NCBI GenBank assembly: GCA_934154785.1
Contig: CAKPGL010000002.1
Coordinates: 75,805 to 139,804 of the forward strand
Length of the DNA stretch: 64,000 nt
DNA from: an uncultured Bacilli bacterium
GTDB taxonomy: Bacteria > Bacillota_I > Bacilli_A > RF39 > UBA660
Direction of reading: 5' to 3'
The notes under the pieces: generated by a model
Told to the model about the DNA's origin: nothing
Database searches by the model: none
Seen by the model: the letters and a program-made list of their open reading frames with translations, nothing else
Shown here: positions 1 through 64,000 of the stretch, piece by piece
How the letters are laid out: the number at the start of each line of letters is the position of its first letter
Numbering within the stretch: position 1 is the stretch's first letter
Program-made: the position numbers and the translations under genes

Positions 1-73
1 AATTTTAGCATTTGATAGTTCTACTTATCAAGGTGGAAATTATAGTGAAAATACTAATTATTCAAATACAAAC

Positions 74-727
74 ATGAATACTAATAGTTTTAATAATAAT
101 TTGAACAACTATAGCAATACAACTAATCAATTTAATGGACAAAGCGTTCAAACGAATACTTTAAATTCTATGAATCAAGTAAATAGTGGGGTATCTAGTT
201 TTGGTGCTACTAATAATTCTAATAATATTTTTGTAGATAATACTGCAACAAATCAGGTTAGTCAACATACAAATCAAAATCAAATGAATGATATATTTGA
301 AATGCCAACTAACTTAAATAATCAACAAATGAATAATCAACCTGTGAATAGTGTAGTAGATACAAATCCATTTGTAGAACCACAATCTACTACAGGTTCA
401 ATGAATACAATTAGTATTAATGAACAATCAATTTATACTAATACCAATACCAATAGTACTATTGGGACTCAAGACTATTCAAGTGTTAATCCGGTAAATA
501 ATCCAACACCTAATATTGATTTAAATAATAACAATAGTTTTAACTCTATTAATACACAAACAACCATGAATTCTACAATTCCAAGTATAGATAACAATGT
601 TAATCAAGTACAACAACCATTTACAGGTAGCGTTAATCCAGAAGTAGCTACTAAAGCATGTCCAAATTGTGGTGCCCAAGTAAAATCAGATAGTTCTTTC
701 TGCTTTATGTGTGGCAAACAATTATAA
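74..727 (+). CDS. Asn/Gln/Thr-rich low-complexity protein with C-terminal zinc-ribbon (CPNCG...CFMCG). The frame stays open to the window start, so it is probably 5'-truncated.
   Basis: The ORF has no stop upstream of 74 in frame. It has two CxxC pairs at the C-terminus and a prion-like N/Q-rich composition. Confidence 0.5.
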   Translation: MNTNSFNNNLNNYSNTTNQFNGQSVQTNTLNSMNQVNSGVSSFGATNNSNNIFVDNTATNQVSQHTNQNQMNDIFEMPTNLNNQQMNNQPVNSVVDTNPFVEPQSTTGSMNTISINEQSIYTNTNTNSTIGTQDYSSVNPVNNPTPNIDLNNNNSFNSINTQTTMNSTIPSIDNNVNQVQQPFTGSVNPEVATKACPNCGAQVKSDSSFCFMCGKQL

Positions 728-734
728 TATAAAA

Positions 735-762
735 AGTATCCTTTGCAAGGGATACTTTTTTG
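735..762 (+). terminator. Rho-independent terminator: stem GTATCC/GGATAC followed by a T6 run.
   Basis: The hairpin is immediately after the stop codon at 727 and is followed by TTTTTT. A second perfect hairpin CCCCAGA-tag-TCTGGGG lies at 775-791. Confidence 0.5.
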
Positions 763-1340
763 TATACAGAAAATCCCCAGATAGTCTGGGGTTAAATAAA
801 GCTTTAGCGTTGAGTTTTTAAAAGAATGTCCTCCTTTGTTAAAATATTAATACGATTTGCCGATTGCAAAAAGATAACAAAGGAGGTGTGTCCAGTAAAG
901 GACATAAAATAGTTTATCACATTCAAAATGGAACTGTAAATATCATATTGTGTTTGTTCCTAAATATCGTAGAAAAGTATTCTATGGACAAAATAGATAT
1001 GAAATAGGAAAAATTTTAGTGGAACTATGTGATGGAAAGAAGTACATATAGTGACATGATAAGCCTGCCAAGATCATATACATCTTTTGGTGGAATTTCC
1101 ACCAAAAATCATGGTATCATCATTCAGAAATATTTTAAAGAAAAAAGAAGTTGTTAGTGTTAATATAAAAACGTAAGAAAATTATTAAATAATAATGTAG
1201 GAAAACAACATAATTATTTAATAAAAACATTTTTATATTAGCACTAACAATTCGCTTTTAAGCGGAGCCAAAACCTGAGTTTTTAGACGTCAGAGAAAAA
1301 CCACCAGTTTTACTGGTGAATTATTTTTATAATTTTTTTG

Positions 1341-2592
1341 AAAATAAAAAGGAAATAGAAAAGTTATGTCGTATGTTTTAAGTAGGAGGGAGGTGAGAAA
1401 TGATAAATAGTACAAAAGAAAGACCTTTTATACCACTTAGTTATGACCTAGTATTTAAAAGAGTATTTGCGGATGAATATGATAAAAGACCATTAAAAAC
1501 CCTACTCAATGTAATTTTAAATATTAATATATCTACTAACGATATAACTATTTTAAATAGTGAAATGGTTGGTAAAAATGTAAATACTAAAAAGAATACA
1601 GTAGACTTAATTGTAAAATTAAAAGATGGAACTAAAGTAGGAATAGAGATGAACCGTGCCAGTAGTGATAAACTAGTATTTAGAAATACATTATATATGT
1701 TTAGACTGATGGGACATGCTTTAAATAAAGGAGCAAGATATGAAGATATAGATGAATATATACAAATAAACTTTGATATGGATGGAGAACATAGTGAACC
1801 AATAGATGTATATACATTATGTAATGAAAAACATCCAGACAAAAAATTAACAAATAAGTTACAAATATATCGTATAAATGTTCCTTATTTTACAAAAAAA
1901 TGTTATAATCTAAGAGAAGAGGAATTAGCGTATAAAGATAGATTTATAGGAATGATTGGAGCTAAGACACTAAAAGAAATAAATAAGATAGCAGGTAGGG
2001 ATAATATTATGGAAGAAATGAGTAAAAAAGTAGAAGAATGTAATGAAGATGAAGATATATTATATCAATATAATTATGGAGAGTACTTAGCAGATCTAGC
2101 GATATTAGAAGGAACAGAAAAAGGTATAAAGCAAGGTTTAGAGAAAGGCATGAAACAAGGCTTAGAAAAAGGAATTAAAGAAGGTCTTGAAAAAGGAATT
2201 AAAGAAGGCCTTGAGAAGGGAATACAGCAAGGCCTTGAGAAGGGAATACAACAAGGCCTTGAAAAAGGAATTCAACAAGGTATTGAACAAGGAAAAGAAC
2301 TTGGAATACAACAAGGCCTTAAAGAAGGACAAGCCAAAGGTTTCGAACAAGGTAAAAGTAAAGGCTACGAAGAAGGATTAAATCTTGGTAAACAGGAAGC
2401 TTTAAGGCAACAAGAAAGAATTATTGAAGAGTCAAAAAATGAATATAAAGTAGATATGATTACAAAAATGCTTGCTAAAGGATTAAGCCCAGAGGTAATT
2501 TCGGAGATTACTGGTCTAGAAGTAGAAAAAATTGCTGAAATAGATTTATAGGTTATTATAAAGAGTTTACAGAGTTATATTGTAAACTTTTT
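1341..2592. repeat. Copy A of a ~1.25 kb direct repeat. It runs from the promoter/RBS through the Rpn-family gene to the 3' hairpin terminator GTTTACA...TGTAAAC.
   Basis: Near-identical to 46619-47860. They differ by a few SNPs and by the number/type of 24-bp tandem units. Confidence 0.8.
1400..2551 (+). CDS. Rpn/YhgA-family recombination-promoting nuclease / putative transposase (PD-(D/E)XK). The C-terminal tract is made of 8-aa GLEKGI(K/Q)(E/Q) repeats.
   Basis: The N-terminal region has the pattern typical of the Rpn (TIGR01784/PDDEXK_7) family: ...DLVFKRVF...VDLIVKLKDGTKVGIEMN... The 3' part of the gene is a 24-bp periodic tandem repeat. Confidence 0.75.
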   Translation: MINSTKERPFIPLSYDLVFKRVFADEYDKRPLKTLLNVILNINISTNDITILNSEMVGKNVNTKKNTVDLIVKLKDGTKVGIEMNRASSDKLVFRNTLYMFRLMGHALNKGARYEDIDEYIQINFDMDGEHSEPIDVYTLCNEKHPDKKLTNKLQIYRINVPYFTKKCYNLREEELAYKDRFIGMIGAKTLKEINKIAGRDNIMEEMSKKVEECNEDEDILYQYNYGEYLADLAILEGTEKGIKQGLEKGMKQGLEKGIKEGLEKGIKEGLEKGIQQGLEKGIQQGLEKGIQQGIEQGKELGIQQGLKEGQAKGFEQGKSKGYEEGLNLGKQEALRQQERIIEESKNEYKVDMITKMLAKGLSPEVISEITGLEVEKIAEIDL

Positions 2593-2693
2593 TATTTTGT
2601 TAAAATTTTTAAATATAATTTTTTTATGTTAACTAGTATTGTTTAATCTAATTGTTTTGTGTTATAATGGAAAAAAATAGAAGAGGTTGTATT

Positions 2694-2984
2694 ATGGATA
2701 GTAAAAATGAGTTCAGTAGATTAGATGAAGAATTGGCGTTTAAAATTACTGTAAATGGTAGGGAAGTTGTTTGCTATATTTTATTAACTTTTAATAATCC
2801 AACTAATAACAAGAACTATATTATTTATACAGATGGAAGTAAAGACGAAAATGGACAAATGGAAATTTTAGCATCTGCATATCAAATAGAAGATGGTAAT
2901 ATTAAATTAGAAGAGATAACAACAGATTATGAATGGAATATGGTTGATGAAATGTTAAAACAAGTGGGTGAAAAAAATGAATAA
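2694..2984 (+). CDS. DUF1292/UPF0473-like small acidic protein.
   Basis: The pattern ...VNGREVVCYILLTF...YIIYTDGSKDENGQMEILASAYQIEDGN...EWNMVDEMLKQ resembles the DUF1292 family. The start was moved to the ATG that follows the SD AGAGG. Confidence 0.5.
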   Translation: MDSKNEFSRLDEELAFKITVNGREVVCYILLTFNNPTNNKNYIIYTDGSKDENGQMEILASAYQIEDGNIKLEEITTDYEWNMVDEMLKQVGEKNE

Positions 2985-4350
2985 GGAAAAATTACATATA
3001 TTTTATGATGTAAATGTTGGTGAAATTAGAGCAACTATTGTTGACAACAAAGGTACATATGTTTCAACTTCTGCTTGGCAAGACATTTTAAAGTCTTTGA
3101 ATTTAAACAGAACTTTTAAGAGAACTTGTTCACATGATGGCTTAATTGTTGAATACTCTGATATAATTGTTCAAATTGATAATTGGAAAATATGCGCTAA
3201 AAATCCAACTGTTAGTGAATATCTTCGCAAAAATATTGCCATTCAACAAAATAATCGTTTAGAAAAGGTTAGAGACTATAACGCAATAATAGCAGGCAAA
3301 AATTCAAACCATAACGAGGATATTGTACCACCATTTTTACAAAAAGCTTTAAAAGAAAGACATGAACAGGCATTAAATTCTATGACTCAAGAAAATACAT
3401 CTGTTACACCTACTGTGCAACAAAAAACATTAAAGGTTAAGAGAAAAAATAAGTATACTGGAGCAATTTTATCTATTGTTACAGGTGCATTAGTTTTATC
3501 TATGTTATCTACACCACCAATGTCGCTTCAAAAAGGAACGAAATATGAAACTTTGTCTCAAACAACAATTTCAAATATACCTACGGTTGAATATCAATCT
3601 TTTACCCAGCAAATATCAAATGAAGATGACTTTAAAATAAACTTAAGTATTGATGACTTATTCAATTCTAATGACAATAGCATAAACTATAATGATGCCA
3701 TTAGCTTTAAATATGACGATCGCTCACAGACAGATAAAGCCATAGAAACTAGAATAAAATATGGTGATTTGATAGAAAAGTATGCGAAAAAATGTGGAAT
3801 AGATCCTAAAATAGTTTTAGGAATTGCTACTCAAGAATCTGGCAATCATGAACTAGGTTTACGTGCTGGCAGCAAAGGTGGCTTAATGCAAATTGAGATC
3901 AGTTATTGGAATGGTAAGGAAATAACTTATTATGATTTTGACGATAAAGAATCGTACATTATTAAAATAGATGATAATGTTAATGATGTTGAAAATAATA
4001 TTTTAATAGGCTGTGCTATATTACAAAATGAGTTAAAAATATTTAATTATAATATTCCACTTGCTATTCAAAGTTATAATGAAGGTTATAGTAATATGAG
4101 TAAAATTTTGGATGAAACGTCTGCTAAAACAGGTTTAACTAAGACTAGTATTATAAATAATGATAACTGTCTTGAATGGTTAAATTATACTCATATTGTA
4201 AACGGAGGTGACCCTAATTATATAAATAATGTTCTATCTTGGACAGGTTATGGTTATAGTTTTTATGAATTTGTTTGTCAGAAAGAAAATGGCGATTTAA
4301 AGGTTTGTACTACTATTCCAATCACAAATGATACTGTAAAAGCAATTTAA
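2977..4350 (+). CDS. Bitopic membrane protein with a C-terminal lytic transglycosylase (SLT) domain.
   Basis: A single TM segment (AILSIVTGALVLSMLST) and the SLT catalytic motif GIATQESGNHELGLRAGSKGGLMQIE. Confidence 0.65.
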   Translation: MNKEKLHIFYDVNVGEIRATIVDNKGTYVSTSAWQDILKSLNLNRTFKRTCSHDGLIVEYSDIIVQIDNWKICAKNPTVSEYLRKNIAIQQNNRLEKVRDYNAIIAGKNSNHNEDIVPPFLQKALKERHEQALNSMTQENTSVTPTVQQKTLKVKRKNKYTGAILSIVTGALVLSMLSTPPMSLQKGTKYETLSQTTISNIPTVEYQSFTQQISNEDDFKINLSIDDLFNSNDNSINYNDAISFKYDDRSQTDKAIETRIKYGDLIEKYAKKCGIDPKIVLGIATQESGNHELGLRAGSKGGLMQIEISYWNGKEITYYDFDDKESYIIKIDDNVNDVENNILIGCAILQNELKIFNYNIPLAIQSYNEGYSNMSKILDETSAKTGLTKTSIINNDNCLEWLNYTHIVNGGDPNYINNVLSWTGYGYSFYEFVCQKENGDLKVCTTIPITNDTVKAI

Positions 4351-4406
4351 TATACTTATGCAGTATTGTTAGTATTTTTATAAAGTATAGAATAAAGAGG
4401 TTATAT

Positions 4407-5840
4407 ATGAAAACAAAAAAAACAAGAAGTTTGATAATTGCTATTATGGCATTTTCTATAATAGCTACAACTGTAGCGTATGCAGCACTTCAAACAACAT
4501 TAAATATTTCAGGTAGTATCGCAAAGAAAGGTGGAAGTTGGGATATACATTTTGAAAATGTTTCTAACATTACTAATTACGGTTCTGCAACGTTAACAAC
4601 ACCGAAAATTGAAAGTTCTAAATTGAGCTTTTCTACAACTTTAGCAAAACCAGGTGATTACATATTATTTACAGTAGATGTTAAAAATAGTGGAACTATA
4701 GATGCTGTGTTAAATTCTGTAATATTTAGTGGCGAACAAGATGCTAAGTCAAAAGACATAACATATACAGTAACATATAGTGATGGAACAAGTATTGCCA
4801 AAAATGATAAATTAAATGTTGGGGATAAAAGGACATTTAAGGTTTTAGTAAAATATGATGATGTATCAAGTATATCTTCTACAGATCAACAAATTACACT
4901 TGGTTTAACTTTAAATTATGTACAAACTGGTAATGTCAGTTTAAGTAGCACGCTTCCAGGAACAAGCACAACTGTGCTTGAAAATAGCGGAGTTGTTGTA
5001 ATGGGTGATAATTCTTATCTTTCAGCAAGTTCCAAGTTATCTGTTACTAAAACCGACGCTACATTGGCGACTACTTCAGGTTATTTGTTAGAATCTTCTT
5101 CTTCTGTTAAGTATGATATTACAGTGGATGGATTTACTAATGGTAGTGGAGAGTTAACAATCAAGTTGCCTTTGCCAGAAGGTTATGCAAACCAAAAACT
5201 AACTGTTTATTATCAGGCAGCCGATGGCACATTAACTGAGTACGATAGCACAATAGAAGGTTCTAGTATTGTATTTAAAACTAACCATTTAAGCAGTTAT
5301 ATTACTACTATTCAAGAAAATGAAGAAACTATGCAAGTAACTTCTAAAGCACCTTTAACATCCAAAGAGGTTAGTTTAAGAATTTCTGGCTCTACATCTG
5401 GTATGCGTTATAAGGCTTATGTTACAAAAGAACTTCGTGAAATGGCTTCAGAATATGGTTTTATTATAACTACAAAAAATAGATTAGATGCTAAAAGCCT
5501 TAGTGTAAGTGATTTTACTATGGATTGTGGTGTCACTTTTGTTACTGGTGTTTCATATAAACCTAGTGAAAATGTAGATATTGGGTATTCTAAGGGTAAT
5601 ATATATGTGTTTACTGGTGTTATGGCTGGCGTACCTGCAGGAAAAGAAGATTGGGTATTAGTTGGTAGACCTTATATTAAAATAACTGAAAATGGTGTAG
5701 AGAATATTTATTATGGTGATCCTATTCAATATTCTCCATATGAAGTTGCTAAAGCCATAAAAGGCAATGGTTACCAGAATTTAAATGAAACAGAAAAAAA
5801 TTATGTAGATACTATTATTTCAAATGTTGAAAATAGATAA
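4407..5840 (+). CDS. Secreted/surface protein of unknown function, with an N-terminal signal/anchor and a Ser/Thr-rich beta-rich body.
   Basis: The N-terminus MKTKKTRSLIIAIMAFSIIATTVAYA has a strong SD. No recognisable catalytic motif. Confidence 0.45.
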   Translation: MKTKKTRSLIIAIMAFSIIATTVAYAALQTTLNISGSIAKKGGSWDIHFENVSNITNYGSATLTTPKIESSKLSFSTTLAKPGDYILFTVDVKNSGTIDAVLNSVIFSGEQDAKSKDITYTVTYSDGTSIAKNDKLNVGDKRTFKVLVKYDDVSSISSTDQQITLGLTLNYVQTGNVSLSSTLPGTSTTVLENSGVVVMGDNSYLSASSKLSVTKTDATLATTSGYLLESSSSVKYDITVDGFTNGSGELTIKLPLPEGYANQKLTVYYQAADGTLTEYDSTIEGSSIVFKTNHLSSYITTIQENEETMQVTSKAPLTSKEVSLRISGSTSGMRYKAYVTKELREMASEYGFIITTKNRLDAKSLSVSDFTMDCGVTFVTGVSYKPSENVDIGYSKGNIYVFTGVMAGVPAGKEDWVLVGRPYIKITENGVENIYYGDPIQYSPYEVAKAIKGNGYQNLNETEKNYVDTIISNVENR

Positions 5841-5942
5841 AAGTATATTAGTTTACTAAAACGAGTTAAGTATTAGTAAGCTAATTGCTTTTTTTTAGAT
5901 TTTAGCATATAATTTTTATAGTTATAGAAACGAGGGATAATC

Positions 5943-7604
5943 ATGAAAACGGATATTGAGATTAGTAATGAATGTGTGTTAGAAAATATAAATCTAATAG
6001 CGAATAAACTAAATATAGAAGATAAATATTTAGAATGTTTTGGAAAGTATAAGGCAAAAATAGATTTAAAAATATTTGATACCCTTTCTAATAAGGAAGA
6101 TGGTAAACTTATTTTAGTAACATCTACTAATCCTACACCATTTGGTGAAGGTAAAACAACACAAAGTATAGGCATAAATGATGCACTAAATAAATTAGGT
6201 AAAAATAGTATTGTTGTACTTAGAGAGCCTTCTTTAGGACCAGTATTTGGTATAAAGGGTGGAGCTACTGGTGGTGGCTATTCTCAAGTAGTTCCTATGG
6301 AAGATATTAATTTACATTTTACTGGTGATTTACATGCTATTGAAATGTGTAATAATTTACTTTGTGCTATTATTGATAATCATATATATCAAGGTAATGA
6401 ATTAAATTTTGATTTAAATAAAGTAACATTTCAAAGATGTGTTGATTTAAATGATAGAGCACTTCGTAATGTAACTATAAAATATGATAATAAAGGTTTA
6501 GAAAGAAATGATAAATATAATATTACAGTAGCAAGTGAAATTATGGCTATATTATGTTTATCAAAAAATATAGAAGATTTAAAACTTAGGTTGGGTAATA
6601 TTCTAGTGGGATTTAACACTAGTAATAAGCCTATCTACGCCAAAGAATTACACTGTGAAGATGCTCTTGCAATATTACTTAAGGATGCTATTAAACCTAA
6701 TTTAGTTCAAACTTTAGAACATAATCCAGCTCTTATTCATGGTGGACCTTTTGCCAATATAGCTCATGGGTGCAACTCTTTAATAGCGACACGTTTAGGT
6801 TTAAGACTTAGTGATTATGTTATCACTGAAGCTGGTTTTGGTTCTGACTTAGGGGCTGAAAAATTCTTAGATATAAAATGTGTTGTAGGAAATTTAAAGC
6901 CTAATGCTATAGTTATTAATGCTACTTTACGTAGTATTAAATATAATGGTGGTGTTTTTAAAGAAGATGTTAGTTTTGAAAATATAGAAGCATTAAGTAA
7001 GGGAATTGTTAATTTACAAAGACATATTGAAAACATGAGTAAATATACTAAGAATATTGTAGTATGTATTAATAAGTTTTCTAGTGATACAGAAAAAGAA
7101 ATATCTTTTGTAAAAGATTTTGTTAATAAATTAGGCTATAAAGCTATTACTTCTACATCGTTTATAGATGGAAGTAATGGAGCTTTAGAACTAGCTAAAG
7201 AAATAATAAAATTATGTGATAACAAGGTTGATTATAAACCTTTATATGACTATAATTTAAGTATAAAAGATAAAATAAATAAGATTGCTAAAGAAATATA
7301 TCATGCTAAAGAAGTTGTCTATAGTTGTGATGTAGAAGATAAAATAAAAGAACTAACAGAAATGGGTTTTGCTAGTTTACCAATTTGTATTGCTAAAACA
7401 CAATATTCTTTTACTGATAATCCTAAATTATTAGGTGCTCCTACAGATTTTAATATAACTATTACTGATATAAAACTATCTAGTGGAGCAGGATTTATTG
7501 TAGTTCTTTTAGGTAATATTATGACTATGCCAGGCTTATCTAAAAACTCTGCCTATTTAAATATGCATATTGATAACAATGGTAATATAAGTGGATTATA
7601 TTAA
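5943..7604 (+). CDS. fhs: Formate--tetrahydrofolate ligase.
   Basis: Signature PTPFGEGKTT, at the typical ~553-aa length. Confidence 0.9.
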   Translation: MKTDIEISNECVLENINLIANKLNIEDKYLECFGKYKAKIDLKIFDTLSNKEDGKLILVTSTNPTPFGEGKTTQSIGINDALNKLGKNSIVVLREPSLGPVFGIKGGATGGGYSQVVPMEDINLHFTGDLHAIEMCNNLLCAIIDNHIYQGNELNFDLNKVTFQRCVDLNDRALRNVTIKYDNKGLERNDKYNITVASEIMAILCLSKNIEDLKLRLGNILVGFNTSNKPIYAKELHCEDALAILLKDAIKPNLVQTLEHNPALIHGGPFANIAHGCNSLIATRLGLRLSDYVITEAGFGSDLGAEKFLDIKCVVGNLKPNAIVINATLRSIKYNGGVFKEDVSFENIEALSKGIVNLQRHIENMSKYTKNIVVCINKFSSDTEKEISFVKDFVNKLGYKAITSTSFIDGSNGALELAKEIIKLCDNKVDYKPLYDYNLSIKDKINKIAKEIYHAKEVVYSCDVEDKIKELTEMGFASLPICIAKTQYSFTDNPKLLGAPTDFNITITDIKLSSGAGFIVVLLGNIMTMPGLSKNSAYLNMHIDNNGNISGLY

Positions 7605-7659
7605 AAAATGAATAAAAAGTCTCCTTTTGGTTCAAGATGAACTAGAAAGGAGATTTTTT

Positions 7660-8436
7660 ATGGCACGTCATAAAGTAGAAATCTGTGGCGTGAATACTGC
7701 GAATATAAAAGTATTAAGTAGTGATGAAATGTTAGAATTGTTTAAAAGATATCAAAATGGAGATAAAACTGCTAAAAACGAACTAATAGAAGGTAATTTA
7801 AAACTAGTTTTATCAATATTAAGAAATTATAGTAATCGAACAGATAATATGGATGATCTATTTCAGATAGGTTGTGTTGGTTTAATTAAAGCAATTGATA
7901 ATTTTGATTTATCACATGAAGTAAAATTTTCTACCTATGCTGTTCCTATGATATTGGGGGAAGTTAAGAGATATTTAAGAGATAATAGTAGTATTAGGGT
8001 AGCGCGTAGTATTAAAGATATAGCGTATAAGTCATTACAGGCTAAAGAACAATTGACTAATGAATTAGGTAAAGAACCCACTATAGAAATGATTGCTAAA
8101 AAATTAGGCTTAACAGAATACGAAGTAACAAATGCTTTAGATTCTATGAAAGATACTATTAGTATGTTTGAACCTATATATAATGATGGTGGCGATACGA
8201 TTTATTTAGCCGATCAATTAGAAGATAAAAATAATAGTATGTATTCAATAGATGATAAAATGGCTTTAAGAGAAGCATTAAAAAGTTTGAATACCAAAGA
8301 ACGTGAAATTATTATAAAAAGATATATAATTGGTAAAACACAAATGGAATTAGCACGTGAATTTGGCATATCTCAGGCACAGATATCTAGAATTGAGAAA
8401 AATAGTTTAGATAAAGTAAAAAAACTCATTTTATAA
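7660..8436 (+). CDS. sigG: Sporulation sigma factor SigG (forespore late sigma). The start was moved to MARHK.
   Basis: Colinear with B. subtilis SigG: KVEICGV(D/N)T, DDLFQ(V/I)GC(I/V)GL(M/I)K(S/A)IDNFDLSH(N/E)VKFSTYAVPMI(I/L)GE(I/V)(R/K)RYLRDN, FEPIYNDGGD, GKTQME(V/L)A(E/R)E(I/F)GISQAQ(V/I)SR(L/I)EK. Confidence 0.85.
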   Translation: MARHKVEICGVNTANIKVLSSDEMLELFKRYQNGDKTAKNELIEGNLKLVLSILRNYSNRTDNMDDLFQIGCVGLIKAIDNFDLSHEVKFSTYAVPMILGEVKRYLRDNSSIRVARSIKDIAYKSLQAKEQLTNELGKEPTIEMIAKKLGLTEYEVTNALDSMKDTISMFEPIYNDGGDTIYLADQLEDKNNSMYSIDDKMALREALKSLNTKEREIIIKRYIIGKTQMELAREFGISQAQISRIEKNSLDKVKKLIL

Positions 8437-8515
8437 TCTGATATTGCAAACAAACTATTGTCAAAAAATGTAAAATGTGTTATCCTTTATATAGAATAGA
8501 GGAGGTAATTAAGAT

Positions 8516-10669
8516 ATGCAGAAGACTAGAAATAAGACTTTATTGTTGCTTATCTTTTTAGTTGGTATGGTATTGATTCCAAATAGAGCTTTGGCAGAAA
8601 CATTACCAGACAAAATTGGAAACATTTATGAATTAAGGGATAATGAAAGCTTAAAAGGATATACACCATTACGAATAGTAGCTGGTGGTGTTGCTAATTT
8701 AGGACATTATTTGGGAACTGAAACTCAATATTTACCTTATAAAATATCTGCTAGTTCAATAACCGGTACTGGGAGAGATGCAACTGTTACAGGAATTAAC
8801 TATGCTGTTTACTGTACGTTCTTTGGTAAAAATTCTCCAGCACAGAATTCTTATGTATCTTATTGTGGCGATGTTATTAGTGGCTGTTCTGCAACCGCTA
8901 ATGAACAAAAAAATCAAATCCCAGCTTATTGTACAAAAAAAAGTGGTTGGGATGAAGGTACTAAAGCAGGAGTAGCATATATAATTAAACAAGCTGGTGG
9001 TCGTACGTTTGGAGGTGCTAGTCTAGGTAATTATTATAATGCCGAAAGTACAATTAACCAATTTTTGTATGCTGTGAGTGTTAATAAAGATATTTGTAAT
9101 ATCCAAAAGTGTAATGCTGATTCTACTGGTGGTACTAATAGTGACAATAAAATTGTTGATTATAATACCACTGATGTAAATACTGCTAAAGCACTTCGAG
9201 ATACTGTTAATGCATTTACAAATAAAGGTGCATTAACAATAAACGCACCAACAAGTAAAGAATTAACATATGATGATGAAGCAAATGTCTGGAAATCTTC
9301 AAGATTTTCAATTAGTAATTTAGATAAGTATCCTAGTAATAATCAAGAAATAACTGTTGTTTTAAAAGATGCAAATGGTAAAACTTATCCTGGATATGCC
9401 TATATAACTAATATAGGTAGTGAGGTTCAAGTTGGTGTATGTAATAAAAACAATGGTGATTATTGTAAAGATATAACAAACTTTAAAAAGCTGACTTCTG
9501 GAACTTACACTGTAGAGATCACTGTTAAAGGTACTTATTCTTATGATATTGCTGAAAATTATGATTGTGGTACTTTATTTCAAAGTATTACACCTGCAAT
9601 TACAGATACGGTAAATGTTAATGAAAAACAATCTATAACATTTAATTTAAAGATTGCTGATGAACTTGGTTCAATTAAAATTAAAAAAGTAGATGCTGAT
9701 ACTAATGAAGAAGTTACTGGAGCTACAATTACAGTTAGGGGTAAAGATAACGATTTTAATCAACCATTTACATTAACTAATAAAAGTACTATTACAATAA
9801 ACAATTTAAAGTATGGTACTTATGAAATAATTGAAACTAAAGCACCAAATGGTTATGAAAAAGATACAAGAACTTATGAAGTTGTTATATCAAAAGATCA
9901 TCTCTTAGAAGAGGTGGTAATTTCTAATAAAAGAGTTGAAGATAAGGTTGGAATATTTTCTATATTGAAAATTGATGAATCCGGTAATAAATTAGGTGGT
10001 TCAACTTTTGAATATTATTATGATGGCGCTGATAGTGTAACATTTGAAAATGTCACGAAGGATGGAGTAAGAATCACAGATGTTACTTTAAATAAAAGAA
10101 TTTGTTTAGAAGAAACTAAAGCACCAAATGGTTATAAATTAAATTCTAAAAAATTTTGTTTTAAAATAATTGACACTGGTGAAATTAAATTAGATGAAGA
10201 TTATGATTTTATTAAAATAACTAAAAATAAAACAATGTATGTACTAAATGTAATTAATTATCCAGTTGATAAATCTATTGTTAAAATAAAAAAAGTAGAT
10301 TCTAAGGATAATACAAAAGTTTTAGCTGGTGCTAAACTTCATATAATAGATGAGTCAGGTAAAGAAGTAGTTGAACCTTGGATTACAACAACTGAAGAAT
10401 TTGTTATTACAGATTTAAAGGCTGGTAAATATTATATTGAAGAATTAGACGCACCAGAAGGTTATACATTAAATAAAACAAAACAAGAATTTACAATAGA
10501 ATCTAATGAAACTCGCATAACTATAGAGTTTATTAATGAAAAACCTGTTAATGTTCCTAATACTTTGTCTAATATATCTAAATTAGTTATTTTATTAGCA
10601 GTAAGTGGAATATTAGTAGGAGCAATTCTAGTATACAAAAATAAATTTAGTGAGGATGGTATAAAATGA
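8516..10669 (+). CDS. Sortase-dependent pilin/adhesin with three CnaB-type domains and a non-canonical sorting signal VPNTLSN.
   Basis: Signal peptide; three pilin E-box-like motifs (YEIIETKAPNGY, ICLEETKAPNGY, YYIEELDAPEGY). The C-terminus is ...NVPNTLSN, then a hydrophobic TM, then a KNKFSEDGIK charged tail. Confidence 0.75.
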   Translation: MQKTRNKTLLLLIFLVGMVLIPNRALAETLPDKIGNIYELRDNESLKGYTPLRIVAGGVANLGHYLGTETQYLPYKISASSITGTGRDATVTGINYAVYCTFFGKNSPAQNSYVSYCGDVISGCSATANEQKNQIPAYCTKKSGWDEGTKAGVAYIIKQAGGRTFGGASLGNYYNAESTINQFLYAVSVNKDICNIQKCNADSTGGTNSDNKIVDYNTTDVNTAKALRDTVNAFTNKGALTINAPTSKELTYDDEANVWKSSRFSISNLDKYPSNNQEITVVLKDANGKTYPGYAYITNIGSEVQVGVCNKNNGDYCKDITNFKKLTSGTYTVEITVKGTYSYDIAENYDCGTLFQSITPAITDTVNVNEKQSITFNLKIADELGSIKIKKVDADTNEEVTGATITVRGKDNDFNQPFTLTNKSTITINNLKYGTYEIIETKAPNGYEKDTRTYEVVISKDHLLEEVVISNKRVEDKVGIFSILKIDESGNKLGGSTFEYYYDGADSVTFENVTKDGVRITDVTLNKRICLEETKAPNGYKLNSKKFCFKIIDTGEIKLDEDYDFIKITKNKTMYVLNVINYPVDKSIVKIKKVDSKDNTKVLAGAKLHIIDESGKEVVEPWITTTEEFVITDLKAGKYYIEELDAPEGYTLNKTKQEFTIESNETRITIEFINEKPVNVPNTLSNISKLVILLAVSGILVGAILVYKNKFSEDGIK

Positions 10670-12096
10670 AATTAAAGAAAATATTTATATTGTTAATACT
10701 ATTGATTCCAGCAATATTTGCTGGTGGTATAGTAAAAGCTGAGGCAATAACATTTGGTGTTTATGCTAAAAAAGTTGGTACTTCAAATAGTGAAAAAATT
10801 GCTGGAGTTGGATATGAAATATATCAAGACAGCTGTTCTAGTGGTACTAAATTATATAGTGGTACTACAATACAAGGTGATTTTACACGCCATAGTATAG
10901 AAAGTGGTACTACTATTTGTATTAAACCAACAGAAGTACCGTCGACAGATTATAAATTACCTGGCGAAGCAATTAAAACTGTTACTGGTAGTAATAGCAC
11001 TCATGGTATTATTCTAGAAGAAAACACTAATAAAACTAAAATTAGCTTTGCTTATGCAATTACAGATAAAACAGATGGTCATATGATTGATAGTGGAAAA
11101 ATCAGAATTAAACAAGGTGGCGTAAAAGATAACAAATGTACTGGTACAGATATTAAAATCTCAGAAGATGGTTACGGTTACACTTCGAGTACTCCTGTAC
11201 AAATTGGCCCATATGAGTATACAACTGCTCCTAGTAAGGTTTGCATTGAATTAGTTGAAGAGATAGCGGGTTATCAATATCCAGCTGCTCAAGAATTTAC
11301 AGTTGATAGTGATTTAGTTAATACTTACTTGGTTCTTGATAAGAAAAGTACAGATGAGCCTAGCCAAAAAACCAGTTATACAATTGGATTAAAAGCGAAA
11401 GATACAAGTAAGTATTTAAAAGGGAAAATTACTATTACAGATGGTACCGTAGAAAATGGAAGTTGTAGTGGAAATGATCTTGTTTCTAAATTTACAATTT
11501 TCTCCGCTTCAACTAAAACTACTGCAATGCCAAAAAGTACAACAGGTCATATTTGCATAGAAGTTAATAGTTTAGATAACACAAGTTATAAGATACCAGA
11601 ACCAAAAGAATTTACTTATGAAGATGATGGTACTTATGAAATTGAGGTAGAAAAAAAAGATGATGGTAGTACTGTCACTCATCCAACAATAAAGGTTGGA
11701 TTTAAATATAAGGACAATTATGTAAAAGGTATTCAATTTGCAATTTATAAAAAAATGGGTTCTGGTGATAAGTGTAGTACTATTCTGAGAGATAGGTTAA
11801 CAAGTATTAGTAAATTACAATCTTTAGAACTTAGTTCACTTGAAGAAATGCCGAATTCAGTTTGCATTGAGGTTGTTCAGAGTAACCTTGGCAATTATAG
11901 TGTTAAAGAGCATGCAGTGTATACCGTAAAGAATGGTGTTGTGGAAATAGAACTTGGTGATAAAGTAATATCTCCCGATACTATGTCAAATGTATCTATA
12001 ATAGTTATTTCGGCCGGATTAATTGTTCTAATTTTGGGTGGTTACCTGTTATATACAAATAAAATAAATAAGGAGGAAAATTCAACTGAGAATTAA
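10666..12096 (+). CDS. Pilus subunit-like surface protein with four Cys-pair repeat domains and the sorting signal SPDTMSN.
   Basis: Signal peptide; four ~100-aa repeats, each with an N-terminal C(S/T)G and a ...CIE(V/L) motif. The C-terminus is SPDTMSN, then TM, then KINKEEN. Confidence 0.6.
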   Translation: MKLKKIFILLILLIPAIFAGGIVKAEAITFGVYAKKVGTSNSEKIAGVGYEIYQDSCSSGTKLYSGTTIQGDFTRHSIESGTTICIKPTEVPSTDYKLPGEAIKTVTGSNSTHGIILEENTNKTKISFAYAITDKTDGHMIDSGKIRIKQGGVKDNKCTGTDIKISEDGYGYTSSTPVQIGPYEYTTAPSKVCIELVEEIAGYQYPAAQEFTVDSDLVNTYLVLDKKSTDEPSQKTSYTIGLKAKDTSKYLKGKITITDGTVENGSCSGNDLVSKFTIFSASTKTTAMPKSTTGHICIEVNSLDNTSYKIPEPKEFTYEDDGTYEIEVEKKDDGSTVTHPTIKVGFKYKDNYVKGIQFAIYKKMGSGDKCSTILRDRLTSISKLQSLELSSLEEMPNSVCIEVVQSNLGNYSVKEHAVYTVKNGVVEIELGDKVISPDTMSNVSIIVISAGLIVLILGGYLLYTNKINKEENSTEN

Positions 12097-12110
12097 GAAT
12101 AGGTGAGAAG

Positions 12111-13733
12111 ATGAAAAAAAATAGATTATTTAATATATTAAAATTTTCTACATTAACATTGTTTACATTAGCTGCTGTGTTTCCTACAGTGATAAAGGCA
12201 GAAGATACAGATCCTGATGCTATTAAAATAGTAGAATATAGGGCTTGTACTGATTCGGGTGCTGGCTGGAAAGACCCAGAAAAATCAGCCGGATTAACTA
12301 TTGGTGCTAGTTCTAATTGCTTTTTGGCTCGAGGTTCTTCTTATAAATTAACAGCGTTATATAAAGACGGAACTTTGAATGATACTACGCCAACTGTTGC
12401 ACTTAGGTTAAATGTTAACTTACTTTCTCCGGCACAAGATAGATTAGATATTGTCAATAAAAAATTAGTTACTGATGATACTACTTGTAAAAAAATTGCC
12501 AATTATTATGGAAATGATGAGGGAATATATGCTGGACTAGGTCAGCTTTTAAAAGGTGTTGATGAAAGGCGTAAAGAGAAAAGTGATAATCACGTATATG
12601 TTACAACAGATGAACAGTATTTTGCTTCTTTGGCGATGAGTCAATTTATTTCTGAAAAATTAAACAAGAGTAGTTATGCATTAAAAGGCGAAAGTGTTTC
12701 AAATGACGCAATTGCAAGTCGTTATAATGAGTTAGAGGAAGGATATATTAAAGCTACTACTGCAGTACCAGCACAAATAAATAATAAAACTATTAAAACA
12801 TTTAAAATGCAATATATGATTGATGATAATAAAAAGGATTATTTATACAAATCTAGTTTTATTACTTTTAAAGATGCCACGCTATTAGATAAATATACTT
12901 CAAATAAAGGACAAGTTGAGTTATTTAACTTTACTTTAAAGAATAAAGATACCGGTGATTTATATGATGATTATGTTTATGCAGCAATTCAGAATAATAA
13001 ATCAACTAGAGCTCATGATTTAGTATATCAATTTGGTATTTGTGATAGTCTAGACTTTCAAGTAAAAGATTATGCAAATTGTAAGGCATTAAAGGGTAAA
13101 AAGTTACCTGCAGGTAATTACGAATTAGTTGTATCAGTTAATGATGCTATAACATATTCAAAAGTTAAAACTATTTATTCTTGTACATCTTCTAGTTCTA
13201 CTACAGGATATACACCTATTGTATTAAGTAATGGTAATTATTCAACTGCTAAAAATTCAATTAAATATGATTTAACAAGTGAATTTACAGTAGAATCAAA
13301 TCCAACACCTGTGGTTCCAGATGATAAACCAATAGAAAAAATTGGTACTATTAAGGTTAGTATTGTTGACAAAAATAAGAAATTATTAACTGGTGTTAAA
13401 TTTCAAATTTGTGAAGATAGAGATTGTAATTCAATAAAAAATACTGCTACTTCAACAAATGAATCTTATATTGCACCTAATATACCATTTGGTAAGTATT
13501 ATATTGTGGTTACTGAAGTACCTAAAGGATATGTTGTTCCTACTACAGTTGAAGTAGCTGAATTAAGTACTTCTAACACAGTTGCAGAAAAAACTATAGT
13601 AATAGAAGCTACTACTAATGTACCTGATACTTTATCTAATATATCTAAATTATTCTTGATTTGCGGTATAGTTGGTATAATAGCGGGAACTTATTTAGTG
13701 TATAGTAATGCTAAGAAGCAAGAAGAAGTATAA
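12111..13733 (+). CDS. Pilin/adhesin with a C-terminal CnaB domain and the sorting signal VPDTLSN.
   Basis: Signal peptide; CnaB-like block IGTIKVSIVDKNKKLLTGVKF...FGKYYIVVTEVPKGY. The C-terminus is VPDTLSN, then TM, then NAKKQEEV. Confidence 0.7.
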   Translation: MKKNRLFNILKFSTLTLFTLAAVFPTVIKAEDTDPDAIKIVEYRACTDSGAGWKDPEKSAGLTIGASSNCFLARGSSYKLTALYKDGTLNDTTPTVALRLNVNLLSPAQDRLDIVNKKLVTDDTTCKKIANYYGNDEGIYAGLGQLLKGVDERRKEKSDNHVYVTTDEQYFASLAMSQFISEKLNKSSYALKGESVSNDAIASRYNELEEGYIKATTAVPAQINNKTIKTFKMQYMIDDNKKDYLYKSSFITFKDATLLDKYTSNKGQVELFNFTLKNKDTGDLYDDYVYAAIQNNKSTRAHDLVYQFGICDSLDFQVKDYANCKALKGKKLPAGNYELVVSVNDAITYSKVKTIYSCTSSSSTTGYTPIVLSNGNYSTAKNSIKYDLTSEFTVESNPTPVVPDDKPIEKIGTIKVSIVDKNKKLLTGVKFQICEDRDCNSIKNTATSTNESYIAPNIPFGKYYIVVTEVPKGYVVPTTVEVAELSTSNTVAEKTIVIEATTNVPDTLSNISKLFLICGIVGIIAGTYLVYSNAKKQEEV

Positions 13734-14397
13734 TTTATCATTTGTTTTTGGTATTTTATTTATAATTTGTGGATTAGTTATTATACTTTACAATTATTTT
13801 GAAACCAAAAAAATTGAGAGTTTTGATAGTATGAGTATTGCTTTATTGGAATCTGAAACTCCTAGTAATATTGATGATGATTCTAATTTACCAAATGATA
13901 TAGAAGAACCTACAACTGATGATGAACCAAATCAACCTGATAATCCAGTTGTAGAGCGACCTAAGCCACAACCTAAACCAGTTGATTATACAAAGTATTA
14001 TGTAGGTACTCTTGAAATACCTAAGATAAATTTGAAAAAGGGATTTCTAAATATTGATTCACCATATAATAATGTTGATAGGAATGTTACCGTAATCAAG
14101 TCATCTGATTATCCAGATGTTACAAATGGCAATTTTATATTAGCGGCTCATACTGGTAGTAGTAGTATAAGTTTCTTTACTAAACTACACGATTTATCAA
14201 TTGGTGATTTAGCATATATTAATTACAAAGAAAAAAAGTATACTTATCAATTAGTAAATATATATACTCAGCCTAAAGTTGGTTGGATTAATATTTATCG
14301 TGATACAAGTAAAACTACTTTAACGTTGGTTACTTGTACTAAAAATACACAAGAAACGCAAACAATATTTATATTAGAATTAATAAATGTAGAATAA
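13708..14397 (+). CDS. Sortase (transpeptidase), presumably the pilin-specific sortase for this locus.
   Basis: N-terminal TM, catalytic His in LAAHTG, catalytic Cys in TLVTCT, and downstream Arg (IYRD). Overlaps the upstream pilin gene by 26 nt. Confidence 0.75.
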   Translation: MLRSKKKYNLSFVFGILFIICGLVIILYNYFETKKIESFDSMSIALLESETPSNIDDDSNLPNDIEEPTTDDEPNQPDNPVVERPKPQPKPVDYTKYYVGTLEIPKINLKKGFLNIDSPYNNVDRNVTVIKSSDYPDVTNGNFILAAHTGSSSISFFTKLHDLSIGDLAYINYKEKKYTYQLVNIYTQPKVGWINIYRDTSKTTLTLVTCTKNTQETQTIFILELINVE

Positions 14398-14411
14398 AAG
14401 GGAGTGTTAGT

Positions 14412-15200
14412 ATGATTAATTTTTCTTTCTCTGAAAAATTGGTTCAATTAAAAGATATTATTGTATCTTCTCCCTTTTTTTTTGTTTCTGTCATAATTGG
14501 TATTATCTTGTTAATAATTATGATTGTTGGGGTAAAGAAAAATCGTAGAATCAATAATATTATATTTATAGTATCTTGGATTTTCGTTGCAGTTTTTTGT
14601 ATTGCCCGTTATTTTAGTTTTTTTGTAAGTATCTTTGATAGATTATTTGGTAGAATAGTTGATGAGATATATTTTCCATCTATTTCTATTTATACAGTAA
14701 TGTTAATAACTACTAATATAATATTTGTATCTTCAATGTTTAAAAAGAAAGTTAATTCTTTGGTTAAAATTATTAATGTTGGATTTGCAATGCTATTAGA
14801 TTTCTTGTTTATTCTTATTTTAGATACTATTATGAAAAATAATATCGATATATCTGCCAAATTTGGCATATATACTAATTCATCTTTATTAATATTACTA
14901 GAACTTAGTATGACTATTTTCTTAATATGGTTACTTATAGTAGGAGTTTTGTATTTAATTAATAAATATGGTGTTAAAAAAGTATTTGTTAATGAGTATA
15001 AAGAAAAAGATTATGAAATTATAGATACTAAGAATGATGACATTAAAGATGATGGTTATATGGAAATAATTGATACACTAGAAGAAAAGACTAATGTAAA
15101 TAAAAATTTGCCAAATTCTAGCAATGATATATCAGAAATTATAGATTTAGAAGACGATAATACTAGCAAAAAAGATAATATTGAGATTATGAATATTTAA
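14412..15200 (+). CDS. Polytopic membrane protein with an acidic C-terminal tail; function unknown.
   Basis: Five to six hydrophobic helices, then a D/E/N-rich tail. Good SD. Confidence 0.4.
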   Translation: MINFSFSEKLVQLKDIIVSSPFFFVSVIIGIILLIIMIVGVKKNRRINNIIFIVSWIFVAVFCIARYFSFFVSIFDRLFGRIVDEIYFPSISIYTVMLITTNIIFVSSMFKKKVNSLVKIINVGFAMLLDFLFILILDTIMKNNIDISAKFGIYTNSSLLILLELSMTIFLIWLLIVGVLYLINKYGVKKVFVNEYKEKDYEIIDTKNDDIKDDGYMEIIDTLEEKTNVNKNLPNSSNDISEIIDLEDDNTSKKDNIEIMNI

Positions 15201-15250
15201 GACTTCTAAGTCTTTTTTTTTTACATAATATTAAATGGAGTAGTGATATT

Positions 15251-15481
15251 ATGCGACTTTCAGATTTACAAAGTAAAGATATAATTAACATTAACGATGG
15301 TAAAAAAATTGGCAATATAATAGATGTTAAAATTAATGAAAAAGGTGATATGGAAGGATTAGTAGTAGAACAATCAAAATTTTTAATTTCTATGTTTACA
15401 ACCCACAATGAGGTAGAAATTAAATGGAGTCAAATAGAAAAAATAGGTGAAGATGTAATACTTGTAAATTTTATGATTTAA
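15251..15481 (+). CDS. YlmC/YmxH-family PRC-barrel protein (sporulation-associated).
   Basis: MRLSDLQSKDIININDGKKIGNI...DMEGLVV... matches the YlmC/YmxH consensus. Confidence 0.7.
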   Translation: MRLSDLQSKDIININDGKKIGNIIDVKINEKGDMEGLVVEQSKFLISMFTTHNEVEIKWSQIEKIGEDVILVNFMI

Positions 15482-15508
15482 TGTTATCATTATAATGAGG
15501 GTGAAATA

Positions 15509-16546
15509 ATGAAGAAAAGAATTACTATAAACATGTTGTCATCTGCTGATAAAGTAGATGGTCAAGGTGTTGGTAGCGCTTATTTAGAACAAGTAGCTCT
15601 TGTTAAAGATGGTGCTAAAGACTATTTTAGTGTTAGAGTAAATAGTCGTGATAAAGCTGATATAATCCATTGTCACACAATTGATCCAATTAATTATTTA
15701 AAAATGAAAATGAATAAAGGTGTTAATGTATCTTATGTACATTTTTTACCTCACACTTTAGATGGAAGTATAAAGCTTCCAAAGATATCTTTTAAAATAT
15801 TTAAAAACTATGTAATAGAATTTTATAAAACAGCTGACCATGTAGTTGTAGTTAATCCTATATTTAAAAAGGAATTAGCGCAATATGGTATTGAGGATGA
15901 AAAAATACATTATATTCCTAATTATGTATCAAGAGAAAAGTTTCATAAATTAACAGATAAACAGGTTTCTGCTTTAAAAAGGAAGTATAGTATTGATCCT
16001 AATAAGTTTGTTGTTTTGGGTGTTGGTCAAGTTCAAACAAGAAAAGGTGTTCTTGATTTTATTAAAACGGCAAAAAAATTACCAGATGTTCAGTTTGTTT
16101 GGTGTGGGGGCTTTTCATTTGGTTGTATAACAGATGGTTACGAAGAACTAAAAAAAGTTTATGATAATCCACCAGAAAATGTTAAATTCTTAGGTATCAT
16201 TCCGCGTGATGAAATGAATAATATGTATAATATAGCAGACGTGTTATTTATGCCATCATATAATGAATTATTTCCTATGGCTATTTTAGAGGCTATAAAT
16301 TCTAGTAAACCACTTCTATTAAGAGACTTGGATTTATATGAAGATATATTATTTAATAAATATATTAAAGGTAAAAGTGTAAGCGATTTTGCAGACGCTA
16401 TTAAGAAGTTGAGTACAGATAAGAAATTTTATAAAGAACAAAGTAAAATGTCTGATGAAATAAGTAATTATTATTCTAAGGAACACGTATTACAAATGTG
16501 GATTGATTTTTATACAAAAATATATGAAGATAGAGTAGAAAAATAA
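15509..16546 (+). CDS. GT4-family glycosyltransferase.
   Basis: C-terminal GT-B motif ...MPSYNELFPMAILEAINSSKPLL... Confidence 0.6.
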   Translation: MKKRITINMLSSADKVDGQGVGSAYLEQVALVKDGAKDYFSVRVNSRDKADIIHCHTIDPINYLKMKMNKGVNVSYVHFLPHTLDGSIKLPKISFKIFKNYVIEFYKTADHVVVVNPIFKKELAQYGIEDEKIHYIPNYVSREKFHKLTDKQVSALKRKYSIDPNKFVVLGVGQVQTRKGVLDFIKTAKKLPDVQFVWCGGFSFGCITDGYEELKKVYDNPPENVKFLGIIPRDEMNNMYNIADVLFMPSYNELFPMAILEAINSSKPLLLRDLDLYEDILFNKYIKGKSVSDFADAIKKLSTDKKFYKEQSKMSDEISNYYSKEHVLQMWIDFYTKIYEDRVEK

Positions 16547-16591
16547 AATTTCTACTCTTTTATGATATAATTATTTATAGTTGGTGAAATT

Positions 16592-17572
16592 ATGAAGAAA
16601 TTTAAGATATTATTTATAGTAGTTTTAATACTCATTACAGGTTGTTCTAATAATAAGGAAAAGGAATACAAACTAAATTTGTATTATATGGATACTTATA
16701 TTTATGTTGATTTCTTTTGTCAGGATTCTACTAAAGCTTCTAAAATTAAAGATGATATTGATAACATCTACAAAGAATATCATGAGTTATCTGATAGATA
16801 TCAAGCGTATGATAATATAATTAATATTTATAGTATTTATAATAATACTAGTAAAGAAAAAACACTTACTATTAATTCTAAATTATATGATTTATTAGAT
16901 TACACTTTGAGTTTTCAGACCAAAACAGATGATAAATTTAATATTGAAATAGGTTCTACTATTGATGTGTGGAAAAAGTATCGCGATTTAGGAGAAGGTA
17001 TTCCTACTAAAAAAGAATTAAATAATACAAAAAAAATAAATCATGTTACTTTACTAGGTGATAATCAAATATTAAATAATCATCCTAATATAGATTTAGG
17101 CGCTATTAGCAAGGGTTATACCACGGAATTAGTAGGTAAATACTTAGAAGAAAATGGTATTACTAAATATTTAATTAATGCTGGAGGGAATGTTAAAGTA
17201 GGTATTCCAAGTAATAAAGAGGCATATTCTATTGGTATTCAAAGCCCTAATAAGGATGGCTCTTTACTTACGGTTGTAAAGGGTAAAAATATTAGTGTCA
17301 TAACTAGTGGTAGCTATGAAAGAAATTATACTTATAATGGTATAACTTATTCACATATTATAGATCCTGTTACACTATATCCCGCTAATAATATGAAAAG
17401 CGTTACTGTAGTAACTAAAGATAGTGCTTTAGGGGATATATTATCAACTACCTTGTTTTTAATGACTGTAGATGAAGGAAAAGAATTTATTAAAGATTAT
17501 GATGTAGAAGCTATCTGGGTTACAAATGATGATCGTATTATTCGTAGTGAAGGATTTAGTGCTTATGAATAA
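16592..17572 (+). CDS. apbE: FAD:protein FMN transferase (ApbE family) lipoprotein.
   Basis: Lipobox LITGCS; ApbE motifs SHIIDP and GDILSTTLFLM. Confidence 0.8.
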   Translation: MKKFKILFIVVLILITGCSNNKEKEYKLNLYYMDTYIYVDFFCQDSTKASKIKDDIDNIYKEYHELSDRYQAYDNIINIYSIYNNTSKEKTLTINSKLYDLLDYTLSFQTKTDDKFNIEIGSTIDVWKKYRDLGEGIPTKKELNNTKKINHVTLLGDNQILNNHPNIDLGAISKGYTTELVGKYLEENGITKYLINAGGNVKVGIPSNKEAYSIGIQSPNKDGSLLTVVKGKNISVITSGSYERNYTYNGITYSHIIDPVTLYPANNMKSVTVVTKDSALGDILSTTLFLMTVDEGKEFIKDYDVEAIWVTNDDRIIRSEGFSAYE

Positions 17573-17930
17573 AAGCGATAAAAGACTACTTTTGATATTA
17601 ATTGTTTTGATAGTTATTACCTGTTTAATTATTTATTTTACTAAATCTAATAATCCCAAAAACGCCTTAGTATATTATAAAGATAATTTAGTATTAACTA
17701 TTGATCTAAGTACTAGTGGTATAAAAGAATATACTGTTTCTGGAGAATTAGGAGATGTTATAATAGAAAAAAATAATGAACAAATTCGTGTAATTGGTGA
17801 AAACAGTCCTAATCATATTTGTAGTAAACAAGGTTATATCAAAGAAAGTTATGAAATGTTAATATGTTTACCTAATAAAGTCGTTATCAAAATAGAAGAT
17901 AAAGATAACGTTGATACAATAGTAAAGTAG
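17565..17930 (+). CDS. NusG-domain-II (DUF1312)-like small membrane-anchored protein.
   Basis: N-terminal TM followed by a beta-rich domain. Its position between ApbE and the Gx transporter is the conserved flavinylation-cluster arrangement. The start was moved to the ATG overlapping the apbE stop. Confidence 0.5.
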   Translation: MNKSDKRLLLILIVLIVITCLIIYFTKSNNPKNALVYYKDNLVLTIDLSTSGIKEYTVSGELGDVIIEKNNEQIRVIGENSPNHICSKQGYIKESYEMLICLPNKVVIKIEDKDNVDTIVK

Positions 17931-17937
17931 GTGTTAT

Positions 17938-18447
17938 ATGGAAATAAAAAAATTTACTAGATTATCTATGCTTTTAGCTTTATCAGTAGTATTAAATATT
18001 GTTGAAAGTTTTATTCCTTTTTTTAGTGGTACTATACCAGGTTTAAAAATAGGTCTTGCTAATACAGTCATACTATTTGTTTTATATACTTATTCTTTTA
18101 AGGATGCTTTTAGTCTTTCCTTACTTAGGGTAATACTAGTTGGTATACTTAGAACTGGTTTATTTAGTATTACATTCTTTTTTAGTTTAAGTGGTGCTAT
18201 TCTTAGTATTATTACTATGTATTTATTTAAAAAGTTTACAAAACTATCTATTATAGGTATTAGTATAATTGGTTCTATTATGCATTCTATTGGTCAAATA
18301 TTAGTAGCAGTATTACTAGTACAAAACATTAATATAGTTTACTATTTACCTTGGATATTACTATTTGCTATACCGTCTGGTATATTAGTAGGATTTATTA
18401 GCAAAGAATTACTTAAATATTTTGATGTAAAGTCCCTTGATAAATAA
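17938..18447 (+). CDS. Gx-transporter-family / heptaprenyl diphosphate synthase component I-like membrane protein.
   Basis: Small 5-TM protein with a typical PF07456-like pattern, next to ApbE and an FMN-binding protein. Confidence 0.5.
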   Translation: MEIKKFTRLSMLLALSVVLNIVESFIPFFSGTIPGLKIGLANTVILFVLYTYSFKDAFSLSLLRVILVGILRTGLFSITFFFSLSGAILSIITMYLFKKFTKLSIIGISIIGSIMHSIGQILVAVLLVQNINIVYYLPWILLFAIPSGILVGFISKELLKYFDVKSLDK

Positions 18448-18487
18448 TTATTTTTAATATATAATTTTTATAGAAAGTAGGGATAAG

Positions 18488-18922
18488 ATGAAAAAATTAT
18501 TTATAGCATTTTTAGCAGTTTCTTGTATTTTTATCACGGGTTGTGGCAATAAAACATTAAAGGAAGGTACTTATAAAGGTACCGCTATTGATAACTATGG
18601 TGGTGAAGAAAATACTGCTAGTGCCGAAGTAAAAATAGATGCTGAAGGAAAAATAACTTCAGTATACTTAGATACAACTTATAAAGGATCCACAAAAAAG
18701 GCTTTAAAAAATGAATATGGTATGAAAGGTCATCCTTATGGTTCAAAAATAGGTGAGTGGTATGAACAAGTTGAAAGACTAGAAGCCGCTATTGTTGAAC
18801 ACCAAGGTACAGATTTTTTAGCACTAGGTGAAGATGGTAAAACTGACGCGGTAAGCGGTTGTACAATAAGTATTAGTGCTTTAGTAGAAGCTACTAATAA
18901 AGCTATAGCACAAGCTAAATAA
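18488..18922 (+). CDS. FMN-binding-domain lipoprotein, the putative flavinylation substrate of ApbE.
   Basis: Lipobox ITGCG. The C-terminal motif DAVSGCTIS resembles the FMN_bind [ST]GA[ST] flavinylation site. Confidence 0.6.
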   Translation: MKKLFIAFLAVSCIFITGCGNKTLKEGTYKGTAIDNYGGEENTASAEVKIDAEGKITSVYLDTTYKGSTKKALKNEYGMKGHPYGSKIGEWYEQVERLEAAIVEHQGTDFLALGEDGKTDAVSGCTISISALVEATNKAIAQAK

Positions 18923-18988
18923 TATAGATTAAAAAGAGTTTACTTAGGTAAGCTCTTTAATTTGCTAATAAAATAAATTATTGATATA

Positions 18989-20698
18989 ATGTTTAAGGTG
19001 ATTTACTTGGAAAAATTAGATTCTATTTTTGAATATTATCAAGGTACTAAAGCATATTCCTTATTTTTATTAAACCAATTTGGCGATAATCAAAATGGCA
19101 CTTATATATTAGATAAAAACAACTACAATGCTGCTAGAGTAGCCTTTATTTCTATAATATTACTTGATATTAAAGAAGATATATTAGAAGACTTAGGAAA
19201 TTCTAATTTTAAATCTAATATATTTAATGATGAACTTATCAAATCAGTTAATTTACTTGCTACTAAAGATGGTGATAACTACGTAATAAACAATTACAGA
19301 TTTAAAGATGCTCCTACTTTAGTAGCGGTTCTTAGAAATAAACTTGCACATGGGAATTTTACTTTAGATACTGAACATTCTAGAGTTATAATTGATATAA
19401 ATGGACAAAACGTTATTCTTAATATAGATAAACTTGCCTTATTTGTTGCTTCATCTTTAAAAAACACTTATTTAAAAATGAAAAAAGGTAATTATACTAA
19501 AAATATTTTAATATCAAACAAAATATATGCTAATAGAAAATTACCTCTTTCTAAAGAAAAACTGATAGAGTTAATTACTACCTTTAATAAAATTAGTTTT
19601 ACTTTAGAAAATAAAGTAGGTGGTGATATACCTAAATATATTTTAGAGGAAGCTGATGCCTCAATTTATGCTTATAATAAAACTGGAGATATAAAATATA
19701 TAAATCATTTTAATAATAGTTATGAAGATTATAAATTAAACTCTACTAGAGAAAAAATAAAATATGATAAACAAAGTTTTGATTATATTGTGGATAATGT
19801 ATTGAAACAAACAGAAAAAAATAATTTATCTTATGATGCACAAGTAGAAGTATTAAAGCCTTTACTTGATAAGAAATTTTTAAAAAAGGAAAAAATCGAT
19901 GAAAGAATGGGTGCATTTAAAAATTTAATTTTATTAGATGCAGCTTATAAAATAAATAGTATTGATCAGAATAAAATAGGTAAATATATATCTACATATT
20001 ATACACCTGATACTTATTTTAGTATTAATAACGATTCTTTAGCGGCTTCCGCTTTAGCGATGTTTCAGGCTCTATTTTCATATTCTAATGATGATTTATA
20101 TAATGATGGTTTAGAATATGAAAATAATTATAATAGTGGTTTAGATTATTCCAAATTAGATTTATCAAAAATAAAAATTAGTTATATAGAACCTGATAAT
20201 AAAATTATAAGTATTCTAAATGAAAAGAAAGTAGCTAGAGAAAAAGGTATATTAGAATTACAAGGTTCTATAAATAAAAAAATGACAAATTTAAATAATG
20301 TTAAAGCAAAGGGTAATATTACCGCTATTGAAAATATAGAAAAATCTTTAATTGAGAGTAACGAAAATTTATCAAATCTTCAAAATGACTTAAATAATAT
20401 AAATCAAAAAATAAGTAATATTACAACGTATCAACTTAATAATAAATTACATTTAACAAATAAGGCTATAATTACTTGTATAAGAAATTCTATTGCTCAC
20501 GGCCATTATAAATTTGTATATTCTAATGATTACAGTGATGTTAAAATAGTTTTTAATGATATATACGAAGGTAAAATAACATTTAGTGCTGAAGTAAATA
20601 TAATTGATTTTATAGAATTGTTGTATGAAAATGATCATGTAATTATAGATTTTGTTGAAAATAATATAGAAAGAACTAGACAAGGTAAATCTATCTAG
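18989..20698 (+). CDS. Protein of unknown function with two HEPN-like Rx4HG motifs (LRNKLAHGNF, IRNSIAHGHYKF) flanking a coiled-coil segment; predicted RNase.
   Basis: Two R-N-x-x-A-H-G motifs at residues ~115 and ~510. Heptad-like N/L/I/K-rich segment at ~400-480. The start is uncertain: ATG 18989 or the TTG after the SD AAGGTGA. Confidence 0.45.
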   Translation: MFKVIYLEKLDSIFEYYQGTKAYSLFLLNQFGDNQNGTYILDKNNYNAARVAFISIILLDIKEDILEDLGNSNFKSNIFNDELIKSVNLLATKDGDNYVINNYRFKDAPTLVAVLRNKLAHGNFTLDTEHSRVIIDINGQNVILNIDKLALFVASSLKNTYLKMKKGNYTKNILISNKIYANRKLPLSKEKLIELITTFNKISFTLENKVGGDIPKYILEEADASIYAYNKTGDIKYINHFNNSYEDYKLNSTREKIKYDKQSFDYIVDNVLKQTEKNNLSYDAQVEVLKPLLDKKFLKKEKIDERMGAFKNLILLDAAYKINSIDQNKIGKYISTYYTPDTYFSINNDSLAASALAMFQALFSYSNDDLYNDGLEYENNYNSGLDYSKLDLSKIKISYIEPDNKIISILNEKKVAREKGILELQGSINKKMTNLNNVKAKGNITAIENIEKSLIESNENLSNLQNDLNNINQKISNITTYQLNNKLHLTNKAIITCIRNSIAHGHYKFVYSNDYSDVKIVFNDIYEGKITFSAEVNIIDFIELLYENDHVIIDFVENNIERTRQGKSI

Positions 20699-20723
20699 AC
20701 TAAAATTCAGGGGGGATATAAAA

Positions 20724-21719
20724 ATGGAAGGGACTAATAATTTATTTTCACAATTTAGTGAATTAGACAAAAAAGAATTAATTTCTTTTTTAGATAATTT
20801 TTATTTACATTATCGTAATAATTTGAATTTTAATGATACTACTTTAACTTTTGGTATTGAAATAGAATTTGAAAAAATTTTATTAGAGGAAGTAGAGCAA
20901 TTATTAATAAATAGTAATTTAAAAAACTGGTTAACCAAAAAAGAACGTTCTATAATTACGGGTGGTGAAATAAATAGTACTATATTAAATGATAATCAAA
21001 CAAATTGGTTAGGAATTAAAAAAGTTTGTTCTATTTTAAAAGAAAACAACGCTAAAATCAGTGAAAATTGTGGTGGACATGTACATTTTGGTAGTAATAT
21101 TTTAGGTGATAATTATAATAGCTGGCTAACATTTATAAAATGTATTATTGCTTTTGAAAAAGTTTTATTTAGATTTGGTTATGGTGAAGAAGTAAAAGAA
21201 AGACATTCTGTTAGAAAATTTGCTTATCCTGTTTCTTATTTATTAAAAGAAATACTTTATTCTGAAAATATAGACTTTAATAATATAAATACTGAAAAAC
21301 TATTAGATATTATAAAAGATAGAACTAGTAAAAGAAGTTCTGTTAGTTTTCAAAAAATTTGTATTAAAAATTTAGATAATATAAAAAATAATACAATAGA
21401 ATTTAGATTTCCTAATGGTACAATAGAAGAAATTATTTGGCAGAACAATATAAATACTTTAGGTAAACTTTTATTAGCGGTTAAAAATGATAAAATAGAT
21501 ATTGATGTTATTGATTTTTTACTTAAAAATATTCAAAAAGAAAGTAACATTAATATTTTACTAATGGACTATGGTTCTATTCATTTAAATACAGCTTTGT
21601 TATTTTGTGATATGATTTTTGATAATGATTTAGATAAATTATATTTTCTTCGTCAGTATATAAAAAATTCTTATAAAGATACTTATCAAGAACGTCAAAA
21701 AAAATTTATTATTAATTAA
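20724..21719 (+). CDS. Glutamine-synthetase-fold carboxylate-amine ligase (amidoligase)-like protein.
   Basis: N-terminal GxExEF-type strand (TFGIEIEFE) and metal-binding CGGHVHFGS, reminiscent of GS GSGMHxHxS and the Amidoligase_2/GCS2 families. Confidence 0.4.
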   Translation: MEGTNNLFSQFSELDKKELISFLDNFYLHYRNNLNFNDTTLTFGIEIEFEKILLEEVEQLLINSNLKNWLTKKERSIITGGEINSTILNDNQTNWLGIKKVCSILKENNAKISENCGGHVHFGSNILGDNYNSWLTFIKCIIAFEKVLFRFGYGEEVKERHSVRKFAYPVSYLLKEILYSENIDFNNINTEKLLDIIKDRTSKRSSVSFQKICIKNLDNIKNNTIEFRFPNGTIEEIIWQNNINTLGKLLLAVKNDKIDIDVIDFLLKNIQKESNINILLMDYGSIHLNTALLFCDMIFDNDLDKLYFLRQYIKNSYKDTYQERQKKFIIN

Positions 21720-21769
21720 AATGTAAGAATTATTTATTTATAGTATTCCATACTAATTATGGTGATAGT

Positions 21770-22204
21770 ATGAAGTATGTATTAAATATAATGATTCTTT
21801 TTATTTGTGTTTTTTTACTTTTAATTATAGATAATGATTATATAAGTGTTCCAGTTGTATCATTAGATAGTGATTATTATCAAATGTATGATATATATGC
21901 TGATAACTTAACTACTAAAAACTTTACTAAATACTTTAGTGATACATCTAATTTTATTGCGGTATATCCTGATATAAATTTAATTTATAAAGAAAAACTA
22001 GGTAATATATATTTTGAGTGTAAAAATAAATTTAACTTAGATGCTTTTATTTCTTATTATAAAAAAGTACTTGAAAAAAATAATTATAAAAATGATTTAG
22101 TAAATATTGATTATTATGGCGTTTCTATAAAAAAGATTATGGTATACGCTAATAAAGAAGAATTAGCACAAATTTTAAATAATTGTACAATTTGTTTTAT
22201 TTAA
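21770..22204 (+). CDS. Small protein with an N-terminal signal/TM helix; unknown.
   Basis: The ORF has SD TGGTGA; N-terminus MKYVLNIMILFICVFLLLII. Confidence 0.4.
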   Translation: MKYVLNIMILFICVFLLLIIDNDYISVPVVSLDSDYYQMYDIYADNLTTKNFTKYFSDTSNFIAVYPDINLIYKEKLGNIYFECKNKFNLDAFISYYKKVLEKNNYKNDLVNIDYYGVSIKKIMVYANKEELAQILNNCTICFI

Positions 22205-22246
22205 ACCTAGCTAGTATGTTATAATTACTATGTCAGGGGTGATTTA

Positions 22247-23086
22247 ATGATCTGTTATGGTATTAATGATATGTATCGTAAAGAAATATATAAATGTGAT
22301 GAAAAACAAATTTTATTATTTTTTGATGAACTAGATAGTGCCACTAAAAATATTTATTTACGTATAATGGTAACAGATGGTTTACAGGTTTTAGAAAGAA
22401 GAAGACAATATAATGAAAGTGATCAATATTCAAAAAGGTTATATAAAATTCTAAGTAATTCTGACTTTGAGCATATTAAGTCTGTTTTAGAAGATAACTA
22501 TATTTTATTTCAAGTATTATTTGTAAATGCTAAAGGATTTTATAAAATGCCTATCGTAGATAGATGTCTTTTAGTTGGAGAAAGAGAAAATAAAATCCTA
22601 AATTATAAATTACTATCTTTAAACCCTTTTTATCTAGTAGATGTTTGTGTATACACTATTCAAAAAGATATTGATAGTATTTACTACTATTATAATGATT
22701 ATCAAAATAAGTTAGGTAGTAAACAGCTTAAAAGTTTTTATCAGTTGGTCTTAGTAATGATGGAAAAACTAAAAGAGGAGAATACTAATTTATATAATAA
22801 AAACTTTTTAGAATTTTTAAAAAATTTTTATGTTGGAAATAAATTTTTACAATCTATAGATGAAATTTCTTCTTTAGAAACAAAACTTTATCATGATATG
22901 CTAGAAAAAGAGGAATTAGATTATGTAATAAGTCTTCTTGAAAGTACACCAGAAGATCTTATGAAAGTATTAGCGATTTCTTTTGCGTATCACTCAGATA
23001 TGGCTGGCACTAAAGAGGAGAAAAACTTTATAAATGAGAATGTTAATTCTGATATGATAAAAAAATTACAACTTAATAATAATTAA
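22247..23086 (+). CDS. Hypothetical alpha-helical protein (279 aa).
   Basis: The ORF has a strong SD AGGGGTGA and a -10-like TATAAT upstream. No motif recognised. Confidence 0.4.
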   Translation: MICYGINDMYRKEIYKCDEKQILLFFDELDSATKNIYLRIMVTDGLQVLERRRQYNESDQYSKRLYKILSNSDFEHIKSVLEDNYILFQVLFVNAKGFYKMPIVDRCLLVGERENKILNYKLLSLNPFYLVDVCVYTIQKDIDSIYYYYNDYQNKLGSKQLKSFYQLVLVMMEKLKEENTNLYNKNFLEFLKNFYVGNKFLQSIDEISSLETKLYHDMLEKEELDYVISLLESTPEDLMKVLAISFAYHSDMAGTKEEKNFINENVNSDMIKKLQLNNN

Positions 23087-23191
23087 AGAACTATTAGGAA
23101 ATTAACGAATATTTTCTTAATAGTTTTTTTAATAATGATTTGCTTTTTTTAAAATAATATTATAAAATATCCCTTGTTTTGGGGGATGATT

Positions 23192-26100
23192 ATGAAATCT
23201 ATCAGTGAGTTTGATTTAAAGGTTTTAGGTAACACTTTTATTCCAGATATTTTTAAAATTAAGATTATTAATAAACTTAGTATTGAAGACATTATATTTC
23301 ATCAAAAAAAATTTTGTCCTAATCTTGGATTGTTAGATGGGAATTATCTATTAAAATTAGGATTAAAATATCGTAAAAGAGAAATTCTTGAATATTTTAA
23401 GTCCTTTGATGTAGATGATACGGTAAATTTTTCTGTTTTAAAAAGTATACTTATAATAGATGAACATTTAAATAATTATATAATAAAGGTACTTGACATT
23501 TCTGTTATTGATAAACTTATTTCCGGTAATATAAATAGTGATGAAACTTTTAAAAGAATATGTAGGTTACGTAAGAATGATGTTTATGCATTAATTAATA
23601 CCGCTATTAAAGATAATAGATATCAAGATTATGTTAGTTATTGTACACCAGATAGATTAAAGGAGTATATTATAAAAAAAGTTGATATTAACTATCTAAT
23701 ATTGGATTTGACATCCACTAATTCTACTTTAACCAAAACTATTTTAAAGTATAGAAAAAAAGATATTGTTGAATATGTTAATTTAAACTCCAATAACATT
23801 CCTGAGTTAGAAAATTTGTTAAAAATGGATTTGCCTAAAGAAGTTTATAAAATGCTATTAGAGAAATTTCCTATTGATAATAGAATGATTTCTTATATAT
23901 TTTTACATTGTTCTACTGATTTAAAAGATTTATTATTTTTACTTTATCCAGATAAAGTATATGCTTGGGTGGATGAATTTCTAATTGGTGATAAACACTT
24001 TGATATAATTCAACTTAGATATAATAAATTAACATCTTATATTGTAAATAAGCTAAACCTTGAACAATTAGATGATGTAATAAAAGGTAATTTAACGATT
24101 TATTATAGTGACTTTATTAATGAATTATTTAAAGTTAGAAAAGAAGATATCATTAGTATAATAACAGAAAATGTTTCTTTAGATAATTCAAAAATAATAG
24201 ATTATTTATCTTTAAAACTACCTGAAAATATATTAAAGTCTATTATGTACTGCATTGATGTTAATGAAAACATATTAAATATAATTTTAAAAAATGGTAA
24301 TTCTAGTGTTATAGAAAATGTATTTAAAATATATAAAAATGAATTATTACTTATAATTAATAAAAATTCTAAAACTGATAGAATAGCATTCTTAGATAAG
24401 TATTTAAGACAATATGCTTATCCAATAACTTTACAAATAGAATTATTGAAAGACTTAACCGATGAAGAGATAATTTATATTATGTCACAAGGCGTTTTTG
24501 GATATGCGTTAAAGGATAAAATATATGAATTATATAAAGATAGAATTAATAAGATATACAGTAATTTATTATTAAGTGATATAGAAAAAGCAACTACAAT
24601 TTTTAAAAATTCCGCTATAACTGATTTTAGATCGGATATAATTAATAATTATGATTTTAAATACTTACGTTATTTTTTAGATGAAATGAATGAAACGGAA
24701 AAAGAAAAACTATATAAAAAATTCCCTAGGGAACTTAAAGAAATGCTAAGAGCTGAATATTCTAATGATTTATTAGAATTTATAAAAAGAAGGGTTTTAG
24801 ACTGCAATAGTGTAGTTTTAACTTTAAGCCTGAAGTTACTTACTTATGATGATATTATTTTTGCTTTAAAAAATAATATTGATTTTAAATATTACTATAA
24901 TGAAAAATTAAATAAATTAATGGAATCAGCTATAAAAAGTAAAGCTAATGATATAAAGAATTCTCCTTATGATGAATGTTTAATCTTTTTGAAGTCTCTA
25001 AGAGAAAAATTTGATGATTTATTTATTGTCTTTTTAAATAGCATAGAACTTGATGATGATTTCTTACATAAATTATTTATTGAAAGAGGTCTATCTGATA
25101 AACAAAAAGATATTTTATTTAAGATGAAAAGCAATGATATTTTAAGAATTGTTAAAAATAAATTATTAAATGATGAAGTAGATCCTATTGAATATATTCA
25201 AAAGGGTACCCCAGATGATGTGCTAGAACTTGCACTATCTTATATTGAAAAAGATAGAGTAATAAGTTTATTAAATGATCCCAATTTTATTAACAGAAAA
25301 AGTATTGGAAAAAGCTTTGCCTTAAAATTAGCCATAATAGTAAATGTTAATAAAGAGAATGTTCAAGAAGTAGAAAATCTTGTCAAATATTATTCTAAAG
25401 ATATATATGAATTTATTAATAATTATGAAAAAATATATTCTTTTTTAAAACTTAGTAGTATAGATGTTTCAAAGTTTTGGCAATATTCCTTAAATACAAG
25501 TTATAACTTTATAAGCGATATAGTTAAAATATACGAAGATGATTTAGATATGTTTTTACGTGTTAAGGATATATTATTTACATATGTTTATGATGATAAC
25601 AATAAATATTCTTATCAAAGTTTTGTAAATATTATAAAGAATTATAGTAGATATAAAAAACTATGTATATCACTTACTGAAGTAGAAAATTTAGGCGCAA
25701 TTAACTTTAATAATATTAAATTATTATTTAATCAAGATAAACTTATACCAAATATAAATATGTATAATGACTGTGGTAACATTATTAATGTGATAAAGGA
25801 TGAATATATGACAATGTTAAAAAAATGTTCATCAATTGATGAATATAAAGATACTTTATTACAACTATTATTTAATCACAATATTAAATCAGTTGAAGAA
25901 ATGCTTAATAATTATGGTAAAGTTAGTGATTTATTACAACTTAAATATTATAATTTACATAATAAAGAAGTATTAGATAAGATAGACTGTGTTATACCTT
26001 ATACTGAATTAATGGAAGAAATATTATATTGTGATGATATTAATGCTTTAAAAAGAACAATTGATGATACTATTAATAATATAAATTCTATTTTAGTAGA

Positions 26101-27487
26101 TTTTAATTATACTAATTACGATGATTTGATGCGCGAATTATACGCTATAGAAATGGATATGAACTTATCTAAGGTTGGTTATAATGTTGATGTAGATAGT
26201 GTAAAATTAGAAGAAAAATCTAAATTATATGGAGTAGATATATATGATTTTAGAGATAAGCAATATGCTTTATTAGCACATGTATTAAGTGATTCAGAAA
26301 ATATAGATGATTTAATACAGGGTAATTCTAGTGGAACATTTAATTTCATATCACTTTCCGCAATAAGTTATAGAATGCAATCATATTATTATGGTGCTAA
26401 AAATATGATATTTGGTTATGATGAAATGCCTAATTCTAATTTTGTTTGTAGTTCCGATAGCAACATGGGAACAAATTATTCAATAACAAAAAATTCAATT
26501 GAGATGACCCCTATTAATAGAAAACAAAGAGGCTTATTAGAAGTTAGTGATACTGATAGTAATTCTGAAATATTATCTTTAAGAGAAGGTATGAAACCTA
26601 AGTATATTATTTGTCCTGGTAGACTACCTTCTTCAGAGGAACTTAGATGTGCTTTAAAATATAATTTAAAAATTGTTTTAACTCAAGAAATTAATGAAAC
26701 TATTCTTTCTCCTAAACCAATTAATAAACTAGTAGAACCTAAACCTAAAGTATCAAAGGAATATTTAATAGAGTTTAGAAATAAAGTAATTAAAACTGGT
26801 AATAAAAATAAGGTAGCGGTTATAACAGATGCTCATGGTATATTAGAACCTACTTTAGCGGTACTGGAAGATATACGTAAAAAAGGAATAACTAAAATAT
26901 ATTCCTTAGGAGATAATATAGGTACTGGTTCTAATCCTAGTGAAGTGTTAGATATATTAAACCACTATGGAGTAAAAAGTATTAAAGGCAATCATGAATT
27001 GTATCTAATAGATGGGGTAGATGAGTATAAAAAGCATTTAATTGAAACTGGTGCGTATGAAGAGGAAACAATTAACACAAGTTGGACGCGTGACAATTTA
27101 ACAGCAGAACAAGTAGTAGATATATCTAAATATGATAATTATGTAGAATTAGATGTTGCGGGCAACAAGGTATTATTATGCCATTACTTATATGACTATA
27201 ATGAAAACAAACCATTATATGATATAACTAAATATGATTTAGTTATTCAAGGTCATAAACATTTTCAAGCACAATCTGGAAAAATTGTAACATTAAAAGC
27301 AATAGGTATTGGTAATAAAAGTAATGATGATATAGGTAACGCTACTTATATGATTATTGATTTAAATGATAAAGAACATCCATATGAAATAATAAATGTT
27401 CCTTATGCCTATAAAAACTCTATTAATGATGAAAATGTTTCTTCTAATAATTGTAAACAAAAAATAATGAATTGGATTGGTAAATAA
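23192..27487 (+). CDS. Giant (1432 aa) protein: ~1150-aa N/K/I-rich alpha-helical N-terminal region plus a C-terminal calcineurin-like metallophosphoesterase domain.
   Basis: The C-terminal ~260 aa carry an intact MPP motif set: ITDAHG (DxH), LGDNIGTG (GDxxxxG), GNHE, and GHKH. No Walker A anywhere. The start was moved to the ATG 8 nt after the SD GGGGGA. Confidence 0.6.
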   Translation: MKSISEFDLKVLGNTFIPDIFKIKIINKLSIEDIIFHQKKFCPNLGLLDGNYLLKLGLKYRKREILEYFKSFDVDDTVNFSVLKSILIIDEHLNNYIIKVLDISVIDKLISGNINSDETFKRICRLRKNDVYALINTAIKDNRYQDYVSYCTPDRLKEYIIKKVDINYLILDLTSTNSTLTKTILKYRKKDIVEYVNLNSNNIPELENLLKMDLPKEVYKMLLEKFPIDNRMISYIFLHCSTDLKDLLFLLYPDKVYAWVDEFLIGDKHFDIIQLRYNKLTSYIVNKLNLEQLDDVIKGNLTIYYSDFINELFKVRKEDIISIITENVSLDNSKIIDYLSLKLPENILKSIMYCIDVNENILNIILKNGNSSVIENVFKIYKNELLLIINKNSKTDRIAFLDKYLRQYAYPITLQIELLKDLTDEEIIYIMSQGVFGYALKDKIYELYKDRINKIYSNLLLSDIEKATTIFKNSAITDFRSDIINNYDFKYLRYFLDEMNETEKEKLYKKFPRELKEMLRAEYSNDLLEFIKRRVLDCNSVVLTLSLKLLTYDDIIFALKNNIDFKYYYNEKLNKLMESAIKSKANDIKNSPYDECLIFLKSLREKFDDLFIVFLNSIELDDDFLHKLFIERGLSDKQKDILFKMKSNDILRIVKNKLLNDEVDPIEYIQKGTPDDVLELALSYIEKDRVISLLNDPNFINRKSIGKSFALKLAIIVNVNKENVQEVENLVKYYSKDIYEFINNYEKIYSFLKLSSIDVSKFWQYSLNTSYNFISDIVKIYEDDLDMFLRVKDILFTYVYDDNNKYSYQSFVNIIKNYSRYKKLCISLTEVENLGAINFNNIKLLFNQDKLIPNINMYNDCGNIINVIKDEYMTMLKKCSSIDEYKDTLLQLLFNHNIKSVEEMLNNYGKVSDLLQLKYYNLHNKEVLDKIDCVIPYTELMEEILYCDDINALKRTIDDTINNINSILVDFNYTNYDDLMRELYAIEMDMNLSKVGYNVDVDSVKLEEKSKLYGVDIYDFRDKQYALLAHVLSDSENIDDLIQGNSSGTFNFISLSAISYRMQSYYYGAKNMIFGYDEMPNSNFVCSSDSNMGTNYSITKNSIEMTPINRKQRGLLEVSDTDSNSEILSLREGMKPKYIICPGRLPSSEELRCALKYNLKIVLTQEINETILSPKPINKLVEPKPKVSKEYLIEFRNKVIKTGNKNKVAVITDAHGILEPTLAVLEDIRKKGITKIYSLGDNIGTGSNPSEVLDILNHYGVKSIKGNHELYLIDGVDEYKKHLIETGAYEEETINTSWTRDNLTAEQVVDISKYDNYVELDVAGNKVLLCHYLYDYNENKPLYDITKYDLVIQGHKHFQAQSGKIVTLKAIGIGNKSNDDIGNATYMIIDLNDKEHPYEIINVPYAYKNSINDENVSSNNCKQKIMNWIGK

Positions 27488-27494
27488 TATATAA

Positions 27495-27540
27495 AAAGAA
27501 TCTACCAAGAATTAATCATTTAATTCCTGACAGATTCTTT
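27495..27540. terminator. Bidirectional nested hairpin (AAAGAATCT...AGATTCTTT enclosing GAATTAAT-cat-TTAATTC) between the convergent giant gene and the HIT gene.
   Basis: Inverted repeats read directly from the sequence. It overlaps the HIT stop codon. Confidence 0.45.
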
Positions 27541-27897
27541 TAGTATGTTATAAATGTCTTCTACTTTTTTAATTTCTTGTTTATCTTTATAAAATGGTTT
27601 TAAATGTAAATGAAAGTGTTTTACTTCTTGAATACAACCATTATTTTGAATTAAGGTTAAACCATCTATATGAAGTTTATCTTCAAGTAGTTTTTTCATT
27701 TTTTGTGCTATTTTAAATATGTGGTTCATAGTTGCTTCATCCATATCACTTAAATTTACAATGTGTTTTTTAGGTATAATTAATGTATGACCATTTGTAT
27801 CAGGGTTAATATCTAAAAATACTTTTACGATATCATCTTCATAAATAGTATAAGAAGGAATACTTCCAGAAATAATTTTACAAAAAATACAATCCAT
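27520..27897 (-). CDS. HIT-family (histidine triad) nucleotide hydrolase.
   Basis: Histidine-triad motif HFHLHL and the N-terminal CIFCKI motif. Confidence 0.8.
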   Translation of the reverse strand: MDCIFCKIISGSIPSYTIYEDDIVKVFLDINPDTNGHTLIIPKKHIVNLSDMDEATMNHIFKIAQKMKKLLEDKLHIDGLTLIQNNGCIQEVKHFHLHLKPFYKDKQEIKKVEDIYNILKESVRN

Positions 27898-28063
27898 AAT
27901 TTCACTCTCCTAATAAAATTATAACGAAAAAATGTAAAATCTTCAAGAAGAGATTTTACATTTTAGTGAATACTGCGAATATTCAATAATATTATTACAG
28001 TTTTAGAAAATTTTATACAAAAATTATATATTTTATTGTATAATATAAAACGGAGATGATTAT

Positions 28064-28849
28064 ATGCACACATTAAAAATATCAAATTTAAGTGTTGAAA
28101 TAGATAATAAAACAATACTAAAAGATTTTAACTTAGAAATAAAAAGTGGAGAGATACATGCTATAATGGGACCAAATGGTACTGGTAAGTCAACATTATC
28201 TAAAGTAATAATGGGTGATACTTCTTACAAAGTAACTAATGGTGACATTACTTTTGATGGCACTAGTATTAACAATTTAAATGTTTGTGAAAGAGCTAAC
28301 TTAGGAATTTTCTTGGGAATGCAAATGCCACCAGAAATAGAAGGCGTAAGTAATGCTGACTTTTTAAGAACAGCATTACACAATAAACAAAAAGATAATT
28401 TCAAATTATATGACTTTATAAAGAAAATTGATGCATCTGTTGAAAATTTAAAAATGAATAAAGATATGATTCATCGTGGAATAAATCAAGGCTTTTCCGG
28501 TGGTGAACGTAAGAAAAATGAAATTTTACAAATGTATATATTAGAGCCAACTTTTGTTTTATTAGATGAAATAGATTCTGGTTTAGATGTAGATAGTCTT
28601 AGAATAGTTGGTGAAAATGTTATGAATTATTATAATACTAATAATCCTGGCGTTTTACTAATTACACACTATCATAGATTACTTGACTATATTAAACCTA
28701 CTCACGTACATATTATGAAAGATGGACACTTAGTAAAAAGTGGTGGTTATGAACTTGTCGATTACGTTGAACAAAATGGGTATGATAAATTAGAAAAAAC
28801 TCCTATATCTAGTACTTGTGTTATGAAGGAAAATTTGAAACATGAATAA
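28064..28849 (+). CDS. sufC: Fe-S cluster assembly ATPase SufC.
   Basis: Walker A GPNGTGKST, ABC signature FSGGERKK, and a SufC-like N-terminus. Confidence 0.85.
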   Translation: MHTLKISNLSVEIDNKTILKDFNLEIKSGEIHAIMGPNGTGKSTLSKVIMGDTSYKVTNGDITFDGTSINNLNVCERANLGIFLGMQMPPEIEGVSNADFLRTALHNKQKDNFKLYDFIKKIDASVENLKMNKDMIHRGINQGFSGGERKKNEILQMYILEPTFVLLDEIDSGLDVDSLRIVGENVMNYYNTNNPGVLLITHYHRLLDYIKPTHVHIMKDGHLVKSGGYELVDYVEQNGYDKLEKTPISSTCVMKENLKHE

Positions 28850-29639
28850 AATAAGAATAGTGAATGATAAGATAGATTTCATGGAAATTGATGATTCTAT
28901 TGAAATTTCATTCAAAGAAAAAAATGATAATTATCTTGTTAATGTTATAAAAATAATTATTCATAAAAATACAGAGTTAGATATAGATTATAAAATACTA
29001 GAAGATAGTAAATTAGATTTATTCATTAATATCAAAAAAGAAGCAAACGCTAAAATATATGAACACGCTAATGGAGAATATTTAAAAGTTCAATATAAGT
29101 ATTATTTAGAAGAAAATAGTCTTTGTGATATTTATAAAACAAGTAACTTAAAAGGTACTAAAGAATATACTATTATAAATTTAAATGGTAAATCTAGTAA
29201 TGTTAAAAGAGTTATTAAGACTGTTTCAACAAGAAATGAACAATACGATATGTTGGTTTATCATAATGCTAAAGAAACTGTTAGTAATTTAATTAATCAA
29301 GGTGTAAACTTAGATAATGGTAGTCTTACTTTTAATGTATCAAGTTTTGTTCCTAAAGATAATGTAGGTTGTGTAGTAGATCAAAATAATCGTATAATTA
29401 ACTTAACGCAAAATGAATGTATGATTAAACCTAATATGTATATTGATTGTTTTGATGTTACTGCTAATCATAGTGCTTTTGTTGGTGCATTTAAAGATAT
29501 GGAACTTTTCTATTTACAGAGTAGGGGTATACCTAAAGAAGTTGCTTTAAAATTATTAATAAATGGTTTTTTAATATCTAATTTACCGATAGCAATGCAA
29601 GATGATTTCAAAGATGTATCTGAAAAGTATTGGAGGTGA
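28842..29639 (+). CDS. sufD: Short SufB/SufD-family protein (265 aa).
   Basis: C-terminal SufBD motif ...ANHSAFVGAF...LFYLQSRGIPKEVALKLLINGF. Lacks the long N-terminal beta-helix of full-length SufB/D. Confidence 0.6.
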   Translation: MNKIRIVNDKIDFMEIDDSIEISFKEKNDNYLVNVIKIIIHKNTELDIDYKILEDSKLDLFINIKKEANAKIYEHANGEYLKVQYKYYLEENSLCDIYKTSNLKGTKEYTIINLNGKSSNVKRVIKTVSTRNEQYDMLVYHNAKETVSNLINQGVNLDNGSLTFNVSSFVPKDNVGCVVDQNNRIINLTQNECMIKPNMYIDCFDVTANHSAFVGAFKDMELFYLQSRGIPKEVALKLLINGFLISNLPIAMQDDFKDVSEKYWR

Positions 29640-29643
29640 TTTC

Positions 29644-30837
29644 GTGAATCGTGAAGATTTTCCAATGTTAAAACAAAATATAGTTTATTTAGATAATGGC
29701 GCAACAACATTTAAACCTTATGTTTTATGTCAAACTTTAAATGATTATTATATGAATTATACCGCTAATGCACATAGAGGAGACTATGATATTAGTTTAA
29801 AAGTAGATGAAATGTATGAAACTACTAGAAATAAAGTAAAAGATTTTATTAATGCTGAAAAACGTGAAGAAATAATATTTACTAGTGGTTCTACAGATTC
29901 ATTAAACAAAATCGTATTTGGATATTTTAAATATTATTTAAAAGAGAATGATGAGATTATTTTAAACAAAGCTGAACATGCTTCAAACATCCTACCTTGG
30001 GTAGAACTAGCTAGTGATTTAAATTTAACTATTAAATATGCTGAATTAAATGAAGAATATAGTCTTACTTTAGACGCTATAAAAGCTTGCGTTACTCCTA
30101 ATACTAAAGTTATTTCTTTAGCACAAATTACTAATGTAGTAGGCGATGTACGTGATATAAAAAATATAATTAAATATGCTCACGAACGAGGTATCTTAGT
30201 AGTTGTAGATGGAGCTCAAAGCGTGCCACACATGAAAGTAGATGTTCAAGATTTAGATATAGACTTCTTAGCATTTTCTGCTCATAAAATGTGTGGACCA
30301 ACTGGTTTAGGCATTTTATATGGTAAAGAAAAATATTTAAATAATACACATCCTATCATCTTTGGTGGTGGAATGAATGCTACATTTACTAGTGAAAATG
30401 TACGAGTATATAAAGAAATACCTTATTCCTTAGAAGCAGGTACTCCTTCTATAGCGGATGTAATAGCGTTTTCTTCAATTATTGATTACTTAAATAATAT
30501 TGGTATGAAAAATATTGAAAAATATGAACAAGAATTAAAAGCATACGCTATAAATAAATTAGCAAATGTAAAAGACATTATAATTTATAATAAAAATACT
30601 ACAAGTGGAATTATAACTTTTAATATTAAAGATGTATTTGCTCAAGACTTAGCTATTTATTTAAATAAATATCACATCTGTGTTAGAGCAGGTAACCATT
30701 GTACTAAAATGCTTAAAGAGGATTTAAATATTAAAAATACTTGTCGTGCTAGTTTTTATTTCTATAATACTAAAGAGGAAATTGATTATTTAGTAAAGGT
30801 GTTAAGTAATCCTAAATTAAAAGAAGAAATATTATAG
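29644..30837 (+). CDS. sufS: Cysteine desulfurase SufS (class II aminotransferase). The GTG start after the SD GGAGGTGA was chosen.
   Basis: DFPML...VYLDNGATT N-terminus, PLP-lysine region SAHKMCGPTG, and C-terminal TCRASFYFYNTKEEID. Confidence 0.8.
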   Translation: MNREDFPMLKQNIVYLDNGATTFKPYVLCQTLNDYYMNYTANAHRGDYDISLKVDEMYETTRNKVKDFINAEKREEIIFTSGSTDSLNKIVFGYFKYYLKENDEIILNKAEHASNILPWVELASDLNLTIKYAELNEEYSLTLDAIKACVTPNTKVISLAQITNVVGDVRDIKNIIKYAHERGILVVVDGAQSVPHMKVDVQDLDIDFLAFSAHKMCGPTGLGILYGKEKYLNNTHPIIFGGGMNATFTSENVRVYKEIPYSLEAGTPSIADVIAFSSIIDYLNNIGMKNIEKYEQELKAYAINKLANVKDIIIYNKNTTSGIITFNIKDVFAQDLAIYLNKYHICVRAGNHCTKMLKEDLNIKNTCRASFYFYNTKEEIDYLVKVLSNPKLKEEIL

Positions 30838-30925
30838 TAGACATTAAAAAGGTAGACTTTCTCTACTTTTTTTGTTATAATTGTTTAGTCCTAAAAAGAA
30901 ATTTATTAAAGGAAAGGAGTATTTT

Positions 30926-32572
30926 ATGAGTAAAATAAAAATATTTAGTTTAGGTGGATTAAATGAAATTGGAAAAAACATGTATGTAATAGAAGTTGAT
31001 AAAGATATATTTGTATTCGATGCGGGTTTAAAATATGCTGATGATTCAATGTTAGGAGTAGATTATGTAATACCTAATTATGATTATCTAAAAGCAAATA
31101 AAGATCGTATAAAAGGTATTTTTATTACACATGGTCATGAACAACAAATGGGGGCTTTATCTGATATTTTAATAGATATACCTGATTTAAAAATATATGG
31201 AACTAGTTTTACATTAGAAGTAATTAAAAATCAATTATTAGAAGACGGAATAAAAAATAGTAATTTAATAGAGGTAAAACCACATCATAAATTAAATTTA
31301 GGTGTTTGTAGTATTTTCCCTATAACTTTGACACACTCTGTACCAGATTCAGTAGGTTATGTTTTATATACACTAGATGGTGCTATATTCTATACTGGTA
31401 ACTTTGTTTTTGATTCTACTATGATGGGAGCATATAAAACAGATATTGGTAAATTAGCGTATGTAGGAAAACAAGGCGTATTATGCTTACTTAGTGAGTC
31501 TATGTATGCTGATAAGAAAGGGTATACTTCGCCAAATCATAGAGCATCAGGAATAATTAAAGAAACTTTAGGTATAAATAATGGACGTATATTATTTAAT
31601 ATATCTAGTTCACAATTATATCGTATTCAAGAATTATTTACAGAGATTATGAAAACCAGTCGTCATGTAATTATAATGGGTAAGAGTTTAGAACAAGTTG
31701 TTTTAAAATCTATTGATAAAGGATATATCAATTTTGATAAGACTAGAATATCTAATATTCATCAAGCTGATGATCCTAATGTAGTAGTAATAATTTCTGA
31801 TGAAAGAGAAAAACCCTTTTCTAATATTAAAAGAATTATTAAAGGGTACGATAAATTTGTTACAATTACTAATAAAGATACAGTAGTTTTTGCATCTCCA
31901 GTATATGAGGGTATGGAAAAGAGTTCTACTAAGGTATTAGATGATATTGCTAAAATAGGTGCTAATATAATAACATTACCAGAGAAAAAATATTTATCTT
32001 ATCATGCTTCTAGTGAAGATTTGATGTTAATGTTAGATTTAATGCAACCAAAATATTATTTTCCTATAAATGGTGAATATCGCCATCAGGTTGCTAATAA
32101 AGAAGTAGCGATGCAAATAGGAATGAAAGAAGAAAATATTATCTTAAGTTTAAATGGTGATGTTTCAATATTTAATAATGGTGTTTTAAATCCTACTAAG
32201 GAGAAAGTAAAAACAGATGAAATTTTAATAGATGGTAAATCTAATGGTGATATAGGTGAATTAGTATTAAAAGACCGTGAACTTTTAAGTGATAATGGTA
32301 TAGTTATAGTAACCGCTACTTTAGAAAAAGTAGGTAAAAAAGTATTGGCGGGTCCAGAAGTATTAACTAGAGGATTTATTTATGTTAAAGAAAGCAATGA
32401 TTTAATTAAAGAAGCAGAAAATATTTCTGCTAGTATAATCGAGGCAAATACTAAACATAATTATGTTGATTATAACAATATTAAAATTGAAATTCGTGAT
32501 AAAGTAGGTAAATATTTTTATGACCAAACAGAATGTAAACCAATGATTTTAGTCGTAATACAAGAAATTTAG
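30926..32572 (+). CDS. rnj: RNase J-family protein with a degenerate active site (RNase J2-like pseudo-nuclease).
   Basis: Colinear with B. subtilis RNase J1, but HGHEDH is HGHEQQ, HTGD is YTGN, and PIHGEYR is PINGEYR. Confidence 0.75.
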   Translation: MSKIKIFSLGGLNEIGKNMYVIEVDKDIFVFDAGLKYADDSMLGVDYVIPNYDYLKANKDRIKGIFITHGHEQQMGALSDILIDIPDLKIYGTSFTLEVIKNQLLEDGIKNSNLIEVKPHHKLNLGVCSIFPITLTHSVPDSVGYVLYTLDGAIFYTGNFVFDSTMMGAYKTDIGKLAYVGKQGVLCLLSESMYADKKGYTSPNHRASGIIKETLGINNGRILFNISSSQLYRIQELFTEIMKTSRHVIIMGKSLEQVVLKSIDKGYINFDKTRISNIHQADDPNVVVIISDEREKPFSNIKRIIKGYDKFVTITNKDTVVFASPVYEGMEKSSTKVLDDIAKIGANIITLPEKKYLSYHASSEDLMLMLDLMQPKYYFPINGEYRHQVANKEVAMQIGMKEENIILSLNGDVSIFNNGVLNPTKEKVKTDEILIDGKSNGDIGELVLKDRELLSDNGIVIVTATLEKVGKKVLAGPEVLTRGFIYVKESNDLIKEAENISASIIEANTKHNYVDYNNIKIEIRDKVGKYFYDQTECKPMILVVIQEI

Positions 32573-32637
32573 TTTTCTTGTATTTTTTAGATTTACTAAA
32601 CTAATTTGTTTTAGTATAATAAAAAAGGAGATGAAAT

Positions 32638-33045
32638 ATGTTAGTAGGTAGTTATGGCTCTTTAGTAATGAAAGATAATACTATTAAAATCCCTAAAAAG
32701 TTACAAGGTGATTTTAAGAGTAGTATAATTGTAAGTTTTGATGCAAGTTTAGAATGTATTGTTATTATACCTATAGAGCGCTTGCCAAAGATTCAAAAAA
32801 AAGCAGAAAAAGCAAATAGTATGTTTGTTTCAATACTAAATAATTCAAAAACTTATTTGGTAGAAAAACCTGAAGTCTTAAAGATAGACCCAAATTTTCT
32901 GCAATTGGCAGGTATAAAAAGGGAATGTGTATTTTTAGGAATGTTAGATTATGTAGAACTTTGGGATAAAGAGAAGTTTGAGTCCTACTTTGCTAATATG
33001 GATGAAGAATACATTAAAGAGCAATTAAAAAAGTTTGGATTTTAA
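32638..33045 (+). CDS. Divergent MraZ paralog.
   Basis: Has the same length and two-repeat architecture as MraZ, but is weakly similar to the canonical copy downstream. It has its own TTTACT-17-TATAAT promoter. Confidence 0.5.
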   Translation: MLVGSYGSLVMKDNTIKIPKKLQGDFKSSIIVSFDASLECIVIIPIERLPKIQKKAEKANSMFVSILNNSKTYLVEKPEVLKIDPNFLQLAGIKRECVFLGMLDYVELWDKEKFESYFANMDEEYIKEQLKKFGF

Positions 33046-33116
33046 TTAATAATCATTTGATTTAATTCAAGTGATTTTTATTTTTAGGAAAAATTAATAA
33101 AAAAGTGTAAAAAACA

Positions 33117-33180
33117 TTTACAAAAAGGGAATAAAATAGTACAATTGTGGTAGATAGTGGACGATAGTGGGGAAAAGTGG
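33117..33180 (+). promoter_or_regulatory. Pmra promoter (TTTACA-17-TACAAT) followed by an MraZ operator: four GTGG boxes at exactly 10-bp spacing.
   Basis: GTGG at 33147, 33157, 33167 and 33177, between the -10 element and the mraZ ATG at 33190. Confidence 0.65.
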
Positions 33181-33189
33181 TGATTATAC

Positions 33190-33624
33190 ATGTTTCTGGG
33201 TTCTTATTATTATACAATTGATGAAAAAGGAAGAATTGTTATTCCTGTAAAGTTACGTGCAGATTTGGGTAACGAATTTATTCTTACTTGTGACTTAGAT
33301 GGATGTTTATCACTTTATCCTAAAGCATCTTGGAATGTAATTATTGCTAAATACAAAGAATTACCAAATGTAAAAAATGCTCGTGCATATTTACGTTTTG
33401 TGTTATCGTCTGCTAGTAACTGCCAACTAGATAAACAAGGTCGATTAAGCATTAATTCTAATTTAATTCAATACGCAGGTATAAAGAAAGAATGTATCAT
33501 AATGGGTGTAGATGATCACCTAGAAATTTGGAGTAAGGAAAGATGGAATGAATTCCTTGCTAATAATCAAGATAATTTAGTAGCGATGGCTGATGAATTA
33601 TTTTATGGTACAAGTAATAAATAA
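33190..33624 (+). CDS. mraZ: Transcriptional regulator MraZ.
   Basis: MFLGSYYYTIDEKGRIVIPVKLR..., canonical MraZ. Confidence 0.85.
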   Translation: MFLGSYYYTIDEKGRIVIPVKLRADLGNEFILTCDLDGCLSLYPKASWNVIIAKYKELPNVKNARAYLRFVLSSASNCQLDKQGRLSINSNLIQYAGIKKECIIMGVDDHLEIWSKERWNEFLANNQDNLVAMADELFYGTSNK

Positions 33625-33626
33625 GT

Positions 33627-34544
33627 ATGCATATTAGTGTTTTATTAAACGAAAGTATTGAATATTTAAATTTAAAAGAAGATAGTGTAATAGTTGACTG
33701 TACACTAGGTTATGGTGGTCATAGTAGTAATGTGCTAAAGGAAATTAAAAAGGGGTTTCTTTTCGCCTTTGATCAGGATGAAGAAGCTATTAAATTTAGT
33801 AATAAAAGACTAAGCGAAATTGCTTCTAATTATGAAATTATTTATAGTAATTTTGTAAATATAAAAAAAGAATTAGAAAAAAGAAATGTTAAAGAGGTAG
33901 ATGGTATTTTATATGATTTAGGAGTATCATCGCCACAACTTGATCAAGCTGATAGAGGATTTAGTTTTCATAATGATGCAGTCTTAGATATGCGTATGGA
34001 TAAAAATCAAAGTTTGTCAGCACTAACTGTAGTAAATGAGTATTCTTTATCTGATTTAATAAGAATATTTCGTGACTATGGTGAAGAAAAATATGCTAGT
34101 AGTATTGCTAAAAAGATAGTTGACTATCGAAGTAATAAAGAAATTAGAACTACTGGCGAATTAGTAGACATAATTAAAACTGGTGTACCAGAAAAATATA
34201 GAAGAGAACATCATCCAGCAAGAAAAGTATTTCAAGCGATTAGGATTGAGGTAAATCATGAATTAGATGTTTTTGAAAGTAGTTTAAAGCAAGCTTTAGA
34301 TTTAATCAAAATTGGTGGTCGAATTTGTGTTATTACTTTCCATTCTTTGGAAGATAGAATTTGTAAAAATATATTTAAAGAAGTTAGTAGTGTTCCAAAA
34401 GAATTAGCGGGGTTACCAATAATTCCAAAAGAATATCAGCCTAAGTATAAAGTTATCGCTAATATAGCACCAACCAATACAGAAATAGATGAAAATATAC
34501 GTTCAAGAAGTGCTAGACTTCGTGTAATAGAAAGGGTAAGATAA
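33627..34544 (+). CDS. rsmH: 16S rRNA m4C1402 methyltransferase RsmH.
   Basis: HISVLL...GHS...YDLGVSSPQLD motifs. Confidence 0.85.
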   Translation: MHISVLLNESIEYLNLKEDSVIVDCTLGYGGHSSNVLKEIKKGFLFAFDQDEEAIKFSNKRLSEIASNYEIIYSNFVNIKKELEKRNVKEVDGILYDLGVSSPQLDQADRGFSFHNDAVLDMRMDKNQSLSALTVVNEYSLSDLIRIFRDYGEEKYASSIAKKIVDYRSNKEIRTTGELVDIIKTGVPEKYRREHHPARKVFQAIRIEVNHELDVFESSLKQALDLIKIGGRICVITFHSLEDRICKNIFKEVSSVPKELAGLPIIPKEYQPKYKVIANIAPTNTEIDENIRSRSARLRVIERVR

Positions 34545-34545
34545 A

Positions 34546-34836
34546 ATGAAAAAAAGAAAAATTGCAAAATTTACTAAAGGTGAAAAATTGCTTTATTGTT
34601 TTACTGCTTTTTCTATTGTAGCTATATTTTTAATAAAGATATTTTGTGGTGCTGGTGTTAGTAATCTAAAAATGAGTATTGAAAAAACGGAATATAAAAT
34701 AAATAACCAAAAGAAAACTAATGAGAGTTTAACTATGAAAGTTAATGAACTTACTTCTTTTGATAATATAAAAGAAGTAATTGAAGATTTAGGACTTGCC
34801 TATAACAACGAAAATATTATTATAATAGATAAATAA
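34546..34836 (+). CDS. ftsL: FtsL-like cell-division protein (small, TM plus coiled coil).
   Basis: Its position after rsmH, a single TM, and a short helical periplasmic part. Confidence 0.5.
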   Translation: MKKRKIAKFTKGEKLLYCFTAFSIVAIFLIKIFCGAGVSNLKMSIEKTEYKINNQKKTNESLTMKVNELTSFDNIKEVIEDLGLAYNNENIIIIDK

Positions 34837-34862
34837 CTGCTTTTTAAATAAGCAGTTTTATT
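34835..34862 (+). terminator. Rho-independent terminator AACTGCTT-loop-AAGCAGTT.
   Basis: Hairpin directly after the ftsL stop. Confidence 0.45.
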
Positions 34863-35051
34863 ATATACTTCTGATACTTTAACTTTAATGATGCTATTAG
34901 AAGAAAATATTAACGTATTTGAGATAACAATTTTTATAGACAATGTAACATATACTATAGGTACAAGTATAAAACCAATCAAAACAAAATATAAATATTA
35001 GAAAATTAGCTTAATAATAATGCTAATTTTTTAAAATTTGTATAAAATTAC

Positions 35052-35079
35052 TTGTAAATACATAAAATTATGATATAAT
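35052..35079 (+). promoter_or_regulatory. Putative sigma-A promoter for rpsB-tsf (TTGTAA-16-TATAAT) with a ~100-nt leader.
   Basis: Hexamers read directly from the sequence. Confidence 0.4.
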
Positions 35080-35183
35080 AATCTTGGCTTTTTAAAAAAC
35101 ATGTAAGTGAATTTTTATGCCTAGTGCCAATTGGTGGTGTAACTTAGAAACTTACAGAAGTAATAACAAAAGGAGGAATAAAA

Positions 35184-36206
35184 ATGACAGTTGTGTCTAT
35201 GAATTATTTATTAGAAGCTGGTGTTCACTTTGGACATCAAACAAAAAGATGGAATCCAAAAATGAAGGAATACATCTTTACTTCAAGAGATGATATTTAT
35301 ATTATCGATTTACAAAAGACTGCTAAGAAGATTGAAGAAGCATATGCTGCACTTAAAACTATTGCTGAAAATGGTGGTAAAGTTTTATTTGTAGGAACTA
35401 GAAAACAAGCTAGTGAAGCTACTAAGGAAGAAGCTTTAAGAAGTAATTCTTATTATGTAGCAGAACGTTGGTTAGGTGGAACTTTAACTAACTTCAAAAC
35501 TATTCGTAGAAGAGTTAAACGTTTAGACGAAATTGAAAAAATGGAAAAAGATGGTACATTTGATTTACTTCCTAAAAAAGAAGTTATCGGATTAAAGAAA
35601 GAATACGATAAGTTAAATAAATTATTATGTGGAATTAGAGAAATGAACAAATTACCAGATGCTTTATTTATAGTAGATCCTTCTAAAGAAGAAATTGCTA
35701 TTAAAGAAGCTAGAATTTTAGGAATTCCAGTATTTGGTATTGTTGATACTAACTGTGATCCTGATATGGTAGATTATGTAATTCCAGGTAATGATGATGC
35801 TATTCGTGCTGTAAAATTAATTATTGGTGTTATGGCTAATGCTATAGTTGAAGCACAAGGTGGTAAATTAGTTGATTTCGTAAGTTCTGATAAAGAAACA
35901 AAAGATGCTAGTGAAATTATGCAAAAAGCAGTAGATTCTGTTAAGAAAAAAGAAGATAGACCTAGAAGATTTGAAGAAGGTCGTAATAATAGAAGATTTG
36001 ATAATAAAAAATCATCAGAAAAAGTAGAAACTAAAAAAGAAGAAGCTAAAAAAGAACAACCAAAAGAAGTTAAAGAACCTGTTAAAAAAGCCGTTGTTGA
36101 TTTATCAACAAAAACAGTAAGTGAACTTCGTGATATGGCAAAAGAAAAAGATATCAAAGGTTATTCTACAATGAAAAAAGCTGAATTAATTGAAGCTTTA
36201 AATTAA
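35184..36206 (+). CDS. rpsB: 30S ribosomal protein S2 with a ~90-aa K/E-rich C-terminal extension ending in a Rho-N/SAP-like helix-hairpin.
   Basis: Canonical S2 core, plus the tail ...[30 protein letters not shown]. Confidence 0.9.
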
Positions 36207-36261
36207 AACTACTAAAGGGATGATTACATCCCTTTTATTTATATTTTAGAGGAGGTTAATT

Positions 36262-37140
36262 ATGATAACTGCTAGTTTAGTAAAAGAATTAAGAGAAAAA
36301 AGTGGTGCCGGAATGCTTGATTGCAAAAAAGCACTAGAAGCAAATAATGGTAACATTGATGCTGCTATGGATTGGTTAAGAGAAAAAGGTATTTCTAAGG
36401 CTGCTAAAAAAGCTGACCGTATTGCTGCTGAAGGTTTAGCTGCAATCATGGTTGAAGGAGATACCGCTGCTATAGTAGAAGTAAACTCAGAAACAGATTT
36501 CGTAGCAAAAAATCCAGAATTCATTGGAATGGTAGATACTATTTTAAAAGCTATTATTGCTGGTAATCCACAAACTGAAGAAGATGTTTTAGCACTAACT
36601 ACTGAAGAAGGTACAGTTAATGATTTAATCGTTAATAAGACCGCTAAAATTGGTGAAAAATTAAGTTTTAGAAGATTTGCTCGTATTACAAAGAGTGCTG
36701 ATGAATCATTTGGTTCATATATCCATGCTGGTGGAAAGATTGCTGTTTTAACAGTTTTAAAGGGAGCAAATGCAGAAGTTGCTAAAGATGTAGCAATGCA
36801 TGCTGCTGCAATGCGTCCACTTTATGTTCGTTCAACAGATGTACCTGCTGATGTTCTTGAAAAAGAAAAAGAAATTATTAAAGAACAATTAATAAATGAA
36901 GGTAAACCAGCTGATAAAGTTGAAATGATAATGGGTGGAAAAGTAAATAAATACTATGAAGAAGTTTGCTTAGAAAATCAAATTTTCATTAAGGCTGAAA
37001 ACAAAGAAACTGTTGCAAAATATGTTCAAACTAATGGTGGACAAATCATTGATATGATTCGTTACGAAGTAGGCGAAGGTATGCAAAAAAGAGAAGAGAA
37101 CTTTGCTGAAGAAGTAGCTAAACAAATGGAAGGTAAATAG
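36262..37140 (+). CDS. tsf: Elongation factor Ts.
   Basis: N-terminal UBA-like ITASLVKELREKSGAGMLDCKKAL. Confidence 0.9.
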   Translation: MITASLVKELREKSGAGMLDCKKALEANNGNIDAAMDWLREKGISKAAKKADRIAAEGLAAIMVEGDTAAIVEVNSETDFVAKNPEFIGMVDTILKAIIAGNPQTEEDVLALTTEEGTVNDLIVNKTAKIGEKLSFRRFARITKSADESFGSYIHAGGKIAVLTVLKGANAEVAKDVAMHAAAMRPLYVRSTDVPADVLEKEKEIIKEQLINEGKPADKVEMIMGGKVNKYYEEVCLENQIFIKAENKETVAKYVQTNGGQIIDMIRYEVGEGMQKREENFAEEVAKQMEGK

Positions 37141-37164
37141 AAGTTTATCTTCTTTTTAATACAA

Positions 37165-37818
37165 GTGTTAGATATAAAATATTATTCTAAATTAAAGCAA
37201 CAGTATGCTTCAGCATTAGGAATGGATTCTAATAATGCTGTTACAGAAGAGGTTTTATCATGGAACTATAATAACGAGATAAATGCCGAGTTCTATAAAT
37301 CAGCACTATTATCTAATTTAATTTTTTACTTTGATAGTAATTATGTTGAACTTGGAAAAGGTGCTTTTGATACTATTTTATCTGAAGATGATAAAGCAAT
37401 TATTTCTAGTGAGTTTAATTATACATTTAATGGCGATCATTTTAAAGGTAGAATATTTACTAATAATATTCAATTTAATAGTGTACCTTATGTATTAACT
37501 GAAAATAAAGAAACTAGAAGTTTCAAAATTTATAAATTTGATGAAGGTACTAAGTTTTTTACTCAAAATGTATATAGTTATGCGAATTTAGAACAAATGC
37601 GTGCGTTGAGTACCTTTGATAATGAAATAATAGTAGGTGCATTTGGTAATATAAATGATAAGGATAGACTAGCTAAGATTAAGATATTAAGAGATTTTAA
37701 AAACAGTTTATTAAGTGGTAATAGTAAAGAATACTATTATTATCAAAATGATAGTTATTCTTATTTCATTCAAAATATACCAGTTACACATAAAAAGAAG
37801 ACATTACATAATAAGTAA
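37165..37818 (+). CDS. Hypothetical protein (217 aa).
   Basis: ORF only. Confidence 0.35.
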   Translation: MLDIKYYSKLKQQYASALGMDSNNAVTEEVLSWNYNNEINAEFYKSALLSNLIFYFDSNYVELGKGAFDTILSEDDKAIISSEFNYTFNGDHFKGRIFTNNIQFNSVPYVLTENKETRSFKIYKFDEGTKFFTQNVYSYANLEQMRALSTFDNEIIVGAFGNINDKDRLAKIKILRDFKNSLLSGNSKEYYYYQNDSYSYFIQNIPVTHKKKTLHNK

Positions 37819-38391
37819 AATGTCTTCTTTTTTAATACTATGAACATTGTTTTCTATAATGTTTTCTATTTTTATATATTCTGTTTTAGGAATATTTACT
37901 ATATAAGTTATTTCACTATTAAATTCTTTATTTATAATTTGATAATTTTTTAAAGCATTATCAATTAATCTTGAATTATTATATTGAAAAGTTATTGTTA
38001 CTTTATAACCACTAACTATTTCGCCTAAGTCTTGATTTTCTAAGGCTTCTACAACTGAAGTTGTATACGCTCTAACAAGACCACCAGCACCTAATTTAAT
38101 ACCACCAAAGTAGCGAATTACAACTGCTAGTATTAAGTTTAACTTTTGACTCTCTAACACATTTAAAATAGGTATACCAGCAGTTCCGCTTGGTTCACCA
38201 TCATCTTGAAATCTTTTAATATTATTTATAATATAAGCATAGCATATATGAGTAGCGTCTTTATATTCTAGTTTTAGTCTATTTAAAATATTTATAACTT
38301 CTTCTTCATTATTTACTTGGTATAACATAGAAATAAATTTTGACTTTTGAATTATATATTCATGGGTAATATTATATTTTATAGTTTTCAT
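37804..38391 (-). CDS. yigZ: YigZ/IMPACT-family protein.
   Basis: Motif DDGEPSGTAGIPIL. Confidence 0.75.
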   Translation of the reverse strand: MKTIKYNITHEYIIQKSKFISMLYQVNNEEEVINILNRLKLEYKDATHICYAYIINNIKRFQDDGEPSGTAGIPILNVLESQKLNLILAVVIRYFGGIKLGAGGLVRAYTTSVVEALENQDLGEIVSGYKVTITFQYNNSRLIDNALKNYQIINKEFNSEITYIVNIPKTEYIKIENIIENNVHSIKKEDILLIM

Positions 38392-38493
38392 AAATTCACC
38401 ATTAAAATTATATCATTTATAATTTTAATTGTAAATTTGCTTTTTAAATAGTTGTATGTTATTATAGTTAACACAAAAGACGAGGAGAATATT

Positions 38494-38919
38494 ATGGCTA
38501 GATTTATAAATTATAGTATACTAGGTTTAGATTTAGATAGTAATGAAATTGATATAAGATCATCTTATATTAAAACTATGAGAAAAATTAGCAATATCAA
38601 ACATTTTAGTGAAAAAGAAAGAGATTATTATTATAATATTGTTATGGATGCTTACGCTACACTTAGCGATTCAAAAACTAGATTAGACTATAATAAAAGA
38701 TTAATTGCATTTCATGATAAATATATAGCTCAAATAGAATATATAGAAAATAGATTAAAAAAATTATATAAATTATCAAAAAATAAAGATGTTGTTAATG
38801 ATTTTGAAATTTGCAAGTTGACATTATTAAATTTACAATATGTTTTAAAAAGAAATTCTGATCTTTATTTAATGAATGATAAAAATAGTAAAATATTCGT
38901 GGCAAGACATAGTCGCTAG
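38494..38919 (+). CDS. J-domain-like protein lacking the HPD motif.
   Basis: YSILGLDLDSNEIDIRSSYIKTMRKISNIKHFSEKERDY...AYATLSDSKTRLDYNKRL follows the J-domain pattern, but HPD is replaced by HFS. Confidence 0.4.
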   Translation: MARFINYSILGLDLDSNEIDIRSSYIKTMRKISNIKHFSEKERDYYYNIVMDAYATLSDSKTRLDYNKRLIAFHDKYIAQIEYIENRLKKLYKLSKNKDVVNDFEICKLTLLNLQYVLKRNSDLYLMNDKNSKIFVARHSR

Positions 38920-39007
38920 TAAGCTCTATGTCTTTAATTTGTTAAGATATATTTTTATATTAAAAAGAATATAATTATGGTATAATGATAATAGGAACGG
39001 TGATAAG

Positions 39008-40090
39008 ATGAGGGTTATTATTAGTGCTGGTGGTACTGGCGGACATATATATCCTGCTTTAGCGATTATTAATAAGATAAAAGAGAAAGAACCAAATAGT
39101 GAATTTTTATATATAGGTACCCATAATCGTATGGAAAAAGATATTATCCCTAAGTATAATATTCCTTTTGAGACAATTGAGATATATGGATTTAATCGTA
39201 AAAAACTTTATAAAAACTTTAAAGTATTATCTTGTTTTTATAAAAGTTATCAAAAATGTAAAAAGTTAATTAAAGAGTTTAATCCAGATATTGTAATTGG
39301 TGTAGGTGGCTATGTAACAGGTCCTGTAATTTATGCGGCAAATAAACTAGGTTATCCTACTTTTATTCATGAACAAAATAGTATTCCTGGTAAGTGTAAT
39401 AGTTTTTTAGCAAAGTATGTTACACTTATTGGTACATCATTTAAATCTACAATGGATAAATTTCCTAAAGATAAAACAATTTTTACAGGAAATCCTTGTA
39501 GTGAAGATGCTTTAAAACAGCCAGTAATGTCTAAAAGTGAATTTGGACTTTTAGAAGCTAAAAAACTAGTTTTAATTGTAATGGGTTCTTTAGGCTCATC
39601 TAAGATAAATGATTATTTTATTAATTCATTATCAACTTTTAATAAAAAGAATTATCAAGTATTGTATGTAACTGGTAAAAGTAGTTATGATGAGCTAAAA
39701 AAAATAAAAGTTCCTACAAATGTAAAATTAGTTCCTTATATAGATAATATGACACGAATTATGAAAAATACTGATATTATGGTAACAAGAGCTGGAGCTT
39801 CTACTTTAAGTGAAATTATCGCTTTAAAAGTTCCATCTATAATAATACCAAGTCCTTATGTACCTGATAATCATCAATATAAAAACGCTATTAACTTAGT
39901 TGATAAAGATGCCGCAATGATGATAGAAGAAAAAGATTTAAAGGGAGATATTTTAGTACGTACTATAGATTTATTAATTAATGACAATAATAAATTAAAA
40001 GCAATGAAAGATAATCTAGAAGAGTTTACTATTAAAAATAGTGCTACAATTATATATGACAACATAAAAAAGATAATAGGTGAGAAGTAA
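39008..40090 (+). CDS. murG: UDP-GlcNAc:lipid I N-acetylglucosaminyltransferase MurG.
   Basis: ISAGGTGGHIYPALA N-terminus and GT28 C-terminal region. Confidence 0.85.
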   Translation: MRVIISAGGTGGHIYPALAIINKIKEKEPNSEFLYIGTHNRMEKDIIPKYNIPFETIEIYGFNRKKLYKNFKVLSCFYKSYQKCKKLIKEFNPDIVIGVGGYVTGPVIYAANKLGYPTFIHEQNSIPGKCNSFLAKYVTLIGTSFKSTMDKFPKDKTIFTGNPCSEDALKQPVMSKSEFGLLEAKKLVLIVMGSLGSSKINDYFINSLSTFNKKNYQVLYVTGKSSYDELKKIKVPTNVKLVPYIDNMTRIMKNTDIMVTRAGASTLSEIIALKVPSIIIPSPYVPDNHQYKNAINLVDKDAAMMIEEKDLKGDILVRTIDLLINDNNKLKAMKDNLEEFTIKNSATIIYDNIKKIIGEK

Positions 40091-40983
40091 TGAATATTAA
40101 AGAAATAAAAAATTTAAAATGTGGTAAATATTTAGAAAACGTTGATTTAATTAAATATAATACTTATAAAATAAGTTCTATTGCTAAACTTATGGTATTT
40201 CCAGAAAATGAAAAGCAATTAATTAAACTACTTAAATATTTAAAAAATAATGATATTAAACATTTAGTTTTAGGTAATGGTTCTAATGTTATATTTAATA
40301 GTAGTGGTTACGATGGTGTTATTATTAAATTAGATGAATTTAATGATTTAAGTATTAATGATACAACTATTAAAGTAGGAGCGGGTTATTCATTAATGCG
40401 TTTAGCTAATAAAGTGTGTAAAATGGGACTTACGGGGTTAGAGTTCGCAACTGGTATTCCAGGTTCTATTGGTGGCGCTGTTTATATGAATGCTGGGGCT
40501 TATAAAAGTGATCTAGGATACGTTATTAGTGAGGTTAAAGTATTAACACCAGATTATAAAATTAAAACACTTTATAATAAAGATTTAGATTTTCATTATC
40601 GTTCATCTTTTTTACAAACTAATAAAGATTATATATGCTTAGAAGCAACAATTATTTTAAGAAGAGGAAATAAACAAGAAATAATTGATACTATTGAGGA
40701 AAGAAAACAACGCCGTCTTATAAGTCAACCATTAGAATATCCTTCTGCTGGTTCAGTTTTTCGTAATCCTGAAGGAGAGTTTGCGGGGCACTTAATTGAA
40801 GAAGTAGGGTATAAAGGTAAAAAAGTAGGTGATGCTGAAGTTAGTATGAAACATGCTAATTTCATTATTAATACTGGTCACGCTAAAGGTGAAGATATAA
40901 AACAACTTATTAAAGAAGTTCAGGATAAAGTTAAAGAAAAATATAATATTGAATTAAAAATAGAACAAGAATTTGTTGAATAG
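40090..40983 (+). CDS. murB: UDP-N-acetylenolpyruvoylglucosamine reductase MurB.
   Basis: FAD-binding GNGSN and C-terminal GSVFRNP motifs. Confidence 0.85.
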   Translation: MNIKEIKNLKCGKYLENVDLIKYNTYKISSIAKLMVFPENEKQLIKLLKYLKNNDIKHLVLGNGSNVIFNSSGYDGVIIKLDEFNDLSINDTTIKVGAGYSLMRLANKVCKMGLTGLEFATGIPGSIGGAVYMNAGAYKSDLGYVISEVKVLTPDYKIKTLYNKDLDFHYRSSFLQTNKDYICLEATIILRRGNKQEIIDTIEERKQRRLISQPLEYPSAGSVFRNPEGEFAGHLIEEVGYKGKKVGDAEVSMKHANFIINTGHAKGEDIKQLIKEVQDKVKEKYNIELKIEQEFVE

Positions 40984-40991
40984 GTGATACT

Positions 40992-41702
40992 ATGGCTAAA
41001 AGAAGTAACTTTTCTAAAAAAGGTGATACTAGAGTTTCTAAGAAAAGAAGGATTAAATATAAAAAAATCATTATATTTTTAGCAATTCTATTATTAATAG
41101 TTTTAAGTATATATTTGTTTTTCCAGTTAAGGATTACTAATATTTATATAAGTAATAACTATTATTTAAGTGATCAAGATATTATTGAGATGGCGGAAAT
41201 ATCAGACTATCCCGCTATATATAAAGCTAACTTTGTTTCTATCAAAAATAAATTGAAACGTAACCAATTAATTAAGAATGCTAAAGTAACCCAAAAAATG
41301 TTTACTAGCATTTATATTGATGTTACAGAAAATAGACCTATATTTTATGATAGTAATAAAGAAAAGACTATTCTTTTAGACGAGTCAGAAACTAGTGAAA
41401 AATATTCTGTTCCAAACGTAATTAATTATATACCAGATACTATCTATTCAAAATTTTTAGATAACATGCTTATTGTAGATTTAGATGTATTAGAACGTAT
41501 ATCTGAGATAAAATATGATCCTAATGATGTAGATAGTGAAAGATTTCTATTATTTATGAATGATGGCAATTATGTTTATTTAACCTTAGATAGATTTAAC
41601 AATGTAAATAGTTATATTGACATAATAAAGAAATTTGGTAGTAAAAAGGGAATTTTATATTTAGATTCTGGAGAATATTTCAAAGTATTGAAAGGCGATT
41701 AA
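40992..41702 (+). CDS. divIB: DivIB/FtsQ-like division protein (TM plus POTRA).
   Basis: Basic N-terminus, a single TM, and its position between murB and ftsA. Confidence 0.55.
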   Translation: MAKRSNFSKKGDTRVSKKRRIKYKKIIIFLAILLLIVLSIYLFFQLRITNIYISNNYYLSDQDIIEMAEISDYPAIYKANFVSIKNKLKRNQLIKNAKVTQKMFTSIYIDVTENRPIFYDSNKEKTILLDESETSEKYSVPNVINYIPDTIYSKFLDNMLIVDLDVLERISEIKYDPNDVDSERFLLFMNDGNYVYLTLDRFNNVNSYIDIIKKFGSKKGILYLDSGEYFKVLKGD

Positions 41703-41779
41703 TCGCTTTTTTTCTATATAAATTGAATTACAATGATGTTTGTGCTACAATACTAATAATTGTGTATAGGGAGATTATT

Positions 41780-42574
41780 ATGGAGTGTAATACAAACTTA
41801 AAAGTTTTAAGGGAAGTAAGGAAAATAATTACTTCTAATGAAAGTACTAATATTAATTATGTTTCGGTTTATTTAATTGCGGAATTATTAAAAGAATATA
41901 ATAATAAATATAATATATTAAGAGAAGACTATGCAAATGAATTTGAATATATGCTTAAAGAACAAATACCTAAAAACCGTGTAATAGTTTATAATTTTAA
42001 CTATGAAATAAACGAATTAAGTATTGGTATTTATAACTGTTTAAAAGATGAATTTGATAAAATTAGCTTTGTTAAGGATAATGAATGTTTGGTTATAACA
42101 AAATCTGACTTTGATGAATATCAATTAGTTTTAAATGTTTTATATCCAGAATTATTAAAACTTTATAATGAATTACTTACTTTTTCTGATTATGAAAAGA
42201 CCAATAGATTTGGAATAAGGACAATTGACTCTGATTTTTTAGTAGATATTTCTCCAAAAGGAATAAATATTACAAATAATGATAAATGCTTTAATATTTA
42301 TTCTTCAAATGATAGCAATGAATATAAGTGTAATTGCAATAATAAAAATAATTGTTCATTGTGTGAATTAAATAATAGACAAGACGTTATTTTTAAACAT
42401 CTTTTTGTAAAAATAAGTGATTGTCCAGAATGGAGTCAAAGTTTATTATTTGATCAAAGAAAAAAAGAATTAGAAAAAAGTGAGGTAGAAGTAGGACGAT
42501 TTAATATAATTGATAATAACATTCAAAAGAAGTTAAATTTTGTTAAAAAGCTATTTCCTTTTGTAAAAAAGTAG
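41780..42574 (+). CDS. Cys-containing hypothetical protein inserted between divIB and ftsA, with its own promoter.
   Basis: TTGAAT-17-TACAAT promoter at 41723-41751; SD AGGGAGA; C-cluster CNCNNKNNCSLC. Confidence 0.4.
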   Translation: MECNTNLKVLREVRKIITSNESTNINYVSVYLIAELLKEYNNKYNILREDYANEFEYMLKEQIPKNRVIVYNFNYEINELSIGIYNCLKDEFDKISFVKDNECLVITKSDFDEYQLVLNVLYPELLKLYNELLTFSDYEKTNRFGIRTIDSDFLVDISPKGINITNNDKCFNIYSSNDSNEYKCNCNNKNNCSLCELNNRQDVIFKHLFVKISDCPEWSQSLLFDQRKKELEKSEVEVGRFNIIDNNIQKKLNFVKKLFPFVKK

Positions 42575-42687
42575 TAAAAGCAAAAATAAAAAAGATATAT
42601 TTATAAGAAATTATGGATTTGTTTTCATAATTTTCTTTTCTTTTGTTCGTTTTTATAGTATAATTGTGATAGACTGTGGGAGATGAT

Positions 42688-43941
42688 ATGGTGAAGCATG
42701 TATATACTAGTGTTGACATTGGTTCAGATGCCATAAAAGTAATCGTGTGTGAATTATATAAAGGCAAGTTAAATTTACTTGCAGCCACATCTGTTAAGTC
42801 TAAAGGAATAAAAAAGGGATTAATTACTGATTTAGAACAAGCTACTGCCTCTTTAAAAAAAGCAATAGAAGAAATAGAGGCAATGTTAGGAATTAAGATT
42901 AAAAAAGTAATATCTTCAGTACCAGCATATTTTTCAGAGTTTAACTTAGTAAAAGCTACTGTTGCTATAGAAAGTGCGGATGGTATGGTTACTGGCAATG
43001 ATATTATAAAGTCATTACAGGAACCAATAAAAGATAATTTAGGTTCTGGTAAAGAAGTAGTTACAATGCTCCCTATTGACTTTTCAGTTGATGAGCAAGA
43101 AAGAGTTAGAGATCCAAAAGGATTATTTGGCAAGGAACTTGAAGCACGTGCTATTATGGTAACAACACCTAAAAAAAATATTTATTCGGTTATTAGCTTG
43201 TTAGATATGGCTGGTTTGGAAGTAGTTGATATATCATTAAATCCAATCGGTGATATATATGCTTTCAAAACTAAAGAAATGGATAAAGAAGTAGGTGCAG
43301 TTGTAGATATTGGAGAAGAAACAACAACAGTATCTTTATATAATAGAGGAATATTGGTTAAGTGCTCTGTTATAGCAGCTGGTGCTAAAGCTATAGACCA
43401 CGATTTAGCATGTATGTATAAAATAAGTTTAAGTAATGCTAGAACAATAAAGGAAAAATTTGCTCTTGCTCACAAGAAGCATACTAGTGCAAATGAAACT
43501 TTTGAAGTAACAAATGAAGTTGGTGATCAATTAACTTTAAATCAACTTGAAGTATCCGAAGTAGTAATGTTTAGATTAGAAGAAATTTTAAATATGGCTA
43601 GTAATGAAATAAAGAGTTTAACTGACCATAAGATGGACTATACTATTGTTACTGGTGGTATTACAAATATGTCCCATTTTGATGTAGCATTAGAAGAAAT
43701 TATGCCTGGTGCGACATTAGGAAATGTTAGATTAGTAGGAATTAGAAATAATAAGTATTCTGTTTGCATTGGCAATGTAGTGTATTTTATTAATAAATTA
43801 AAATTAAAAGGAAAAGATTATTCAATGATTAGTGCTACTGATAGTGAAGAAATATCTGAAACAAAAAAAAGAATTATTAATAATGTATCAGAAGATTCAA
43901 CTTTAGGAAAATTATTTAATTATTTTTTCAGTGAACAATAA
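42688..43941 (+). CDS. ftsA: Cell division protein FtsA.
   Basis: Actin-fold motifs SVDIGSD and VTGGIT. Confidence 0.85.
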   Translation: MVKHVYTSVDIGSDAIKVIVCELYKGKLNLLAATSVKSKGIKKGLITDLEQATASLKKAIEEIEAMLGIKIKKVISSVPAYFSEFNLVKATVAIESADGMVTGNDIIKSLQEPIKDNLGSGKEVVTMLPIDFSVDEQERVRDPKGLFGKELEARAIMVTTPKKNIYSVISLLDMAGLEVVDISLNPIGDIYAFKTKEMDKEVGAVVDIGEETTTVSLYNRGILVKCSVIAAGAKAIDHDLACMYKISLSNARTIKEKFALAHKKHTSANETFEVTNEVGDQLTLNQLEVSEVVMFRLEEILNMASNEIKSLTDHKMDYTIVTGGITNMSHFDVALEEIMPGATLGNVRLVGIRNNKYSVCIGNVVYFINKLKLKGKDYSMISATDSEEISETKKRIINNVSEDSTLGKLFNYFFSEQ

Positions 43942-43960
43942 GAACAAGGAGGATTAAACA

Positions 43961-45043
43961 ATGTTTGGTGGATTAGAAATGGATCAATTAGCAAAAATTA
44001 AGGTAATTGGTGTCGGTGGTGGCGGTAATAACGCTGTTAATAGAATGATTGAATCGGGAGTAAAAGGTGTAGACTTTATAGTTGCAAATACTGACTTACA
44101 AGTGCTTAACAACTCTAAAGCTCCAATTAAAATACAGATAGGTACAGAATTAACCAATGGTTTAGGAGCAGGTGCCAATCCACAAATTGGTAAGGAAGCT
44201 GCTTTAGAATCTAAACAAGAAATTCAAGCTGCCTTAGAAGGAGCAGACATGGTATTTGTTACCTGTGGAATGGGTGGTGGAACCGGTACTGGTGCCGCTC
44301 CAGTAATTGCCTCAATTGCTCAAGATTTAGGTGCTTTAACTGTTGGTATTGTAACAAAACCTTTCTCTTTTGAAGGTAGAAAGCGTATGGAACAAGCAAT
44401 GGCTGGCTTGGATGAATTAAAGAAACATGTTGATACTTTGATTGTAATTCCAAATGATCGTTTACGTGAGATGATTGATAAAACAACTCCATTATTAGAT
44501 TCTTTTAAAGAAGTAGATAATGTTTTAAGACGTGGTGTACAATCTATATCAGATTTAATTGCTGTAGCGGGATTAATAAACCTAGACTTTGCCGATGTTA
44601 AAACTGTTATGGAAAAAAGAGGTAACGCTCTTATTGGTATAGGTATTGGTGTTGGTGAAAATCGTGCTACTGAGGCAGCTCGTCAAGCTGTTGAAAGTCC
44701 ATTACTAGAAACAAGTATTAGTGGTGCTACAGATGCTATTATTAATGTAACTGGTGGTGCTAATTTAACTTTGTTTGAAGTAGAGGAAGCTGCTGAAGTA
44801 ATTCGTTCTAGCGCTAATACAGATATTAATACTATCTTTGGTGCGGTAATTAATGAAAACTTAAACGATGAAATCATTGTTACTGTTATTGCTACTGGTT
44901 TTGAAAATAATAATCCTGAACCAGAACAAGGTGGTAGTGTTAGAAGAGAGGAATTAAGAAATAATTCTAAAAATGAAGAAACAGATGATGACGACGATGA
45001 TGATTTTGTAATTCCTACTATTTTAAGAAAAAGAGGATTTTAA
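43961..45043 (+). CDS. ftsZ: Cell division GTPase FtsZ.
   Basis: [13 protein letters not shown] and tubulin signature [10 protein letters not shown]. Confidence 0.95.
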
Positions 45044-45113
45044 TAAAAAATAACTAAAAAGCGACACAAAATACGTGTTGCTTTTTTTATAATTTATTTG
45101 GTGATGCTATGAA

Positions 45114-45896
45114 ATGAAAATTTATGTAGACTTAGTTCTTTTATTAAATTTCTTTTTTGATTTTATATTACTTTTAACGGTATTGATATTATTGAAAAGA
45201 AAAGTTAAGATTTATCGATTACTGATAGGCGCCTTTTTAGGAAGCTTGACAACTTTAATATTATTTTTCAAAGTAAGTTCTTTCTTATTATTTATTATTA
45301 AATTAGTGATAAGTATTCTTATGATTATAGTAAGCTTTGGTTTTAAAGATATTAAATATTTCTTTAAAAATTTATCATATTTATATATGACAAGTATTGT
45401 ATTAGGTGGTTTCTTATATTTATTAAATATTGAATTTTCTTATAAACATAATGGTTTAATATTTTTTCATAATGGTTTAAGTGTAAACTTTATTATTTTA
45501 ATTATTGTTTCTCCACTTATACTTTATTTATATATTAGACAAAGTAGAAATTTGAAGAATAATTATAATTATTATCATAATGTTACTATTTATTTAGAAA
45601 AAAATATTATTAAATGTACCGGGTATTTAGATACTGGTAATAAAATTTTAGATCCCTATTTTAGACGGTCGATTATCTTTATTAATAAAGAATATATAAA
45701 AAGTTTAAGAGAATTTAATATTTTGGTACCTTATCAAACAGTTGGAAATAAAGGATTAATAAAATGTGCAGTTCCTAGAAAAGTTGAGATAGATGGTAAG
45801 CAATTTAAAACTTTAATAGCGGTATCAGAAGAAAAAATTAAAATGGATGGAATTGATTGTATTTTACCAAATAAAGTAAAGGAGAAACTATGTTAA
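45114..45896 (+). CDS. spoIIGA: Sigma-E processing peptidase SpoIIGA.
   Basis: Polytopic membrane N-terminal half, aspartic-protease-like LDTGN motif, and its position between ftsZ and sigE. Confidence 0.7.
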   Translation: MKIYVDLVLLLNFFFDFILLLTVLILLKRKVKIYRLLIGAFLGSLTTLILFFKVSSFLLFIIKLVISILMIIVSFGFKDIKYFFKNLSYLYMTSIVLGGFLYLLNIEFSYKHNGLIFFHNGLSVNFIILIIVSPLILYLYIRQSRNLKNNYNYYHNVTIYLEKNIIKCTGYLDTGNKILDPYFRRSIIFINKEYIKSLREFNILVPYQTVGNKGLIKCAVPRKVEIDGKQFKTLIAVSEEKIKMDGIDCILPNKVKEKLC

Positions 45897-46582
45897 AAAA
45901 TTTTTTAAATAGAATATTACGAATTTTTAATCTAGAAGAAGGAATATTTTTTGTAGGGAGTGCTGACAAACTGCCAGAGCCATTATCTAGAGAAGATGAA
46001 CTATATTATGTTGATTTAGCTAGTAATGGAGATGAATTAGCACGCAGTAAATTGATCGAGCATAACTTACGTTTAGTAGTTTTCTTATCTAAAAAATATG
46101 AGAATACTGGAGTTGATTTAGAAGATTTAGTAAGTATAGGAACAATTGGATTAATAAAGGGCATAAATACTTATAAGTCTGATAAAAATATTAAACTTGC
46201 TACTTATGCTTCACGTTGTATTGATAATGAAATACTAATGTTTTTAAGAAAAAATAAAAAAAGAAAAGGGGAAGTAAGTTTCGAAGATAGTTTAAGTTAT
46301 GATGCCGAAGGAAATGAATTACATCTTGAAGATATTTTAGGTACTGCTGCTAATGTAGTAACACAAGGAATAGAAGATGCTAATGATCGCAGGGAACTAT
46401 ATAGAGAAATAGAAAAGTTAAATGAAAGAGATAAACAAATAATGATATTGCGTTATGGTTTATTTGGTACTGAAGAAAAAACACAAAAAGAAGTTGCTAG
46501 CATGTTAGGTATTAGTCAGTCTTATATATCTAGGATAGAAAAGAAAGTAATAAAAAGGTTAAAAGTGATATCAAAAATATAA
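45890..46582 (+). CDS. sigE: Sporulation sigma factor SigE (pro-sigma-E).
   Basis: Pro-sequence plus ...LIEHNLRLVV...IGTIGLIKG...KLATYASRCIDNEILMFLR... and C-terminal GISQSYISRIEKK. Confidence 0.85.
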   Translation: MLKNFLNRILRIFNLEEGIFFVGSADKLPEPLSREDELYYVDLASNGDELARSKLIEHNLRLVVFLSKKYENTGVDLEDLVSIGTIGLIKGINTYKSDKNIKLATYASRCIDNEILMFLRKNKKRKGEVSFEDSLSYDAEGNELHLEDILGTAANVVTQGIEDANDRRELYREIEKLNERDKQIMILRYGLFGTEEKTQKEVASMLGISQSYISRIEKKVIKRLKVISKI

Positions 46583-46618
46583 AGCTACATAAAAATAATA
46601 ATTTTATGTAGCTTTTTT

Positions 46619-47860
46619 AAAATAAAAAAGGAAATAGAAAAGTTATGTCGTATGTTTTATGTAGGAGGGAGGTGAGAGATGATAAATAGTACAAAAGAAA
46701 GACCTTTTATACCACTTAGTTATGATTTAGTATTTAAAAGAGTATTTGCGGATGAATATGATAAAAGACCATTACAAACTCTACTTAATGTAATTTTAAA
46801 TATTAATATATCTACTAACGATATAACTATTTTAAATAGTGAAATGGTTGGTAAAAATGTAAATACTAAAAAGAATACAGTAGACTTAATTGTAAAATTA
46901 AAAGATGGAACTAAAGTAGGAATAGAAATGAATCGTGCCGGTAGTGATAAACTAGTATTTAGAAATACATTATATATGTTTAGACTAATGGGACATGCTT
47001 TAAATAAAGGAGCAAGATACGAAGATATAGATGAGTATATACAAATAAACTTTGATATGGATGGAGAACATAGTGAACCAATAGATATATATACATTATG
47101 TAATGAGAAACATCCGGATAAAAAATTAACAAATAAGTTACAAATATATCGTATAAATGTTCCTTATTTTACAAAAAGATGTTATAATCTAAAAGAAGAG
47201 GAATTAGCGTATAAAGATAGATTTATAGGAATGATCGGAGCTAAGACACTAAAAGAAATAAATAAGATAGCAGGTAGGGATAATATTATGGAAGAAATGA
47301 GTAAAAAAGTAGAAGAATGTAATGAAGATGAAGATATATTATATCAATATAATTATGGAGAGTACTTAGCAGATCTAGCGATATTAGAAGGAACAGAAAA
47401 GGGTATAAAGCAAGGTTTAGAGAAAGGCATGAAACAAGGCTTAGAGAAAGGCATGAAACAAGGCTTAGAGAAAGGTATGAAACAAGGCTTAGAAAAAGGA
47501 ATTAAAGAAGGTCTTGAGAAGGGAATACAGCAAGGTCTTGAAAAAGGAATTAAAGAAGGCCTTGAAAAAGGAATTCAACAAGGTATTGAACAAGGTAAAA
47601 CTGAAGGTTTCGAACAAGGTAAAAGTAAAGGCTACGAAGAAGGATTAAATCTTGGTAAACAGGAAGCGTTAAAGCAACAAGAAAGAATTATTGAAGAGTC
47701 AAAAAATGAATATAAAGTAGATATGATTACTAAAATGCTTGCTAAAGGATTAAGTCCAGAGGTAATTTCGGAGATTACTGGTCTAGAAGTAGAAAAAATT
47801 GCTGAAATAGATTTATAGGTTATTATAAAGAGTTTACATAGTTATATTGTAAACTTTTTA
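46619..47860. repeat. Copy B of the ~1.25 kb direct repeat, inserted immediately downstream of sigE.
   Basis: Near-identical to 1341-2592, including the upstream 60 nt and the 3' hairpin. Confidence 0.8.
46679..47818 (+). CDS. Rpn/YhgA-family putative transposase, copy B (379 aa, with a different repeat-unit composition).
   Basis: About 97% identical to the copy at 1400-2551. The repeat tract has three GLEKGMKQ units versus one in copy A. Confidence 0.75.
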   Translation: MINSTKERPFIPLSYDLVFKRVFADEYDKRPLQTLLNVILNINISTNDITILNSEMVGKNVNTKKNTVDLIVKLKDGTKVGIEMNRAGSDKLVFRNTLYMFRLMGHALNKGARYEDIDEYIQINFDMDGEHSEPIDIYTLCNEKHPDKKLTNKLQIYRINVPYFTKRCYNLKEEELAYKDRFIGMIGAKTLKEINKIAGRDNIMEEMSKKVEECNEDEDILYQYNYGEYLADLAILEGTEKGIKQGLEKGMKQGLEKGMKQGLEKGMKQGLEKGIKEGLEKGIQQGLEKGIKEGLEKGIQQGIEQGKTEGFEQGKSKGYEEGLNLGKQEALKQQERIIEESKNEYKVDMITKMLAKGLSPEVISEITGLEVEKIAEIDL

Positions 47861-47932
47861 TTTATATTTGAAGTAAAACATTGAAATGACAATTTAATAT
47901 ATGTTACACTAATTATATAGTAGGGAGGATTT

Positions 47933-49027
47933 ATGATAGAAGATAGTTTACGTTTAATTGTTTTAGATAGTTCTAAAGATTTGGGAGAAAGTGTTAACAA
48001 TTATATAAAGAAAGTTAGAAATACAGAAAAAGATTATATAGTTCCAACAAATATAGTACGTTTTGCAAATGGTGAGGGAAAAGTAGTTTTAAATGAGTCA
48101 ATTCGTGATAAAAATGTTTATATTTTAGCGGATGTAGGGAATCATAGTTGTACTTATAAATTATACGGTTATGAAAATCATAAGAGTCCTGATGATCATT
48201 TTCAGGACATTAAGAGGGTAATATCCGCTATTAAAGGTCATGCTAGTAGTGTAAATATAGTAATGCCATTATTATATTCATCACGTCAACATAAAAGAAA
48301 AGGTAGAGAATCACTTGATTGTGCTGTTGCACTTCAAGAATTAGAGAGATTAGGTATTAATACAATTATTACCTTTGATGTACATGATCCAAATGTCCAA
48401 AATGCTATACCTTGTATGCCGTTTGAAAATTTTTATCCCACTTGCACTATGTTAAGTGATTTTGGTAAAAATGAACAGGTTGATTATAATAACTTAATAG
48501 TAATTAGTCCTGATACTGGTGCAATGGATAGAGCAAGATATTATGCTGATATTTTAAAATGTGATGTCGGTATGTTTTATAAAAGAAGAGACTTATCAGT
48601 TGTAATAGATGGAAAAAATCCCATAATTGCCCATGAGTATCTTGGCAAAGATGTAAAAGATAAAGATATTATTGTCATAGATGATATGATTGATTCTGGT
48701 GGCTCAATGCTTGAAGTAGTTGAAGAGTTAAATAAAAGAGGTGCCAGAAAAGTATTCTTATTTTCAACATTTGCTTTATTTAGTAAAGGTGTAGATAAAT
48801 TTAATGAATATTATAAAAAAGGAATGTTTGAAAAATTATATACTACTAATTTAACCTACATTAGAAGTGAAGCTAAAGAATCAGAGTGGTTAAAAGAAGT
48901 TGATTGTTCAGAATATTTAGGAATAATCATAGATACTTTAGATAAACATAATTCCATTTCTCCATTAATGGATGGCCGTGAAAAAGTATTTTCTAAAGTT
49001 CATAAATATATACCAGTAAAAAAATAA
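47933..49027 (+). CDS. prs: Ribose-phosphate pyrophosphokinase-family protein (long form).
   Basis: PRPP-binding VIDDMIDSGGS and the FDVHDPNVQNAIP region. Confidence 0.65.
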   Translation: MIEDSLRLIVLDSSKDLGESVNNYIKKVRNTEKDYIVPTNIVRFANGEGKVVLNESIRDKNVYILADVGNHSCTYKLYGYENHKSPDDHFQDIKRVISAIKGHASSVNIVMPLLYSSRQHKRKGRESLDCAVALQELERLGINTIITFDVHDPNVQNAIPCMPFENFYPTCTMLSDFGKNEQVDYNNLIVISPDTGAMDRARYYADILKCDVGMFYKRRDLSVVIDGKNPIIAHEYLGKDVKDKDIIVIDDMIDSGGSMLEVVEELNKRGARKVFLFSTFALFSKGVDKFNEYYKKGMFEKLYTTNLTYIRSEAKESEWLKEVDCSEYLGIIIDTLDKHNSISPLMDGREKVFSKVHKYIPVKK

Positions 49028-49048
49028 TAAAAAAATATATAAAAATTA

Positions 49049-49077
49049 TTGACAATAACCGACATATTTTGTACAAT
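49049..49077 (+). promoter_or_regulatory. Strong sigma-A-type promoter TTGACA-17-TACAAT, flanked by the inverted repeat TGACAATA...TATTGTCA.
   Basis: Hexamers and the inverted repeat read directly from the sequence. Confidence 0.5.
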
Positions 49078-49083
49078 AATATT

Positions 49084-49198
49084 GTCAGATAGGTAGTATA
49101 CGTCTGATGATGTTAGTTGTTAGTTTTACGTTGTAACGCTAACTATGAAGTTTGTGGTTAGTAGAGATGGTTGCTAGTAAAGGACCATCTTTTTTTTC
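49084..49198 (+). ncRNA. Candidate ~110-nt small RNA or leader transcript, ending in an intrinsic terminator (AGATGGT-loop-ACCATCT plus T8).
   Basis: Promoter and terminator with no ORF longer than 10 codons, sitting between prs and murI. murI has its own -10 element downstream. Confidence 0.35.
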
Positions 49199-49246
49199 AC
49201 TTTTAAAAGTTTGTAGAATATGATATACTGACTATAGGAGATTTTT

Positions 49247-49978
49247 ATGAAGATTGGTGTATTTGATTCAGGTATTGGTGGGTTAACTGTATTAAAGGAG
49301 ATAATAGATAAATATCCTAACTGTGAATATATATATTATGGTGATACTCTTCATTTACCTTATGGTGAAAAAACAAAGAAAGAATTATTAAATTTAGTAT
49401 CCAAAATTATTGAGTTTTTTATTACTCAAAAAGTTGATTTGGTGGTTATAGCATGTGGAACAGTAAGTTCTACTATATATGAAGAATTATCTTATTTATA
49501 TGATATAAAAATGATTAATATTATAACTACTACAATTGATAAAATAAAAAAAGATAAAATTAATAAATTAGCGGTACTCGCTACTAAAAAGACAATAGAT
49601 AGTCATGTATTTTCTAAAAATTTAGATTCTACTGATGTAATAGAAATAGCGTGCCCTAATTTTGTTCCTTATCTTGAACGCAATATTGGTAATATAGATG
49701 ATATTTTAGATGATTCTTTATTTAAAATAAAAGAACAAAAAATTAATAATATAGTTTTAGGATGTACACACTATCCTTTATTAGCCAAAGATATCAAATC
49801 ATATTTAGGGTATGATGTTAATTTTTATAATCTTGGTAAAATAGTAGCGGATACATTAAATTTAACAGGAAACAATTTTAAATTAGATATGTATTTTAGC
49901 TTTATTGATGATAATCTTTTAAAAAATATAAATAAAATTATTGATAAAGAGAAAACTATACAAAAATTGGTACTTTAA
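49247..49978 (+). CDS. murI: Glutamate racemase.
   Basis: VFDSGIGGLTVL and the conserved catalytic Cys regions. Confidence 0.85.
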   Translation: MKIGVFDSGIGGLTVLKEIIDKYPNCEYIYYGDTLHLPYGEKTKKELLNLVSKIIEFFITQKVDLVVIACGTVSSTIYEELSYLYDIKMINIITTTIDKIKKDKINKLAVLATKKTIDSHVFSKNLDSTDVIEIACPNFVPYLERNIGNIDDILDDSLFKIKEQKINNIVLGCTHYPLLAKDIKSYLGYDVNFYNLGKIVADTLNLTGNNFKLDMYFSFIDDNLLKNINKIIDKEKTIQKLVL

Positions 49979-50019
49979 AAGTGCCTTTTTTTAATGTATA
50001 ATATCTTTAGGTGATGTAT

Positions 50020-50838
50020 ATGCCAGAACTACCAGAAGTAGAGACTGTAAAAAACACTTTAAAAAGATTAGTGTTAAATAAAAAAATTAATAATGTAAAG
50101 GTATTGTATCCTAATATGATAGAGTATCCTAATGTAGAAGAATTTATAAAGGAATTAAAGGGAAAAACTATAATAGATATTAAAAGACGTGGTAAATGGT
50201 TATTGTTTGAATTTGATAATAAATATCTTGTTAGTCATTTAAGAATGGAAGGAAAGTTCTTTATTCATGAACATAATGATCCAATTAATAAACATGAACA
50301 TGTTATATTTTCTTTTGATGATAATGAATTAAGATATCAAGATACTCGTAAATTTGGACGAATGTATTTAATTGATAAAGATAAGTTAGAAACTTCTAAG
50401 CCAATTTGTGATTTAGGCTTAGAACCTTGGAATAAAAATCTTACAGTAGAATATCTAAAAGATAAATATAAGAAAAAGAAATTACCTATAAAAACAGTTT
50501 TACTTGATCAAAGTATAATTACAGGAATAGGTAATATATATGCTGATGAAATATTATTCTTATCTAGAATAAATCCTTTATGTAAGAGTTGTGATTTGAG
50601 TGATACTGATTTAACTAATATTATTAATAATACAAGAGATGAATTAGAGCGTGCTATTAAACTAGGTGGCACTACGATTAAGAGTTATGAATCTGCTAAA
50701 GGTGTACATGGACTTTTTCAAAACGAATTATTAGTACATGGAAAAAATAATGAATGTTGTAGCGTATGCAATGAAAAAATAGTTAAAACTGTAGTAGGTG
50801 GTAGAGGAACATACTATTGCCCTAATTGTCAGAAATAG
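50020..50838 (+). CDS. mutM: Formamidopyrimidine-DNA glycosylase.
   Basis: N-terminal MPELPEVE and a C-terminal zinc finger CxxC...CxxC. Confidence 0.85.
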   Translation: MPELPEVETVKNTLKRLVLNKKINNVKVLYPNMIEYPNVEEFIKELKGKTIIDIKRRGKWLLFEFDNKYLVSHLRMEGKFFIHEHNDPINKHEHVIFSFDDNELRYQDTRKFGRMYLIDKDKLETSKPICDLGLEPWNKNLTVEYLKDKYKKKKLPIKTVLLDQSIITGIGNIYADEILFLSRINPLCKSCDLSDTDLTNIINNTRDELERAIKLGGTTIKSYESAKGVHGLFQNELLVHGKNNECCSVCNEKIVKTVVGGRGTYYCPNCQK

Positions 50839-50846
50839 GTGGATAT

Positions 50847-51704
50847 ATGAATGGAATATTGTTAGTTAACAAGGAACCAGGAATTACTAGTCGTGATGTT
50901 GTTAACAAAGTATGTAAGATATTTAATACTAAAAAAGTAGGACATACTGGTACTTTAGATCCTCTTGCTAGTGGAGTGTTAGTCCTTTGTATTGGTTCCG
51001 CAACGAAAGTAGTAGAAATATTAACCTCTAATGATAAAGAATATGAAGCTGAAATGTTACTTGGTATATCTACAGATACTTATGATATAACTGGTAAAGT
51101 CTTAAAAGAAGAAGAAGTATTTGTAAGTGAAGAACAAATAAAGACTGCTTTAAATAGTATGATTGGCACCTATGAACAGGAAGTACCTATTTATTCCGCT
51201 GTTAAAATAAATGGTAAAAAACTATATGATTACGCTAGAAATAACGAAGAGATAAATTTACCAAGTAGAAGTGTAACAATTAAAAATATATCTTTATTAA
51301 ATATAAGTGATAATAATAGAAGAATCACTTTTAAGGTACAGGTTAGTAAAGGAACATATATTAGAAGTTTAATCTGTGATATTGCTAAAAAATTAAATAC
51401 TGTAGGCACTATGACTAAATTAACTCGTACTAGACAAGGAAATTTTTCCTTAGATGAGTGTTATACACTAACACAAATTGAACAAGGAGATTATAAATTA
51501 TTAGATATTAATACTTGTTTAAATGACTTTTTTAAAGTAATTGTTACTGGTAACTTAGAGCGGGCCGTTAAAAATGGTGCTGTTATTACTAATAGATGGC
51601 AAAGGGGAAAGGTTTTATTTACTGATGAACACTCTAATTTAATAGCGTTATATAAAAAGTATGAAAAAGATGATAAGATGTTAAAACCTTGGAAAATGTT
51701 TTAG
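50847..51704 (+). CDS. truB: tRNA pseudouridine-55 synthase TruB.
   Basis: GHTGTLDPLASGVL catalytic motif. Confidence 0.85.
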   Translation: MNGILLVNKEPGITSRDVVNKVCKIFNTKKVGHTGTLDPLASGVLVLCIGSATKVVEILTSNDKEYEAEMLLGISTDTYDITGKVLKEEEVFVSEEQIKTALNSMIGTYEQEVPIYSAVKINGKKLYDYARNNEEINLPSRSVTIKNISLLNISDNNRRITFKVQVSKGTYIRSLICDIAKKLNTVGTMTKLTRTRQGNFSLDECYTLTQIEQGDYKLLDINTCLNDFFKVIVTGNLERAVKNGAVITNRWQRGKVLFTDEHSNLIALYKKYEKDDKMLKPWKMF

Positions 51705-51841
51705 AAAAGTATCAAAAGTACTTGCAAATATCATATAATTAGTGTATATTATTCATGTACTTGTTCCGGGGCTTTAGTGAATTCCTCAAATGTGTACTTA
51801 ACCTCAGAGCGTAGTGAATATAAAATAAGGAGGATAAAATA

Positions 51842-52111
51842 ATGGCTTTAACTAAAGAAAAAACAACTGAAATTGTTAAAAAGTATGGTAAAAATGAACA
51901 AGATACTGGTTCAATTGAAGTACAAATTGCTTTATTAACAGAAGAAATTAACAATTTAACAGACCATTTTAAAGAACATCCACAAGATTTCCATTCTAAA
52001 CGTGGATTACTTAAAAAAGTTGGTCAAAGAAGAAGTTTATTAAATTACTTAGTAAAGAACGATGTTACAAGATATCGTGCTATTGTTAAGAGTTTAGGAT
52101 TAAGAAAATAA
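51842..52111 (+). CDS. rpsO: 30S ribosomal protein S15.
   Basis: 89 aa, with the [22 protein letters not shown]...HSKRGLL pattern. Confidence 0.9.
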
Positions 52112-52180
52112 TTATAAAATAGTAGGCACTTTTTTTAAGTGTCTTTATTTTTACAATTTAATAGAAAAGAGGTAGTAAAA

Positions 52181-54310
52181 ATGAAAAAAGTATTTGAATT
52201 AGATTTTAGAGGAAGAAAGATAACTGTTGAAAATGGCGAACTTGCTAAACAAGCAACAGGTGCGGTACTTGTTAGATATGGTGATACGGTTGTTCTTTCA
52301 ACTGCAGTTGTAAAAGATGAAGCAAATGTTTTATCTGATTTCTTCCCATTAATGGTAGTTTATCAAGAAAAATTATATTCAGTTGGTAAAATACCGGGTG
52401 GATTTATAAAAAGAGAAGGACGTCCTACTGACCAAGCAACATTAGCCGCTCGTATGATTGATAGACCAATGCGTCCAATGTTCCCAGAAGATTTTAAGAA
52501 TGAAGTGCAAATTGTAAATACTGTATTATCTGTAGACCAAGATAATTCTCCAGAACTTACAGCATTACTTGGTTCTTCAATAGCAACTTCTATTAGTAAA
52601 ATACCTTTTGATGGACCAATTGCCGCTGTTAAAGTAGGTAGAATAAATGGGGAATTTATTATCAACCCTACCGTAGAACAAGCTGAAATTTCTGATATAG
52701 ATTTAACAGTTGCGGGTACAGAACACGCTATTAACATGGTAGAAGCTGGTGCAAAAGAAGTATCAGAAGATGATATGTTAGAAGCTCTTATGTTTGGTCA
52801 CGAGGCTATTAAAGAGTTAGTCGCATTCCAAAAACAAATAATTGCGGAAATTGGTGAACCAAAAATGGAATATGAAGTATTAGAAATAACTGATACTTTG
52901 AAAGAAGAAATATCTACACTTGCTAGTGTTAAATTAGATTCCGCAATGCGTATTAAAGATAAATTAGAAAAATATGCCGCTATAGACGCTGTAAAAGAAG
53001 AAGTTGTTGAAAAATATAAGAATGAAAATACTGATTTAACAGAAGAAGAATTAAATATTTTAATTACTAAGGTAAAATTAGTGTTAGAACAAATTGAATA
53101 TGAAATATTTAGACGCATTGTAGTTAAAGAACATACTCGTGCTGATGGTAGAGAAATGACAGAGATTCGTCCAATTTCTACTGATATAGATTTATTACCA
53201 CGTACACATGGTAGTGCACTATTTACTCGTGGACAAACACAAAGTTTATCTGTTGTAACTTTAGGTGCTTTAGGAGAACATCAAATTTTAGATGGACTAG
53301 GAATTGAAGATGAAAAAAGATTTATGTTACATTATAATTTTCCTGCTTTCTCAGTTGGTGAAACTGGTAGATATGGAGCACCTGGTAGAAGAGAAATTGG
53401 ACACGGTGCCCTAGGAGAAAGAGCATTAGCTCAAGTTATACCAAGTGAAGATGAGTTTCCTTATACTATTCGTGTAGTATCTGAAATATTAGAGAGTAAT
53501 GGTTCTTCTAGTCAAGCAAGTATTTGTGCTGGTTGTATGGCTTTAATGGCTGCTGGTGTACCAATTAAAGCTCCAGTTGCGGGTATTGCAATGGGACTTA
53601 TTACTGACGGTGATGATTATACAATTTTAACAGATATCCAAGGTATGGAAGACCATTTGGGAGATATGGATTTTAAAGTAGCGGGTACTAAAGATGGTAT
53701 TTGTGCTCTACAAATGGATATCAAGATTAAAGGTATTACTAAAGAGATTTTAAAGAAGGCATTAGCCCAAGCAAAAGTTGCTCGTTTTGAAATACTAGAA
53801 AAAATTACTAATCAAATTGCGGAACCACGTAAAGAAGTTAGTAAATACGCTCCAAAGACAATGACATTTATGATCGATCCTAATCGTATTAAAGAAGTTA
53901 TTGGTAAGGGTGGAGAAATGATTACTAAGATTATCTTAGAAGCAAGTAATGTAACTGCTGTAACAGATGTAAACGCTGTTAAAGTTGACTTAGAAGATGA
54001 TGGAAGAGTTATTATTTATCATACTGATCAAAGTATTATTGATAAAACTGCACAAATGATTAAAGATGTAGTTCGTACTGTAGAAGATGGTCACATTTAT
54101 ACAGGAAAAGTAGTTAAAGTAGAAGACTTTGGTTGTTTTGTAGAATTATGGCCTGGTTGCGAAGGCTTAGTTCACGTATCACAATTAGCAGAAGAAAGAG
54201 TAGAAAAACCTTCTGATGTAGTTAAAGTAGGAGATGAAATAATTGTTAAATCTCTTGGCTATGATAAGAGAGGTCGTTTAAATCTTTCTCGTAAAGAAGC
54301 TTTAAAATAA
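52181..54310 (+). CDS. pnp: Polynucleotide phosphorylase.
   Basis: Two RNase PH domains, KH, and C-terminal S1. The start was moved to MKKVFELDF after the SD AGAGG. Confidence 0.9.
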
Positions 54311-54327
54311 TAATTATAGTTACTATA

Positions 54328-54362
54328 AAAGACATTGAATTAAACACTCAATGTCTTTTTAC
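54328..54362. terminator. Bidirectional terminator AAGACATTGA...TCAATGTCTT plus a T-run, between pnp and a convergent lipoprotein gene.
   Basis: 10-bp inverted repeat read from the sequence. Confidence 0.55.
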
Positions 54363-54382
54363 TCCTAACTATATGGATTTTA

Positions 54383-54775
54383 TTATTTACAAGTTAGTTT
54401 TTCTTCTTCCATGATTTTAATAAATTCGTCTTTTGTAAACTCTTGTTTATCTTTTTCACTACTTAATAATTTTAAGTAATTCTTAAATGTAATAGTTTTA
54501 TCTTTACAATCGTAATCGAATTTATCTTCATCTTTTTCAGCCATGCTATTAGCAAGATTAAAAATTCCACACATAGTGCTGGCTGTTTTAGAATCATCAA
54601 ATTCCATCTTAGCAGTTACATTTGTAACTTTATTATCTTTTATTTCAGCTTTAATTTCTGATTTAACTTTTATACCGTCTTCATCTTGTGTACCTGTACA
54701 AGTAATAGTATTACTCTTACCACAACCAGTTAAAAGAAATAATGATAATATAGATAAAAATAAAATCTTCTTCAT
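54383..54775 (-). CDS. Small lipoprotein of unknown function.
   Basis: Lipobox LLTGCG. Confidence 0.5.
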   Translation of the reverse strand: MKKILFLSILSLFLLTGCGKSNTITCTGTQDEDGIKVKSEIKAEIKDNKVTNVTAKMEFDDSKTASTMCGIFNLANSMAEKDEDKFDYDCKDKTITFKNYLKLLSSEKDKQEFTKDEFIKIMEEEKLTCK

Positions 54776-54894
54776 AACTTACTCCTTCCTATATTAATGA
54801 TAACATACTAATTAAAAATAATAAAGTTTAAATTATTTTCTTGATAAAGATTACTATTTGTGCTATTATCATTAAGTAGAAATGAAGTGATTTT

Positions 54895-56316
54895 ATGTTA
54901 ATGCCTAATTTATTAGAAGCAAAAAAGAGAAGTAATAAAGAAGTGTTAGTTAAAACTAATGAATATATAGTTAAAGATAATTTAAAAAAACTAGGTTTAG
55001 GTAAGAAATATTTTGTTAAGACTTATGGTTGTCAAATGAATGAACATGATACAGAAAACATTAAAGCTATTTTAGAAGATATGTCATTTACAGAAACTAG
55101 TGATATGGATAATGCTGATTTAATCCTTTTAAATACTTGTGCTATTAGAGAAAACGCTCATAATAAAGTATTTGGTATGATAGGCCGTATTAAACATTTA
55201 AAGGAATCTAGACCTAATATAATTGCGGGTATTTGTGGTTGTATGGCTCAAGAAGAAAATGTTGTTAATGAAATTCTAGAAAAGTATAATTGGTTAGATA
55301 TTGTTTTTGGAACTCACAATATTTATAATTTACCAAATATTTTATATGAAACAATTAATAAAAAGGATTTAGAAGTAGAAGTACTTAGTATTGAAGGCGA
55401 TGTAGTTGAAAATATACCTGTAAAAAGAGATAGTAAATATAAAGCTTGGGTAAATATAATGTATGGTTGTGACAAGTTCTGTACTTATTGTATAGTACCT
55501 TATACTAGAGGTAAGCAAAGAAGTAGAAAGAAAGAATTTATTCTAGAAGAAGTAGAACAATTAGTAAAAGATGGCTATAAAGAGGTAACTTTACTTGGTC
55601 AAAATGTAAATGCCTATGGTAAAGATTTAGATACTAATTATAATATGAGTAATTTACTTGAAGATGTTGCTAAAACAGGTATTGAAAGAGTACGTTTTGT
55701 AACAAGTCATCCTTGGGACTTTACAGATGATATGATAGATATTATTAGTAAGTATGATAATATTATGCCTTATATTCATTTACCACTACAATCAGGTTCT
55801 TCACGAATTTTAAAACTAATGGGTCGAAGATATAGTAAAGAAGATTATTTAACTTTATTTAATAAAATAAAAGAAAAAGTTCCTAATTGTTCTATTACTA
55901 CTGATATAATAGTAGGATTTCCTGGTGAAACTAAAGAAGACTTTGAAGAAACTTTAGATGTTGTAAATAAGTGTAAATATGATTCTGCCTTTACATTTAT
56001 ATTTTCACCACGTGAAGGTACTCCTGCTGCCCGTATGAAAGATGATGTAACACTAGAAGAAAAGAATAATCGTTTATATGAATTAAATGAATTAATTAAT
56101 AAATATTCTAAAGAAGCTAATGATAAATATTTAAATAAAGTAGTACCAGTACTTTTAGAAAGTACTAGTGAAAAAGATGATAGCATGCTAATGGGGTATA
56201 CTGATACTATGAAATTAGTTAATGTAAAAGCCGGTAAAAATTTAATAGGTAAAATAGTTAACGTAAAGATAACAGATGTTAAAACTTGGAGTATGGATGG
56301 TAAAGTAGTTGATTAA
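54895..56316 (+). CDS. miaB: tRNA methylthiotransferase MiaB (radical SAM plus TRAM).
   Basis: TYGCQMNEHDTE, the radical-SAM triad CDKFCTYC, and a TRAM-like C-terminus. Confidence 0.8.
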   Translation: MLMPNLLEAKKRSNKEVLVKTNEYIVKDNLKKLGLGKKYFVKTYGCQMNEHDTENIKAILEDMSFTETSDMDNADLILLNTCAIRENAHNKVFGMIGRIKHLKESRPNIIAGICGCMAQEENVVNEILEKYNWLDIVFGTHNIYNLPNILYETINKKDLEVEVLSIEGDVVENIPVKRDSKYKAWVNIMYGCDKFCTYCIVPYTRGKQRSRKKEFILEEVEQLVKDGYKEVTLLGQNVNAYGKDLDTNYNMSNLLEDVAKTGIERVRFVTSHPWDFTDDMIDIISKYDNIMPYIHLPLQSGSSRILKLMGRRYSKEDYLTLFNKIKEKVPNCSITTDIIVGFPGETKEDFEETLDVVNKCKYDSAFTFIFSPREGTPAARMKDDVTLEEKNNRLYELNELINKYSKEANDKYLNKVVPVLLESTSEKDDSMLMGYTDTMKLVNVKAGKNLIGKIVNVKITDVKTWSMDGKVVD

Positions 56317-56375
56317 TTTAACTACTTTTTATTGTAAAAAAATCAAAAAAATGATACCATAATAATGGTGATAGT

Positions 56376-57182
56376 ATGAAGAAAGTAATAATAATTATTG
56401 GAACTATTATTTCTTTATTATTAATAGGAATAGGTATATATGGTTTAGTGTTAAGTGGTGATTTACCATTTTTAAATAATAAGAGTAATACTGGTGGAAA
56501 TACTAACAATAATACTGTAACATTTACTATGGAAGACTTAAAAAATAGTTTAGAAAGAATTAAAAATGCTAGTAGTATTGGTGTAACTACAAGTGTAGAT
56601 AGTAATAAAGAATCTAATAATATTACAGCAACTATGAATGTTGATCTTACTACTAAAGAAAATGAAACTGTAGCGTCTTTAAAAGGTGTAGAATTAGCCC
56701 ATGCTTATACAGTTTTGGAAAATGGTGAATTAGTAGATTACGCTACAATGCCAATGTTTGGTATGACTGATTGGTACAAGTCTGTTGGCACTTCTACTTT
56801 AACTTTTGATTTATCATATATGAATTTATTAATAGAAAATATAAGTCTTTTTAGAATAGAGGATAATGTTTTTAAAGCCCTTCTTCCTAAAGAAATAGCA
56901 AGTCAAATACTTGCAAGCAGTGATACAGAAAGTACATCAAGTACTGAAGAAGATGATACTGTAGTCTTTGGTGATGTTCAAGTTCAAATAAAATTATCTA
57001 ATGATAAAAATACTATAGATATAATTCTTGATTATAGTAATGTAATTAAAGAGAATGAGGAAACTTTTACTAAATTTATAATGACTGAGTCTTTTTCTAA
57101 TATAGATACTACTAAAATAGTTGTACCAGATGAAGTACGAAATAACGCAGTAGATTCAAGTCAAACAGAAACTGGTGAATAA
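56376..57182 (+). CDS. Membrane-anchored extracytoplasmic hypothetical protein.
   Basis: N-terminal TM plus a Ser/Thr/Asn-rich domain. Confidence 0.4.
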   Translation: MKKVIIIIGTIISLLLIGIGIYGLVLSGDLPFLNNKSNTGGNTNNNTVTFTMEDLKNSLERIKNASSIGVTTSVDSNKESNNITATMNVDLTTKENETVASLKGVELAHAYTVLENGELVDYATMPMFGMTDWYKSVGTSTLTFDLSYMNLLIENISLFRIEDNVFKALLPKEIASQILASSDTESTSSTEEDDTVVFGDVQVQIKLSNDKNTIDIILDYSNVIKENEETFTKFIMTESFSNIDTTKIVVPDEVRNNAVDSSQTETGE

Positions 57183-57241
57183 TCACCTTTTTTTGTACAT
57201 TTTTTTTATTTGTCGCATAAATTAAAGTAAGAGGTGATTAT

Positions 57242-57775
57242 ATGGCTGCATATAAAGAAATTGTTACAAAAGCGGTTATAGGAAAAGGTAAGAAATATTT
57301 TAAAAATAATTATACTGTAGAAGTAGATGGTAAACCAACTACTGTTTTAGGTTGCTGGGTTATTAATCATAAATTTAAAGGTTATAAATCAAGTGGTAAA
57401 ATCGGTGTAGATGGTTCTTATGATGTAAATATTTGGTATTCTTATGATGGTGATTCTAAGACTGCTGTTGTAAATAAGAGTATTGAATACAATGACTTAT
57501 TTAATATTAAAACTAGACAAGATGCTGATTTAAATGGTGATACTGATATCATTGTTAGGACTTTAAAACAACCAACTTGTTCTAAAGTAAATATTGATGA
57601 TAATGGTAATATAAATTTTGATATTGAAAAAGAATTAGGTGTTGAAATAGTTGGTGAAACTAAGATGAAGATTGCTATTGAAGAAGATGAAGATCCTTGG
57701 GAAGAAGTAGAGGACGAAGTAACAGATGAAGTAATAGAAGACATAGATAAAAATGTAAATGAAGATTATTTATAA
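57242..57775 (+). CDS. Hypothetical protein with an acidic C-terminal tail.
   Basis: ORF followed by the terminator AAAGCCT/AGGCTTT. Confidence 0.4.
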   Translation: MAAYKEIVTKAVIGKGKKYFKNNYTVEVDGKPTTVLGCWVINHKFKGYKSSGKIGVDGSYDVNIWYSYDGDSKTAVVNKSIEYNDLFNIKTRQDADLNGDTDIIVRTLKQPTCSKVNIDDNGNINFDIEKELGVEIVGETKMKIAIEEDEDPWEEVEDEVTDEVIEDIDKNVNEDYL

Positions 57776-57812
57776 AAGCCTAAGGCTTTTTTATTTTAAA
57801 TTTATACATAGT

Positions 57813-57858
57813 TTGTCAACAAAAATATGTTGACAACATATATTTATTGTGATATACT
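57813..57858 (+). promoter_or_regulatory. rpsP promoter TTGACA-17-TATACT, whose -35 lies in a perfect palindrome TTGTCAACA-aaaatat-GTTGACAA.
   Basis: Palindrome and hexamers read from the sequence. Confidence 0.5.
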
Positions 57859-57886
57859 TAATTCAGTAAACAAAAGGAGGTGCTTT

Positions 57887-58171
57887 ATGGCAGTTAAATT
57901 AAGATTAAAAAGAATGGGAAGTAAGAAAAAACCTTTCTACCGTGTTGTAGCAGCTGATTCAAGAAGTCCAAGAGATGGTAAAGTTATTGAAGAAATTGGA
58001 ACTTATAATCCAGTTACAAATCCAGCAGAAGTTAAAATCAATAAAGATTTAGCTATGAAATGGTTAAGTAATGGTGCACAACCAACCGATACTGTTAGAG
58101 ATTTATTTAGAGGTCAAGGACTTTTAAAAGAATTCCATGAACAAAAATTTACTAAAAAGGAAAGTAAGTAA
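57887..58171 (+). CDS. rpsP: 30S ribosomal protein S16.
   Basis: [31 protein letters not shown]. Confidence 0.9.
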
Positions 58172-58173
58172 TT

Positions 58174-58416
58174 ATGAGATTGGCAGAATTAACAGAGTTT
58201 TTAGTTAAAAATTTAGTTCATGATCCAGATTCAGTATCTGTAAAACATTTTGAAGATGATGATTATATTACAATTGAAGTGCTTGTTTCAGAAGATGAAA
58301 TTGGTGCTGTAATTGGTAAAAAAGGTGTAATAGCTAAAGCAATAAGAACCATTGTTTATGCTTCAAGTTACGCTAATCATGAGAAAAAAGTAAGAATTAA
58401 CATTGATTCATTATAA
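58174..58416 (+). CDS. khpA: KH-domain RNA-binding protein KhpA.
   Basis: 80 aa, with the GxxG loop in IGKKGVIAKAIR. Confidence 0.75.
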   Translation: MRLAELTEFLVKNLVHDPDSVSVKHFEDDDYITIEVLVSEDEIGAVIGKKGVIAKAIRTIVYASSYANHEKKVRINIDSL

Positions 58417-58478
58417 TGTTAATTCTTTTTTCTTGTGTTTAAATAGTTAATGTATTATAATTATTTTAGGGTGATAAG

Positions 58479-59207
58479 GTGAAGTTAGAAGATAATAATA
58501 TTCCTAAGCATGTAGCTATTATCCTAGATGGCAATGGTAGATGGGCTGAAAGACAGGGTAAATCTCGAAGTGAAGGTCATAAAGCAGGTTTAGACCGTTT
58601 TAAGAGTTTAAGTGAATATATTATTAATAAAGGTATTAAAGTATTAAGTGTATTTGCTTTTTCTACAGAAAACTTTAAAAGAGATAAAAAAGAAGTAGAT
58701 TATTTGATGAATTTATTTTCTAATGGTTTAAAAAGTTCTATTAAATTTTTTGGTGATAGAAATATTAAAGTGATTGTATCAGGGAGAAAAGATAATCTTC
58801 CTAAAAAAGTAATAAATACTATTAATACTTTAGAAAATAAAACAAAAGATAATACTTTAGGTATATTAAATATATGTCTAAATTATGGTGGTAAGGCTGA
58901 AATAATTGACGCTAGTAAAGAAATTACTAAAGATGTAATTGCTGGTAAAATATCTATAGATGATATAAATGAAGAATTATTTAAAAGATATTTATATAAT
59001 AATTTAATAGATGTAGATTTATTAATTCGAACTGGAGGAGAACTTCGTATAAGTAATTTTATGATTTACGAGTCAGCATATGCTGAACTATATTTTACAG
59101 ATACTTATTTTCCTGATTTTGATGAGTTAGAATTTGATAAAGCTTTAGATAGTTTTAATAAAAGAGATAGAAGGTTTGGTGGAGTTAATGGTAACAAGAA
59201 TAATTAG
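58479..59207 (+). CDS. uppS: Undecaprenyl diphosphate synthase (GTG start).
   Basis: IPKHVAIILDGNGRWA and the C-terminal RTGGELRISNF. Confidence 0.85.
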   Translation: MKLEDNNIPKHVAIILDGNGRWAERQGKSRSEGHKAGLDRFKSLSEYIINKGIKVLSVFAFSTENFKRDKKEVDYLMNLFSNGLKSSIKFFGDRNIKVIVSGRKDNLPKKVINTINTLENKTKDNTLGILNICLNYGGKAEIIDASKEITKDVIAGKISIDDINEELFKRYLYNNLIDVDLLIRTGGELRISNFMIYESAYAELYFTDTYFPDFDELEFDKALDSFNKRDRRFGGVNGNKNN

Positions 59208-59988
59208 TGCTTTAATAGCGGCAATAATATTTATTCCTTTACTTATAATAGGGGGAAATGTATTTGATGGTGCTGTTATAATAGTTGCACTACTTGGATT
59301 AAAAGAGTTTATTGATATAAAATGTACAAAAAAGGAAATGCCTATTTTTATAAAGTTAATGTCTTATCTTATAATGACTATTATTTTACTTAGTTCACTT
59401 GGACAAAAAGATTTAACTTTTTCTTTAGATTATAGATTATTAGCACTACTTTTTATAACATTCTTACTTCCAACAGTACTATATCGTGAAAAAGAAAAAT
59501 ATAGTATAAATGATGCATTTTATTTAATAGGGGGAATTTTATTTTTAGGAATATCTATGTCACTTATTATGCTAATTAGAAATACAAGTTTATGTTTAAC
59601 AATATATTTATTTTTAATTACAATTGTAACTGATACTTATGCTTATTTTACAGGAATGTTAATAGGAAAGCATAAATTAATAGAAAGAATTTCTCCTAAG
59701 AAAACTTGGGAAGGTTCTATTGGTGGTACTTTCTTTGGGGTACTTATTTCTAGTGTATTTTATCATTTCTTAGTATCACAAGTAACTCAAGTACCAGTTG
59801 TTATATTAGTAACATTTATTTTATCTATACTTGGACAATTTGGTGATTTAGTATTTTCTTGTATAAAGAGGTATTTTGGTAAAAAAGATTTTTCTAATAT
59901 TATGCCAGGTCATGGTGGAGTTTTGGATCGCTTAGATAGTATTATATTTGTACTACTAGGATTTATATTTTTTATGACAATTTTATAG
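59176..59988 (+). CDS. cdsA: Phosphatidate cytidylyltransferase.
   Basis: The KKTWEGSIGG motif. Confidence 0.75.
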   Translation: MVELMVTRIISALIAAIIFIPLLIIGGNVFDGAVIIVALLGLKEFIDIKCTKKEMPIFIKLMSYLIMTIILLSSLGQKDLTFSLDYRLLALLFITFLLPTVLYREKEKYSINDAFYLIGGILFLGISMSLIMLIRNTSLCLTIYLFLITIVTDTYAYFTGMLIGKHKLIERISPKKTWEGSIGGTFFGVLISSVFYHFLVSQVTQVPVVILVTFILSILGQFGDLVFSCIKRYFGKKDFSNIMPGHGGVLDRLDSIIFVLLGFIFFMTIL

Positions 59989-60001
59989 AAAGAAGGATAT
60001 T

Positions 60002-61024
60002 ATGTTAACATTAATTTATTTTATTTTAATTCTTGGTTTTATAGTTTTAATTCATGAAGGAGGACATTTTTTCTTTGCTAAGAAAGCAGGAATTTATGTT
60101 TACGAGTTTTCTATAGGAATGGGTCCTAAAATATTTAAGTGGAAACGTAAAGGTGATGAAACACAGTATTCAATAGGAATTTTCCCAATTGGTGGTTATG
60201 TTCAAATGGCTGGAGAAAGTGTAGAAGACGATAAAAGTATTCCTAAAGATAGAACAATGCAGGCGAAAACTTGGTTACAACGCTTTTTAACTATGATAGC
60301 GGGAGTTATGATGAACTTTTTACTTGCTATAGTATTACTTTTTGTAGTAGCGTTATTAAATGGTGCACCTAGTAAAGAAGTATATGTCGCTACAGTTACA
60401 GATGATTCTGCAGCCAGTATAGCTGGTATGAGAACCGGTGCTCAAATAACTAAGTTTAATGGTAAGAAAGTAAATAGTTCTGATAAGTTAATGCTTGAAA
60501 TAGCGGTTAATAGTGGTAAAACTATTACTTTAGAATTAGATGGTAAAGATAGTATTACTATTACTCCAACTGAGGATGAAAGTGGAAACTTTAGATATGG
60601 TTTTGGTGTTAAAAATGAAATTCATAAAGGTTTCTTGGCTTCCCTTAAATATGCCTTTACAAAATTCTTTGCTTTAATAGAGCAAATGTTTATGATTATT
60701 TGGTATTTAATTACAGGTAAACTATCTTTAAATAATTTATCTGGACCAGTTGGTATATATAATTTAGTTGGTGAAACTGCTAAAACAGGATTTGCTAATG
60801 TTTTATATTTAGTAGGTTATCTAAGTTTAAATGTAGGATTTATTAACTTATTACCACTTCCAGCATTTGATGGTGGCCGTGTACTTTTCTTAGCTATTGA
60901 AAAGATTAAAGGTAAACCAGTATCACCTAAAGTAGAAAATACTGTTCATGCTATCGGCTTTGCATTACTTATGTTACTTATGATAGCAATAACATTTAAT
61001 GATATAAGAAGATTATTCTTTTAG
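60002..61024 (+). CDS. rseP: RIP zinc metalloprotease RseP/RasP (site-2 protease with PDZ).
   Basis: The HEGGHF HExxH motif and a C-terminal LDG-type motif (GFINLLPLPAFDGG). Confidence 0.8.
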   Translation: MLTLIYFILILGFIVLIHEGGHFFFAKKAGIYVYEFSIGMGPKIFKWKRKGDETQYSIGIFPIGGYVQMAGESVEDDKSIPKDRTMQAKTWLQRFLTMIAGVMMNFLLAIVLLFVVALLNGAPSKEVYVATVTDDSAASIAGMRTGAQITKFNGKKVNSSDKLMLEIAVNSGKTITLELDGKDSITITPTEDESGNFRYGFGVKNEIHKGFLASLKYAFTKFFALIEQMFMIIWYLITGKLSLNNLSGPVGIYNLVGETAKTGFANVLYLVGYLSLNVGFINLLPLPAFDGGRVLFLAIEKIKGKPVSPKVENTVHAIGFALLMLLMIAITFNDIRRLFF

Positions 61025-61036
61025 TTGGGGTGTAAT

Positions 61037-61933
61037 ATGTTAAAAGTAGAAAATGTTACAAAATATTATGGAGATTTCTTAGCGGTAGATAATTTGTCTT
61101 TTACTGTTAAGCCTGGTGAAATATTTGGCTTGCTTGGAGTAAATGGTGCTGGTAAAACTACAACATTTCGTATGATAATGGGTTTATTAGAACCATCTAG
61201 TGGTAAAATTACATTAGATGGTAAACCAATTGACTATAGTGTAACTGATAAAATTGGTTTTTTAACAGAAGAACGTAGTTTACTTACAAAAATAACAGTA
61301 TTAGAACAGTGTAAATTTTATGGTGCTTTGAAAGGTATGTCTGATGAAGATATCTTAAAAAGAGTAGATTATTTACTAGAAAAATTTGGCGTTAGTGAAT
61401 ATAAGAATAAAAAAATAAAAGAATTATCTAAAGGTAATCAACAAAAAATACAGTTTATTACTGCAATAATTAATGAACCAAAATTATTAATACTTGATGA
61501 ACCTTTTTCTGGTTTAGACCCATTTAATGTTGAATTATTTAAAAAAGAAATAGTAGAGATGTCTAAAAAAGGAAGTATGATTATATTTTCTTCCCATCGC
61601 ATGGAACATGTAGAATTATTTTGTAAGAAAATTGTTATTATTTTACGTGGTAAATCAGTATTAGAAGGGGACATTAAAGATATAAAAGAACAATATCGTA
61701 AGAAGAATATCTTTATTAAAGGTGATGTTACAGATAACGATTTAAAGAATGTAAAAGGTGTTGTTGATGTTGTTAAACATGCTGATGAATTAGAAGTTAA
61801 AATAAAAGATATTAGTTATGTAGATGATGTATTTAAAAAAGTTAAAAATAAACAAATTTTTAAATTTGTAGTAGAAGAACCATCATTGAATGAAATATTT
61901 GTTGATAAAGTAGGTGAGTCTTATGAGAAGTAA
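61037..61933 (+). CDS. ABC transporter ATP-binding protein (ABC-2 type).
   Basis: Walker A GVNGAGKTT, signature LSKGNQQK, and Walker B ILDEP. Confidence 0.75.
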   Translation: MLKVENVTKYYGDFLAVDNLSFTVKPGEIFGLLGVNGAGKTTTFRMIMGLLEPSSGKITLDGKPIDYSVTDKIGFLTEERSLLTKITVLEQCKFYGALKGMSDEDILKRVDYLLEKFGVSEYKNKKIKELSKGNQQKIQFITAIINEPKLLILDEPFSGLDPFNVELFKKEIVEMSKKGSMIIFSSHRMEHVELFCKKIVIILRGKSVLEGDIKDIKEQYRKKNIFIKGDVTDNDLKNVKGVVDVVKHADELEVKIKDISYVDDVFKKVKNKQIFKFVVEEPSLNEIFVDKVGESYEK

Positions 61934-63248
61934 ACTTAATTATTTAATAAGTGTTAGCTTTAAAAGAAAAGTAAAAACCAAATGGTTCTTAGTAGCGAAT
62001 ATTTTACTTGCTTTAGCAATTGTATTAGTAATTAATATTGATTCTGTTATTAGTTTCTTTGGTGGAGATTTTGATGAAAAAACAAAAGTATATGTTGTAG
62101 ATAACGCTGATGCTTATGATATATTTAATGAACAACTTGCTACAACAAGTAGTATTTTAAATGGTGATAAAGAAAGTAGTTATGAAATAATTAAAAGTGA
62201 TAAATCTATAGATGAATTATCAGATATGATTAAAACTGATGATAAAGAAAAAGATAGTATTATTTTAGAGTTTTCTAAAGATAATGATAATTATTTAAAA
62301 GCAAAAATGACTACTAAAGATTATTTAAGCTATACAAATACTAGTTTACTTACTAGTGCTATTAACAATACTAAAGTTAGTTTAGCTATATTAAATTCTG
62401 GTATTCCAGTGGAAATATTAAATAACATATATTCAGAAGTTAATATTGAAAGAATTTATTTGGAAGACAATAAAAATAGTGATGAAGAAAATATGTCTAT
62501 GATAATGACTACTGTATTTCCAGCTTTAATACTACCTATATTTATGTTAACAATCTTTATTGTTCAAATGGTAGGAGCAGAAGTTAATGATGAAAAGTCT
62601 ACTCGTGGTATGGAAATAATTATTTCCAATGTTTCGCCAAAAACGCATTTCTTTTCTAAAATTATTGCTTCTAACTTATTTGTTTTATTGCAATCAATAT
62701 TATTAATACTATTTGGAGCAGTTGGATTATTTATTAGAAACAAAGTAGGTGGCGCTGATATTACCGGTGGTATTGGGAATACAGTTAGTGATATACTTGG
62801 AAAGTTTTTAAATTCTAGTATTGGTGCTAATTTAATATATATTATACCCCTAGCACTTGTTTTAACAGTTTTAACTTTTATAGCGTATTCTGCTTTAGCA
62901 GCCATTTTAGCAAGTATGACTACAAATATAGAAGATTTCCAACAATTACAGACACCAATTATGTTGATATCTCTAGCAGGTTATTATTTAGCTATAATGG
63001 CAGGCGTATTTGAAGGGGCAACATTTATTAAAGTACTTTCTTATGTACCATTTATATCCGCTATATTATCACCATCTTTATTGGTCTTAGGACAAATTGG
63101 TGTAATAGATGTTATTATTTCTATAGTACTTGTTATAATAACTAATTATTTACTTATTAAATATGGATTAAAAATATATAAAGTAGGTATTTTAAATTAT
63201 TCTTCAAAAGATTTATGGAAGAAAATGTTTAAAGCATTAAAGAGCTAG
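61923..63248 (+). CDS. ABC-2-family transporter permease.
   Basis: N-terminal TM, a large extracytoplasmic loop, and C-terminal multi-TM. It is coupled to the upstream ATPase. The start is ambiguous: GTG 61914 or ATG 61923. Confidence 0.6.
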   Translation: MRSKLNYLISVSFKRKVKTKWFLVANILLALAIVLVINIDSVISFFGGDFDEKTKVYVVDNADAYDIFNEQLATTSSILNGDKESSYEIIKSDKSIDELSDMIKTDDKEKDSIILEFSKDNDNYLKAKMTTKDYLSYTNTSLLTSAINNTKVSLAILNSGIPVEILNNIYSEVNIERIYLEDNKNSDEENMSMIMTTVFPALILPIFMLTIFIVQMVGAEVNDEKSTRGMEIIISNVSPKTHFFSKIIASNLFVLLQSILLILFGAVGLFIRNKVGGADITGGIGNTVSDILGKFLNSSIGANLIYIIPLALVLTVLTFIAYSALAAILASMTTNIEDFQQLQTPIMLISLAGYYLAIMAGVFEGATFIKVLSYVPFISAILSPSLLVLGQIGVIDVIISIVLVIITNYLLIKYGLKIYKVGILNYSSKDLWKKMFKALKS

Positions 63249-63365
63249 CAATAGCTTTTTTAATTTACAAAGTAAACAATAAAATAAAATGTTTTAGTTG
63301 AAAAACTATCAAAAATATATTATACTTTTATTAGGATAAATAATAAGATAGAGAGTAGGTTATTT

Positions 63366-64000
63366 ATGAAAAACGGAAGTACTAAAAATAATTGGAATTT
63401 TCCTAGGTATACATTTTATGTATTTCTTGTTTTAATTATTGTTTTATTTATTAAATTTGCTTATCTTTCATTATCGCCTAGTATATATGGAAAAAATATG
63501 GTTACCTTTGCCGCTAATCGTAATACAGTTAATAGTACTTTATATGCTAAAAGAGGAAATATATTTGATAAAAACGGTAATACTTTAGCACTTAATGTAT
63601 CTTCTTATACTGTAATTGCGTATTTATCATCTACCCGTACTGGTAGTAGTTCTACGCCTAAGCATGTAGTTGATAAAGAGTTAACTGCTAAAAAATTAGC
63701 TCCTATTTTAAATATGAGTGAAGAATATATTTTATCATTACTAAATAGAAAGGCTTATCAAGTAGAATTAGGCCCTGGTGGTAGAAATATATCAGAACTT
63801 ACTAAAGAAGCGATAGAAGAACTAGGTCTACCAGGAATAGGTTTTTCAGAAGATCAGAAAAGATATTATCCTAATGGTAATTTTGCTTCTTATATACTTG
63901 GGTATGCTAAAAAGCAAGATAATGGTAGTATAGTAGGAGAATTAGGAATAGAGTCTAAATACAATGATATTTTAAAAGGTACAAATGGTTATACTAAATA
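63366..64000 (+). CDS. Penicillin-binding protein (FtsI/PBP2B-like), 3'-truncated by the window end.
   Basis: N-terminal TM plus a PBP dimerisation-domain pattern (...NRNTVNSTLYAKRGNIFDKNGNTLA...). A TTGAAA-17-TATACT promoter lies upstream. Confidence 0.65.
   Translation, partial: MKNGSTKNNWNFPRYTFYVFLVLIIVLFIKFAYLSLSPSIYGKNMVTFAANRNTVNSTLYAKRGNIFDKNGNTLALNVSSYTVIAYLSSTRTGSSSTPKHVVDKELTAKKLAPILNMSEEYILSLLNRKAYQVELGPGGRNISELTKEAIEELGLPGIGFSEDQKRYYPNGNFASYILGYAKKQDNGSIVGELGIESKYNDILKGTNGYTK

Follow-up and report, generated by a model that had tools for sequence, protein, structure and literature searches.

Prediction of surface proteins in Gram-positive bacteria depends on LPXTG-type models. 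A His-Cys-Arg triad is generally taken to be universal among sortases, and the Arg is regarded as essential in the sortases that have been studied. The small actinobacterial membrane protein SafA, encoded beside srtA, provides a precedent for a sortase-coupled membrane protein. The S. pyogenes FCT pilus system uses a class B sortase, Spy0129, and its signals are VPPTG in Cpa and EVPTG in Spy0128 (PMC3019223). The thioester adhesin BaTIE carries an LPATG signal and is described as sortase-anchored (PMC6194298). In KO-based surveys, RFN20 and ML615J-28 came out without srtA/B, from which reduced surface display was inferred (PMC10868615). Here we describe a locus of an uncultured gut bacterium, found in a 64-kb stretch of DNA (the window, meaning the whole stretch analyzed). 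With a probability of roughly 0.6, we read it as a self-contained surface-display module, one that combines adhesin gene(s) with a dedicated sortase and a membrane partner and would serve to anchor adhesins to the cell wall.

A five-gene operon and its three secreted proteins

The locus is a real five-gene surface-protein operon, read entirely from the forward strand. ORF1 (8516-10669; 717 amino acids [aa]; C-terminal end ...VNVPNTLSNISKLVILLAVSGILVGAILVYKNKFSEDGIK), ORF2 (10666-12096; 476 aa; C-terminal end ...VISPDTMSNVSIIVISAGLIVLILGGYLLYTNKINKEENSTEN), and ORF3 (12111-13733; 540 aa; C-terminal end ...TNVPDTLSNISKLFLICGIVGIIAGTYLVYSNAKKQEEV) are followed by a sortase gene (13708-14397; 229 aa) with AAHTG and TLVTC motifs and, directly after it, by a gene for a polytopic membrane partner (14412-15200; 262 aa). 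The initial annotation had placed a sortase with HTG and TLVTC immediately downstream of its substrates, as we confirm; the extent that it gave the operon was right for four genes and left out the conserved partner gene.

ORF1, ORF2, and ORF3 each have a signal-peptide-like N terminus, and in all three the tail runs from a motif through a hydrophobic membrane helix to a basic end, in agreement with the helix and basic tail originally ascribed to them. The motifs are VPNTLSN in ORF1 (10553-10573, followed by the membrane helix and the tail KNKFSEDGIK), a degenerate SPDTMSN in ORF2 (11971-11991), and VPDTLSN in ORF3 (13620-13640). A six-frame scan of the 64-kb window found P.T[LM]SN exactly three times, once in each of these tails, and no LPxTG-type tail; the non-LPXTG signals first read as VPNTL, SPDTM, or VPDTL followed by SN are confirmed. 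The window contains no second sortase. LPXTG-type models overlook all three proteins: neither the LPXTG pentapeptide nor TIGR01167 nor PF00746 matched any of them. The operon adjoins sigG. The SLT transglycosylase and SigG genes of the window, together with the FtsW/RodA genes of related loci, are signs of a peptidoglycan wall, and m-DAP peptidoglycan is predicted for most RF39/ML615J-28 species (PMC10868615).

ORF1 is predicted to be a BaTIE-like thioester adhesin. Its N-terminal region (about residues 28 to 380) matched A3, a thioester-domain alignment built from related cassettes, with 95% probability (hhalign; E = 2.6e-8), and BaTIE (6fwv) was its best PDB sequence match. Cys100 (8813-8815; VYCTF...P) and Gln356 (9581-9583) correspond to C68 and Q272, which are invariant in A3, and the four closest homologues retain both residues; the TQxxW helper motif is lost. 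Three CnaB/SpaA domains follow (about residues 381 to 676; PF17802), with Lys/Glu/Asn triads readable in all three. The Pfam TED model (PF08341) matched neither ORF1 nor ORF3; it scored above its cutoff in related substrates from loci L003, L053, and L047, and a [TM]QxA.W motif was present in 41 cassette substrates.

BaTIE (6FWV) was also the best PDB match of ORF3, whose N-terminal domain is related to ORF1-type proteins of locus L001 (BLAST to the L001 ORF1-like protein; E = 1e-10). ORF3 lacks the thioester Gln, and hhalign against the thioester-domain alignment gave a probability of 5%; both the thioester Cys ([YFL]C motif) and the Gln were found in ORF1 only. Strain alleles of ORF3 with a swapped N-terminal domain exist. 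The CnaB/E-box hallmarks initially assigned to all three proteins are present in ORF1 (three SpaA copies), weaker in ORF3 (a single copy, residues 412 to 493, PF17802; YYIVVTEVPKGY), and not detectable in ORF2.

ORF2 consists, after the signal peptide, of four ~105-aa repeats with one Cys pair each (residues 57/85, 158/193, 267/297, and 370/400), and it had no Pfam, NCBIfam, or PDB match. Its L001 counterpart reached the SpaA cutoff (24.2 bits), but ORF2 itself did not. That counterpart carries VDDTMSN, without the Pro, and ORF2-type signals (SPDTMSN; VDDTMSN in L001) may be uncleaved.

The sortase family, its signals, and the membrane partner

The window sortase has an N-terminal membrane anchor (about residues 10 to 31), an acidic, Pro-rich linker, and a catalytic domain (about residues 96 to 229) that exceeded the cutoffs of Pfam PF04203 (53.3 versus 26.6 bits) and TIGR01076 (53.1 versus 39.35 bits). 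All Foldseek matches of its AF2 model were sortases, the model itself being poor (pLDDT of 58.6). No NCBIfam sortase class model scored above its cutoff: class C (NF033745) gave 63.1 bits against 160, SrtD 45.6 against 140, class E 38.9 against 160, class D 34.4 against 165, and class F 19 against 166, and no class A or B model was among the matches at E ≤ 0.01. The class C Ebp sortase (24rr) was the best PDB match (55 bits). Assignment to class C is not supported: besides the low score of 63.1 bits, the DP[FWY] lid motif is missing, as is a membrane helix at the C terminus. VDYTKYY precedes strand 1, and the protein ends 19 residues past Cys210; some relatives have DPY, only 4 to 6 residues ahead of strand 1.

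This putative sortase family is large and previously undescribed, with 603 database matches and 472 clusters (at 50% identity) at E ≤ 1e-30. The species genomes that encode it number at least 312; every one is labeled as an uncultured Bacilli/Tenericutes-type MAG, and most come from animal or human guts. His148 (14149-14151) and Cys210 (14335-14337), in the HxG and TLxTC motifs, are invariant in 151/151 family representatives. Gln218 (14359-14361) occupies the place of the catalytic Arg. HMMER alignments place the catalytic Arg of Listeria SrtA (5hu4) and of S. agalactiae SrtA (3rcc) on this residue, which is Gln in 149 of the 151 representatives. The canonical Arg, expected at the start of strand β8 about 8 to 13 residues after the Cys, is absent from the window sortase, and no Arg occurs anywhere after Cys210; any Arg at Cys+5 to Cys+13 was seen in only 9 of 182 family members. 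A family-specific residue, Arg198 (14299-14301), lies 12 residues before Cys210, and of the 151 representatives, 129 have R and 15 have K at its position.

Across 59 sortase-substrate pairs of the family, V-P-x-T is fixed and lies 0 to 10 residues ahead of the membrane helix. The residue after Thr varies (D in 19 pairs, A in 16, G in 10, S in 5, L in 4, N in 4, and F in 1) and tracks sortase clades, which supports the proposal of an unusual specificity that conserves Pro-x-Thr and not the Gly. A canonical LPXTG in homologous substrates, which the initial annotation had named as evidence against its proposal, was found in none of these pairs, so this check did not refute it. Two related tails, VPNTASS of L053 (20.7) and VPNTGSN of L047 (16.4), passed the LPXTG-anchor model TIGR01167 (cutoff of 15.9). 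Signals in the closest clade, whose sortases are 58 to 75% identical, are VPDTLSN, VPNTLSN, VPDTLST, VPNTLTD, and VPDTFAN. The clade of the window has the signal VP[DN]T[LFM][SA]N, and the trailing SN reflects a clade-level VPxTxx[ND] pattern. In almost every locus, the stop codon of the substrate gene overlaps with or directly adjoins the start of the sortase gene, and one MAG (SUG259) has three cassettes, each with different signals. The prediction that the three substrates have their cognate enzyme in the adjacent sortase is supported, and the unusual specificity can be extended, as a predicted trait, to the whole family, which also lacks the catalytic Arg.

The partner gene lies 3′ of the sortase gene in about 66 of 68 cassettes. 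Its product has about five membrane helices, a variable, acidic C-terminal tail, and conserved motifs, among them Y-F-P-S (residues 87 to 90; 14670-14681), that are predicted to face outward. It had no family match, and the AF2 model (pLDDT of 73.7) had no PDB fold match. The strictly conserved position of the partner gene next to the genes for substrate and sortase, tandem cassettes (L033) included, and the outward-facing motifs would suit a partner that is itself the key actor, either as a C-terminal-signal processing enzyme with exosortase- or rhombosortase-like logic or as the covalent acceptor for the adhesins. However, none of Cys, His, and Ser occurs at an invariant position of the partner, which also has no protease-like motif and no family or fold match, and a bona fide sortase domain with His and Cys intact is found in every cassette; we consider this the least probable of the readings.

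Probable wall anchoring and its alternatives

In the display module that we favor, signal peptides would direct the export of the three proteins, which the C-terminal helix and basic tail would then retain in the membrane. The membrane-anchored sortase, with its His148/Cys210 center, would most likely cleave on the C-terminal side of Thr in VP[DN]T, the residue after Thr being set clade by clade with no restriction to Gly. A thioacyl intermediate would form on Cys210, and the protein would then pass to an amine acceptor, most probably the peptidoglycan cross-bridge, and so end up covalently attached to the wall as an adhesin or stalk protein. The partner probably works with the sortase on the outer side of the membrane, for example, in presenting the substrate or in positioning or stabilizing the sortase. 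The gene order, the motifs, their conservation, and the family relationships are direct observations, from which we infer the cleavage site, the acceptor, and what Gln218, Arg198, and the partner do.

Because the catalytic Arg is missing, the activity of the family is assumed from conservation. S. aureus SrtA in which Arg197 is replaced with citrulline reportedly retains activity, so the Arg would act as a hydrogen-bond donor, a role that the Gln amide could fill. The replacement of Arg with Gln could also mean that the sortase-like protein is no transpeptidase but a chaperone or a plain protease, its substrates remaining membrane-anchored or being released, and the degeneration of ORF2-type signals, which in the L001 homologue has cost SPDTMSN its Pro, fits this idea. 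We regard it as very unlikely, since the near-invariance of His148, Cys210, and Gln218 indicates selection on the active site and not decay. The conservation of VPxT ahead of the helix and the hydrogen-bonding role open to Gln likewise argue against it.

The initial annotation had called the locus a pilus operon, which is not supported as stated. A heteromeric sortase-assembled pilus would have ORF1 as its thioester tip, ORF3 or ORF2 as its shaft, and ORF2, with its deviant signal, as its base, polymerized through Thr-Lys isopeptide bonds as by class C sortases or by the class B Spy0129. Three substrates with a gene-linked dedicated sortase form the classic pilus-locus layout (e.g., ebpABC-srtC), class C supplies the top sortase match in both PDB and NCBIfam, and ORF2-type signals deviate from those of ORF1 and ORF3, as is often the case in basal pilins. 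The S. pyogenes system sets a precedent, with a thioester tip (Cpa), an EVPTG shaft, and a non-class-C sortase (PMC3019223). Against these points, a YPKN-type pilin motif was found in none of 56 substrates. The regular expression [YFWVI]PK[NTDSHGQ], which noncanonical acceptor lysines may escape, had no match in most substrates, and its one match in ORF3 was the E-box-like EVPKGY. The single substrate of about 55 of the 68 cassettes is a BaTIE-like adhesin of thioester and CnaB domains and no known shaft pilin type, close relatives encode anywhere between 1 and 3 substrates at one and the same chromosomal site, and the sortase lacks the class C features listed above. As most related cassettes encode one thioester adhesin and ORF1 is of the same type, the pilus reading is unproven. 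We judge it unlikely, and give at least equal weight to adhesins being anchored to the wall by a dedicated sortase.

More tentatively, and at somewhat less than even odds, the family may constitute an unrecognized sortase class with a His-Cys-Gln center, an Arg moved to the β6/β7 loop, an obligatory polytopic partner, and a VPxT|X specificity set clade by clade (Asp, Leu/Phe/Met, Gly, or Ala/Asn/Ser). Lineages of uncultured gut Bacilli that genome surveys score as sortase-less would then rely chiefly on such a class to anchor their proteins. It would also be a source of orthogonal ligation enzymes, as sortases accepting VPxT plus Asp or Leu could be used in protein ligation orthogonally to SrtA. 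The family may be machinery that KO-based surveys have overlooked, the MAGs being placed here by database label and not by GTDB order. Gln in the Arg position across a large, conserved family makes the role of the catalytic Arg directly testable, the conserved membrane partner adds a new candidate to the accessory proteins of sortases, and the predicted thioester-type covalent adhesins of these abundant uncultured gut bacteria bear on attachment to host or food particles.

Comparison with known systems

Class C sortases, such as E. faecalis Ebp SrtC (24rr), share with the window sortase the sortase fold, the N-terminal anchor, the HxG and TLxTC motifs, and a position directly downstream of the substrates, and they give the best HMM and PDB scores. 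The window sortase differs in having Gln for the catalytic Arg, VPxT-x in place of LPXTG substrates, and a polytopic partner gene. Class D sortases, with C. perfringens SrtD (4d70), are the second-best HMM and PDB matches, with scores of 45.6/140 and 34.4/165. They resemble the window system in a non-Gly residue after Thr and in occurring in Firmicutes with m-DAP peptidoglycan, and they are sporulation-associated, the window operon lying beside sigG; in contrast, their LPNTA/LPxTATN signal has Leu first and Ala after Thr, and their catalytic Arg is normal. The likeness of the partner to SafA is by analogy only, as the partner is larger in its membrane part, with about five helices, and resembles no other protein detectably.

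Like the window, the S. pyogenes FCT system has non-Leu, Val/Pro-rich signals, which in FCT take the form (E/Q/V)(V/P)PTG, a thioester-domain adhesin (Cpa; by prediction, ORF1 in the window), and a substrate-dedicated sortase (PMC3019223). It keeps Gly after Thr, its class B sortase has a normal His-Cys-Arg triad, and its accessory protein is of the SipA/LepA type, whereas the window has a polytopic membrane protein and a sortase that has no class B HMM match. The architecture predicted for ORF1, with signal peptide, thioester domain, CnaB, sorting signal, and helix, is also that of TIE adhesins whose thioester domains are of class II (BaTIE 6FWV, SaTIE, and EfmTIE86; PMC6194298, PMC8092201); the TQxxW helper motif and the thioester Gln set these adhesins apart from ORF1 and ORF3, respectively. 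The available text of PMC6194298 does not mention a sortase gene adjacent to that of BaTIE, whereas window-type adhesins come with their own divergent sortase and VPxT-x signals.

Organization of the operon

Five closely packed genes on the plus strand make up the window operon. ORF1 (8516-10669, 717 amino acids [aa]), ORF2 (10666-12096, 476 aa, overlapping ORF1 by 4 nucleotides [nt]), and ORF3 (12111-13733, 540 aa) encode secreted proteins with signal-peptide-like starts and C-terminal signals (VPNTLSN, SPDTMSN, and VPDTLSN, respectively) that precede a hydrophobic helix and a basic end. The sortase gene (13708-14397, 229 aa) overlaps ORF3 by 26 nt and is followed by a gene for a polytopic membrane protein, here called the partner (14412-15200, 262 aa). 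The initial annotation had described three substrates with non-LPXTG tails beside a sortase, and a six-frame scan of the 64 kb bore this out: P.T[LM]SN occurred at these three tails only, no LPxTG-type tail was found, and a single sortase was encoded. Public gene calls mostly start the sortase at Met42 (13708-13833 region), giving a 188-aa product without a membrane anchor; the 229-aa form is the one conserved family-wide, with invariant G15, G22, and Y30. Exact copies of the window proteins are present in NCBI and Logan assemblies.

The reading with the best support is of a module dedicated to surface display, in which the sortase would cleave after the Thr of VPxT and the adhesins would then be passed to an amine acceptor, most likely peptidoglycan. 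SLT transglycosylase and SigG genes are present in the window and FtsW/RodA genes in related loci, and most RF39/ML615J-28 species are predicted to have m-DAP peptidoglycan (PMC10868615).

A promoter scan performed no better than shuffled expectation, terminator matches fell inside genes, and no Rfam RNA family was detected in the window. The SigG-type sporulation sigma factor gene (7627-8436) lies directly upstream of the operon, as it does in related loci L081 and L082; inspection by eye showed no clear SigG-type promoter upstream of ORF1. Downstream (15509-18447) are genes for a GT4 glycosyltransferase, an ApbE flavin transferase, a NusG_II-like protein, and a heptaprenyl-diphosphate-synthase-I-like membrane protein, and an FMN_bind protein follows the corresponding genes in L083/L084. 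This segment looks like an extracytoplasmic flavinylation cluster, syntenic in close relatives. Across the window (1-64000; 20-33% G+C), GC skew is positive throughout and almost every ORF of ≥180 aa is on the plus strand. A PD-(D/E)XK transposase-like gene is found at 1400-2551, and an unannotated 1,437-aa protein with a C-terminal metallophosphoesterase domain is encoded at 23174-27487.

The sortase family and its sorting signals

The window sortase reached the cutoffs of generic sortase models but of none of the class models. Scores (bits/cutoff) were 63/160 for class C, 46/140 for SrtD, 39/160 for class E, 34/165 for class D, and 19/166 for class F, and the class A and class B models gave no match. 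A heteromeric pilus stays a live rival to the surface-display module because of this class C affinity and the three-substrate layout of the operon.

Database searches with the sortase returned 603 hits and 472 clusters at 50% identity with an E value of ≤1e-30, and relatives were found in 312 species-representative genomes. All 80 loci kept from the species-genome scan came from metagenome-derived assemblies, mostly of human, ruminant, rabbit, mouse, or chicken gut. Their record titles mostly name uncultured Bacilli, Tenericutes, Mollicutes, Mycoplasmatota, or Erysipelotrichaceae, with a minority of Clostridia, Clostridiales, or Muribaculaceae and one record of Clostridium sp. CAG:710. Judged by these titles, the sortase-carrying genomes appear to belong to RF39/RFN20/ML615J-28-type lineages.

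At nearly every locus, the end of a secreted protein abuts or overlaps the sortase start. The initial annotation had proposed comparing sorting signals in related genomes, and this comparison upheld the noncanonical signal: V-P-x-T was fixed in all 59 clean sortase-substrate pairs, and LPXTG occurred in none of them. The residue after Thr was Asp (19 pairs), Ala (16), Gly (10), Ser (5), Leu (4), Asn (4), or Phe (1), and these variants track sortase clades. Clade 2 sortases are paired with VPKTGL[TS], clade 3 with VPKTDS, and clades 5 and 7 with VP[DN]T[ANSG]; clade 6, which includes the window sortase, is paired with VPITD[LM]N, VPITxSS, and VPDTLSN (overall, VPxTxx[ND]). The closest relatives, with sortases 58 to 75% identical to that of the window, have substrates ending in VPDTLSN, VPNTLSN, VPDTLST, VPNTLTD, and VPDTFAN, which gives a local motif of VP[DN]T[LFM][SA]N. 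Signals of the ORF2 type are degenerate: the counterpart in related locus L001 is VDDTMSN, without Pro. The LPXTG-anchor model TIGR01167 matched none of the three window tails; it scored above its cutoff on two related tails, VPNTASS and VPNTGSN, which links VPxT signals to classical ones.

Lys at Cys+7, just before an invariant Gln, was found in 16 of the 19 sortases paired with Asp after Thr, while the other groups have Thr there. This Lys could be a charge-complementary specificity determinant, a correlation that is confounded by phylogeny. Small opposite-strand proteins in L015 [4710-5372(-)], L042 [111-764(-)], and L067 [117-779(-)] end in QNPNTGD, a membrane helix, and KKA; these tails constitute a second, NPXTG-like signal in related metagenome-assembled genomes (MAGs), where another sortase specificity may exist.

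All 151 family representatives have His148 and Cys210, and the pattern after Cys is TC-x7-Q-[TS]-[IV]-[YF]-I, with Gln218 in 149 of the 151. In HMMER alignments, the catalytic Arg of solved SrtA structures (Listeria, TCDKPTETTkRFV; S. agalactiae, TCTDPEATERIIV) aligns to Gln218, and the window sortase has no Arg between Cys210 and its C terminus. The AF2 model of the sortase is poor (pLDDT 58.6, built from 24 sequences, with residues 160 to 229 usable); it has strands at 204-210 and 217-228, which places Gln218 at the start of the final strand, the usual position of the sortase Arg. A Foldseek search with this model did not discriminate between classes, returning class A, C, and E sortases. 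The loop preceding the Cys strand has a family-specific Arg198 (Arg in 129 and Lys in 15 of the 151 representatives), at a position occupied by Asp or Asn in class A sortases. An inactive sortase is an unlikely reading; Gln218, possibly with Arg198, may supply the hydrogen bonding normally given by Arg.

Substrates and the partner membrane protein

The initial annotation had assigned CnaB/E-box hallmarks to all three secreted proteins. These stood for ORF1 (Pfam SpaA, three copies), were weak in ORF3 (one copy), and were not detected in ORF2. The spacing of Cys pairs in ORF2, and this alone, suggests four ~105-aa repeats, which went undetected when ORF2 was compared with itself by BLAST; the L001 counterpart of ORF2 barely reached the SpaA cutoff. 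A regular-expression search of the substrates found no YPKN-like pilin motif.

Single-substrate cassettes (substrate, sortase, and partner genes) encode a thioester-domain adhesin with a stalk of CnaB domains, the architecture of the thioester adhesin BaTIE (PMC6194298, PMC8092201). Pfam TED scored above its cutoff on the L003, L053, and L047 substrates, and 41 cassette substrates, a majority of those that are full length, had a [TM]QxA.W motif. BaTIE (PDB 6fwv) was also the best PDB match of ORF1 and ORF3, neither of which was matched by Pfam TED. The N-terminal region of ORF1 matched an alignment of cassette thioester domains (hhalign, 95% probability). Its Cys100 and Gln356 align with the invariant Cys and Gln and are kept in its four closest homologues; ORF1 has an altered TQxxW helper motif. 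ORF3, a diverged paralogue, lacks the thioester Gln, and its hhalign comparison with the same alignment was insignificant. In strain alleles of ORF3 (P0313-P0317), the final CnaB domain and the TTNVPDTLSNISK tail are retained at 85 to 88% identity behind a different, ORF1-like N-terminal domain, which points to shuffling of the adhesin head between strains. Close relatives have between 1 and 3 substrates at this chromosomal site.

The partner gene directly follows the sortase gene in ~66 of 68 cassettes, including both of a tandem pair. Its AF2 model (pLDDT 73.7) has about five membrane helices. Pfam and NCBIfam gave no meaningful match to the partner and seven homologues, and a PDB fold search with the model returned nothing below an E value of 3. 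Conserved motifs are Y-F-P-(N/S), Y94, N122, D138, D146, Y154-x-N156, E164, and F170-x-x-W173, and by the positive-inside rule they probably face outward, where the sortase works. A mechanism centered on the partner is unlikely. No Cys, His, or Ser is invariant in the partner, and the possibility that it is an exosortase-like protease was therefore rejected. The tandem pair consists of two complete cassettes in L033 (1-5381; signals VPITDAN and VPSTSSS), and the same MAG holds a third, L050 (VPITSSS); the whole cassette appears to duplicate as a unit.

Comparison with known sortase systems

Class B and class D sortases are known to use residues other than Gly after Thr (Asn and Ala, respectively). 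To our knowledge, Asp, Leu, Phe, or Met at this position has no precedent, and we know of none for clade-wise variation of this residue within one sortase family. Searches of the accessible literature turned up nothing on this sortase family, VPxT signals, Arg-less sortase clades, or the partner protein. In one recent survey, no srtA/B was recorded for RFN20 and ML615J-28 (PMC10868615), the result to be expected from KO-based annotation if this divergent family existed there without being recognized. In S. pyogenes, Spy0129, a class B sortase, acts on (E/Q/V)(V/P)PTG signals, the nearest known class, and its substrate Cpa, too, is a thioester adhesin (PMC3019223). Unlike the window sortase family, the Spy0129 system keeps both Gly after Thr and the catalytic Arg.

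Follow-up and report, generated by a model that had tools for sequence, protein, structure and literature searches.

A five-gene block in an uncultured Bacilli bacterium contains a predicted twin-HEPN RNase gene and a member of an unannotated giant phosphoesterase family

Results

Five co-directional genes between apbE and suf

In the window, the 64,000-nucleotide stretch of DNA analyzed here, five open reading frames on the forward strand occupy positions 18989-27487, and the last is followed by a convergent HIT gene (Table 1). We refer to the five as A to E. The A/B, B/C, C/D and D/E gaps measure 25, 50, 42 and 87 nt, which bears out a first-pass annotation of this DNA that described five tightly spaced genes in one direction. 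That annotation also proposed a bidirectional terminator shared with the HIT gene; we found a hairpin with a 20-bp stem at this position, a terminator candidate (five terminator-like sites found, 0.9 expected), and a terminator is also present before A. The claim that the giant protein has no NTPase motif extends to the whole block, with no Walker A motif in any of the five proteins. Upstream of the block lies an ApbE / NusG_II / Hpre_diP_synt_I / FMN_bind region, and downstream lie sufC, sufD and sufS.

Table 1. Coordinates of the A-E block, two domains of E and the downstream boundary within the window.
Feature	Position	Strand	Description
Gene A	18989..20698	+	569-aa twin-Rx4H protein, predicted HEPN RNase of pEK499_p136 type
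Gene B	20724..21719	+	331-aa carboxylate-amine ligase, Amidoligase_2 family (described as GS-fold)
Gene C	21770..22204	+	144 aa; N-terminal hydrophobic segment (signal anchor or transmembrane); no known family
Gene D	22247..23086	+	279 aa; no known family
Gene E	23174..27487	+	giant protein, 1437 aa from TTG 23174
E mid domain	26126..26788	+	residues 985-1205; outside every Pfam model
E C-terminal metallophosphoesterase domain	26786..27484	+	Pfam PF12850 and PF00149 matches
Hairpin	27494..27541	.	bidirectional terminator candidate between convergent E and HIT
HIT-family nucleotide hydrolase	27520..27897	-	Pfam HIT, E=1e-22

A search of PADLOC-DB v2.0.0, the kind of check that the first-pass annotation had proposed, returned no model match for A-E at E<=1. 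The only PADLOC match at the locus is that of the flanking HIT gene to ThsC. The divergent HIT(-)/sufC(+) pair is conserved at two other loci, L015 and L020, where E sits across suf; because HIT travels with sufC, we rejected it as a member of the block.

The block had been read as an inserted accessory island. Its G+C content of 18-23%, against 26-27% in the flanks, agrees with that reading and is the sole pointer to a foreign origin. The features of an integrated element are not present: we found no tRNA in the window, no recombinase domain within or beside the block by family profile search, and no long flanking direct repeats, the longest repeat pairs being 72-74% matches inside E. Nor does E itself look island-like, as described below.

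A is a predicted twin-HEPN RNase and is deleted in a sister strain

Protein A contains exactly two Rx4HG motifs, RNKLAHG at residue 116 and RNSIAHG at residue 499, and the arginine and histidine of each (R116/H121 and R499/H504) are invariant across 37 homologues with 39-95% identity to A. An AlphaFold2 model (pLDDT 79.5) shows two helix(Rx4H)-beta3-helix modules with a long coiled-coil hairpin between them, and the two modules align to each other (hhalign E=2.5e-4). The window protein itself has no Pfam match at E<=1, and the precomputed matches are flagged weak or faint. Among the homologues, 34 of 37 match PF18736 (best E=5.9e-5) and four match PF18737. Fold searches with the model of A returned no HEPN structure, and sequence and profile searches found no relative of A in the PDB. 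Together, the motifs and profiles support the earlier assignment of A, as a predicted twin-HEPN RNase of the pEK499_p136 type, only at the level of the family.

The A family is very rare, with 212 matches in 5.8 billion clusters, and we found nothing in phages and plasmids (tblastn) or in viral contigs. In one lineage (P0066/P0013), an A gene whose product is 40% identical to window A adjoins a Dam-like D12 methyltransferase gene on the border of a variable restriction-modification island, and B-E genes are absent within 10 kb. On a contig of a sister strain (L013), B-C-D-E are retained at 82-96% identity and A is reduced to its first 58 nt plus its last 12 nt by a 1.64-kb internal deletion. 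We read A-type genes as facultative partners that are easily lost, and they are the sole component of the block with a conflict-system pedigree.

B, C and D form a species-specific amidoligase cassette

Protein B matches PF12224 well above the gathering score, with 47.3 bits where 22 is required (E=3e-12), in agreement with its earlier identification as an amidoligase; the match spans positions 66-241 of the 245-position profile. It carries the motifs GIEIEFE (residues 44-50), GGHVHFG (117-123) and EFR (226-228), which would be the acidic and His motifs of a glutamine synthetase-like active site. The nearest annotated relatives, labeled "amidoligase family protein" in 103 records, are carried by pCW3-type plasmids of Clostridium perfringens; the identity is 27% over 77% of B. 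We found no relative of B in the PDB by sequence, and none in phages or viral contigs. A candidate link between amidoligases and polyvalent proteins was dropped; the polyvalent-protein paper makes no mention of amidoligases.

The hydrophobic N-terminus of C (MKYVLNIMILFICVFLLLII) fits the earlier description of a signal/transmembrane protein. Neither C nor D matches any Pfam, NCBIfam, PADLOC or PHROG model, D is absent from viral contigs, and searches of NCBIfam and PHROGs gave nothing informative for any of A-D. C and D were found in this species only, none of about 37 other E groups has a B, C or D homologue nearby, and B, C and D were found beside E in this species alone. B-C-D is a species-specific amidoligase cassette placed between A and E, and it probably came from a mobile element.

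E combines helical repeats, a conserved mid domain and a metallophosphoesterase

The start codon of E is probably ATG 23192, giving 1431 aa, as called on sister contigs. The first-pass annotation had described about 1150 aa of repeats followed by a phosphoesterase. Our analysis revises this layout: helical repeats span residues ~1-720, residues ~724-1205 are conserved and non-repetitive, with a conserved region at 724-985 and a distinct mid domain at 985-1205, and a PPP/ApaH-like metallophosphoesterase domain occupies 1210-1437. The phosphoesterase part of the earlier description holds, in that residues 1213-1397 pass the Pfam thresholds for Metallophos_2 (E=1e-10, 42.4 bits against 27) and Metallophos (E=2e-8, 35.6 against 21.5) and all eight metal-binding or catalytic residues are present (D1219, H1221, D1247, N1273, H1274, H1337, H1361 and H1363).

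By sequence, the closest solved structures to this domain are lambda Ser/Thr phosphatase (1g5b, E=5.8e-5) and 3qfm (E=1.5e-4), the latter presumably S. pneumoniae SapH, an Ap4A hydrolase/phosphodiesterase; a putative diadenosine tetraphosphatase (2qjc) is also among the closest. The Asp-Arg pair of the GDxVDRG motif is typical of PPP enzymes. This pair is absent from motif II across the E family: E has GDNIGTG, and in an alignment of E with 107 family members, 83 of the 108 sequences have GDN[IV]GxG. E is therefore PPP/ApaH-like by best match and not a canonical member of that group. An AlphaFold2 prediction of residues 985-1437 from four sequences was unusable (pLDDT 38).

E belongs to a large family of giant proteins in uncultured Bacilli

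A word-index homology search missed most relatives of E (three matches, then two), and an exhaustive profile search found the family. Searching with a profile of the mid domain, we identified 156 clusters at 50% identity, of which 147 match at E<=1e-10. An E-family member is present on 244 metagenome contigs. In 107 of 111 clusters, the mid domain is followed by a phosphoesterase-sized C-terminus. All eight catalytic or metal-binding residues are present in 61 of 107 representatives, and in a further 36 the GNHE histidine is the single difference; all metal-binding ligands are kept in 97 of the 107, and the active site is degenerate in ~9%. The sequences diverge quickly, and the N-termini are of very different lengths, with a median of 772 aa and a maximum of 2154 aa. 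The family architecture is fixed: a variable helical-repeat N-terminus, the mid domain, and a lambda-phosphatase/ApaH-like metallophosphoesterase.

The mid domain, ~220 aa long, is not covered by Pfam, NCBIfam or PADLOC. H1036, Q1118, E1132, R1137 and Q1171 are invariant in a 29-sequence alignment, and conservation reaches 95-98% among 112 sequences at S1093, S1094, N1097 and N1101. The sole PDB profile match (3l2b/3l31, annotated as a probable manganese-dependent inorganic pyrophosphatase) is marginal at E=0.01 and local, covering 34 residues. We set aside ADP-ribosyltransferase and SLOG/LOG-like assignments, where a resemblance of motifs was backed by no tool.

Among 137 sampled genes, the neighbors of E-family genes have mainly housekeeping functions (MutL, NrdD, GTPases, ComG pseudopilins, CysS). 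An NrdD...E...MutL synteny is common to three lineages, and at L015 and L020, E directly follows sufS and a GtrA gene. None of A-D accompanies the full-length E homologues of 51-53% identity. Residues 724-1209 gave nothing in phages and plasmids by tblastn, and the family gave one marginal match in 2.9 million viral contigs. None of ten E-family clusters that we looked up has an NCBI genome record or a meaningful name. E is the resident representative of a large, unannotated group of giant cytoplasmic proteins of uncultured AT-rich gut and rumen Bacilli, and with its housekeeping neighbors, large family and near-absence from mobile-element collections it does not look like island cargo.

Twin-Rx4H genes recur beside E-family genes

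Twin-Rx4H genes lie at most four genes from E-family genes. The arrangement takes four forms, in some cases with a gap of 10 nt, and the genomic context differs at each locus. In the window, A is at position -4 relative to E. At L074, an A-family gene directly follows E (+1) with a 10-nt gap, and at L088 one lies at -3 in a tightly packed, co-directional run with overlapping genes; L099 has the same -3 arrangement with the A-family gene split. At L009, an architecturally identical twin-Rx4H protein of 628 aa is encoded at -1, with homology to A not demonstrated (hhalign E=0.086). By our own estimate, which assumes one A gene per ~1500-gene genome, ~0.13 adjacencies would be expected and 3-4 are observed across ~24 evaluable lineages, a count biased by ascertainment because L074 and L088 were found via E. 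About 80% of lineages have E without A, and A is also found with no E nearby: neither requires the other. Loci with both genes also carry other defense-type genes, for a ResIII/TnsA-like nuclease, an OLD-family protein or a Schlafen-like protein, so A and E may lie together because they belong to one island and not because they act together.

Discussion

We read the block as a mosaic of three units rather than one five-gene system, consisting of a facultative twin-HEPN gene A and a giant phosphoesterase gene E with the B-C-D cassette inserted between them. We hold this reading tentatively, with rather less than even confidence. The proposal of the first-pass annotation, that A-B-C-D-E is a single co-evolved defense system, now appears highly improbable. 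The tight spacing and shared direction, the terminators before A and after E, and the low G+C content all suit it, and with no PADLOC match such a system would be novel. Against it, the full combination occurs in this species only, the sister strain has lost A and kept B-E, A relatives in another lineage lack B-E, E homologues occur without A-D, and homologues of B, C and D are missing near all other E and A genes sampled. Co-occurrence elsewhere, which that annotation had named beforehand as decisive, is never seen for B, C or D beside E and does recur for A with E. Its reading of the parts as those of conflict or defense systems finds support for A, whose HEPN family is tied to restriction-modification and other conflict loci (PMC3710099). 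Overall, the first reading is partly supported, and what survives of it is the recurrent linkage of twin-Rx4H and E-family genes.

That linkage itself can be read in other ways. The flank of E may be a hot spot that accumulates accessory and defense genes, so that A, B-C-D and, elsewhere, the OLD, Schlafen-like and ResIII-nuclease genes are independent cargo with no functional tie to E. Other defense-type genes are present at every locus where A is next to E, two further loci have strong HerA matches, and the E homologue of L018 is adjoined by RhuM and a DUF1016 fragment. E is kept where A has been lost or split, and gene content upstream of E varies between L016 and L017/L018 within the same boundaries, from a signal peptidase gene to a 102-aa gene. 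However, the chromosomal contexts of E differ among A-bearing lineages, so any hot spot must travel with E; the genes are always co-directional with operon-like gaps (10 nt at L074, overlaps at L088); and so rare a family as A nonetheless recurs beside E. We judge a hot spot rather unlikely. A little less probable still is an absence of any conflict role, with the E family acting as a lineage-specific housekeeping or physiological enzyme or scaffold (on a large helical platform, for example a phosphatase of proteins or a phosphodiesterase of dinucleotides or cyclic nucleotides), B-D as a metabolic or envelope cassette, and A as an unrelated neighbor. The predominance of housekeeping neighbors, the conserved NrdD-E-MutL synteny, the position of E after sufS and GtrA at L015/L020, the absence from mobile-element collections save one marginal viral-contig match, and the nature of the closest solved relatives (1g5b, 3qfm and 2qjc) fit this explanation. 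Rapid divergence, N-terminal length variation and the degenerate active sites of some members speak against it, and the recurrence beside HEPN genes is more in keeping with conflict proteins than with core enzymes.

Returning to the mosaic reading, we infer how A, E and B might act. A would be a latent toxic RNase and E a large sensor or scaffold, whose two catalytic domains would produce or clear a signal, phospho- or nucleotide-linked, by which A is gated. B would join an amine or amino acid to a carboxylate on a small molecule or on a protein, perhaps C or D, in a role that is either independent or modifying. A broader proposal, which we regard as quite unlikely, is that E-family giants form the chromosomally anchored core of an unrecognized conflict or surveillance system of uncultured gut Bacilli, sensing invaders or stress and using their two enzymatic domains, the phosphoesterase and the new, catalytic-looking mid domain, to control plug-in effectors: the twin-HEPN RNase and, here, the products of the amidoligase cassette.

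The object that emerges is a large family, confined to metagenomes in current data and comprising at least 156 clusters at 50% identity, that pairs a domain outside Pfam, NCBIfam and PADLOC with an intact phosphoesterase and is repeatedly encoded beside twin-HEPN RNase genes. If the A-E pairing is functional, the family would represent a new class of sensor or regulator for HEPN-based conflict systems. Should the pairing have no function, E-family proteins would still be a conspicuous unknown among abundant gut Bacilli. The appropriate minimal unit is A plus E, such as the adjacent pair at L074, and setting aside the five-gene system saves cloning effort aimed at the wrong unit.

Compared with known anti-phage systems (PADLOC-DB v2), the locus shares only a general parts list, a HEPN RNase plus a phosphoesterase, and no model matches A-E at E<=1. 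B belongs to the same Pfam family (PF12224) as the Amidoligase_2 proteins of pCW3-type conjugative plasmids; the plasmid proteins differ in being 468 aa long with an extra N-terminal region, and their genes follow dcm and DUF4417, with C and D homologues absent nearby.

A resembles the pEK499_p136 family (PF18736; Anantharaman et al, 2013, PMC3710099) in its conserved Rx4H motif, in the matches of its homologues to the family profile, and in the restriction-modification neighborhood of one of its lineages, as described for that family. The partners listed in that paper are restriction-modification genes, ART-like enzymes, Macro, NamA-like nucleases and Pgl components (PMC3710099). Unlike that family, A joins two Rx4H modules in one 569-aa chain with a coiled-coil hairpin, the window protein falls below detection by the Pfam model, and its partner is a giant phosphoesterase absent from that partner list. 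Finally, E shares with lambda phosphatase (1g5b), 3qfm and the PPP/ApaH-like enzymes the motifs DxHG, GDxxxxG, GNHE, H and GHxH in the same order. It differs from them in motif II, GDNIG(T)G in place of GDxVDRG, and in placing the phosphoesterase as the C-terminal 230 aa of a protein of 1100-2900 aa, always preceded by the mid domain.

Block organization and the fate of gene A

Genes A–E (a twin-HEPN candidate, an amidoligase, the small proteins C and D, and a giant phosphoesterase) were confirmed by an ORF check as five plus-strand reading frames facing a convergent HIT gene. Their intergenic gaps measure 25–87 nt, and a strong hairpin separates E from HIT. A flavinylation module (ApbE, NusG_II, Hpre_diP_synt_I and FMN_bind) flanks the block upstream and sufC/sufD/sufS downstream; the window has a G+C content of ~27%, and scanning it for tRNA and Rfam matches returned none. 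The table below also records a pilus locus and two successive MraZ-type genes; a duplicated mraZ is unusual.

Coordinates of features in the window and on related contigs
Contig	Position (nt)	Feature
Window	8516–15200	Sortase-dependent pilus locus: SpaA-domain proteins of 717, 476 and 540 aa, sortase, 262-aa protein; SpaA labels taken from sister contigs
Window	18989–27487 (+)	Genes A–E
Window	23174–23194	Mechanical E start, TTG 23174, without ribosome-binding site; gene calls for the sister contigs begin at ATG 23192 (1431 aa), GGGG just ahead
Window	32638–33045, 33190–33624, 33627–34544	Two MraZ-type genes (135 and 144 aa), then rsmH; Pfam labels transferred from the near-identical sister contig L013
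L013	7323–7528	A with its 1.64-kb internal deletion
L099	3355–5021	A broken into 304-aa and 251-aa ORFs
L006	2573–11677	recG/DUF975–alr interval, a variable restriction-modification island
L100	7642–11677	As L006
L009	68–1536	C-terminal fragment of a Y-family polymerase and a 143-aa gene, directly upstream of a twin-Rx4H/E-like pair
L016	819–1748	RimK-like ATP-grasp ligase, the second gene ahead of an E homologue

The first-pass annotation took A–E to be a single five-gene conflict or defense system. Our data show that the block is a mosaic. The five genes do not travel together: in the sister-strain contig L013, FMN_bind is followed by B-C-D-E-HIT-suf, with an E 91% identical to that of the window, yet A has been reduced by a 1.64-kb internal deletion of the ancestral gene to its first 58 and last 12 nt. 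A is thus dispensable for retention of B–E, and the split gene in L099 shows that its decay is repeated. Nor do A–E form a fixed set elsewhere, as A relatives occur without B–E and E homologues without A–D. Full-length E homologues (51–53% identity) are present in four GTDB species, and none of the four has A–D; PADLOC has no model for A–E.

B is a clear Amidoligase_2 member in Pfam, as had been proposed from its motifs. Exact copies of B are found on 22 contigs that we read, those shown being ENA and Logan assemblies (one a Hadza sample), and remoter relatives occur in MAGs that carry the label Bacilli, Erysipelotrichaceae or Bacillota. Neither family libraries nor comparison of E neighborhoods detected relatives of C or D beyond this species, and B-C-D was found beside no other E-family gene sampled. 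B-C-D is confined to this species. The RimK-like protein on L016 is also an amide ligase, of a fold unrelated to B, and the presence of a second such enzyme beside an E-family gene may be coincidence.

E defines a large family with a new conserved domain

Residues 1213–1397 of E form a metallophosphoesterase with all metal-binding and catalytic residues present, in agreement with the original assignment and with Pfam matches. Upstream lies a mid domain (residues 985–1205) for which Pfam has no model and a PDB search gave no convincing relative. We ran a profile of this domain against 1.84 billion representative proteins and recovered 156 clusters at E ≤ 0.001, 147 of them at E ≤ 1e-10. The domain is complete in 111 clusters, and in 107 of them it is followed by a 235–307-aa C-terminus. 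All eight phosphoesterase residues are kept in 61 of these 107, and a further 36 differ only in the GNHE histidine, mostly changed to serine; the phosphoesterase is degenerate in ~9%. Within the mid domain, a 29-sequence alignment shows H1036, Q1118, E1132, R1137 and Q1171 to be invariant, with H1036 and E1132 still at 100% in a set of 112; the domain also has a near-invariant SSxxNxxxN motif. The N-terminus is variable (median 772 aa, maximum 2154 aa). E thus belongs to a large unannotated family that combines a new conserved domain with an intact PPP/ApaH-like phosphoesterase.

One subgroup (P0237, P0241–P0243, P0252, P0254, P0256, P0262, P0265, P0269 and P0271) reaches 2400–2900 aa, with the mid domain at ~2000–2300 and only the phosphoesterase detected by Pfam. 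P0125, a 298-aa protein on a 1,024-bp ENA contig, joins an N-terminus with precomputed matches to PF13354 and PF00768 (beta-lactamase/D-Ala-D-Ala carboxypeptidase families) to an E fragment 96% identical to E, and is probably a chimeric assembly.

All ten E-family representatives that we looked up come exclusively from metagenome assemblies, none with a meaningful name. The family is absent from phage and plasmid records, with one marginal match in IMG/VR. A metagenome scan confirmed 244 contigs, of which 80 were fetched and, with earlier E-family loci, gave 38 groups at 85% identity. E neighbors (n = 137, ≤4 genes away) are mainly housekeeping families: ComG-type pseudopilins, RsgA/Obg-type GTPases, ABC transporters, radical-SAM proteins, MutL, HAD phosphatases and CysS. 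An NrdD...E...MutL synteny is common to three lineages; in L015 the E homologue follows HIT(−)-sufCDS-GtrA, and in L016–L018 it follows signal peptidase and a variable gene set. The housekeeping neighbors, the synteny and the near-absence from mobile-element collections indicate that E, proposed at first to lie on an inserted island, looks like a lineage-specific chromosomal gene rather than island cargo.

A is a likely HEPN protein that recurs beside E

The description of A as a twin-HEPN protein holds in part. The window protein has no Pfam match of its own, but 34 of 37 homologues match the PF18736-type "HEPN pEK499 p136" profile (best E = 5.9e-5), and both Rx4H motifs are invariant in the homologue alignment. 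In a confident AlphaFold 2 model (pLDDT 79.5), A consists of a pair of like helix(Rx4H)-beta-meander-helix modules that can be aligned to one another and are linked via a long coiled-coil hairpin. Because fold searches with this model matched the coiled coil alone, HEPN membership is likely from sequence but not confirmed by structure.

The biggest lineage of A relatives (~40% identity) sits between recG/DUF975 and alr at a variable island edge. A D12 (Dam-like) methyltransferase invariably lies one or two genes before it, and none of B–E occurs within 10 kb. One of its genomes adds SocA, an N6_N4 methylase, an AlwI-type endonuclease and GmrSD; on L006 and L100 these four are variable, while the HEPN gene and D12 methyltransferase are constant at the edge.

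Twin-Rx4H genes recur beside E-family genes. Our neighborhood survey found three further groups with adjoining A- and E-family genes, whose A proteins are 31–36% identical to one another and to other A lineages.

Arrangement of twin-Rx4H and E-family genes
Locus	Arrangement	Detail
Window	A at −4	B-C-D between A and E
L074	A begins 10 nt past the E stop codon	
L088	A, S41 peptidase, DUF6019, E	Tightly packed run
L099	As L088	A split in two ORFs
L009	628-aa protein immediately before a distant E homologue	E homologue 36% identical over C-terminal 715 aa

The L009 628-aa protein has Rx4H motifs at residues 111 and 562, in the same relative positions as in A, although comparison of the two proteins could not establish that they are homologous. 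We read the genes upstream of it as a putative UmuC/YolD-like pair, a frequent cargo of mobile elements.

Interpretation of the A–E association

Neighboring genes differ at each A–E locus. Even with one A gene in every genome, we would expect ~0.13 adjacencies by chance in ~24 evaluable lineages and observe 3–4 independent arrangements, a count subject to ascertainment bias because those loci were found through E. We tentatively favor a mosaic that contains a functional, facultative A–E pair. In such a pair A would be a latent RNase effector and E an enzyme with a sensor or scaffold role, possibly gating A, with B a putative amide ligase acting independently or as a modifier.

Co-location of A and E in a hot spot, with no functional tie, would also place them side by side. 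The A–E loci carry further genes of defense type, encoding a ResIII/TnsA-like nuclease, an OLD-family ATPase-TOPRIM protein and a Schlafen-like protein, and two further loci have strong HerA matches, so a shared island may explain the adjacency; we consider pure co-location rather unlikely. A role for E and B–D outside conflict seems to us somewhat less probable again. Given the loss of A from L013 and the separate occurrence of A and E relatives, the original five-gene system is very improbable. The facultative A–E pair is a smaller claim than that system, but it brings to light a dark-matter family of considerable size whose partner can be tested; together they would make up a HEPN-associated conflict module with a partner that had gone unrecognized.

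The libraries and literature that we searched contain no description of the E family or its HEPN pairing; A and B add members to families already known. The restriction-modification setting of A's largest relative lineage agrees with what has been published on the pEK499_p136 family (PMC3710099). The nearest annotated relatives of B are amidoligases of C. perfringens pCW3-type plasmids (27% identity, 103 records). Judged by sequence, the solved structures closest to the E phosphoesterase are lambda Ser/Thr phosphatase (1g5b), 3qfm and a putative diadenosine tetraphosphatase (2qjc); motif II of the E domain reads GDNIGTG rather than GDxVDRG.

Follow-up and report, generated by a model that had tools for sequence, protein, structure and literature searches.

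In the 64,000-nt stretch of DNA that was analysed (the window), we identified a gene at 18989..20698 of the forward strand that encodes a protein with two HEPN-type modules in one chain and is the founder of an uncharacterised protein family. With moderate confidence we read it as a predicted self-contained tandem-HEPN conflict or stress RNase, a new variant within a known RNase superfamily. An earlier note on this DNA had proposed two HEPN motifs in a single chain, and this was borne out by the conservation of the motifs, the homology between the modules, the similarity of the C-terminal (C) module to the pEK499_p136 family and the order of helices in an AlphaFold model. All genes and protein features given below lie on the forward strand.

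The open reading frame was listed with 569 amino acids (residues are numbered in this frame) and the stop codon TAG at 20696-20698. The alignments with homologues open at residue 7, a column of conserved Met across the family, and the gene of P0001, which is 97% identical to the window protein, is called as 563 aa. As the homologues begin at this residue and a TTG codon (19007-19009) lies behind the Shine-Dalgarno sequence AAGGTGA (18994-19000), this TTG is probably the true start (start region 18994..19009) and the product therefore probably has 563 aa. Motif 1, RNKLAHG (R116...H121; from residue 116, 19334..19354), and motif 2, RNSIAHG (R499...H504; from residue 499, 20483..20503), are near-invariant in the homologues, and both RNKLAH and RNSIAH have the Rx4-6H form with a polar residue after the R that is characteristic of HEPN. 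The motifs had been placed near residues 115 and 510, of which the former was right and the latter about 10 residues off. Translated in all six frames, the 64-kb window contained RNxxAHG only twice, both times inside this reading frame. RNxxAHG did not arise in any of 20,000 shufflings of the protein sequence, and 0.6% of them contained at least two Rx4H motifs. Among 109 full-length homologues with 18-40% identity, the catalytic residues were kept in 105 (R116), 106 (H121), 108 (R499) and 107 (H504). Based on the window-wide uniqueness, the shuffles and the conservation in homologues, the RNxxAHG pair is not a product of chance. Three members have lost the catalytic His, two of them in both motifs, and both motifs are intact in every tandem paralogue. 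The most conserved polar positions of the family are the two Rx4H motifs together with K62-E63 and N491. The window copy carries C497 two residues ahead of R499, where 94 of the 109 members have G. The near-invariant K62-E63 (19172..19177) is located at the end of helix 2 and aligns with the invariant P-K-E of pEK499_p136. A role in the HEPN active site has been described for an acidic residue of helix 2 (PMC3710099), and the alignment makes K62-E63 a candidate for this conserved residue.

When compared with hhalign, the N-terminal (N) and C modules are homologous to each other (94.6% and 93%), and this similarity indicates that they arose by internal duplication of a HEPN domain of the pEK499_p136/MAE_28990 type. 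A single pEK499_p136 sequence gave a weak match as comparator, and a family profile built from true members was used instead. The C module matched this profile at 91.2% (E 1e-6; 0.3% for the middle region as control), and the direct match of the N module was weak (E 0.009); the similarity to HEPN is therefore direct for the C module and transitive, via the C module, for the N module. In Pfam, where every HEPN match falls below the curated cutoffs, pEK499_p136 was matched by the C modules of 13 of the 38 members (best E 3.8e-6, with the isolated C module) and by the N modules of 2, and HEPN_MAE_28990 by the N modules of 6 (best E 5e-4). Homologues with 40% identity scored 19.7-23.3 bits against PF18736, the gathering threshold of which is 26.6 bits. 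The match to pEK499_p136 was absent for the window protein and its closest relatives P0001 and P0003, and the full-length window protein gave no match in Pfam (E <= 1), NCBIfam, PHROGs or PADLOC. Searching the PDB by sequence, with the single protein and with one profile for each of its three regions, yielded coiled-coil or noise matches alone. The earlier note had remarked that this motif form is seen in Abi_2/AbiD-like and Cas13-type HEPN domains. The form does not assign the protein to either of these clades, as pEK499_p136 and MAE_28990 were the only recurring Pfam families for either module, Abi_2 (PF07751) and Swt1 had no Pfam match in any scan of the window protein, homologues or modules, Cas13 was absent from the PDB sequence matches and from the Foldseek matches listed, and the abiF RNA motif (RF03085) was not found by Rfam scans.

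The AlphaFold model built on a 114-sequence alignment had a pLDDT of 94.7 and a pTM of 0.92, and superseded a prediction with a 10-sequence alignment (pLDDT 62) that was too poor for use. In this model each motif lies at the C-terminal end of helix 3 in a four-helix unit, with a small beta sheet following. HEPN is defined by a motif at this very position (PMC3710099). Compared by secondary-structure order, both modules agree with this definition, but a match to a solved HEPN domain was not obtained. The N module (residues 1-165, 18989..19483; delimited by AlphaFold and by hhalign to the C module) is composed of helix 1 (2-30), helix 2 (43-65), an alpha/beta insert (66-105) and helix 3 (108-120), and continues downstream with a three-stranded sheet (124-145) and helix 4 (146-162). 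The C module (residues 401-569, 20189..20695; delimited by AlphaFold and by hhalign to the pEK499_p136 profile) has a long antiparallel helical hairpin, then helix 3 (486-503), a three-stranded sheet (507-537) and helix 4 (538-568). The hairpin (helices 405-441 and 444-484, 20201..20440) is variable in sequence, and in the model it provides the first two helices of the C module and is not a spacer; the Pfam matches to pEK499_p136 also reach into it (homologue residues 438-545). An N/L/I/K-rich segment at about 400-480 had been described as a coiled coil separating the motifs. The segment is real, as two long predicted helices, but it is part of the second HEPN module. A profile of the hairpin segment picked up tropomyosin and keratin as composition-type matches.

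The actual spacer, missed in the first reading, is a middle region of residues 166-400 (19484..20188) with an alpha/beta plus helical composition according to AlphaFold. It comprises about 230 aa, is the most variable part of the protein and matched no known family in profile searches; we consider it a candidate sensor or regulatory domain. A third conserved segment (residues 355-395, 20051..20173; MFxxLFxYxxDDxY...GLDYSxLDLS) is located directly ahead of the C module. The whole chain is predicted as one rigid body. A composite R/H site formed within the chain is plausible in this model because of the pTM of 0.92 and because two of the three members lacking a catalytic His have lost both together.

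The tandem-HEPN gene is the first of an AT-rich block of five genes (18989..27487), which has a GC content of 22.3% as compared to 26-27% in the flanks. The other genes encode an Amidoligase_2 protein, a 144-aa membrane-anchored protein, a 279-aa protein and a 1437-aa protein with a metallophosphoesterase at its C-terminus, and a hairpin terminator follows the block at 27494-27541. The block sits between two conserved blocks that adjoin each other in related genomes. Four related loci (L026-L029) are without it, and no tandem-HEPN gene was found there within 10 kb on either side of the FMN_bind block. The tandem-HEPN protein diverges faster than the flanking RecG of the same genomes, with identities of 34-37% versus 51-67%, and of 88% versus 98% for the closest pair. 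Tandem paralogues with 20-35% identity are present at four loci (L012, L013, L014, L021). The family is chromosomal and most of its neighbours are housekeeping genes (LeuRS, PBPs, SMC, RecG/YebC, transporters); a recG/yebC/vanY neighbourhood recurs in several genomes, with varying position of the gene relative to recG/yebC. Copies on phages, plasmids or viral contigs were not found, and carriage by mobile elements was rejected on this ground. A general defence-island context was also rejected, as only one clade is in a defence-type context, at the end of a restriction-modification (R-M)/GmrSD/SocA cluster. No gene was a constant neighbour across the family loci examined; Amidoligase_2, a small fam6 protein and a D12 methyltransferase are each restricted to some lineages, and a constant partner gene was therefore rejected. 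With PADLOC-DB v2 (E <= 1) neither the tandem-HEPN protein nor its four downstream neighbours matched a defence system.

Among known proteins there is a close likeness to pEK499_p136 (PF18736), the 'HEPN family nuclease' of enterobacterial plasmids. The two have in common the order [IL]RNS[IV]AH, strand, 'D.I.F.D', strand and helix, both are predicted RNases, and both are reported near R-M genes. True pEK499_p136 proteins, which come mainly from Proteobacteria and Bacteroidota, have one domain and about 155-167 aa, whereas the present protein has 563-569 aa, two modules, the novel 230-aa insert and a much longer helix-1/2 hairpin. The N-terminal F..RT....QY and NCLLGLIVLPKE motifs of pEK499_p136 are absent here, and only the K-E of its P-K-E is retained, in the N module. 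AbiD/F proteins have about 350 aa and one HEPN domain. AbiD/AbiF (Abi_2) of Lactococcus shares with the tandem-HEPN protein its occurrence in Bacilli as a stand-alone HEPN protein and the RNxxAH type of motif. By analogy, a trigger-activated, growth-stopping RNase would be the most likely shared mode of action; the tandem-HEPN protein differs in lacking a PF07751 match and an abiF RNA motif. Tandem HEPN domains in one chain have precedents. Eukaryotic Swt1 has a dyad, described as inactive, in fusion with a PIN domain, and the CRISPR-associated archaeal Csx1 of the MJ1666 type is fused to a CARF/Rossmann sensor. Neither has detectable sequence similarity to the tandem-HEPN family or to its middle domain.

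In the mechanism that we propose, a cytoplasmic protein would combine two HEPN ribonuclease modules with a lineage-specific region of about 230 residues between them. Ordinary HEPN proteins act as homodimers. By analogy with Cas13, Csm6, RNase L/Ire1, Las1 and HepT, the two modules would pair within the chain, and their R/H motifs would make up one composite, metal-independent RNase site; if so, a single polypeptide would suffice. With less confidence, we suggest that the enzyme may stay switched off until phage infection, stress or another trigger is sensed by the variable middle domain, the variable hairpin or both. The active enzyme may then cleave cellular or invader RNA (tRNA, mRNA or rRNA) and arrest growth, again suggested with less confidence and in the manner of single-gene abortive-infection HEPN proteins. 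Neither a guide RNA nor an obligatory partner protein would be involved.

The reading as a conflict-type RNase draws on the faster divergence as compared to RecG, the tandem paralogues and the AT-rich block that is missing from related genomes. It draws further on the clade at the R-M/GmrSD/SocA cluster and on the reported position of the pEK499_p136 and MAE_28990 families beside R-M and methylase genes (PMC3710099). That it would be self-contained is suggested by the lack of a constant neighbour, of a CRISPR array and of a non-coding RNA. The sub-cutoff Pfam matches, the weak match of the N module (E 0.009), the mostly housekeeping contexts, the lack of PADLOC or PHROG matches and the lack of copies on phages, plasmids or viral contigs were counted against it. 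Several of these points would fit a lineage-specific housekeeping or stress RNase for RNA processing or turnover in small-genome gut Bacilli, with no part in immunity or toxicity, in which the same predicted tandem-HEPN chemistry would act on cellular RNA either constitutively or under physiological control, like eukaryotic Las1. The chromosomal location among mostly housekeeping flanks, the lack of copies on phages, plasmids and viral contigs, the lack of a PADLOC match and the recurrent recG/yebC/vanY neighbourhood, which suggests vertical inheritance, all speak for such a role. We nevertheless regard it as rather improbable, since the protein has changed far more rapidly than RecG from the same genomes, its copy number varies with paralogues as little as 20-35% identical, its placement relative to recG/yebC is not constant, and the gene is missing within 10 kb of the FMN_bind block in related genomes, is located in an AT-rich block in the window and in one clade adjoins an R-M/GmrSD island. 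A catalytically inert, nucleotide- or protein-binding HEPN-like scaffold, with motifs kept for structure, is very unlikely. Non-catalytic HEPN families do exist (PMC3710099) and the window copy has C497 instead of the conserved G, but inactive HEPN families typically lose the R or H, whereas here R, N, H and G of both motifs and the helix-2 K-E are near-invariant over 18-40% identity, a pattern that marks a conserved active site.

Control by the downstream gene was weighed as well. Amidoligase_2 (331 aa; 20724..21719) begins 25 nt downstream of the tandem-HEPN gene in the window, has a ribosome-binding site of its own and follows without an intervening terminator. The enzyme could covalently modify, and so control, the RNase or a target that both share. 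This would resemble the HepT-MntA (HEPN-MNT) system, in which a HEPN RNase needing restraint is under a neighbouring modifying enzyme and the MNT antitoxin AMPylates the HepT toxin. In HepT/MntA systems the modification of the HEPN partner by the antitoxin is confirmed experimentally. Nucleotidylation of the HEPN partner by MNT had been proposed (PMC3710099). No MNT gene was among the annotated neighbours in the window and related loci, some of which have no family assignment, and the candidate modifier here, unlike MNT, would be a glutamine-synthetase-like amidoligase found at a minority of loci. The amidoligase gene directly adjoins the tandem-HEPN gene in 3 of about 11 lineages (window/L005, L010/L014 and L012/L013), which are non-monophyletic, and at L012 and L013 two HEPN paralogues are followed by two amidoligase paralogues. 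Still, a two-gene module appears unlikely: about 8 of the 11 independent contexts were without an amidoligase even in an HMM search, the gene is on the opposite strand at L010 and L014, the gaps are 275-331 nt at L012 and L013, and the window amidoligase lacks an N-terminal extension of about 200 aa that the others have and that has no counterpart in the window. The amidoligase-bearing genomes are moreover syntenic, so that the adjacency may simply be inherited. The least probable reading, which we disfavour strongly, is that of a miniature RNA-guided RNase of the Cas13 kind, or of a pre-CRISPR Cas13 ancestor that has survived. Like Cas13 of type VI, compact Cas13an included, the protein has two HEPN domains of the RNxxxH form in one compact polypeptide; in Cas13 these pair intramolecularly into one RNase site, and according to a published model, two defence-associated HEPN genes fused to give rise to Cas13 (PMC12165695). 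In contrast to Cas13, the tandem-HEPN protein lacks a crRNA as well as REC or crRNA-binding domains, Cas13 structures were absent from the PDB sequence matches and the Foldseek matches listed, and its modules belong to another HEPN clade, the pEK499_p136/MAE_28990 group and not the AbiD/F-Swt1 group with which the Cas13 HEPN domains cluster (PMC12165695). In agreement with the earlier note, a repeat search found no CRISPR-like array in the window or in 29 loci including all family loci (L001-L022); an Rfam RNA, the abiF motif included, was not detected even in a permissive scan of 18300-21900, and the intergenic regions flanking the gene in the window are just 66 and 25 nt. A CRISPR or guide-RNA reading was rejected for want of an array and an Rfam RNA, and the likeness to Cas13 is one of convergent architecture and not of ancestry.

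HEPN RNases normally dimerise, and pairs in one chain are few (Cas13, Swt1 and some Csx1). The fusion of HEPN domains is central to current ideas on the origin of Cas13, and the present family shows the same fusion arising on its own in another HEPN clade, with a new domain in between that may be a switch. As a bolder and only tentative extension of the conflict-RNase reading, the protein could be an independent, non-CRISPR reinvention of the Cas13 solution, in which a fused HEPN pair forms a complete, switchable site gated by a new protein sensor (the middle domain together with the hypervariable hairpin) in place of a guide RNA, with further control through covalent modification by the amidoligase in some lineages. 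Were that so, small-genome gut Bacilli would have a new immune or toxin RNase of their own, encoded by a single gene, and the family would exemplify in nature the 'fusion of two HEPN genes' that has been postulated as a step towards Cas13. The principle itself is not new, because both the chemistry and the dyad architecture have precedents. Being compact, self-contained and apparently guide-free, the protein offers a tractable model for the off/on control of a putative intramolecular HEPN site and is a candidate for a new defence or toxin module of one gene in poorly studied bacteria of the human and animal gut. The family numbers about 270 clusters at 50% identity and was seen only in uncultured gut Bacilli in the databases searched; its taxonomic spread is a lower bound, since a narrower genome scan gave only 11 loci. 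The profile search for homologues added one more abundant clade, not diversity.

The tandem-HEPN open reading frame was found on the + strand at 18989..20698 (569 aa), where the earlier note had placed it, and both HEPN-type motifs attributed to it were recovered, RNKLAHG from residue 116 and RNSIAHG from residue 499. Across all six reading frames of the 64-kb window RNxxAHG matched twice, both times within this ORF, and 20,000 shuffled versions of the protein yielded no match at all. The looser Rx4H matched nine times in the 20,679 ORF residues of the window, two of these being in the tandem-HEPN ORF. The true start is likely the TTG at 19007, which is preceded by AAGGTGA at 18994-19000; all homologues start at this position, and the family alignment has a conserved Met in column 7. 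With this start the product has 563 aa; residue numbering throughout follows the 569-aa version, matching the earlier finding. Residue 497 of the window copy (nt 20477-20479), two residues before the predicted catalytic R499, is Cys, whereas Gly is found at this position in 94/109 members of the family, the 97%-identical homologue P0001 among them.

A word-indexed search identified close relatives at 91-97% identity and a large clade at ~40%, all of ~558 aa. Exhaustive profile search of 1.84 billion representatives gave 271 clusters at E <= 0.001, in which the full-length sequences were mostly 530-600 aa long and aligned end to end. Conservation was counted in an alignment of 109 full-length members with 18-40% identity to the query. 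In motif 1, R116 was R in 105/109, N117 N in 98/109, H121 H in 106/109 and G122 G in 105/109; the corresponding counts in motif 2 were 108/109 (R499), 102/109 (N500), 107/109 (H504) and 104/109 (G505). Only the motif residues and K62, E63 and N491 were near-invariant polar positions family-wide. Motif deviants were seen in 7 of 114 members, four of them with R-to-K in motif 1. The histidine was lost in three members, two of which lacked it in both motifs, and tandem paralogues retained both motifs in all cases. Judged from these alignments, the tandem-HEPN proteins are a real, conserved family.

No match to the window protein was found in Pfam, NCBIfam, PHROGs or PADLOC. The ~40%-identity homologues matched PF18736, the HEPN family pEK499_p136, below threshold (19.7-23.3 bits, cutoff 26.6; lowest E 6e-5), and only in the C-terminal motif region. 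The family alignment was then divided into N (1-170), middle (165-400) and C (395-569) parts, and each member was scanned against Pfam. N modules matched HEPN_MAE_28990 in 6/38 (best E 5e-4), pEK499_p136 in 2/38 and HEPN_Apea in 1/38, and C modules matched pEK499_p136 in 13/38 (best E 3.8e-6) and HEPN_MAE_28990 in 7/38. Most of the other families listed for C modules were of long-helix or coiled-coil types and are probably composition matches. The middle region gave no recurrent Pfam family. The founding member of pEK499_p136, from plasmid pEK499, is a 166-aa 'HEPN family nuclease', and a profile was built from an alignment of 31 diverse members gathered from it. In profile-profile comparison with pEK499_p136 the C module scored 91.2% (E 1e-6, 63 columns), the N module 4.5% (E 0.009) and the middle region, as negative control, 0.3%. 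The N-module alignment paired K62-E63 with the P-K-E that is invariant in pEK499_p136 and also paired the RNxxAH motifs. Two independent alignments matched the N and C modules to each other, one at 94.6% (E 7e-8) and the other at 93% (E 3e-7). On these comparisons the C module is homologous to the recognised HEPN family pEK499_p136 and the N module is a duplicate of this HEPN unit that has since diverged; together these findings indicate that the protein arose by internal duplication.

AlphaFold2 gave a poor model with 10 sequences (pLDDT 62), and pLDDT 94.7 and pTM 0.92 with 114 diverse sequences. The modelled N module opens with helices 2-30 and 43-65, continues with an alpha/beta insert (66-105) and helix 108-120, which is closed by R116...H121, and finishes with a three-stranded sheet (124-145) followed by helix 146-162. 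In the C module, helices 405-441, 444-484 and 486-503, the last closed by R499...H504, are followed by a three-stranded sheet (507-537) and helix 538-568. The helix order in both modules is the HEPN topology of Anantharaman et al. (PMC3710099), which at the level of secondary-structure order agrees with the two HEPN folds for which the earlier note had proposed an AlphaFold check, and E63 fits a feature listed in the HEPN definition of that paper. Csx1 has a beta-hairpin straight after the motif (Anantharaman et al., PMC3710099), and in the alignment of true pEK499_p136 proteins the motif is likewise followed by strand, strand and helix. The segment at 400-480, previously read as a coiled coil between the motifs, was assigned by the model to the first two helices of the second HEPN module and is therefore part of it; these helices are much elongated, with few conserved positions. 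The spacer between the modules comprises ~230 residues (166-400), had no match among Pfam families and PDB sequences, and ends in a third conserved segment, MFxxLFxYxxDDxY...GLDYSxLDLS (355-395).

The proposed miniature Cas13-like architecture holds in so far as one chain carries two HEPN domains, but not further; array, guide RNA and REC lobe were all absent. In agreement with the earlier note, no CRISPR-like repeat chain was found in the window or in the fetched related loci, including L001-L022, the loci of the family. Rfam gave no family across the window at the gathering threshold or around the tandem-HEPN gene at E <= 1, and only a T-box leader in related loci elsewhere. The motif form does not put the protein into an Abi_2/AbiD-like or Cas13-type group: AbiD/F and Swt1 are where the HEPN domains of Cas13 cluster (PMC12165695), whereas the tandem-HEPN modules group with pEK499_p136 and MAE_28990. 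The closest known family, pEK499_p136, is a distant relative of the second module, and the protein is not counted as a member because it fails both the Pfam cutoff and the architecture. HEPN dyads have precedents in Swt1 and in MJ1666-type Csx1 (PMC3710099). The tandem-HEPN protein is thus a new architectural variant within the known HEPN superfamily, the product of a HEPN duplication of its own, independent of the others, with a novel domain between the copies, and its family is uncharacterised and so far confined to uncultured gut Bacilli. Every named source was a metagenome-assembled genome of uncultured gut 'Bacilli', 'Tenericutes' or 'Bacillota'.

By analogy, the predicted mode of action is that of a HEPN RNase, and the best-supported reading is a self-contained ribonuclease. 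To our knowledge, every structurally characterised HEPN RNase builds its site from two Rx4-6H motifs of two domains, and by analogy with these the N and C modules would most likely pair within one chain. The joint conservation of the motifs and the joint histidine loss in two members fit such pairing. In Cas13 two HEPN domains pair to form the RNase site (PMC12165695). We would only infer that the variable middle domain and the hairpin are a candidate trigger sensor.

The window is chromosomal, with 26.6% GC and nearly every gene on the + strand. Upstream of the tandem-HEPN gene are pilin and sortase genes, a glycosyltransferase, and then ApbE, NusG_II, Hpre_diP_synt_I and FMN_bind (16592-18922). 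The pilus-type cluster (8516-14397) encodes SpaA-domain pilin-like proteins and a sortase, as annotated via the ~97% identical locus L005. The tandem-HEPN gene, flanked by intergenic spaces of 66 and 25 nt, starts a five-gene AT-rich run (18989-27487; 22.3% GC vs 26-27% in the flanks). An Amidoligase_2 gene with its own ribosome-binding site (20724-21719) follows 25 nt downstream with no terminator between, and then come fam6 (21770-22204; 144 aa, N-terminal hydrophobic segment, no family match), a 279-aa protein as third gene downstream, and a 1437-aa metallophosphoesterase protein (23174-27487) with a C-terminal calcineurin-like domain at residues ~1213-1397. The first ~1200 residues of the latter are N/K/I/L-rich without family match, and it was seen only in the window and L005. 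Related genomes, with housekeeping proteins at 55-69% identity, have ApbE...FMN_bind immediately after the HIT-SufCDS block, and neither the tandem-HEPN gene nor the amidoligase was found within 10 kb. The five-gene block, being missing at the equivalent site, is therefore accessory there. The two flanking blocks are adjacent in the window and in the distant relatives L026-L029, in reversed order, and the AT-rich block falls exactly at their junction in the window; the junction position and the opposite order suggest a rearrangement or insertion hotspot.

Elsewhere most neighbourhoods consist of housekeeping genes (RecG/YebC, LeuRS/PBP, SMC/FtsK-like, beta-lactamase, AI-2E transporter and similar), and searches of 50,697 phage records, 72,556 plasmids and IMG/VR gave no copy of the family. 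Both points speak for a housekeeping or stress RNase, a reading that we keep alive. It is opposed by the fast divergence of the family: in the same genome pairs RecG was 51-67% identical vs 34-37% for the tandem-HEPN protein, and in the closest pair 98% vs 88%. Copy number also varies, with tandem paralogues of 20-35% mutual identity in L012, L013, L014 and L021. In the 558-aa clade the gene ends a cluster of SocA_Panacea, two methyltransferases, RE_AlwI, GmrSD and a D12 methyltransferase, with alanine racemase after it, and related HEPN families associate with restriction-modification and methylase genes (PMC3710099). Together with the accessory AT-rich block, fast evolution, variable copy number, this restriction-modification island in one clade and the association in related families favour a role in conflict, by abortive infection or as a toxin, rather than in housekeeping.

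In L001, from related gut Bacilli, a dense defence cluster (2573-9946) lies directly upstream of the tandem-HEPN gene and encodes a SocA_Panacea antitoxin-like protein, N6_N4 and D12 methyltransferases, an AlwI-type restriction enzyme, GmrSD_N (DUF262) and a second D12 methyltransferase. The L021 paralogues (4354-6111 and 6967-8667; 20% identity) are separated by an uncharacterised 215-aa gene, and one has an altered second motif, RDALSHA. Amidoligase_2 (PF12224) directly adjoins the tandem-HEPN gene in three non-monophyletic lineages and was absent from the remaining family contexts, HMM search included. It is convergent with the tandem-HEPN gene in L010 (9675-11441, -) and L014 (11346-13064, -), and in L012 and L013 two HEPN paralogues are followed by two amidoligase paralogues (5910-9360 and 4673-8126, respectively). 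The amidoligases outside the window are 570-588 aa long and carry at the N-terminus a helical extension of ~200 aa that matches no known family; the window amidoligase, of 331 aa only, is without it. A fam6 gene (~145 aa) is also present in L010 (12592-13041) and L014 (14270-14722), two to three genes away from the tandem-HEPN gene, where it comes after a VanY-type carboxypeptidase.

Follow-up and report, generated by a model that had tools for sequence, protein, structure and literature searches.

The gene at 20724..21719 encodes a protein with the marks of a glutamine synthetase (GS)-fold amidoligase and lies directly downstream of a gene for a HEPN-like protein, with a phosphoesterase gene further along the same strand. 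This arrangement raises the question of whether the enzyme and its neighbors make up a regulatory or effector system, as a reading of the sequence alone had suggested, or whether the enzyme associates with other genes and which reaction it might catalyze there. The analysis covered a 64,000-nucleotide stretch of DNA (the window), the corresponding loci of related genomes, and the loci of the wider family.

Sequence, Family, and Fold of the Amidoligase

The reading frame is intact and is preceded by a strong ribosome-binding site, which sequence comparison found kept as GGGGGG in the deletion strain L001.

20709..20715, + strand: ribosome-binding site AGGGGGG, 8 nt 5' of the amidoligase ATG, read from the sequence
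20724..21719, + strand: amidoligase gene, Amidoligase_2 (GS-fold carboxylate-amine ligase), ATG start, 331 aa; assigned from the ORF, PF12224, AF2, and Foldseek

In a Pfam profile search, the 331-aa protein matched Amidoligase_2 (PF12224) with 47.3 bits (E = 3.1e-12), above the gathering score of 22 bits, and the alignment placed its aa 71-246 on positions 66-241 of the 245 in the profile. The AF2 model (pLDDT 93.4, pTM 0.93) gave PDB matches in Foldseek exclusively to GS, YbdK, or glutamate-cysteine ligase (GCL), at probability 1.0 and with a best E of 7e-6, and in BFVD its top matches were phage proteins named "Amidoligase enzyme" (E = 3.7e-9, TM 0.61). The identification as a GS-fold amidoligase-like enzyme, for which the sequence-only reading had proposed this very profile search as the check, was thus borne out. 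Almost all of the 177 homologues carry a precomputed PF12224 match, and those with an NCBI name are called "amidoligase family protein"; the amidoligase of plasmid pCW3 shares 28 % identity with the window protein across aa 24-318. Searches of NCBIfam, PADLOC, and PHROGs returned no significant match, and neither the protein nor the family profile retrieved a relative of solved structure from the PDB in sequence searches. By profile, predicted structure, and residue conservation, the gene is an intact member of Amidoligase_2, an enzyme class that is already known and to which it adds nothing new at class level. A literature search found no biochemical characterization or published assay for any Amidoligase_2 member, and for this reason the donor, the acceptor, and even the ligase activity discussed below are extrapolated from the superfamily.

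Conserved Residues

Conservation was counted over 88 full-length relatives of the window amidoligase, and the following motifs stand out:

20847..20873, + strand: strand motif TFGIEIEFE, aa 42-50; E46 and E48 are the putative GS ExE metal ligands
20961..20978, + strand: motif GGEINS, aa 80-85; E82 invariant in 88/88 relatives
21069..21095, + strand: motif CGGHVHFGS, aa 116-124; H119 and H121 are the putative GS HxH site
21393..21407, + strand: motif TIEFR, aa 224-228; E226 and R228 are the putative GS ExR metal and ATP-phosphate site
21438..21449, + strand: motif WQNN, aa 239-242; Q240, N241, and N242 in 88/88 relatives
21609..21659, + strand: C-terminal helical extension DMIFDNDLDKLYFLRQY, aa 296-312, past the end of the Pfam model

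The likening of TFGIEIEFE and CGGHVHFGS to GS/amidoligase motifs, made earlier from the letters, held up well, as both are present and their positions are invariant or nearly so. In the first, G44 and E46 occur in 88/88 relatives, E48 in 87/88, and F43 in 85/88, and in the second, H119 and H121 are conserved in 88/88. The same full conservation applies to E145, to T224, E226, and R228 of TIEFR, and to D296, K305, F308, L309, Q311, and Y312 of the C-terminal extension, which is helical in the AF2 model and partly common to the pCW3 plasmid amidoligase. ExE, GGE, HxH, and ExR are the putative metal- and ATP-binding residues, mapped onto GS by motif and not by superposition, and the window protein retains the complete putative set (ExE, E, HxH, ExR).

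Genes Around the Amidoligase in the Window

The amidoligase lies in a block (18989-27487) with a GC content of 0.223, against 0.26-0.28, whose content differs among related genomes; the amidoligase gene itself has the lowest GC of the neighborhood apart from p144 (0.204). The features of this block and its borders are as follows:

18962..18990, + strand: promoter-like TTGCTA-17-TATAAT with upstream TG, candidate promoter for the 569-aa gene and the amidoligase, from a consensus scan only
18989..20698, + strand: 569-aa protein with two Rx4H (HEPN-like) motifs, directly upstream of the amidoligase, strain-variable
21770..22204, + strand: p144, lineage-specific single-pass membrane protein with one N-terminal hydrophobic segment
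22247..23086, + strand: p279, lineage-specific protein, no hydrophobic (transmembrane) segment, no Pfam match
23174..27487, + strand: 1437-aa protein with a C-terminal calcineurin-like phosphoesterase domain, aa 1213-1397 (PF12850, PF00149)
27494..27541, no strand assigned: long hairpin between the convergent 1437-aa and HIT genes, called on the - strand

The adjacent protein had been taken for a HEPN protein, of which the two Rx4H motifs stood (RNKLAH, aa 116-121; RNSIAH, aa 499-504), but no profile supports HEPN status on the window copy: neither the whole protein nor its halves matched any Pfam model, HEPN profiles included, a PDB sequence search found nothing, and a "faint" precomputed PF18736 match on one orthologue was the only such hit. 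The neighboring phosphoesterase was confirmed as the C-terminal Metallophos domain of the 1437-aa downstream protein, with the lambda Ser/Thr phosphatase 1g5b as nearest solved relative (E = 5e-5). Between the two lie p144, for which only 10 homologues were found, and p279, with 15 cluster representatives among 1.84 billion. We rejected both as obligate partners since each is found without the ligase, p144 at loci L095-L098 and p279 at L095, where it stands alongside a p144-like gene; as disguised members of the amidoligase family or of its two-transmembrane partner (family B, see below), they reached hhalign probabilities of only 0.2-0.5.

The gap between the 569-aa gene and the amidoligase is 25 bp, a spacing that would allow co-transcription and, with it, a degree of functional coupling in this strain. 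The promoter-like sequence is kept in L001, where it lies ~170 bp upstream of the amidoligase, and the total number of matches in the consensus scan was not above chance; the hairpin is the sole strong terminator-like site past 18989. None of the five proteins of the locus matched a defense-system model in PADLOC-DB 2.0. Rfam gave no match near the locus and there is no tandem repeat of note, so that no CRISPR array lies beside the double-Rx4H protein.

Conservation of the Gene Arrangement

The comparison with related loci separates the amidoligase from both neighbors. In L001-L003, whose flanking DNA is ~94 % identical, window positions 19046-20687 are replaced by ~47 bp and the amidoligase is kept; the 569-aa gene is limited to strains with an amidoligase at >=95 % identity to that of the window, and outside this species a HEPN partner was found in 0/76 non-redundant family loci. 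The 1437-aa gene is present in the window, in L001-3, and in L090-92, and absent in L010, beside a 55 % identical amidoligase orthologue. The pairing with the HEPN-like and phosphoesterase genes is therefore a local, strain-variable accident and not a conserved system, and neither the earlier proposal that it forms a regulatory or effector step nor the reading of the region as a conflict locus is supported.

The module so proposed would consist of an amidoligase that modifies its target together with the upstream HEPN-like RNase and the downstream phosphoesterase, for example by a covalent addition of an amino acid that neutralizes or activates the RNase. Several observations are in keeping with it, namely the 25-bp gap combined with a common promoter-like site, the low GC and variable content of the block, and the retention of the ligase in the strain that lacks the HEPN-like gene, a direction of loss that toxin-antitoxin pairs tolerate; there are also HEPN toxins with enzymatic antitoxins, MNT AMPylation being a known example. 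Against these stand a ligase family that at least 281 species keep with no HEPN gene beside it, a pairing limited to one species-level lineage and polymorphic inside it, the absence of the phosphoesterase protein from L010, and the lack of any PADLOC match, and we consider such a module improbable. Co-orientation weighs little here because nearly all genes in the region lie on the + strand, and where almost every gene shares one strand it is no evidence of a system. A narrower version, in which the amidoligase has been recruited as an enzymatic regulator of the co-transcribed double-Rx4H protein and would turn the RNase off or on by covalently attaching an amino acid such as glutamate, appears just as doubtful to us; were it true, the enzyme-antitoxin principle of HEPN-MNT would have a new form built on a ligase, and the loss of the RNase gene alone in the sister strain would be a case of tolerated toxin loss. 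We favor the view that the window gene, placed in a low-GC and strain-variable stretch, is probably co-transcribed with the 569-aa gene and would be functionally independent of it.

Distribution and Partners of the Subfamily in Gut Bacilli

Among gut Bacilli with small genomes, at least 281 species-level genomes carry the subfamily. The copies are chromosomal, usually one per locus, and lie among housekeeping genes (aaRS, Lon, WhiA) in ~1.2-Mb genomes, with an amidoligase gene whose GC is below that of its neighbors in 74 % of the family loci. Directly upstream and on the same strand, 56 of the 76 non-redundant loci carry a gene for a two-transmembrane protein (family B), at a median gap of 5 bp, and in one further lineage, represented by two independent MAGs, family B and the ligase are fused into a continuous protein of 609 aa, which comes from Ca. 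Onthousia. An AIG2/GGACT gamma-glutamyl cyclotransferase (PF06094, E = 1.3e-9) lies directly downstream in 12/73 loci (~16 %). We know of no earlier report of a two-transmembrane partner of Amidoligase_2.

Family B has no Pfam family, and a fold search against the PDB gave no significant match; with no recognizable fold or family, it is uninformative on the substrate. PADLOC gave no match for family B, for the fusion, or for the GGACT protein. The idea that family B (~280 aa) is a divergent paralogue of the ligase was dismissed, with an hhalign probability of 0.05 and a joining of the two families in single-linkage clustering via the fused proteins only. Other candidate associations were likewise discarded: a phage origin, with 0 relatives in IMG/VR and no match in a tblastn search of 50,697 phage records; tRNA-inserted islands, as no tRNA adjoins the integrase-adjacent copies; and kinship of the window phosphoesterase domain with the metallophosphoesterases of cluster 3, whose HMM had no match in the window. 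The association with these cluster-3 enzymes was counted as one event because it is confined to a single syntenic clade.

The window gene is an orphan copy with respect to both partners. The family B HMM found nothing in the 64 kb (best E = 0.049), and the GGACT HMM found no GGACT-like ORF there; the gamma-glutamyl cyclotransferase partner that the sequence-only reading had wanted looked for is thus a feature of the family and not of this window. The role of the window enzyme could differ from that of the copies associated with family B, or family B and GGACT could be encoded in another part of the genome. The gene could also be a relic that is heading for loss after having been parted from family B and GGACT, and the absence of both usual partners from the window, together with a GC content among the lowest in the neighborhood, would fit a decaying and functionless copy. 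This is, however, the least probable of the explanations considered: the ORF is intact with all invariant residues retained, copies without partners are found in several other clades as well, and none of the orthologues, at 95-98 %, 82 %, and 55 % identity, is truncated, a series that indicates purifying selection.

Possible Reaction and Cellular Site

Taken by analogy with its superfamily, the enzyme is most likely an ATP-dependent carboxylate-amine ligase, probably a gamma-glutamyl ligase, that is catalytically competent and cytoplasmic, present here as an orphan copy of a family that probably acts at the membrane, and we lean toward this reading with some reserve. As a minimal GS-fold enzyme it would draw on ATP and divalent metals to convert a carboxylate into an activated acyl-phosphate and link this to an amine, with E46, E48, E82, H119, H121, E226, and R228 as the proposed metal and phosphate ligands, a chemistry modeled on that of GS, gamma-glutamylcysteine ligase, YbdK, and PafA. 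The acyl donor would most probably be the gamma-carboxylate of glutamate, because in relatives an AIG2/GGACT gamma-glutamyl(amine) cyclotransferase, an enzyme that would cleave this kind of bond, recurs downstream of the ligase. Because the ligase is translationally coupled to family B in about three quarters of the related genomes and is fused to it in one lineage, the family probably works on the inner side of the membrane, where its target may be family B itself or something that family B presents. The ligase, family B, and GGACT could together be an undescribed membrane-tethered system of reversible gamma-glutamylation in gut Bacilli, which is likelier than the regulation of a HEPN-like protein.

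A soluble ligase of small molecules, which would make gamma-glutamyl amines or gamma-glutamyl amino acids in a housekeeping or metabolic role, as PuuA and glutamate-cysteine ligase do, is the most serious competitor, and we regard it as unlikely, though well worth weighing. GGACT would then handle the breakdown side of a small gamma-glutamyl cycle, and family B incidental or regulatory. The structural neighbors GS, YbdK, and GCL are all small-molecule ligases; the chromosomal, usually single-copy setting amid housekeeping genes of ~1.2-Mb genomes and the lack of relatives among IMG/VR contigs and phage records agree with a metabolic enzyme; and the pairing with GGACT resembles the GCL/GGCT logic of the gamma-glutamyl cycle, which is established biochemistry. 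A soluble enzyme would, however, not be expected to be so tightly coupled, and at times fused, to a two-transmembrane protein without transporter-like architecture, and the low GC of the gene relative to its neighbors in most loci also speaks against this account. The closest annotated relatives, moreover, are found on conjugative plasmids (pCW3 type) by sequence and in phages by fold, settings in which housekeeping metabolism is unlikely.

The large Amidoligase_2 family has members in phages, plasmids, and firmicutes, and its chemistry has been predicted since 2009. The useful by-product of the present analysis concerns the family, with a chromosomal subfamily, known from at least 281 species-level genomes of gut Bacilli, that is coupled or fused to a two-transmembrane protein and sometimes accompanied by GGACT; such a defined minimal system of two or three genes offers a place to find the substrate of an Amidoligase_2 enzyme.

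Comparison with Known Systems

The locus resembles HEPN-MNT in that a gene with Rx4H motifs directly adjoins one for a modifying enzyme. It differs in that the modifier is a GS-fold ligase and not a nucleotidyltransferase, the pairing is not conserved, no defense or toxin-antitoxin model is matched, and the 569-aa neighbor is HEPN-like by its motifs, without a profile match on the window copy. PafA/Dop belong to the same superfamily and set the precedent for a gamma-glutamyl-lysine isopeptide on proteins with a dedicated reversing enzyme, whereas the window protein shows no detectable sequence similarity to them, and neither a Pup-like gene nor a proteasome context accompanies it; a protein-tagging role of this kind would be only an analogy.

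GS I/III provided the best structural matches in the PDB (8fbp, E = 7e-6; 3o6x), and the pattern of metal and ATP ligands is presumably alike, yet the window protein lacks the N-terminal beta-grasp domain, gives no sign of the dodecameric assembly, matches with a TM of about 0.4, and is no GS orthologue. YbdK/GCS2 (PDB 1r8g, 1tt4) and glutamate-cysteine ligase share with it a minimal GS-like fold made of one domain of about 330-370 aa (Foldseek probability 1.0) and, putatively, acyl-phosphate chemistry on a glutamate carboxylate. The identity to these enzymes is ~13 %, with no match at sequence level, a TM of 0.34-0.39, and another gene context, and the window protein fails to match the GCS2 Pfam model.

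The gene neighbors of Amidoligase_2 include an AIG2/GGACT cyclotransferase in firmicutes and a GATase-II-like peptidase in proteobacteria. The window copy has neither partner locally, which is a feature of context and not a requirement for membership, and its relatives do show the AIG2/GGACT neighbor described for firmicute members. The family itself was reportedly defined computationally by Iyer, Abhiman, Burroughs and Aravind in 2009 (Mol Biosyst 5:1636), as a "putative amidoligase enzyme" of phages, plasmids, and firmicutes. With PF12224 the window protein shares the motif set FGxExE, GGE, GHxH, and ExR and the fold of the phage amidoligases (TM 0.61). It differs from the family at large in being a chromosomal copy of small-genome gut Bacilli with no relative in IMG/VR or the phage records, and its subfamily is set apart by a distinctive and near-invariant C-terminal DNxLDKxYFLRQY helix region and, usually, by its two-transmembrane partner.

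Enzyme Class of the Amidoligase Gene

The reading frame singled out by the sequence-only reading proved to be real, with the coordinates, strand, length and both quoted motifs as described there.

Features of the amidoligase locus (window coordinates)
18989-20698, +, 569-aa ORF, its stop 25 bp before the amidoligase start
20724-21719, +, amidoligase ORF, ATG start, 331 aa
8 nt 5' of the amidoligase start, +, ribosome-binding site AGGGGGG (sequence reading)
aa 42-50 of the amidoligase, TFGIEIEFE
aa 116-124 of the amidoligase, CGGHVHFGS
21770-22204, +, 144-aa ORF (p144)
22247-23086, +, 279-aa ORF (p279)
23174-27487, +, 1437-aa ORF (p1437), calcineurin-like phosphoesterase domain at the C-terminus

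The sole Pfam-A match of the amidoligase was PF12224 (Amidoligase_2; aa 71-246, E = 3.1e-12), scoring 47.3 bits where the gathering threshold is 22 bits. NCBIfam, PADLOC, and PDB sequence searches returned nothing, and PHROGs gave just one non-significant match (E = 0.067). Among 5.8 billion proteins searched, we recovered 177 homologs of ~330 aa, nearly all with PF12224, the few named ones being called "amidoligase family protein [Bacilli bacterium]." In an alignment of 36 diverse members, the invariant residues comprise F43-G44-x-E46-x-E48, G80-x-E82, H119-x-H121, E145, T224-x-E226-x-R228, and Q240-N241, and a conserved C-terminal block, D296...D304-K305-x-x-F308-L309-x-x-Y312, lies past the end of the Pfam model. 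Across 88 full-length relatives, most of these residues were found in 88/88 sequences, with F43, E48, G80, and D304 in 83-87. In ligases of the GS type, the ExE / HxH / ExR pattern holds the ATP phosphates and the two metals; the corresponding amidoligase residues would play the same part. That the window copy is a decaying relic is scarcely credible, given that its orthologs are full length across 55 to 98 % identity.

The AlphaFold2 model built from the 36-member alignment (pLDDT 93.4, pTM 0.93) produced significant Foldseek matches in the PDB exclusively to glutamine synthetases, YbdK/GCS2 (1r8g, 1tt4), and glutamate-cysteine ligases (top match E = 7e-6, probability 1.0, TM ~0.4), and among predicted viral structures its top matches came from phage proteins bearing the annotation "Amidoligase enzyme" (E = 3.7e-9, TM 0.61). 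By all sequence and structure criteria tested, the gene is an Amidoligase_2 member, and it almost certainly encodes a GS-fold enzyme of this class. The earlier enzyme-class call was therefore right, being borne out by profile, fold, and conserved residues alike.

The closest sequence among the annotated plasmid and phage records searched was a 468-aa "amidoligase family protein" of Clostridium perfringens pCW3-type conjugative plasmids (28 % identity across aa 24-318, a stretch that takes in part of the C-terminal block). On pCW3 itself (L099, NC_010937.1 41334-42740), this gene stands beside dcm and a DUF4417 gene; it belongs to a conserved plasmid region (101 records) and has an additional ~160-aa N-terminal region without known function.

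Variable Surroundings of the Window Copy

The sequence-only reading had paired the amidoligase with an HEPN RNase (the 569-aa protein) and with a phosphoesterase, and had taken this to suggest a modification-based regulatory or effector step. Co-orientation at the locus carries little information because almost all genes of the window are on the + strand. The 569-aa protein has two near-identical, convincing-looking RNxxAH(G) motifs, at aa 116 and aa 499. Between them lie ~380 residues, part of which resembles a coiled coil; such a layout would be tandem-HEPN-like. Neither the whole protein nor its halves reached an HEPN profile, and no match was found among solved structures; the one profile entry pointing to HEPN is a "faint" precomputed PF18736 (pEK499_p136) assignment for a single ortholog. 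Neither a CRISPR array nor an Rfam element was found near the gene.

In three sister strains (L001-L003; amidoligase 82 % identical), the amidoligase comes straight after FMN_bind and the 569-aa gene is missing, within the same synteny as in the window both upstream (pilin/sortase, ApbE, NusG_II, FMN_bind) and downstream (p144, p279, the giant phosphoesterase protein, HIT, SUF). According to blastn, positions 19046-20687, the body of the gene, are swapped there for ~47 bp, leaving its first ~57 bp, last ~35 bp, and promoter-like sequence. Because these ends are kept and the DNA on either flank is ~94 % identical, the 569-aa gene must have lost its interior by deletion in the sister strains, with the amidoligase left intact. 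Loci L090-L094 (amidoligase 95-96 % identical) retain a 563-aa counterpart.

The giant protein p1437 occurs only in this species-level lineage; it has no family match over its first ~1200 residues, and its phosphoesterase domain is nearest to lambda Ser/Thr phosphatase (1g5b) and PrpE/ApaH-like enzymes. It is absent from L010, the locus of a 55 % amidoligase ortholog, in which UDG and GNAT genes precede and p144 and p279 are kept. These last two are narrowly distributed (10 homologs of p144, 15 cluster representatives of p279), and they also occur without the ligase: as a p144-like and p279-like pair behind TMEM164/NAGPA genes in L095, and as a p144-like gene alone next to HIT in L097/L098. 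The block 18989-27487, located upstream of a convergent HIT gene, has a GC content of 0.223 versus 0.26-0.28 in the flanks and looks like a variable hotspot, the 569-aa gene and the giant protein being present or absent among related genomes and a Fic-like gene appearing in L097. No gene of the locus matched a PADLOC model, and the amidoligase is part of no catalogued defense system. The block is best described as a variable run of lineage-specific genes upstream of HIT-SUF, with no conserved system. Although close spacing to the 569-aa gene and the low-GC, variable surroundings would suit a conflict module in which the ligase modifies an HEPN protein, the pairing is not conserved with either proposed partner, and we regard such a module as improbable.

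Distribution and Recurrent Partners of the Family

A pattern scan with one genome per species (GTDB) placed relatives in at least 281 species-level genomes. The best 80 loci are titled almost entirely as uncultured gut Bacilli, "Tenericutes" or Firmicutes MAGs, with Mycoplasma sp. CAG:776, Clostridium sp. CAG:433/451, and Ca. Onthousia among the named examples and a Muribaculaceae title on five contigs. Contigs of ~1.2 Mb, one labeled circular, carry two relatives. The family was not found in IMG/VR contigs or in the 50,697 phage records searched. By synteny with annotated L001 and L090, window positions 8516-14397 encode two large SpaA-type pilins, with a sortase gene after them. Hence this gut bacterium of the Bacillus class has a small genome, a wall, and pili, and is not a wall-less mollicute.

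Calling ORFs in 90 loci and clustering their proteins revealed a recurrent partner, family B (~281 aa), a two-transmembrane protein encoded directly upstream of the ligase on the same strand in 56/76 non-redundant loci, often in two copies, with a median gap of 5 bp. In two independent MAGs, Ca. Onthousia faecavium and a second one, both are fused in a continuous 609-aa ORF, which is a Rosetta-stone link between family B and the amidoligase.

Family B and fusion examples (outside the window)
L005 6290-7993, family B
L007 7196-7990, family B
L015 1928-3757, fusion, family B N-terminal and amidoligase C-terminal, then a GGACT gene
L016 7137-8966, fusion, same arrangement

Family B matched nothing in Pfam, NCBIfam, or PADLOC. 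Its AF2 model (pLDDT 82) begins with a long helix containing the first of its hydrophobic segments, continues with a beta-rich domain in the middle and a clear transmembrane helix, and ends in C-terminal helices; the beta-rich domain (~120 aa) lies between the two hydrophobic helices, the tails are charged and helical, and no similar fold was found in the PDB. Homology to the ligase was considered and rejected (hhalign probability 0.05).

Directly downstream of the ligase, 12/73 loci encode a 155-aa AIG2/gamma-glutamyl cyclotransferase (GGACT; PF06094, E = 1.3e-9), an association also on record for firmicute PF12224 members. The cyclotransferase partner sought by the sequence-only reading is thus present in relatives, whereas HMMs of family B and GGACT detected neither anywhere in the 64-kb window. 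A rough neighbor-joining tree scatters several partner-less lineages, including the window clade, among B-associated ones. Two further associations were weaker. Tandem metallophosphoesterases upstream of the ligase count as a single evolutionary event because all six loci fall in one syntenic clade. A tyrosine recombinase lies close upstream in 9-10 loci, with no adjoining tRNA genes found; in L047, L068, L070, and L077, it lies together with a 380-aa protein upstream of the B-ligase pair. The C-terminus of this 380-aa protein bears a weak resemblance to Tad4, a Thoeris inhibitor (23.2 bits, under the cut-off of 25).

Proposed Activity and Relation to Known Enzymes

The amidoligase is an intact GS-fold enzyme with every family-invariant residue present, and we lean, with some reserve, toward the following account as a whole. 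By analogy with GS, GCL, YbdK, PuuA, and PafA, it would form an ATP- and metal-dependent acyl-phosphate on a carboxylate, which an amine would then attack to yield an amide. Since GGACT partners the relatives, the bond is probably gamma-glutamyl-amine, which GGACT would cut into 5-oxoproline and the free amine. Its site is probably the cytoplasmic membrane face, with family B or something that it binds as the target, because family B is coupled and fused to the ligase. The window copy is an orphan, which may work by itself or with partners from other parts of the genome. A soluble small-molecule gamma-glutamyl ligase, suggested by the structural neighbors and the housekeeping gene context, is possible but rather unlikely in view of the fusion to a membrane protein and the plasmid and phage relatives.

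Overall, the amidoligase observation was confirmed and the interpretation first attached to it partly supported. In the literature searched, where the family turns up as an annotation or in papers citing the 2009 prediction, we found no experimental work on any PF12224 protein. The pairing and fusion with family B appear undescribed so far and, though outside the window, constitute the most useful lead. The window amidoligase is an ortholog of none of GS, GCS2, and PafA, and belongs to a known, uncharacterized kind of protein.
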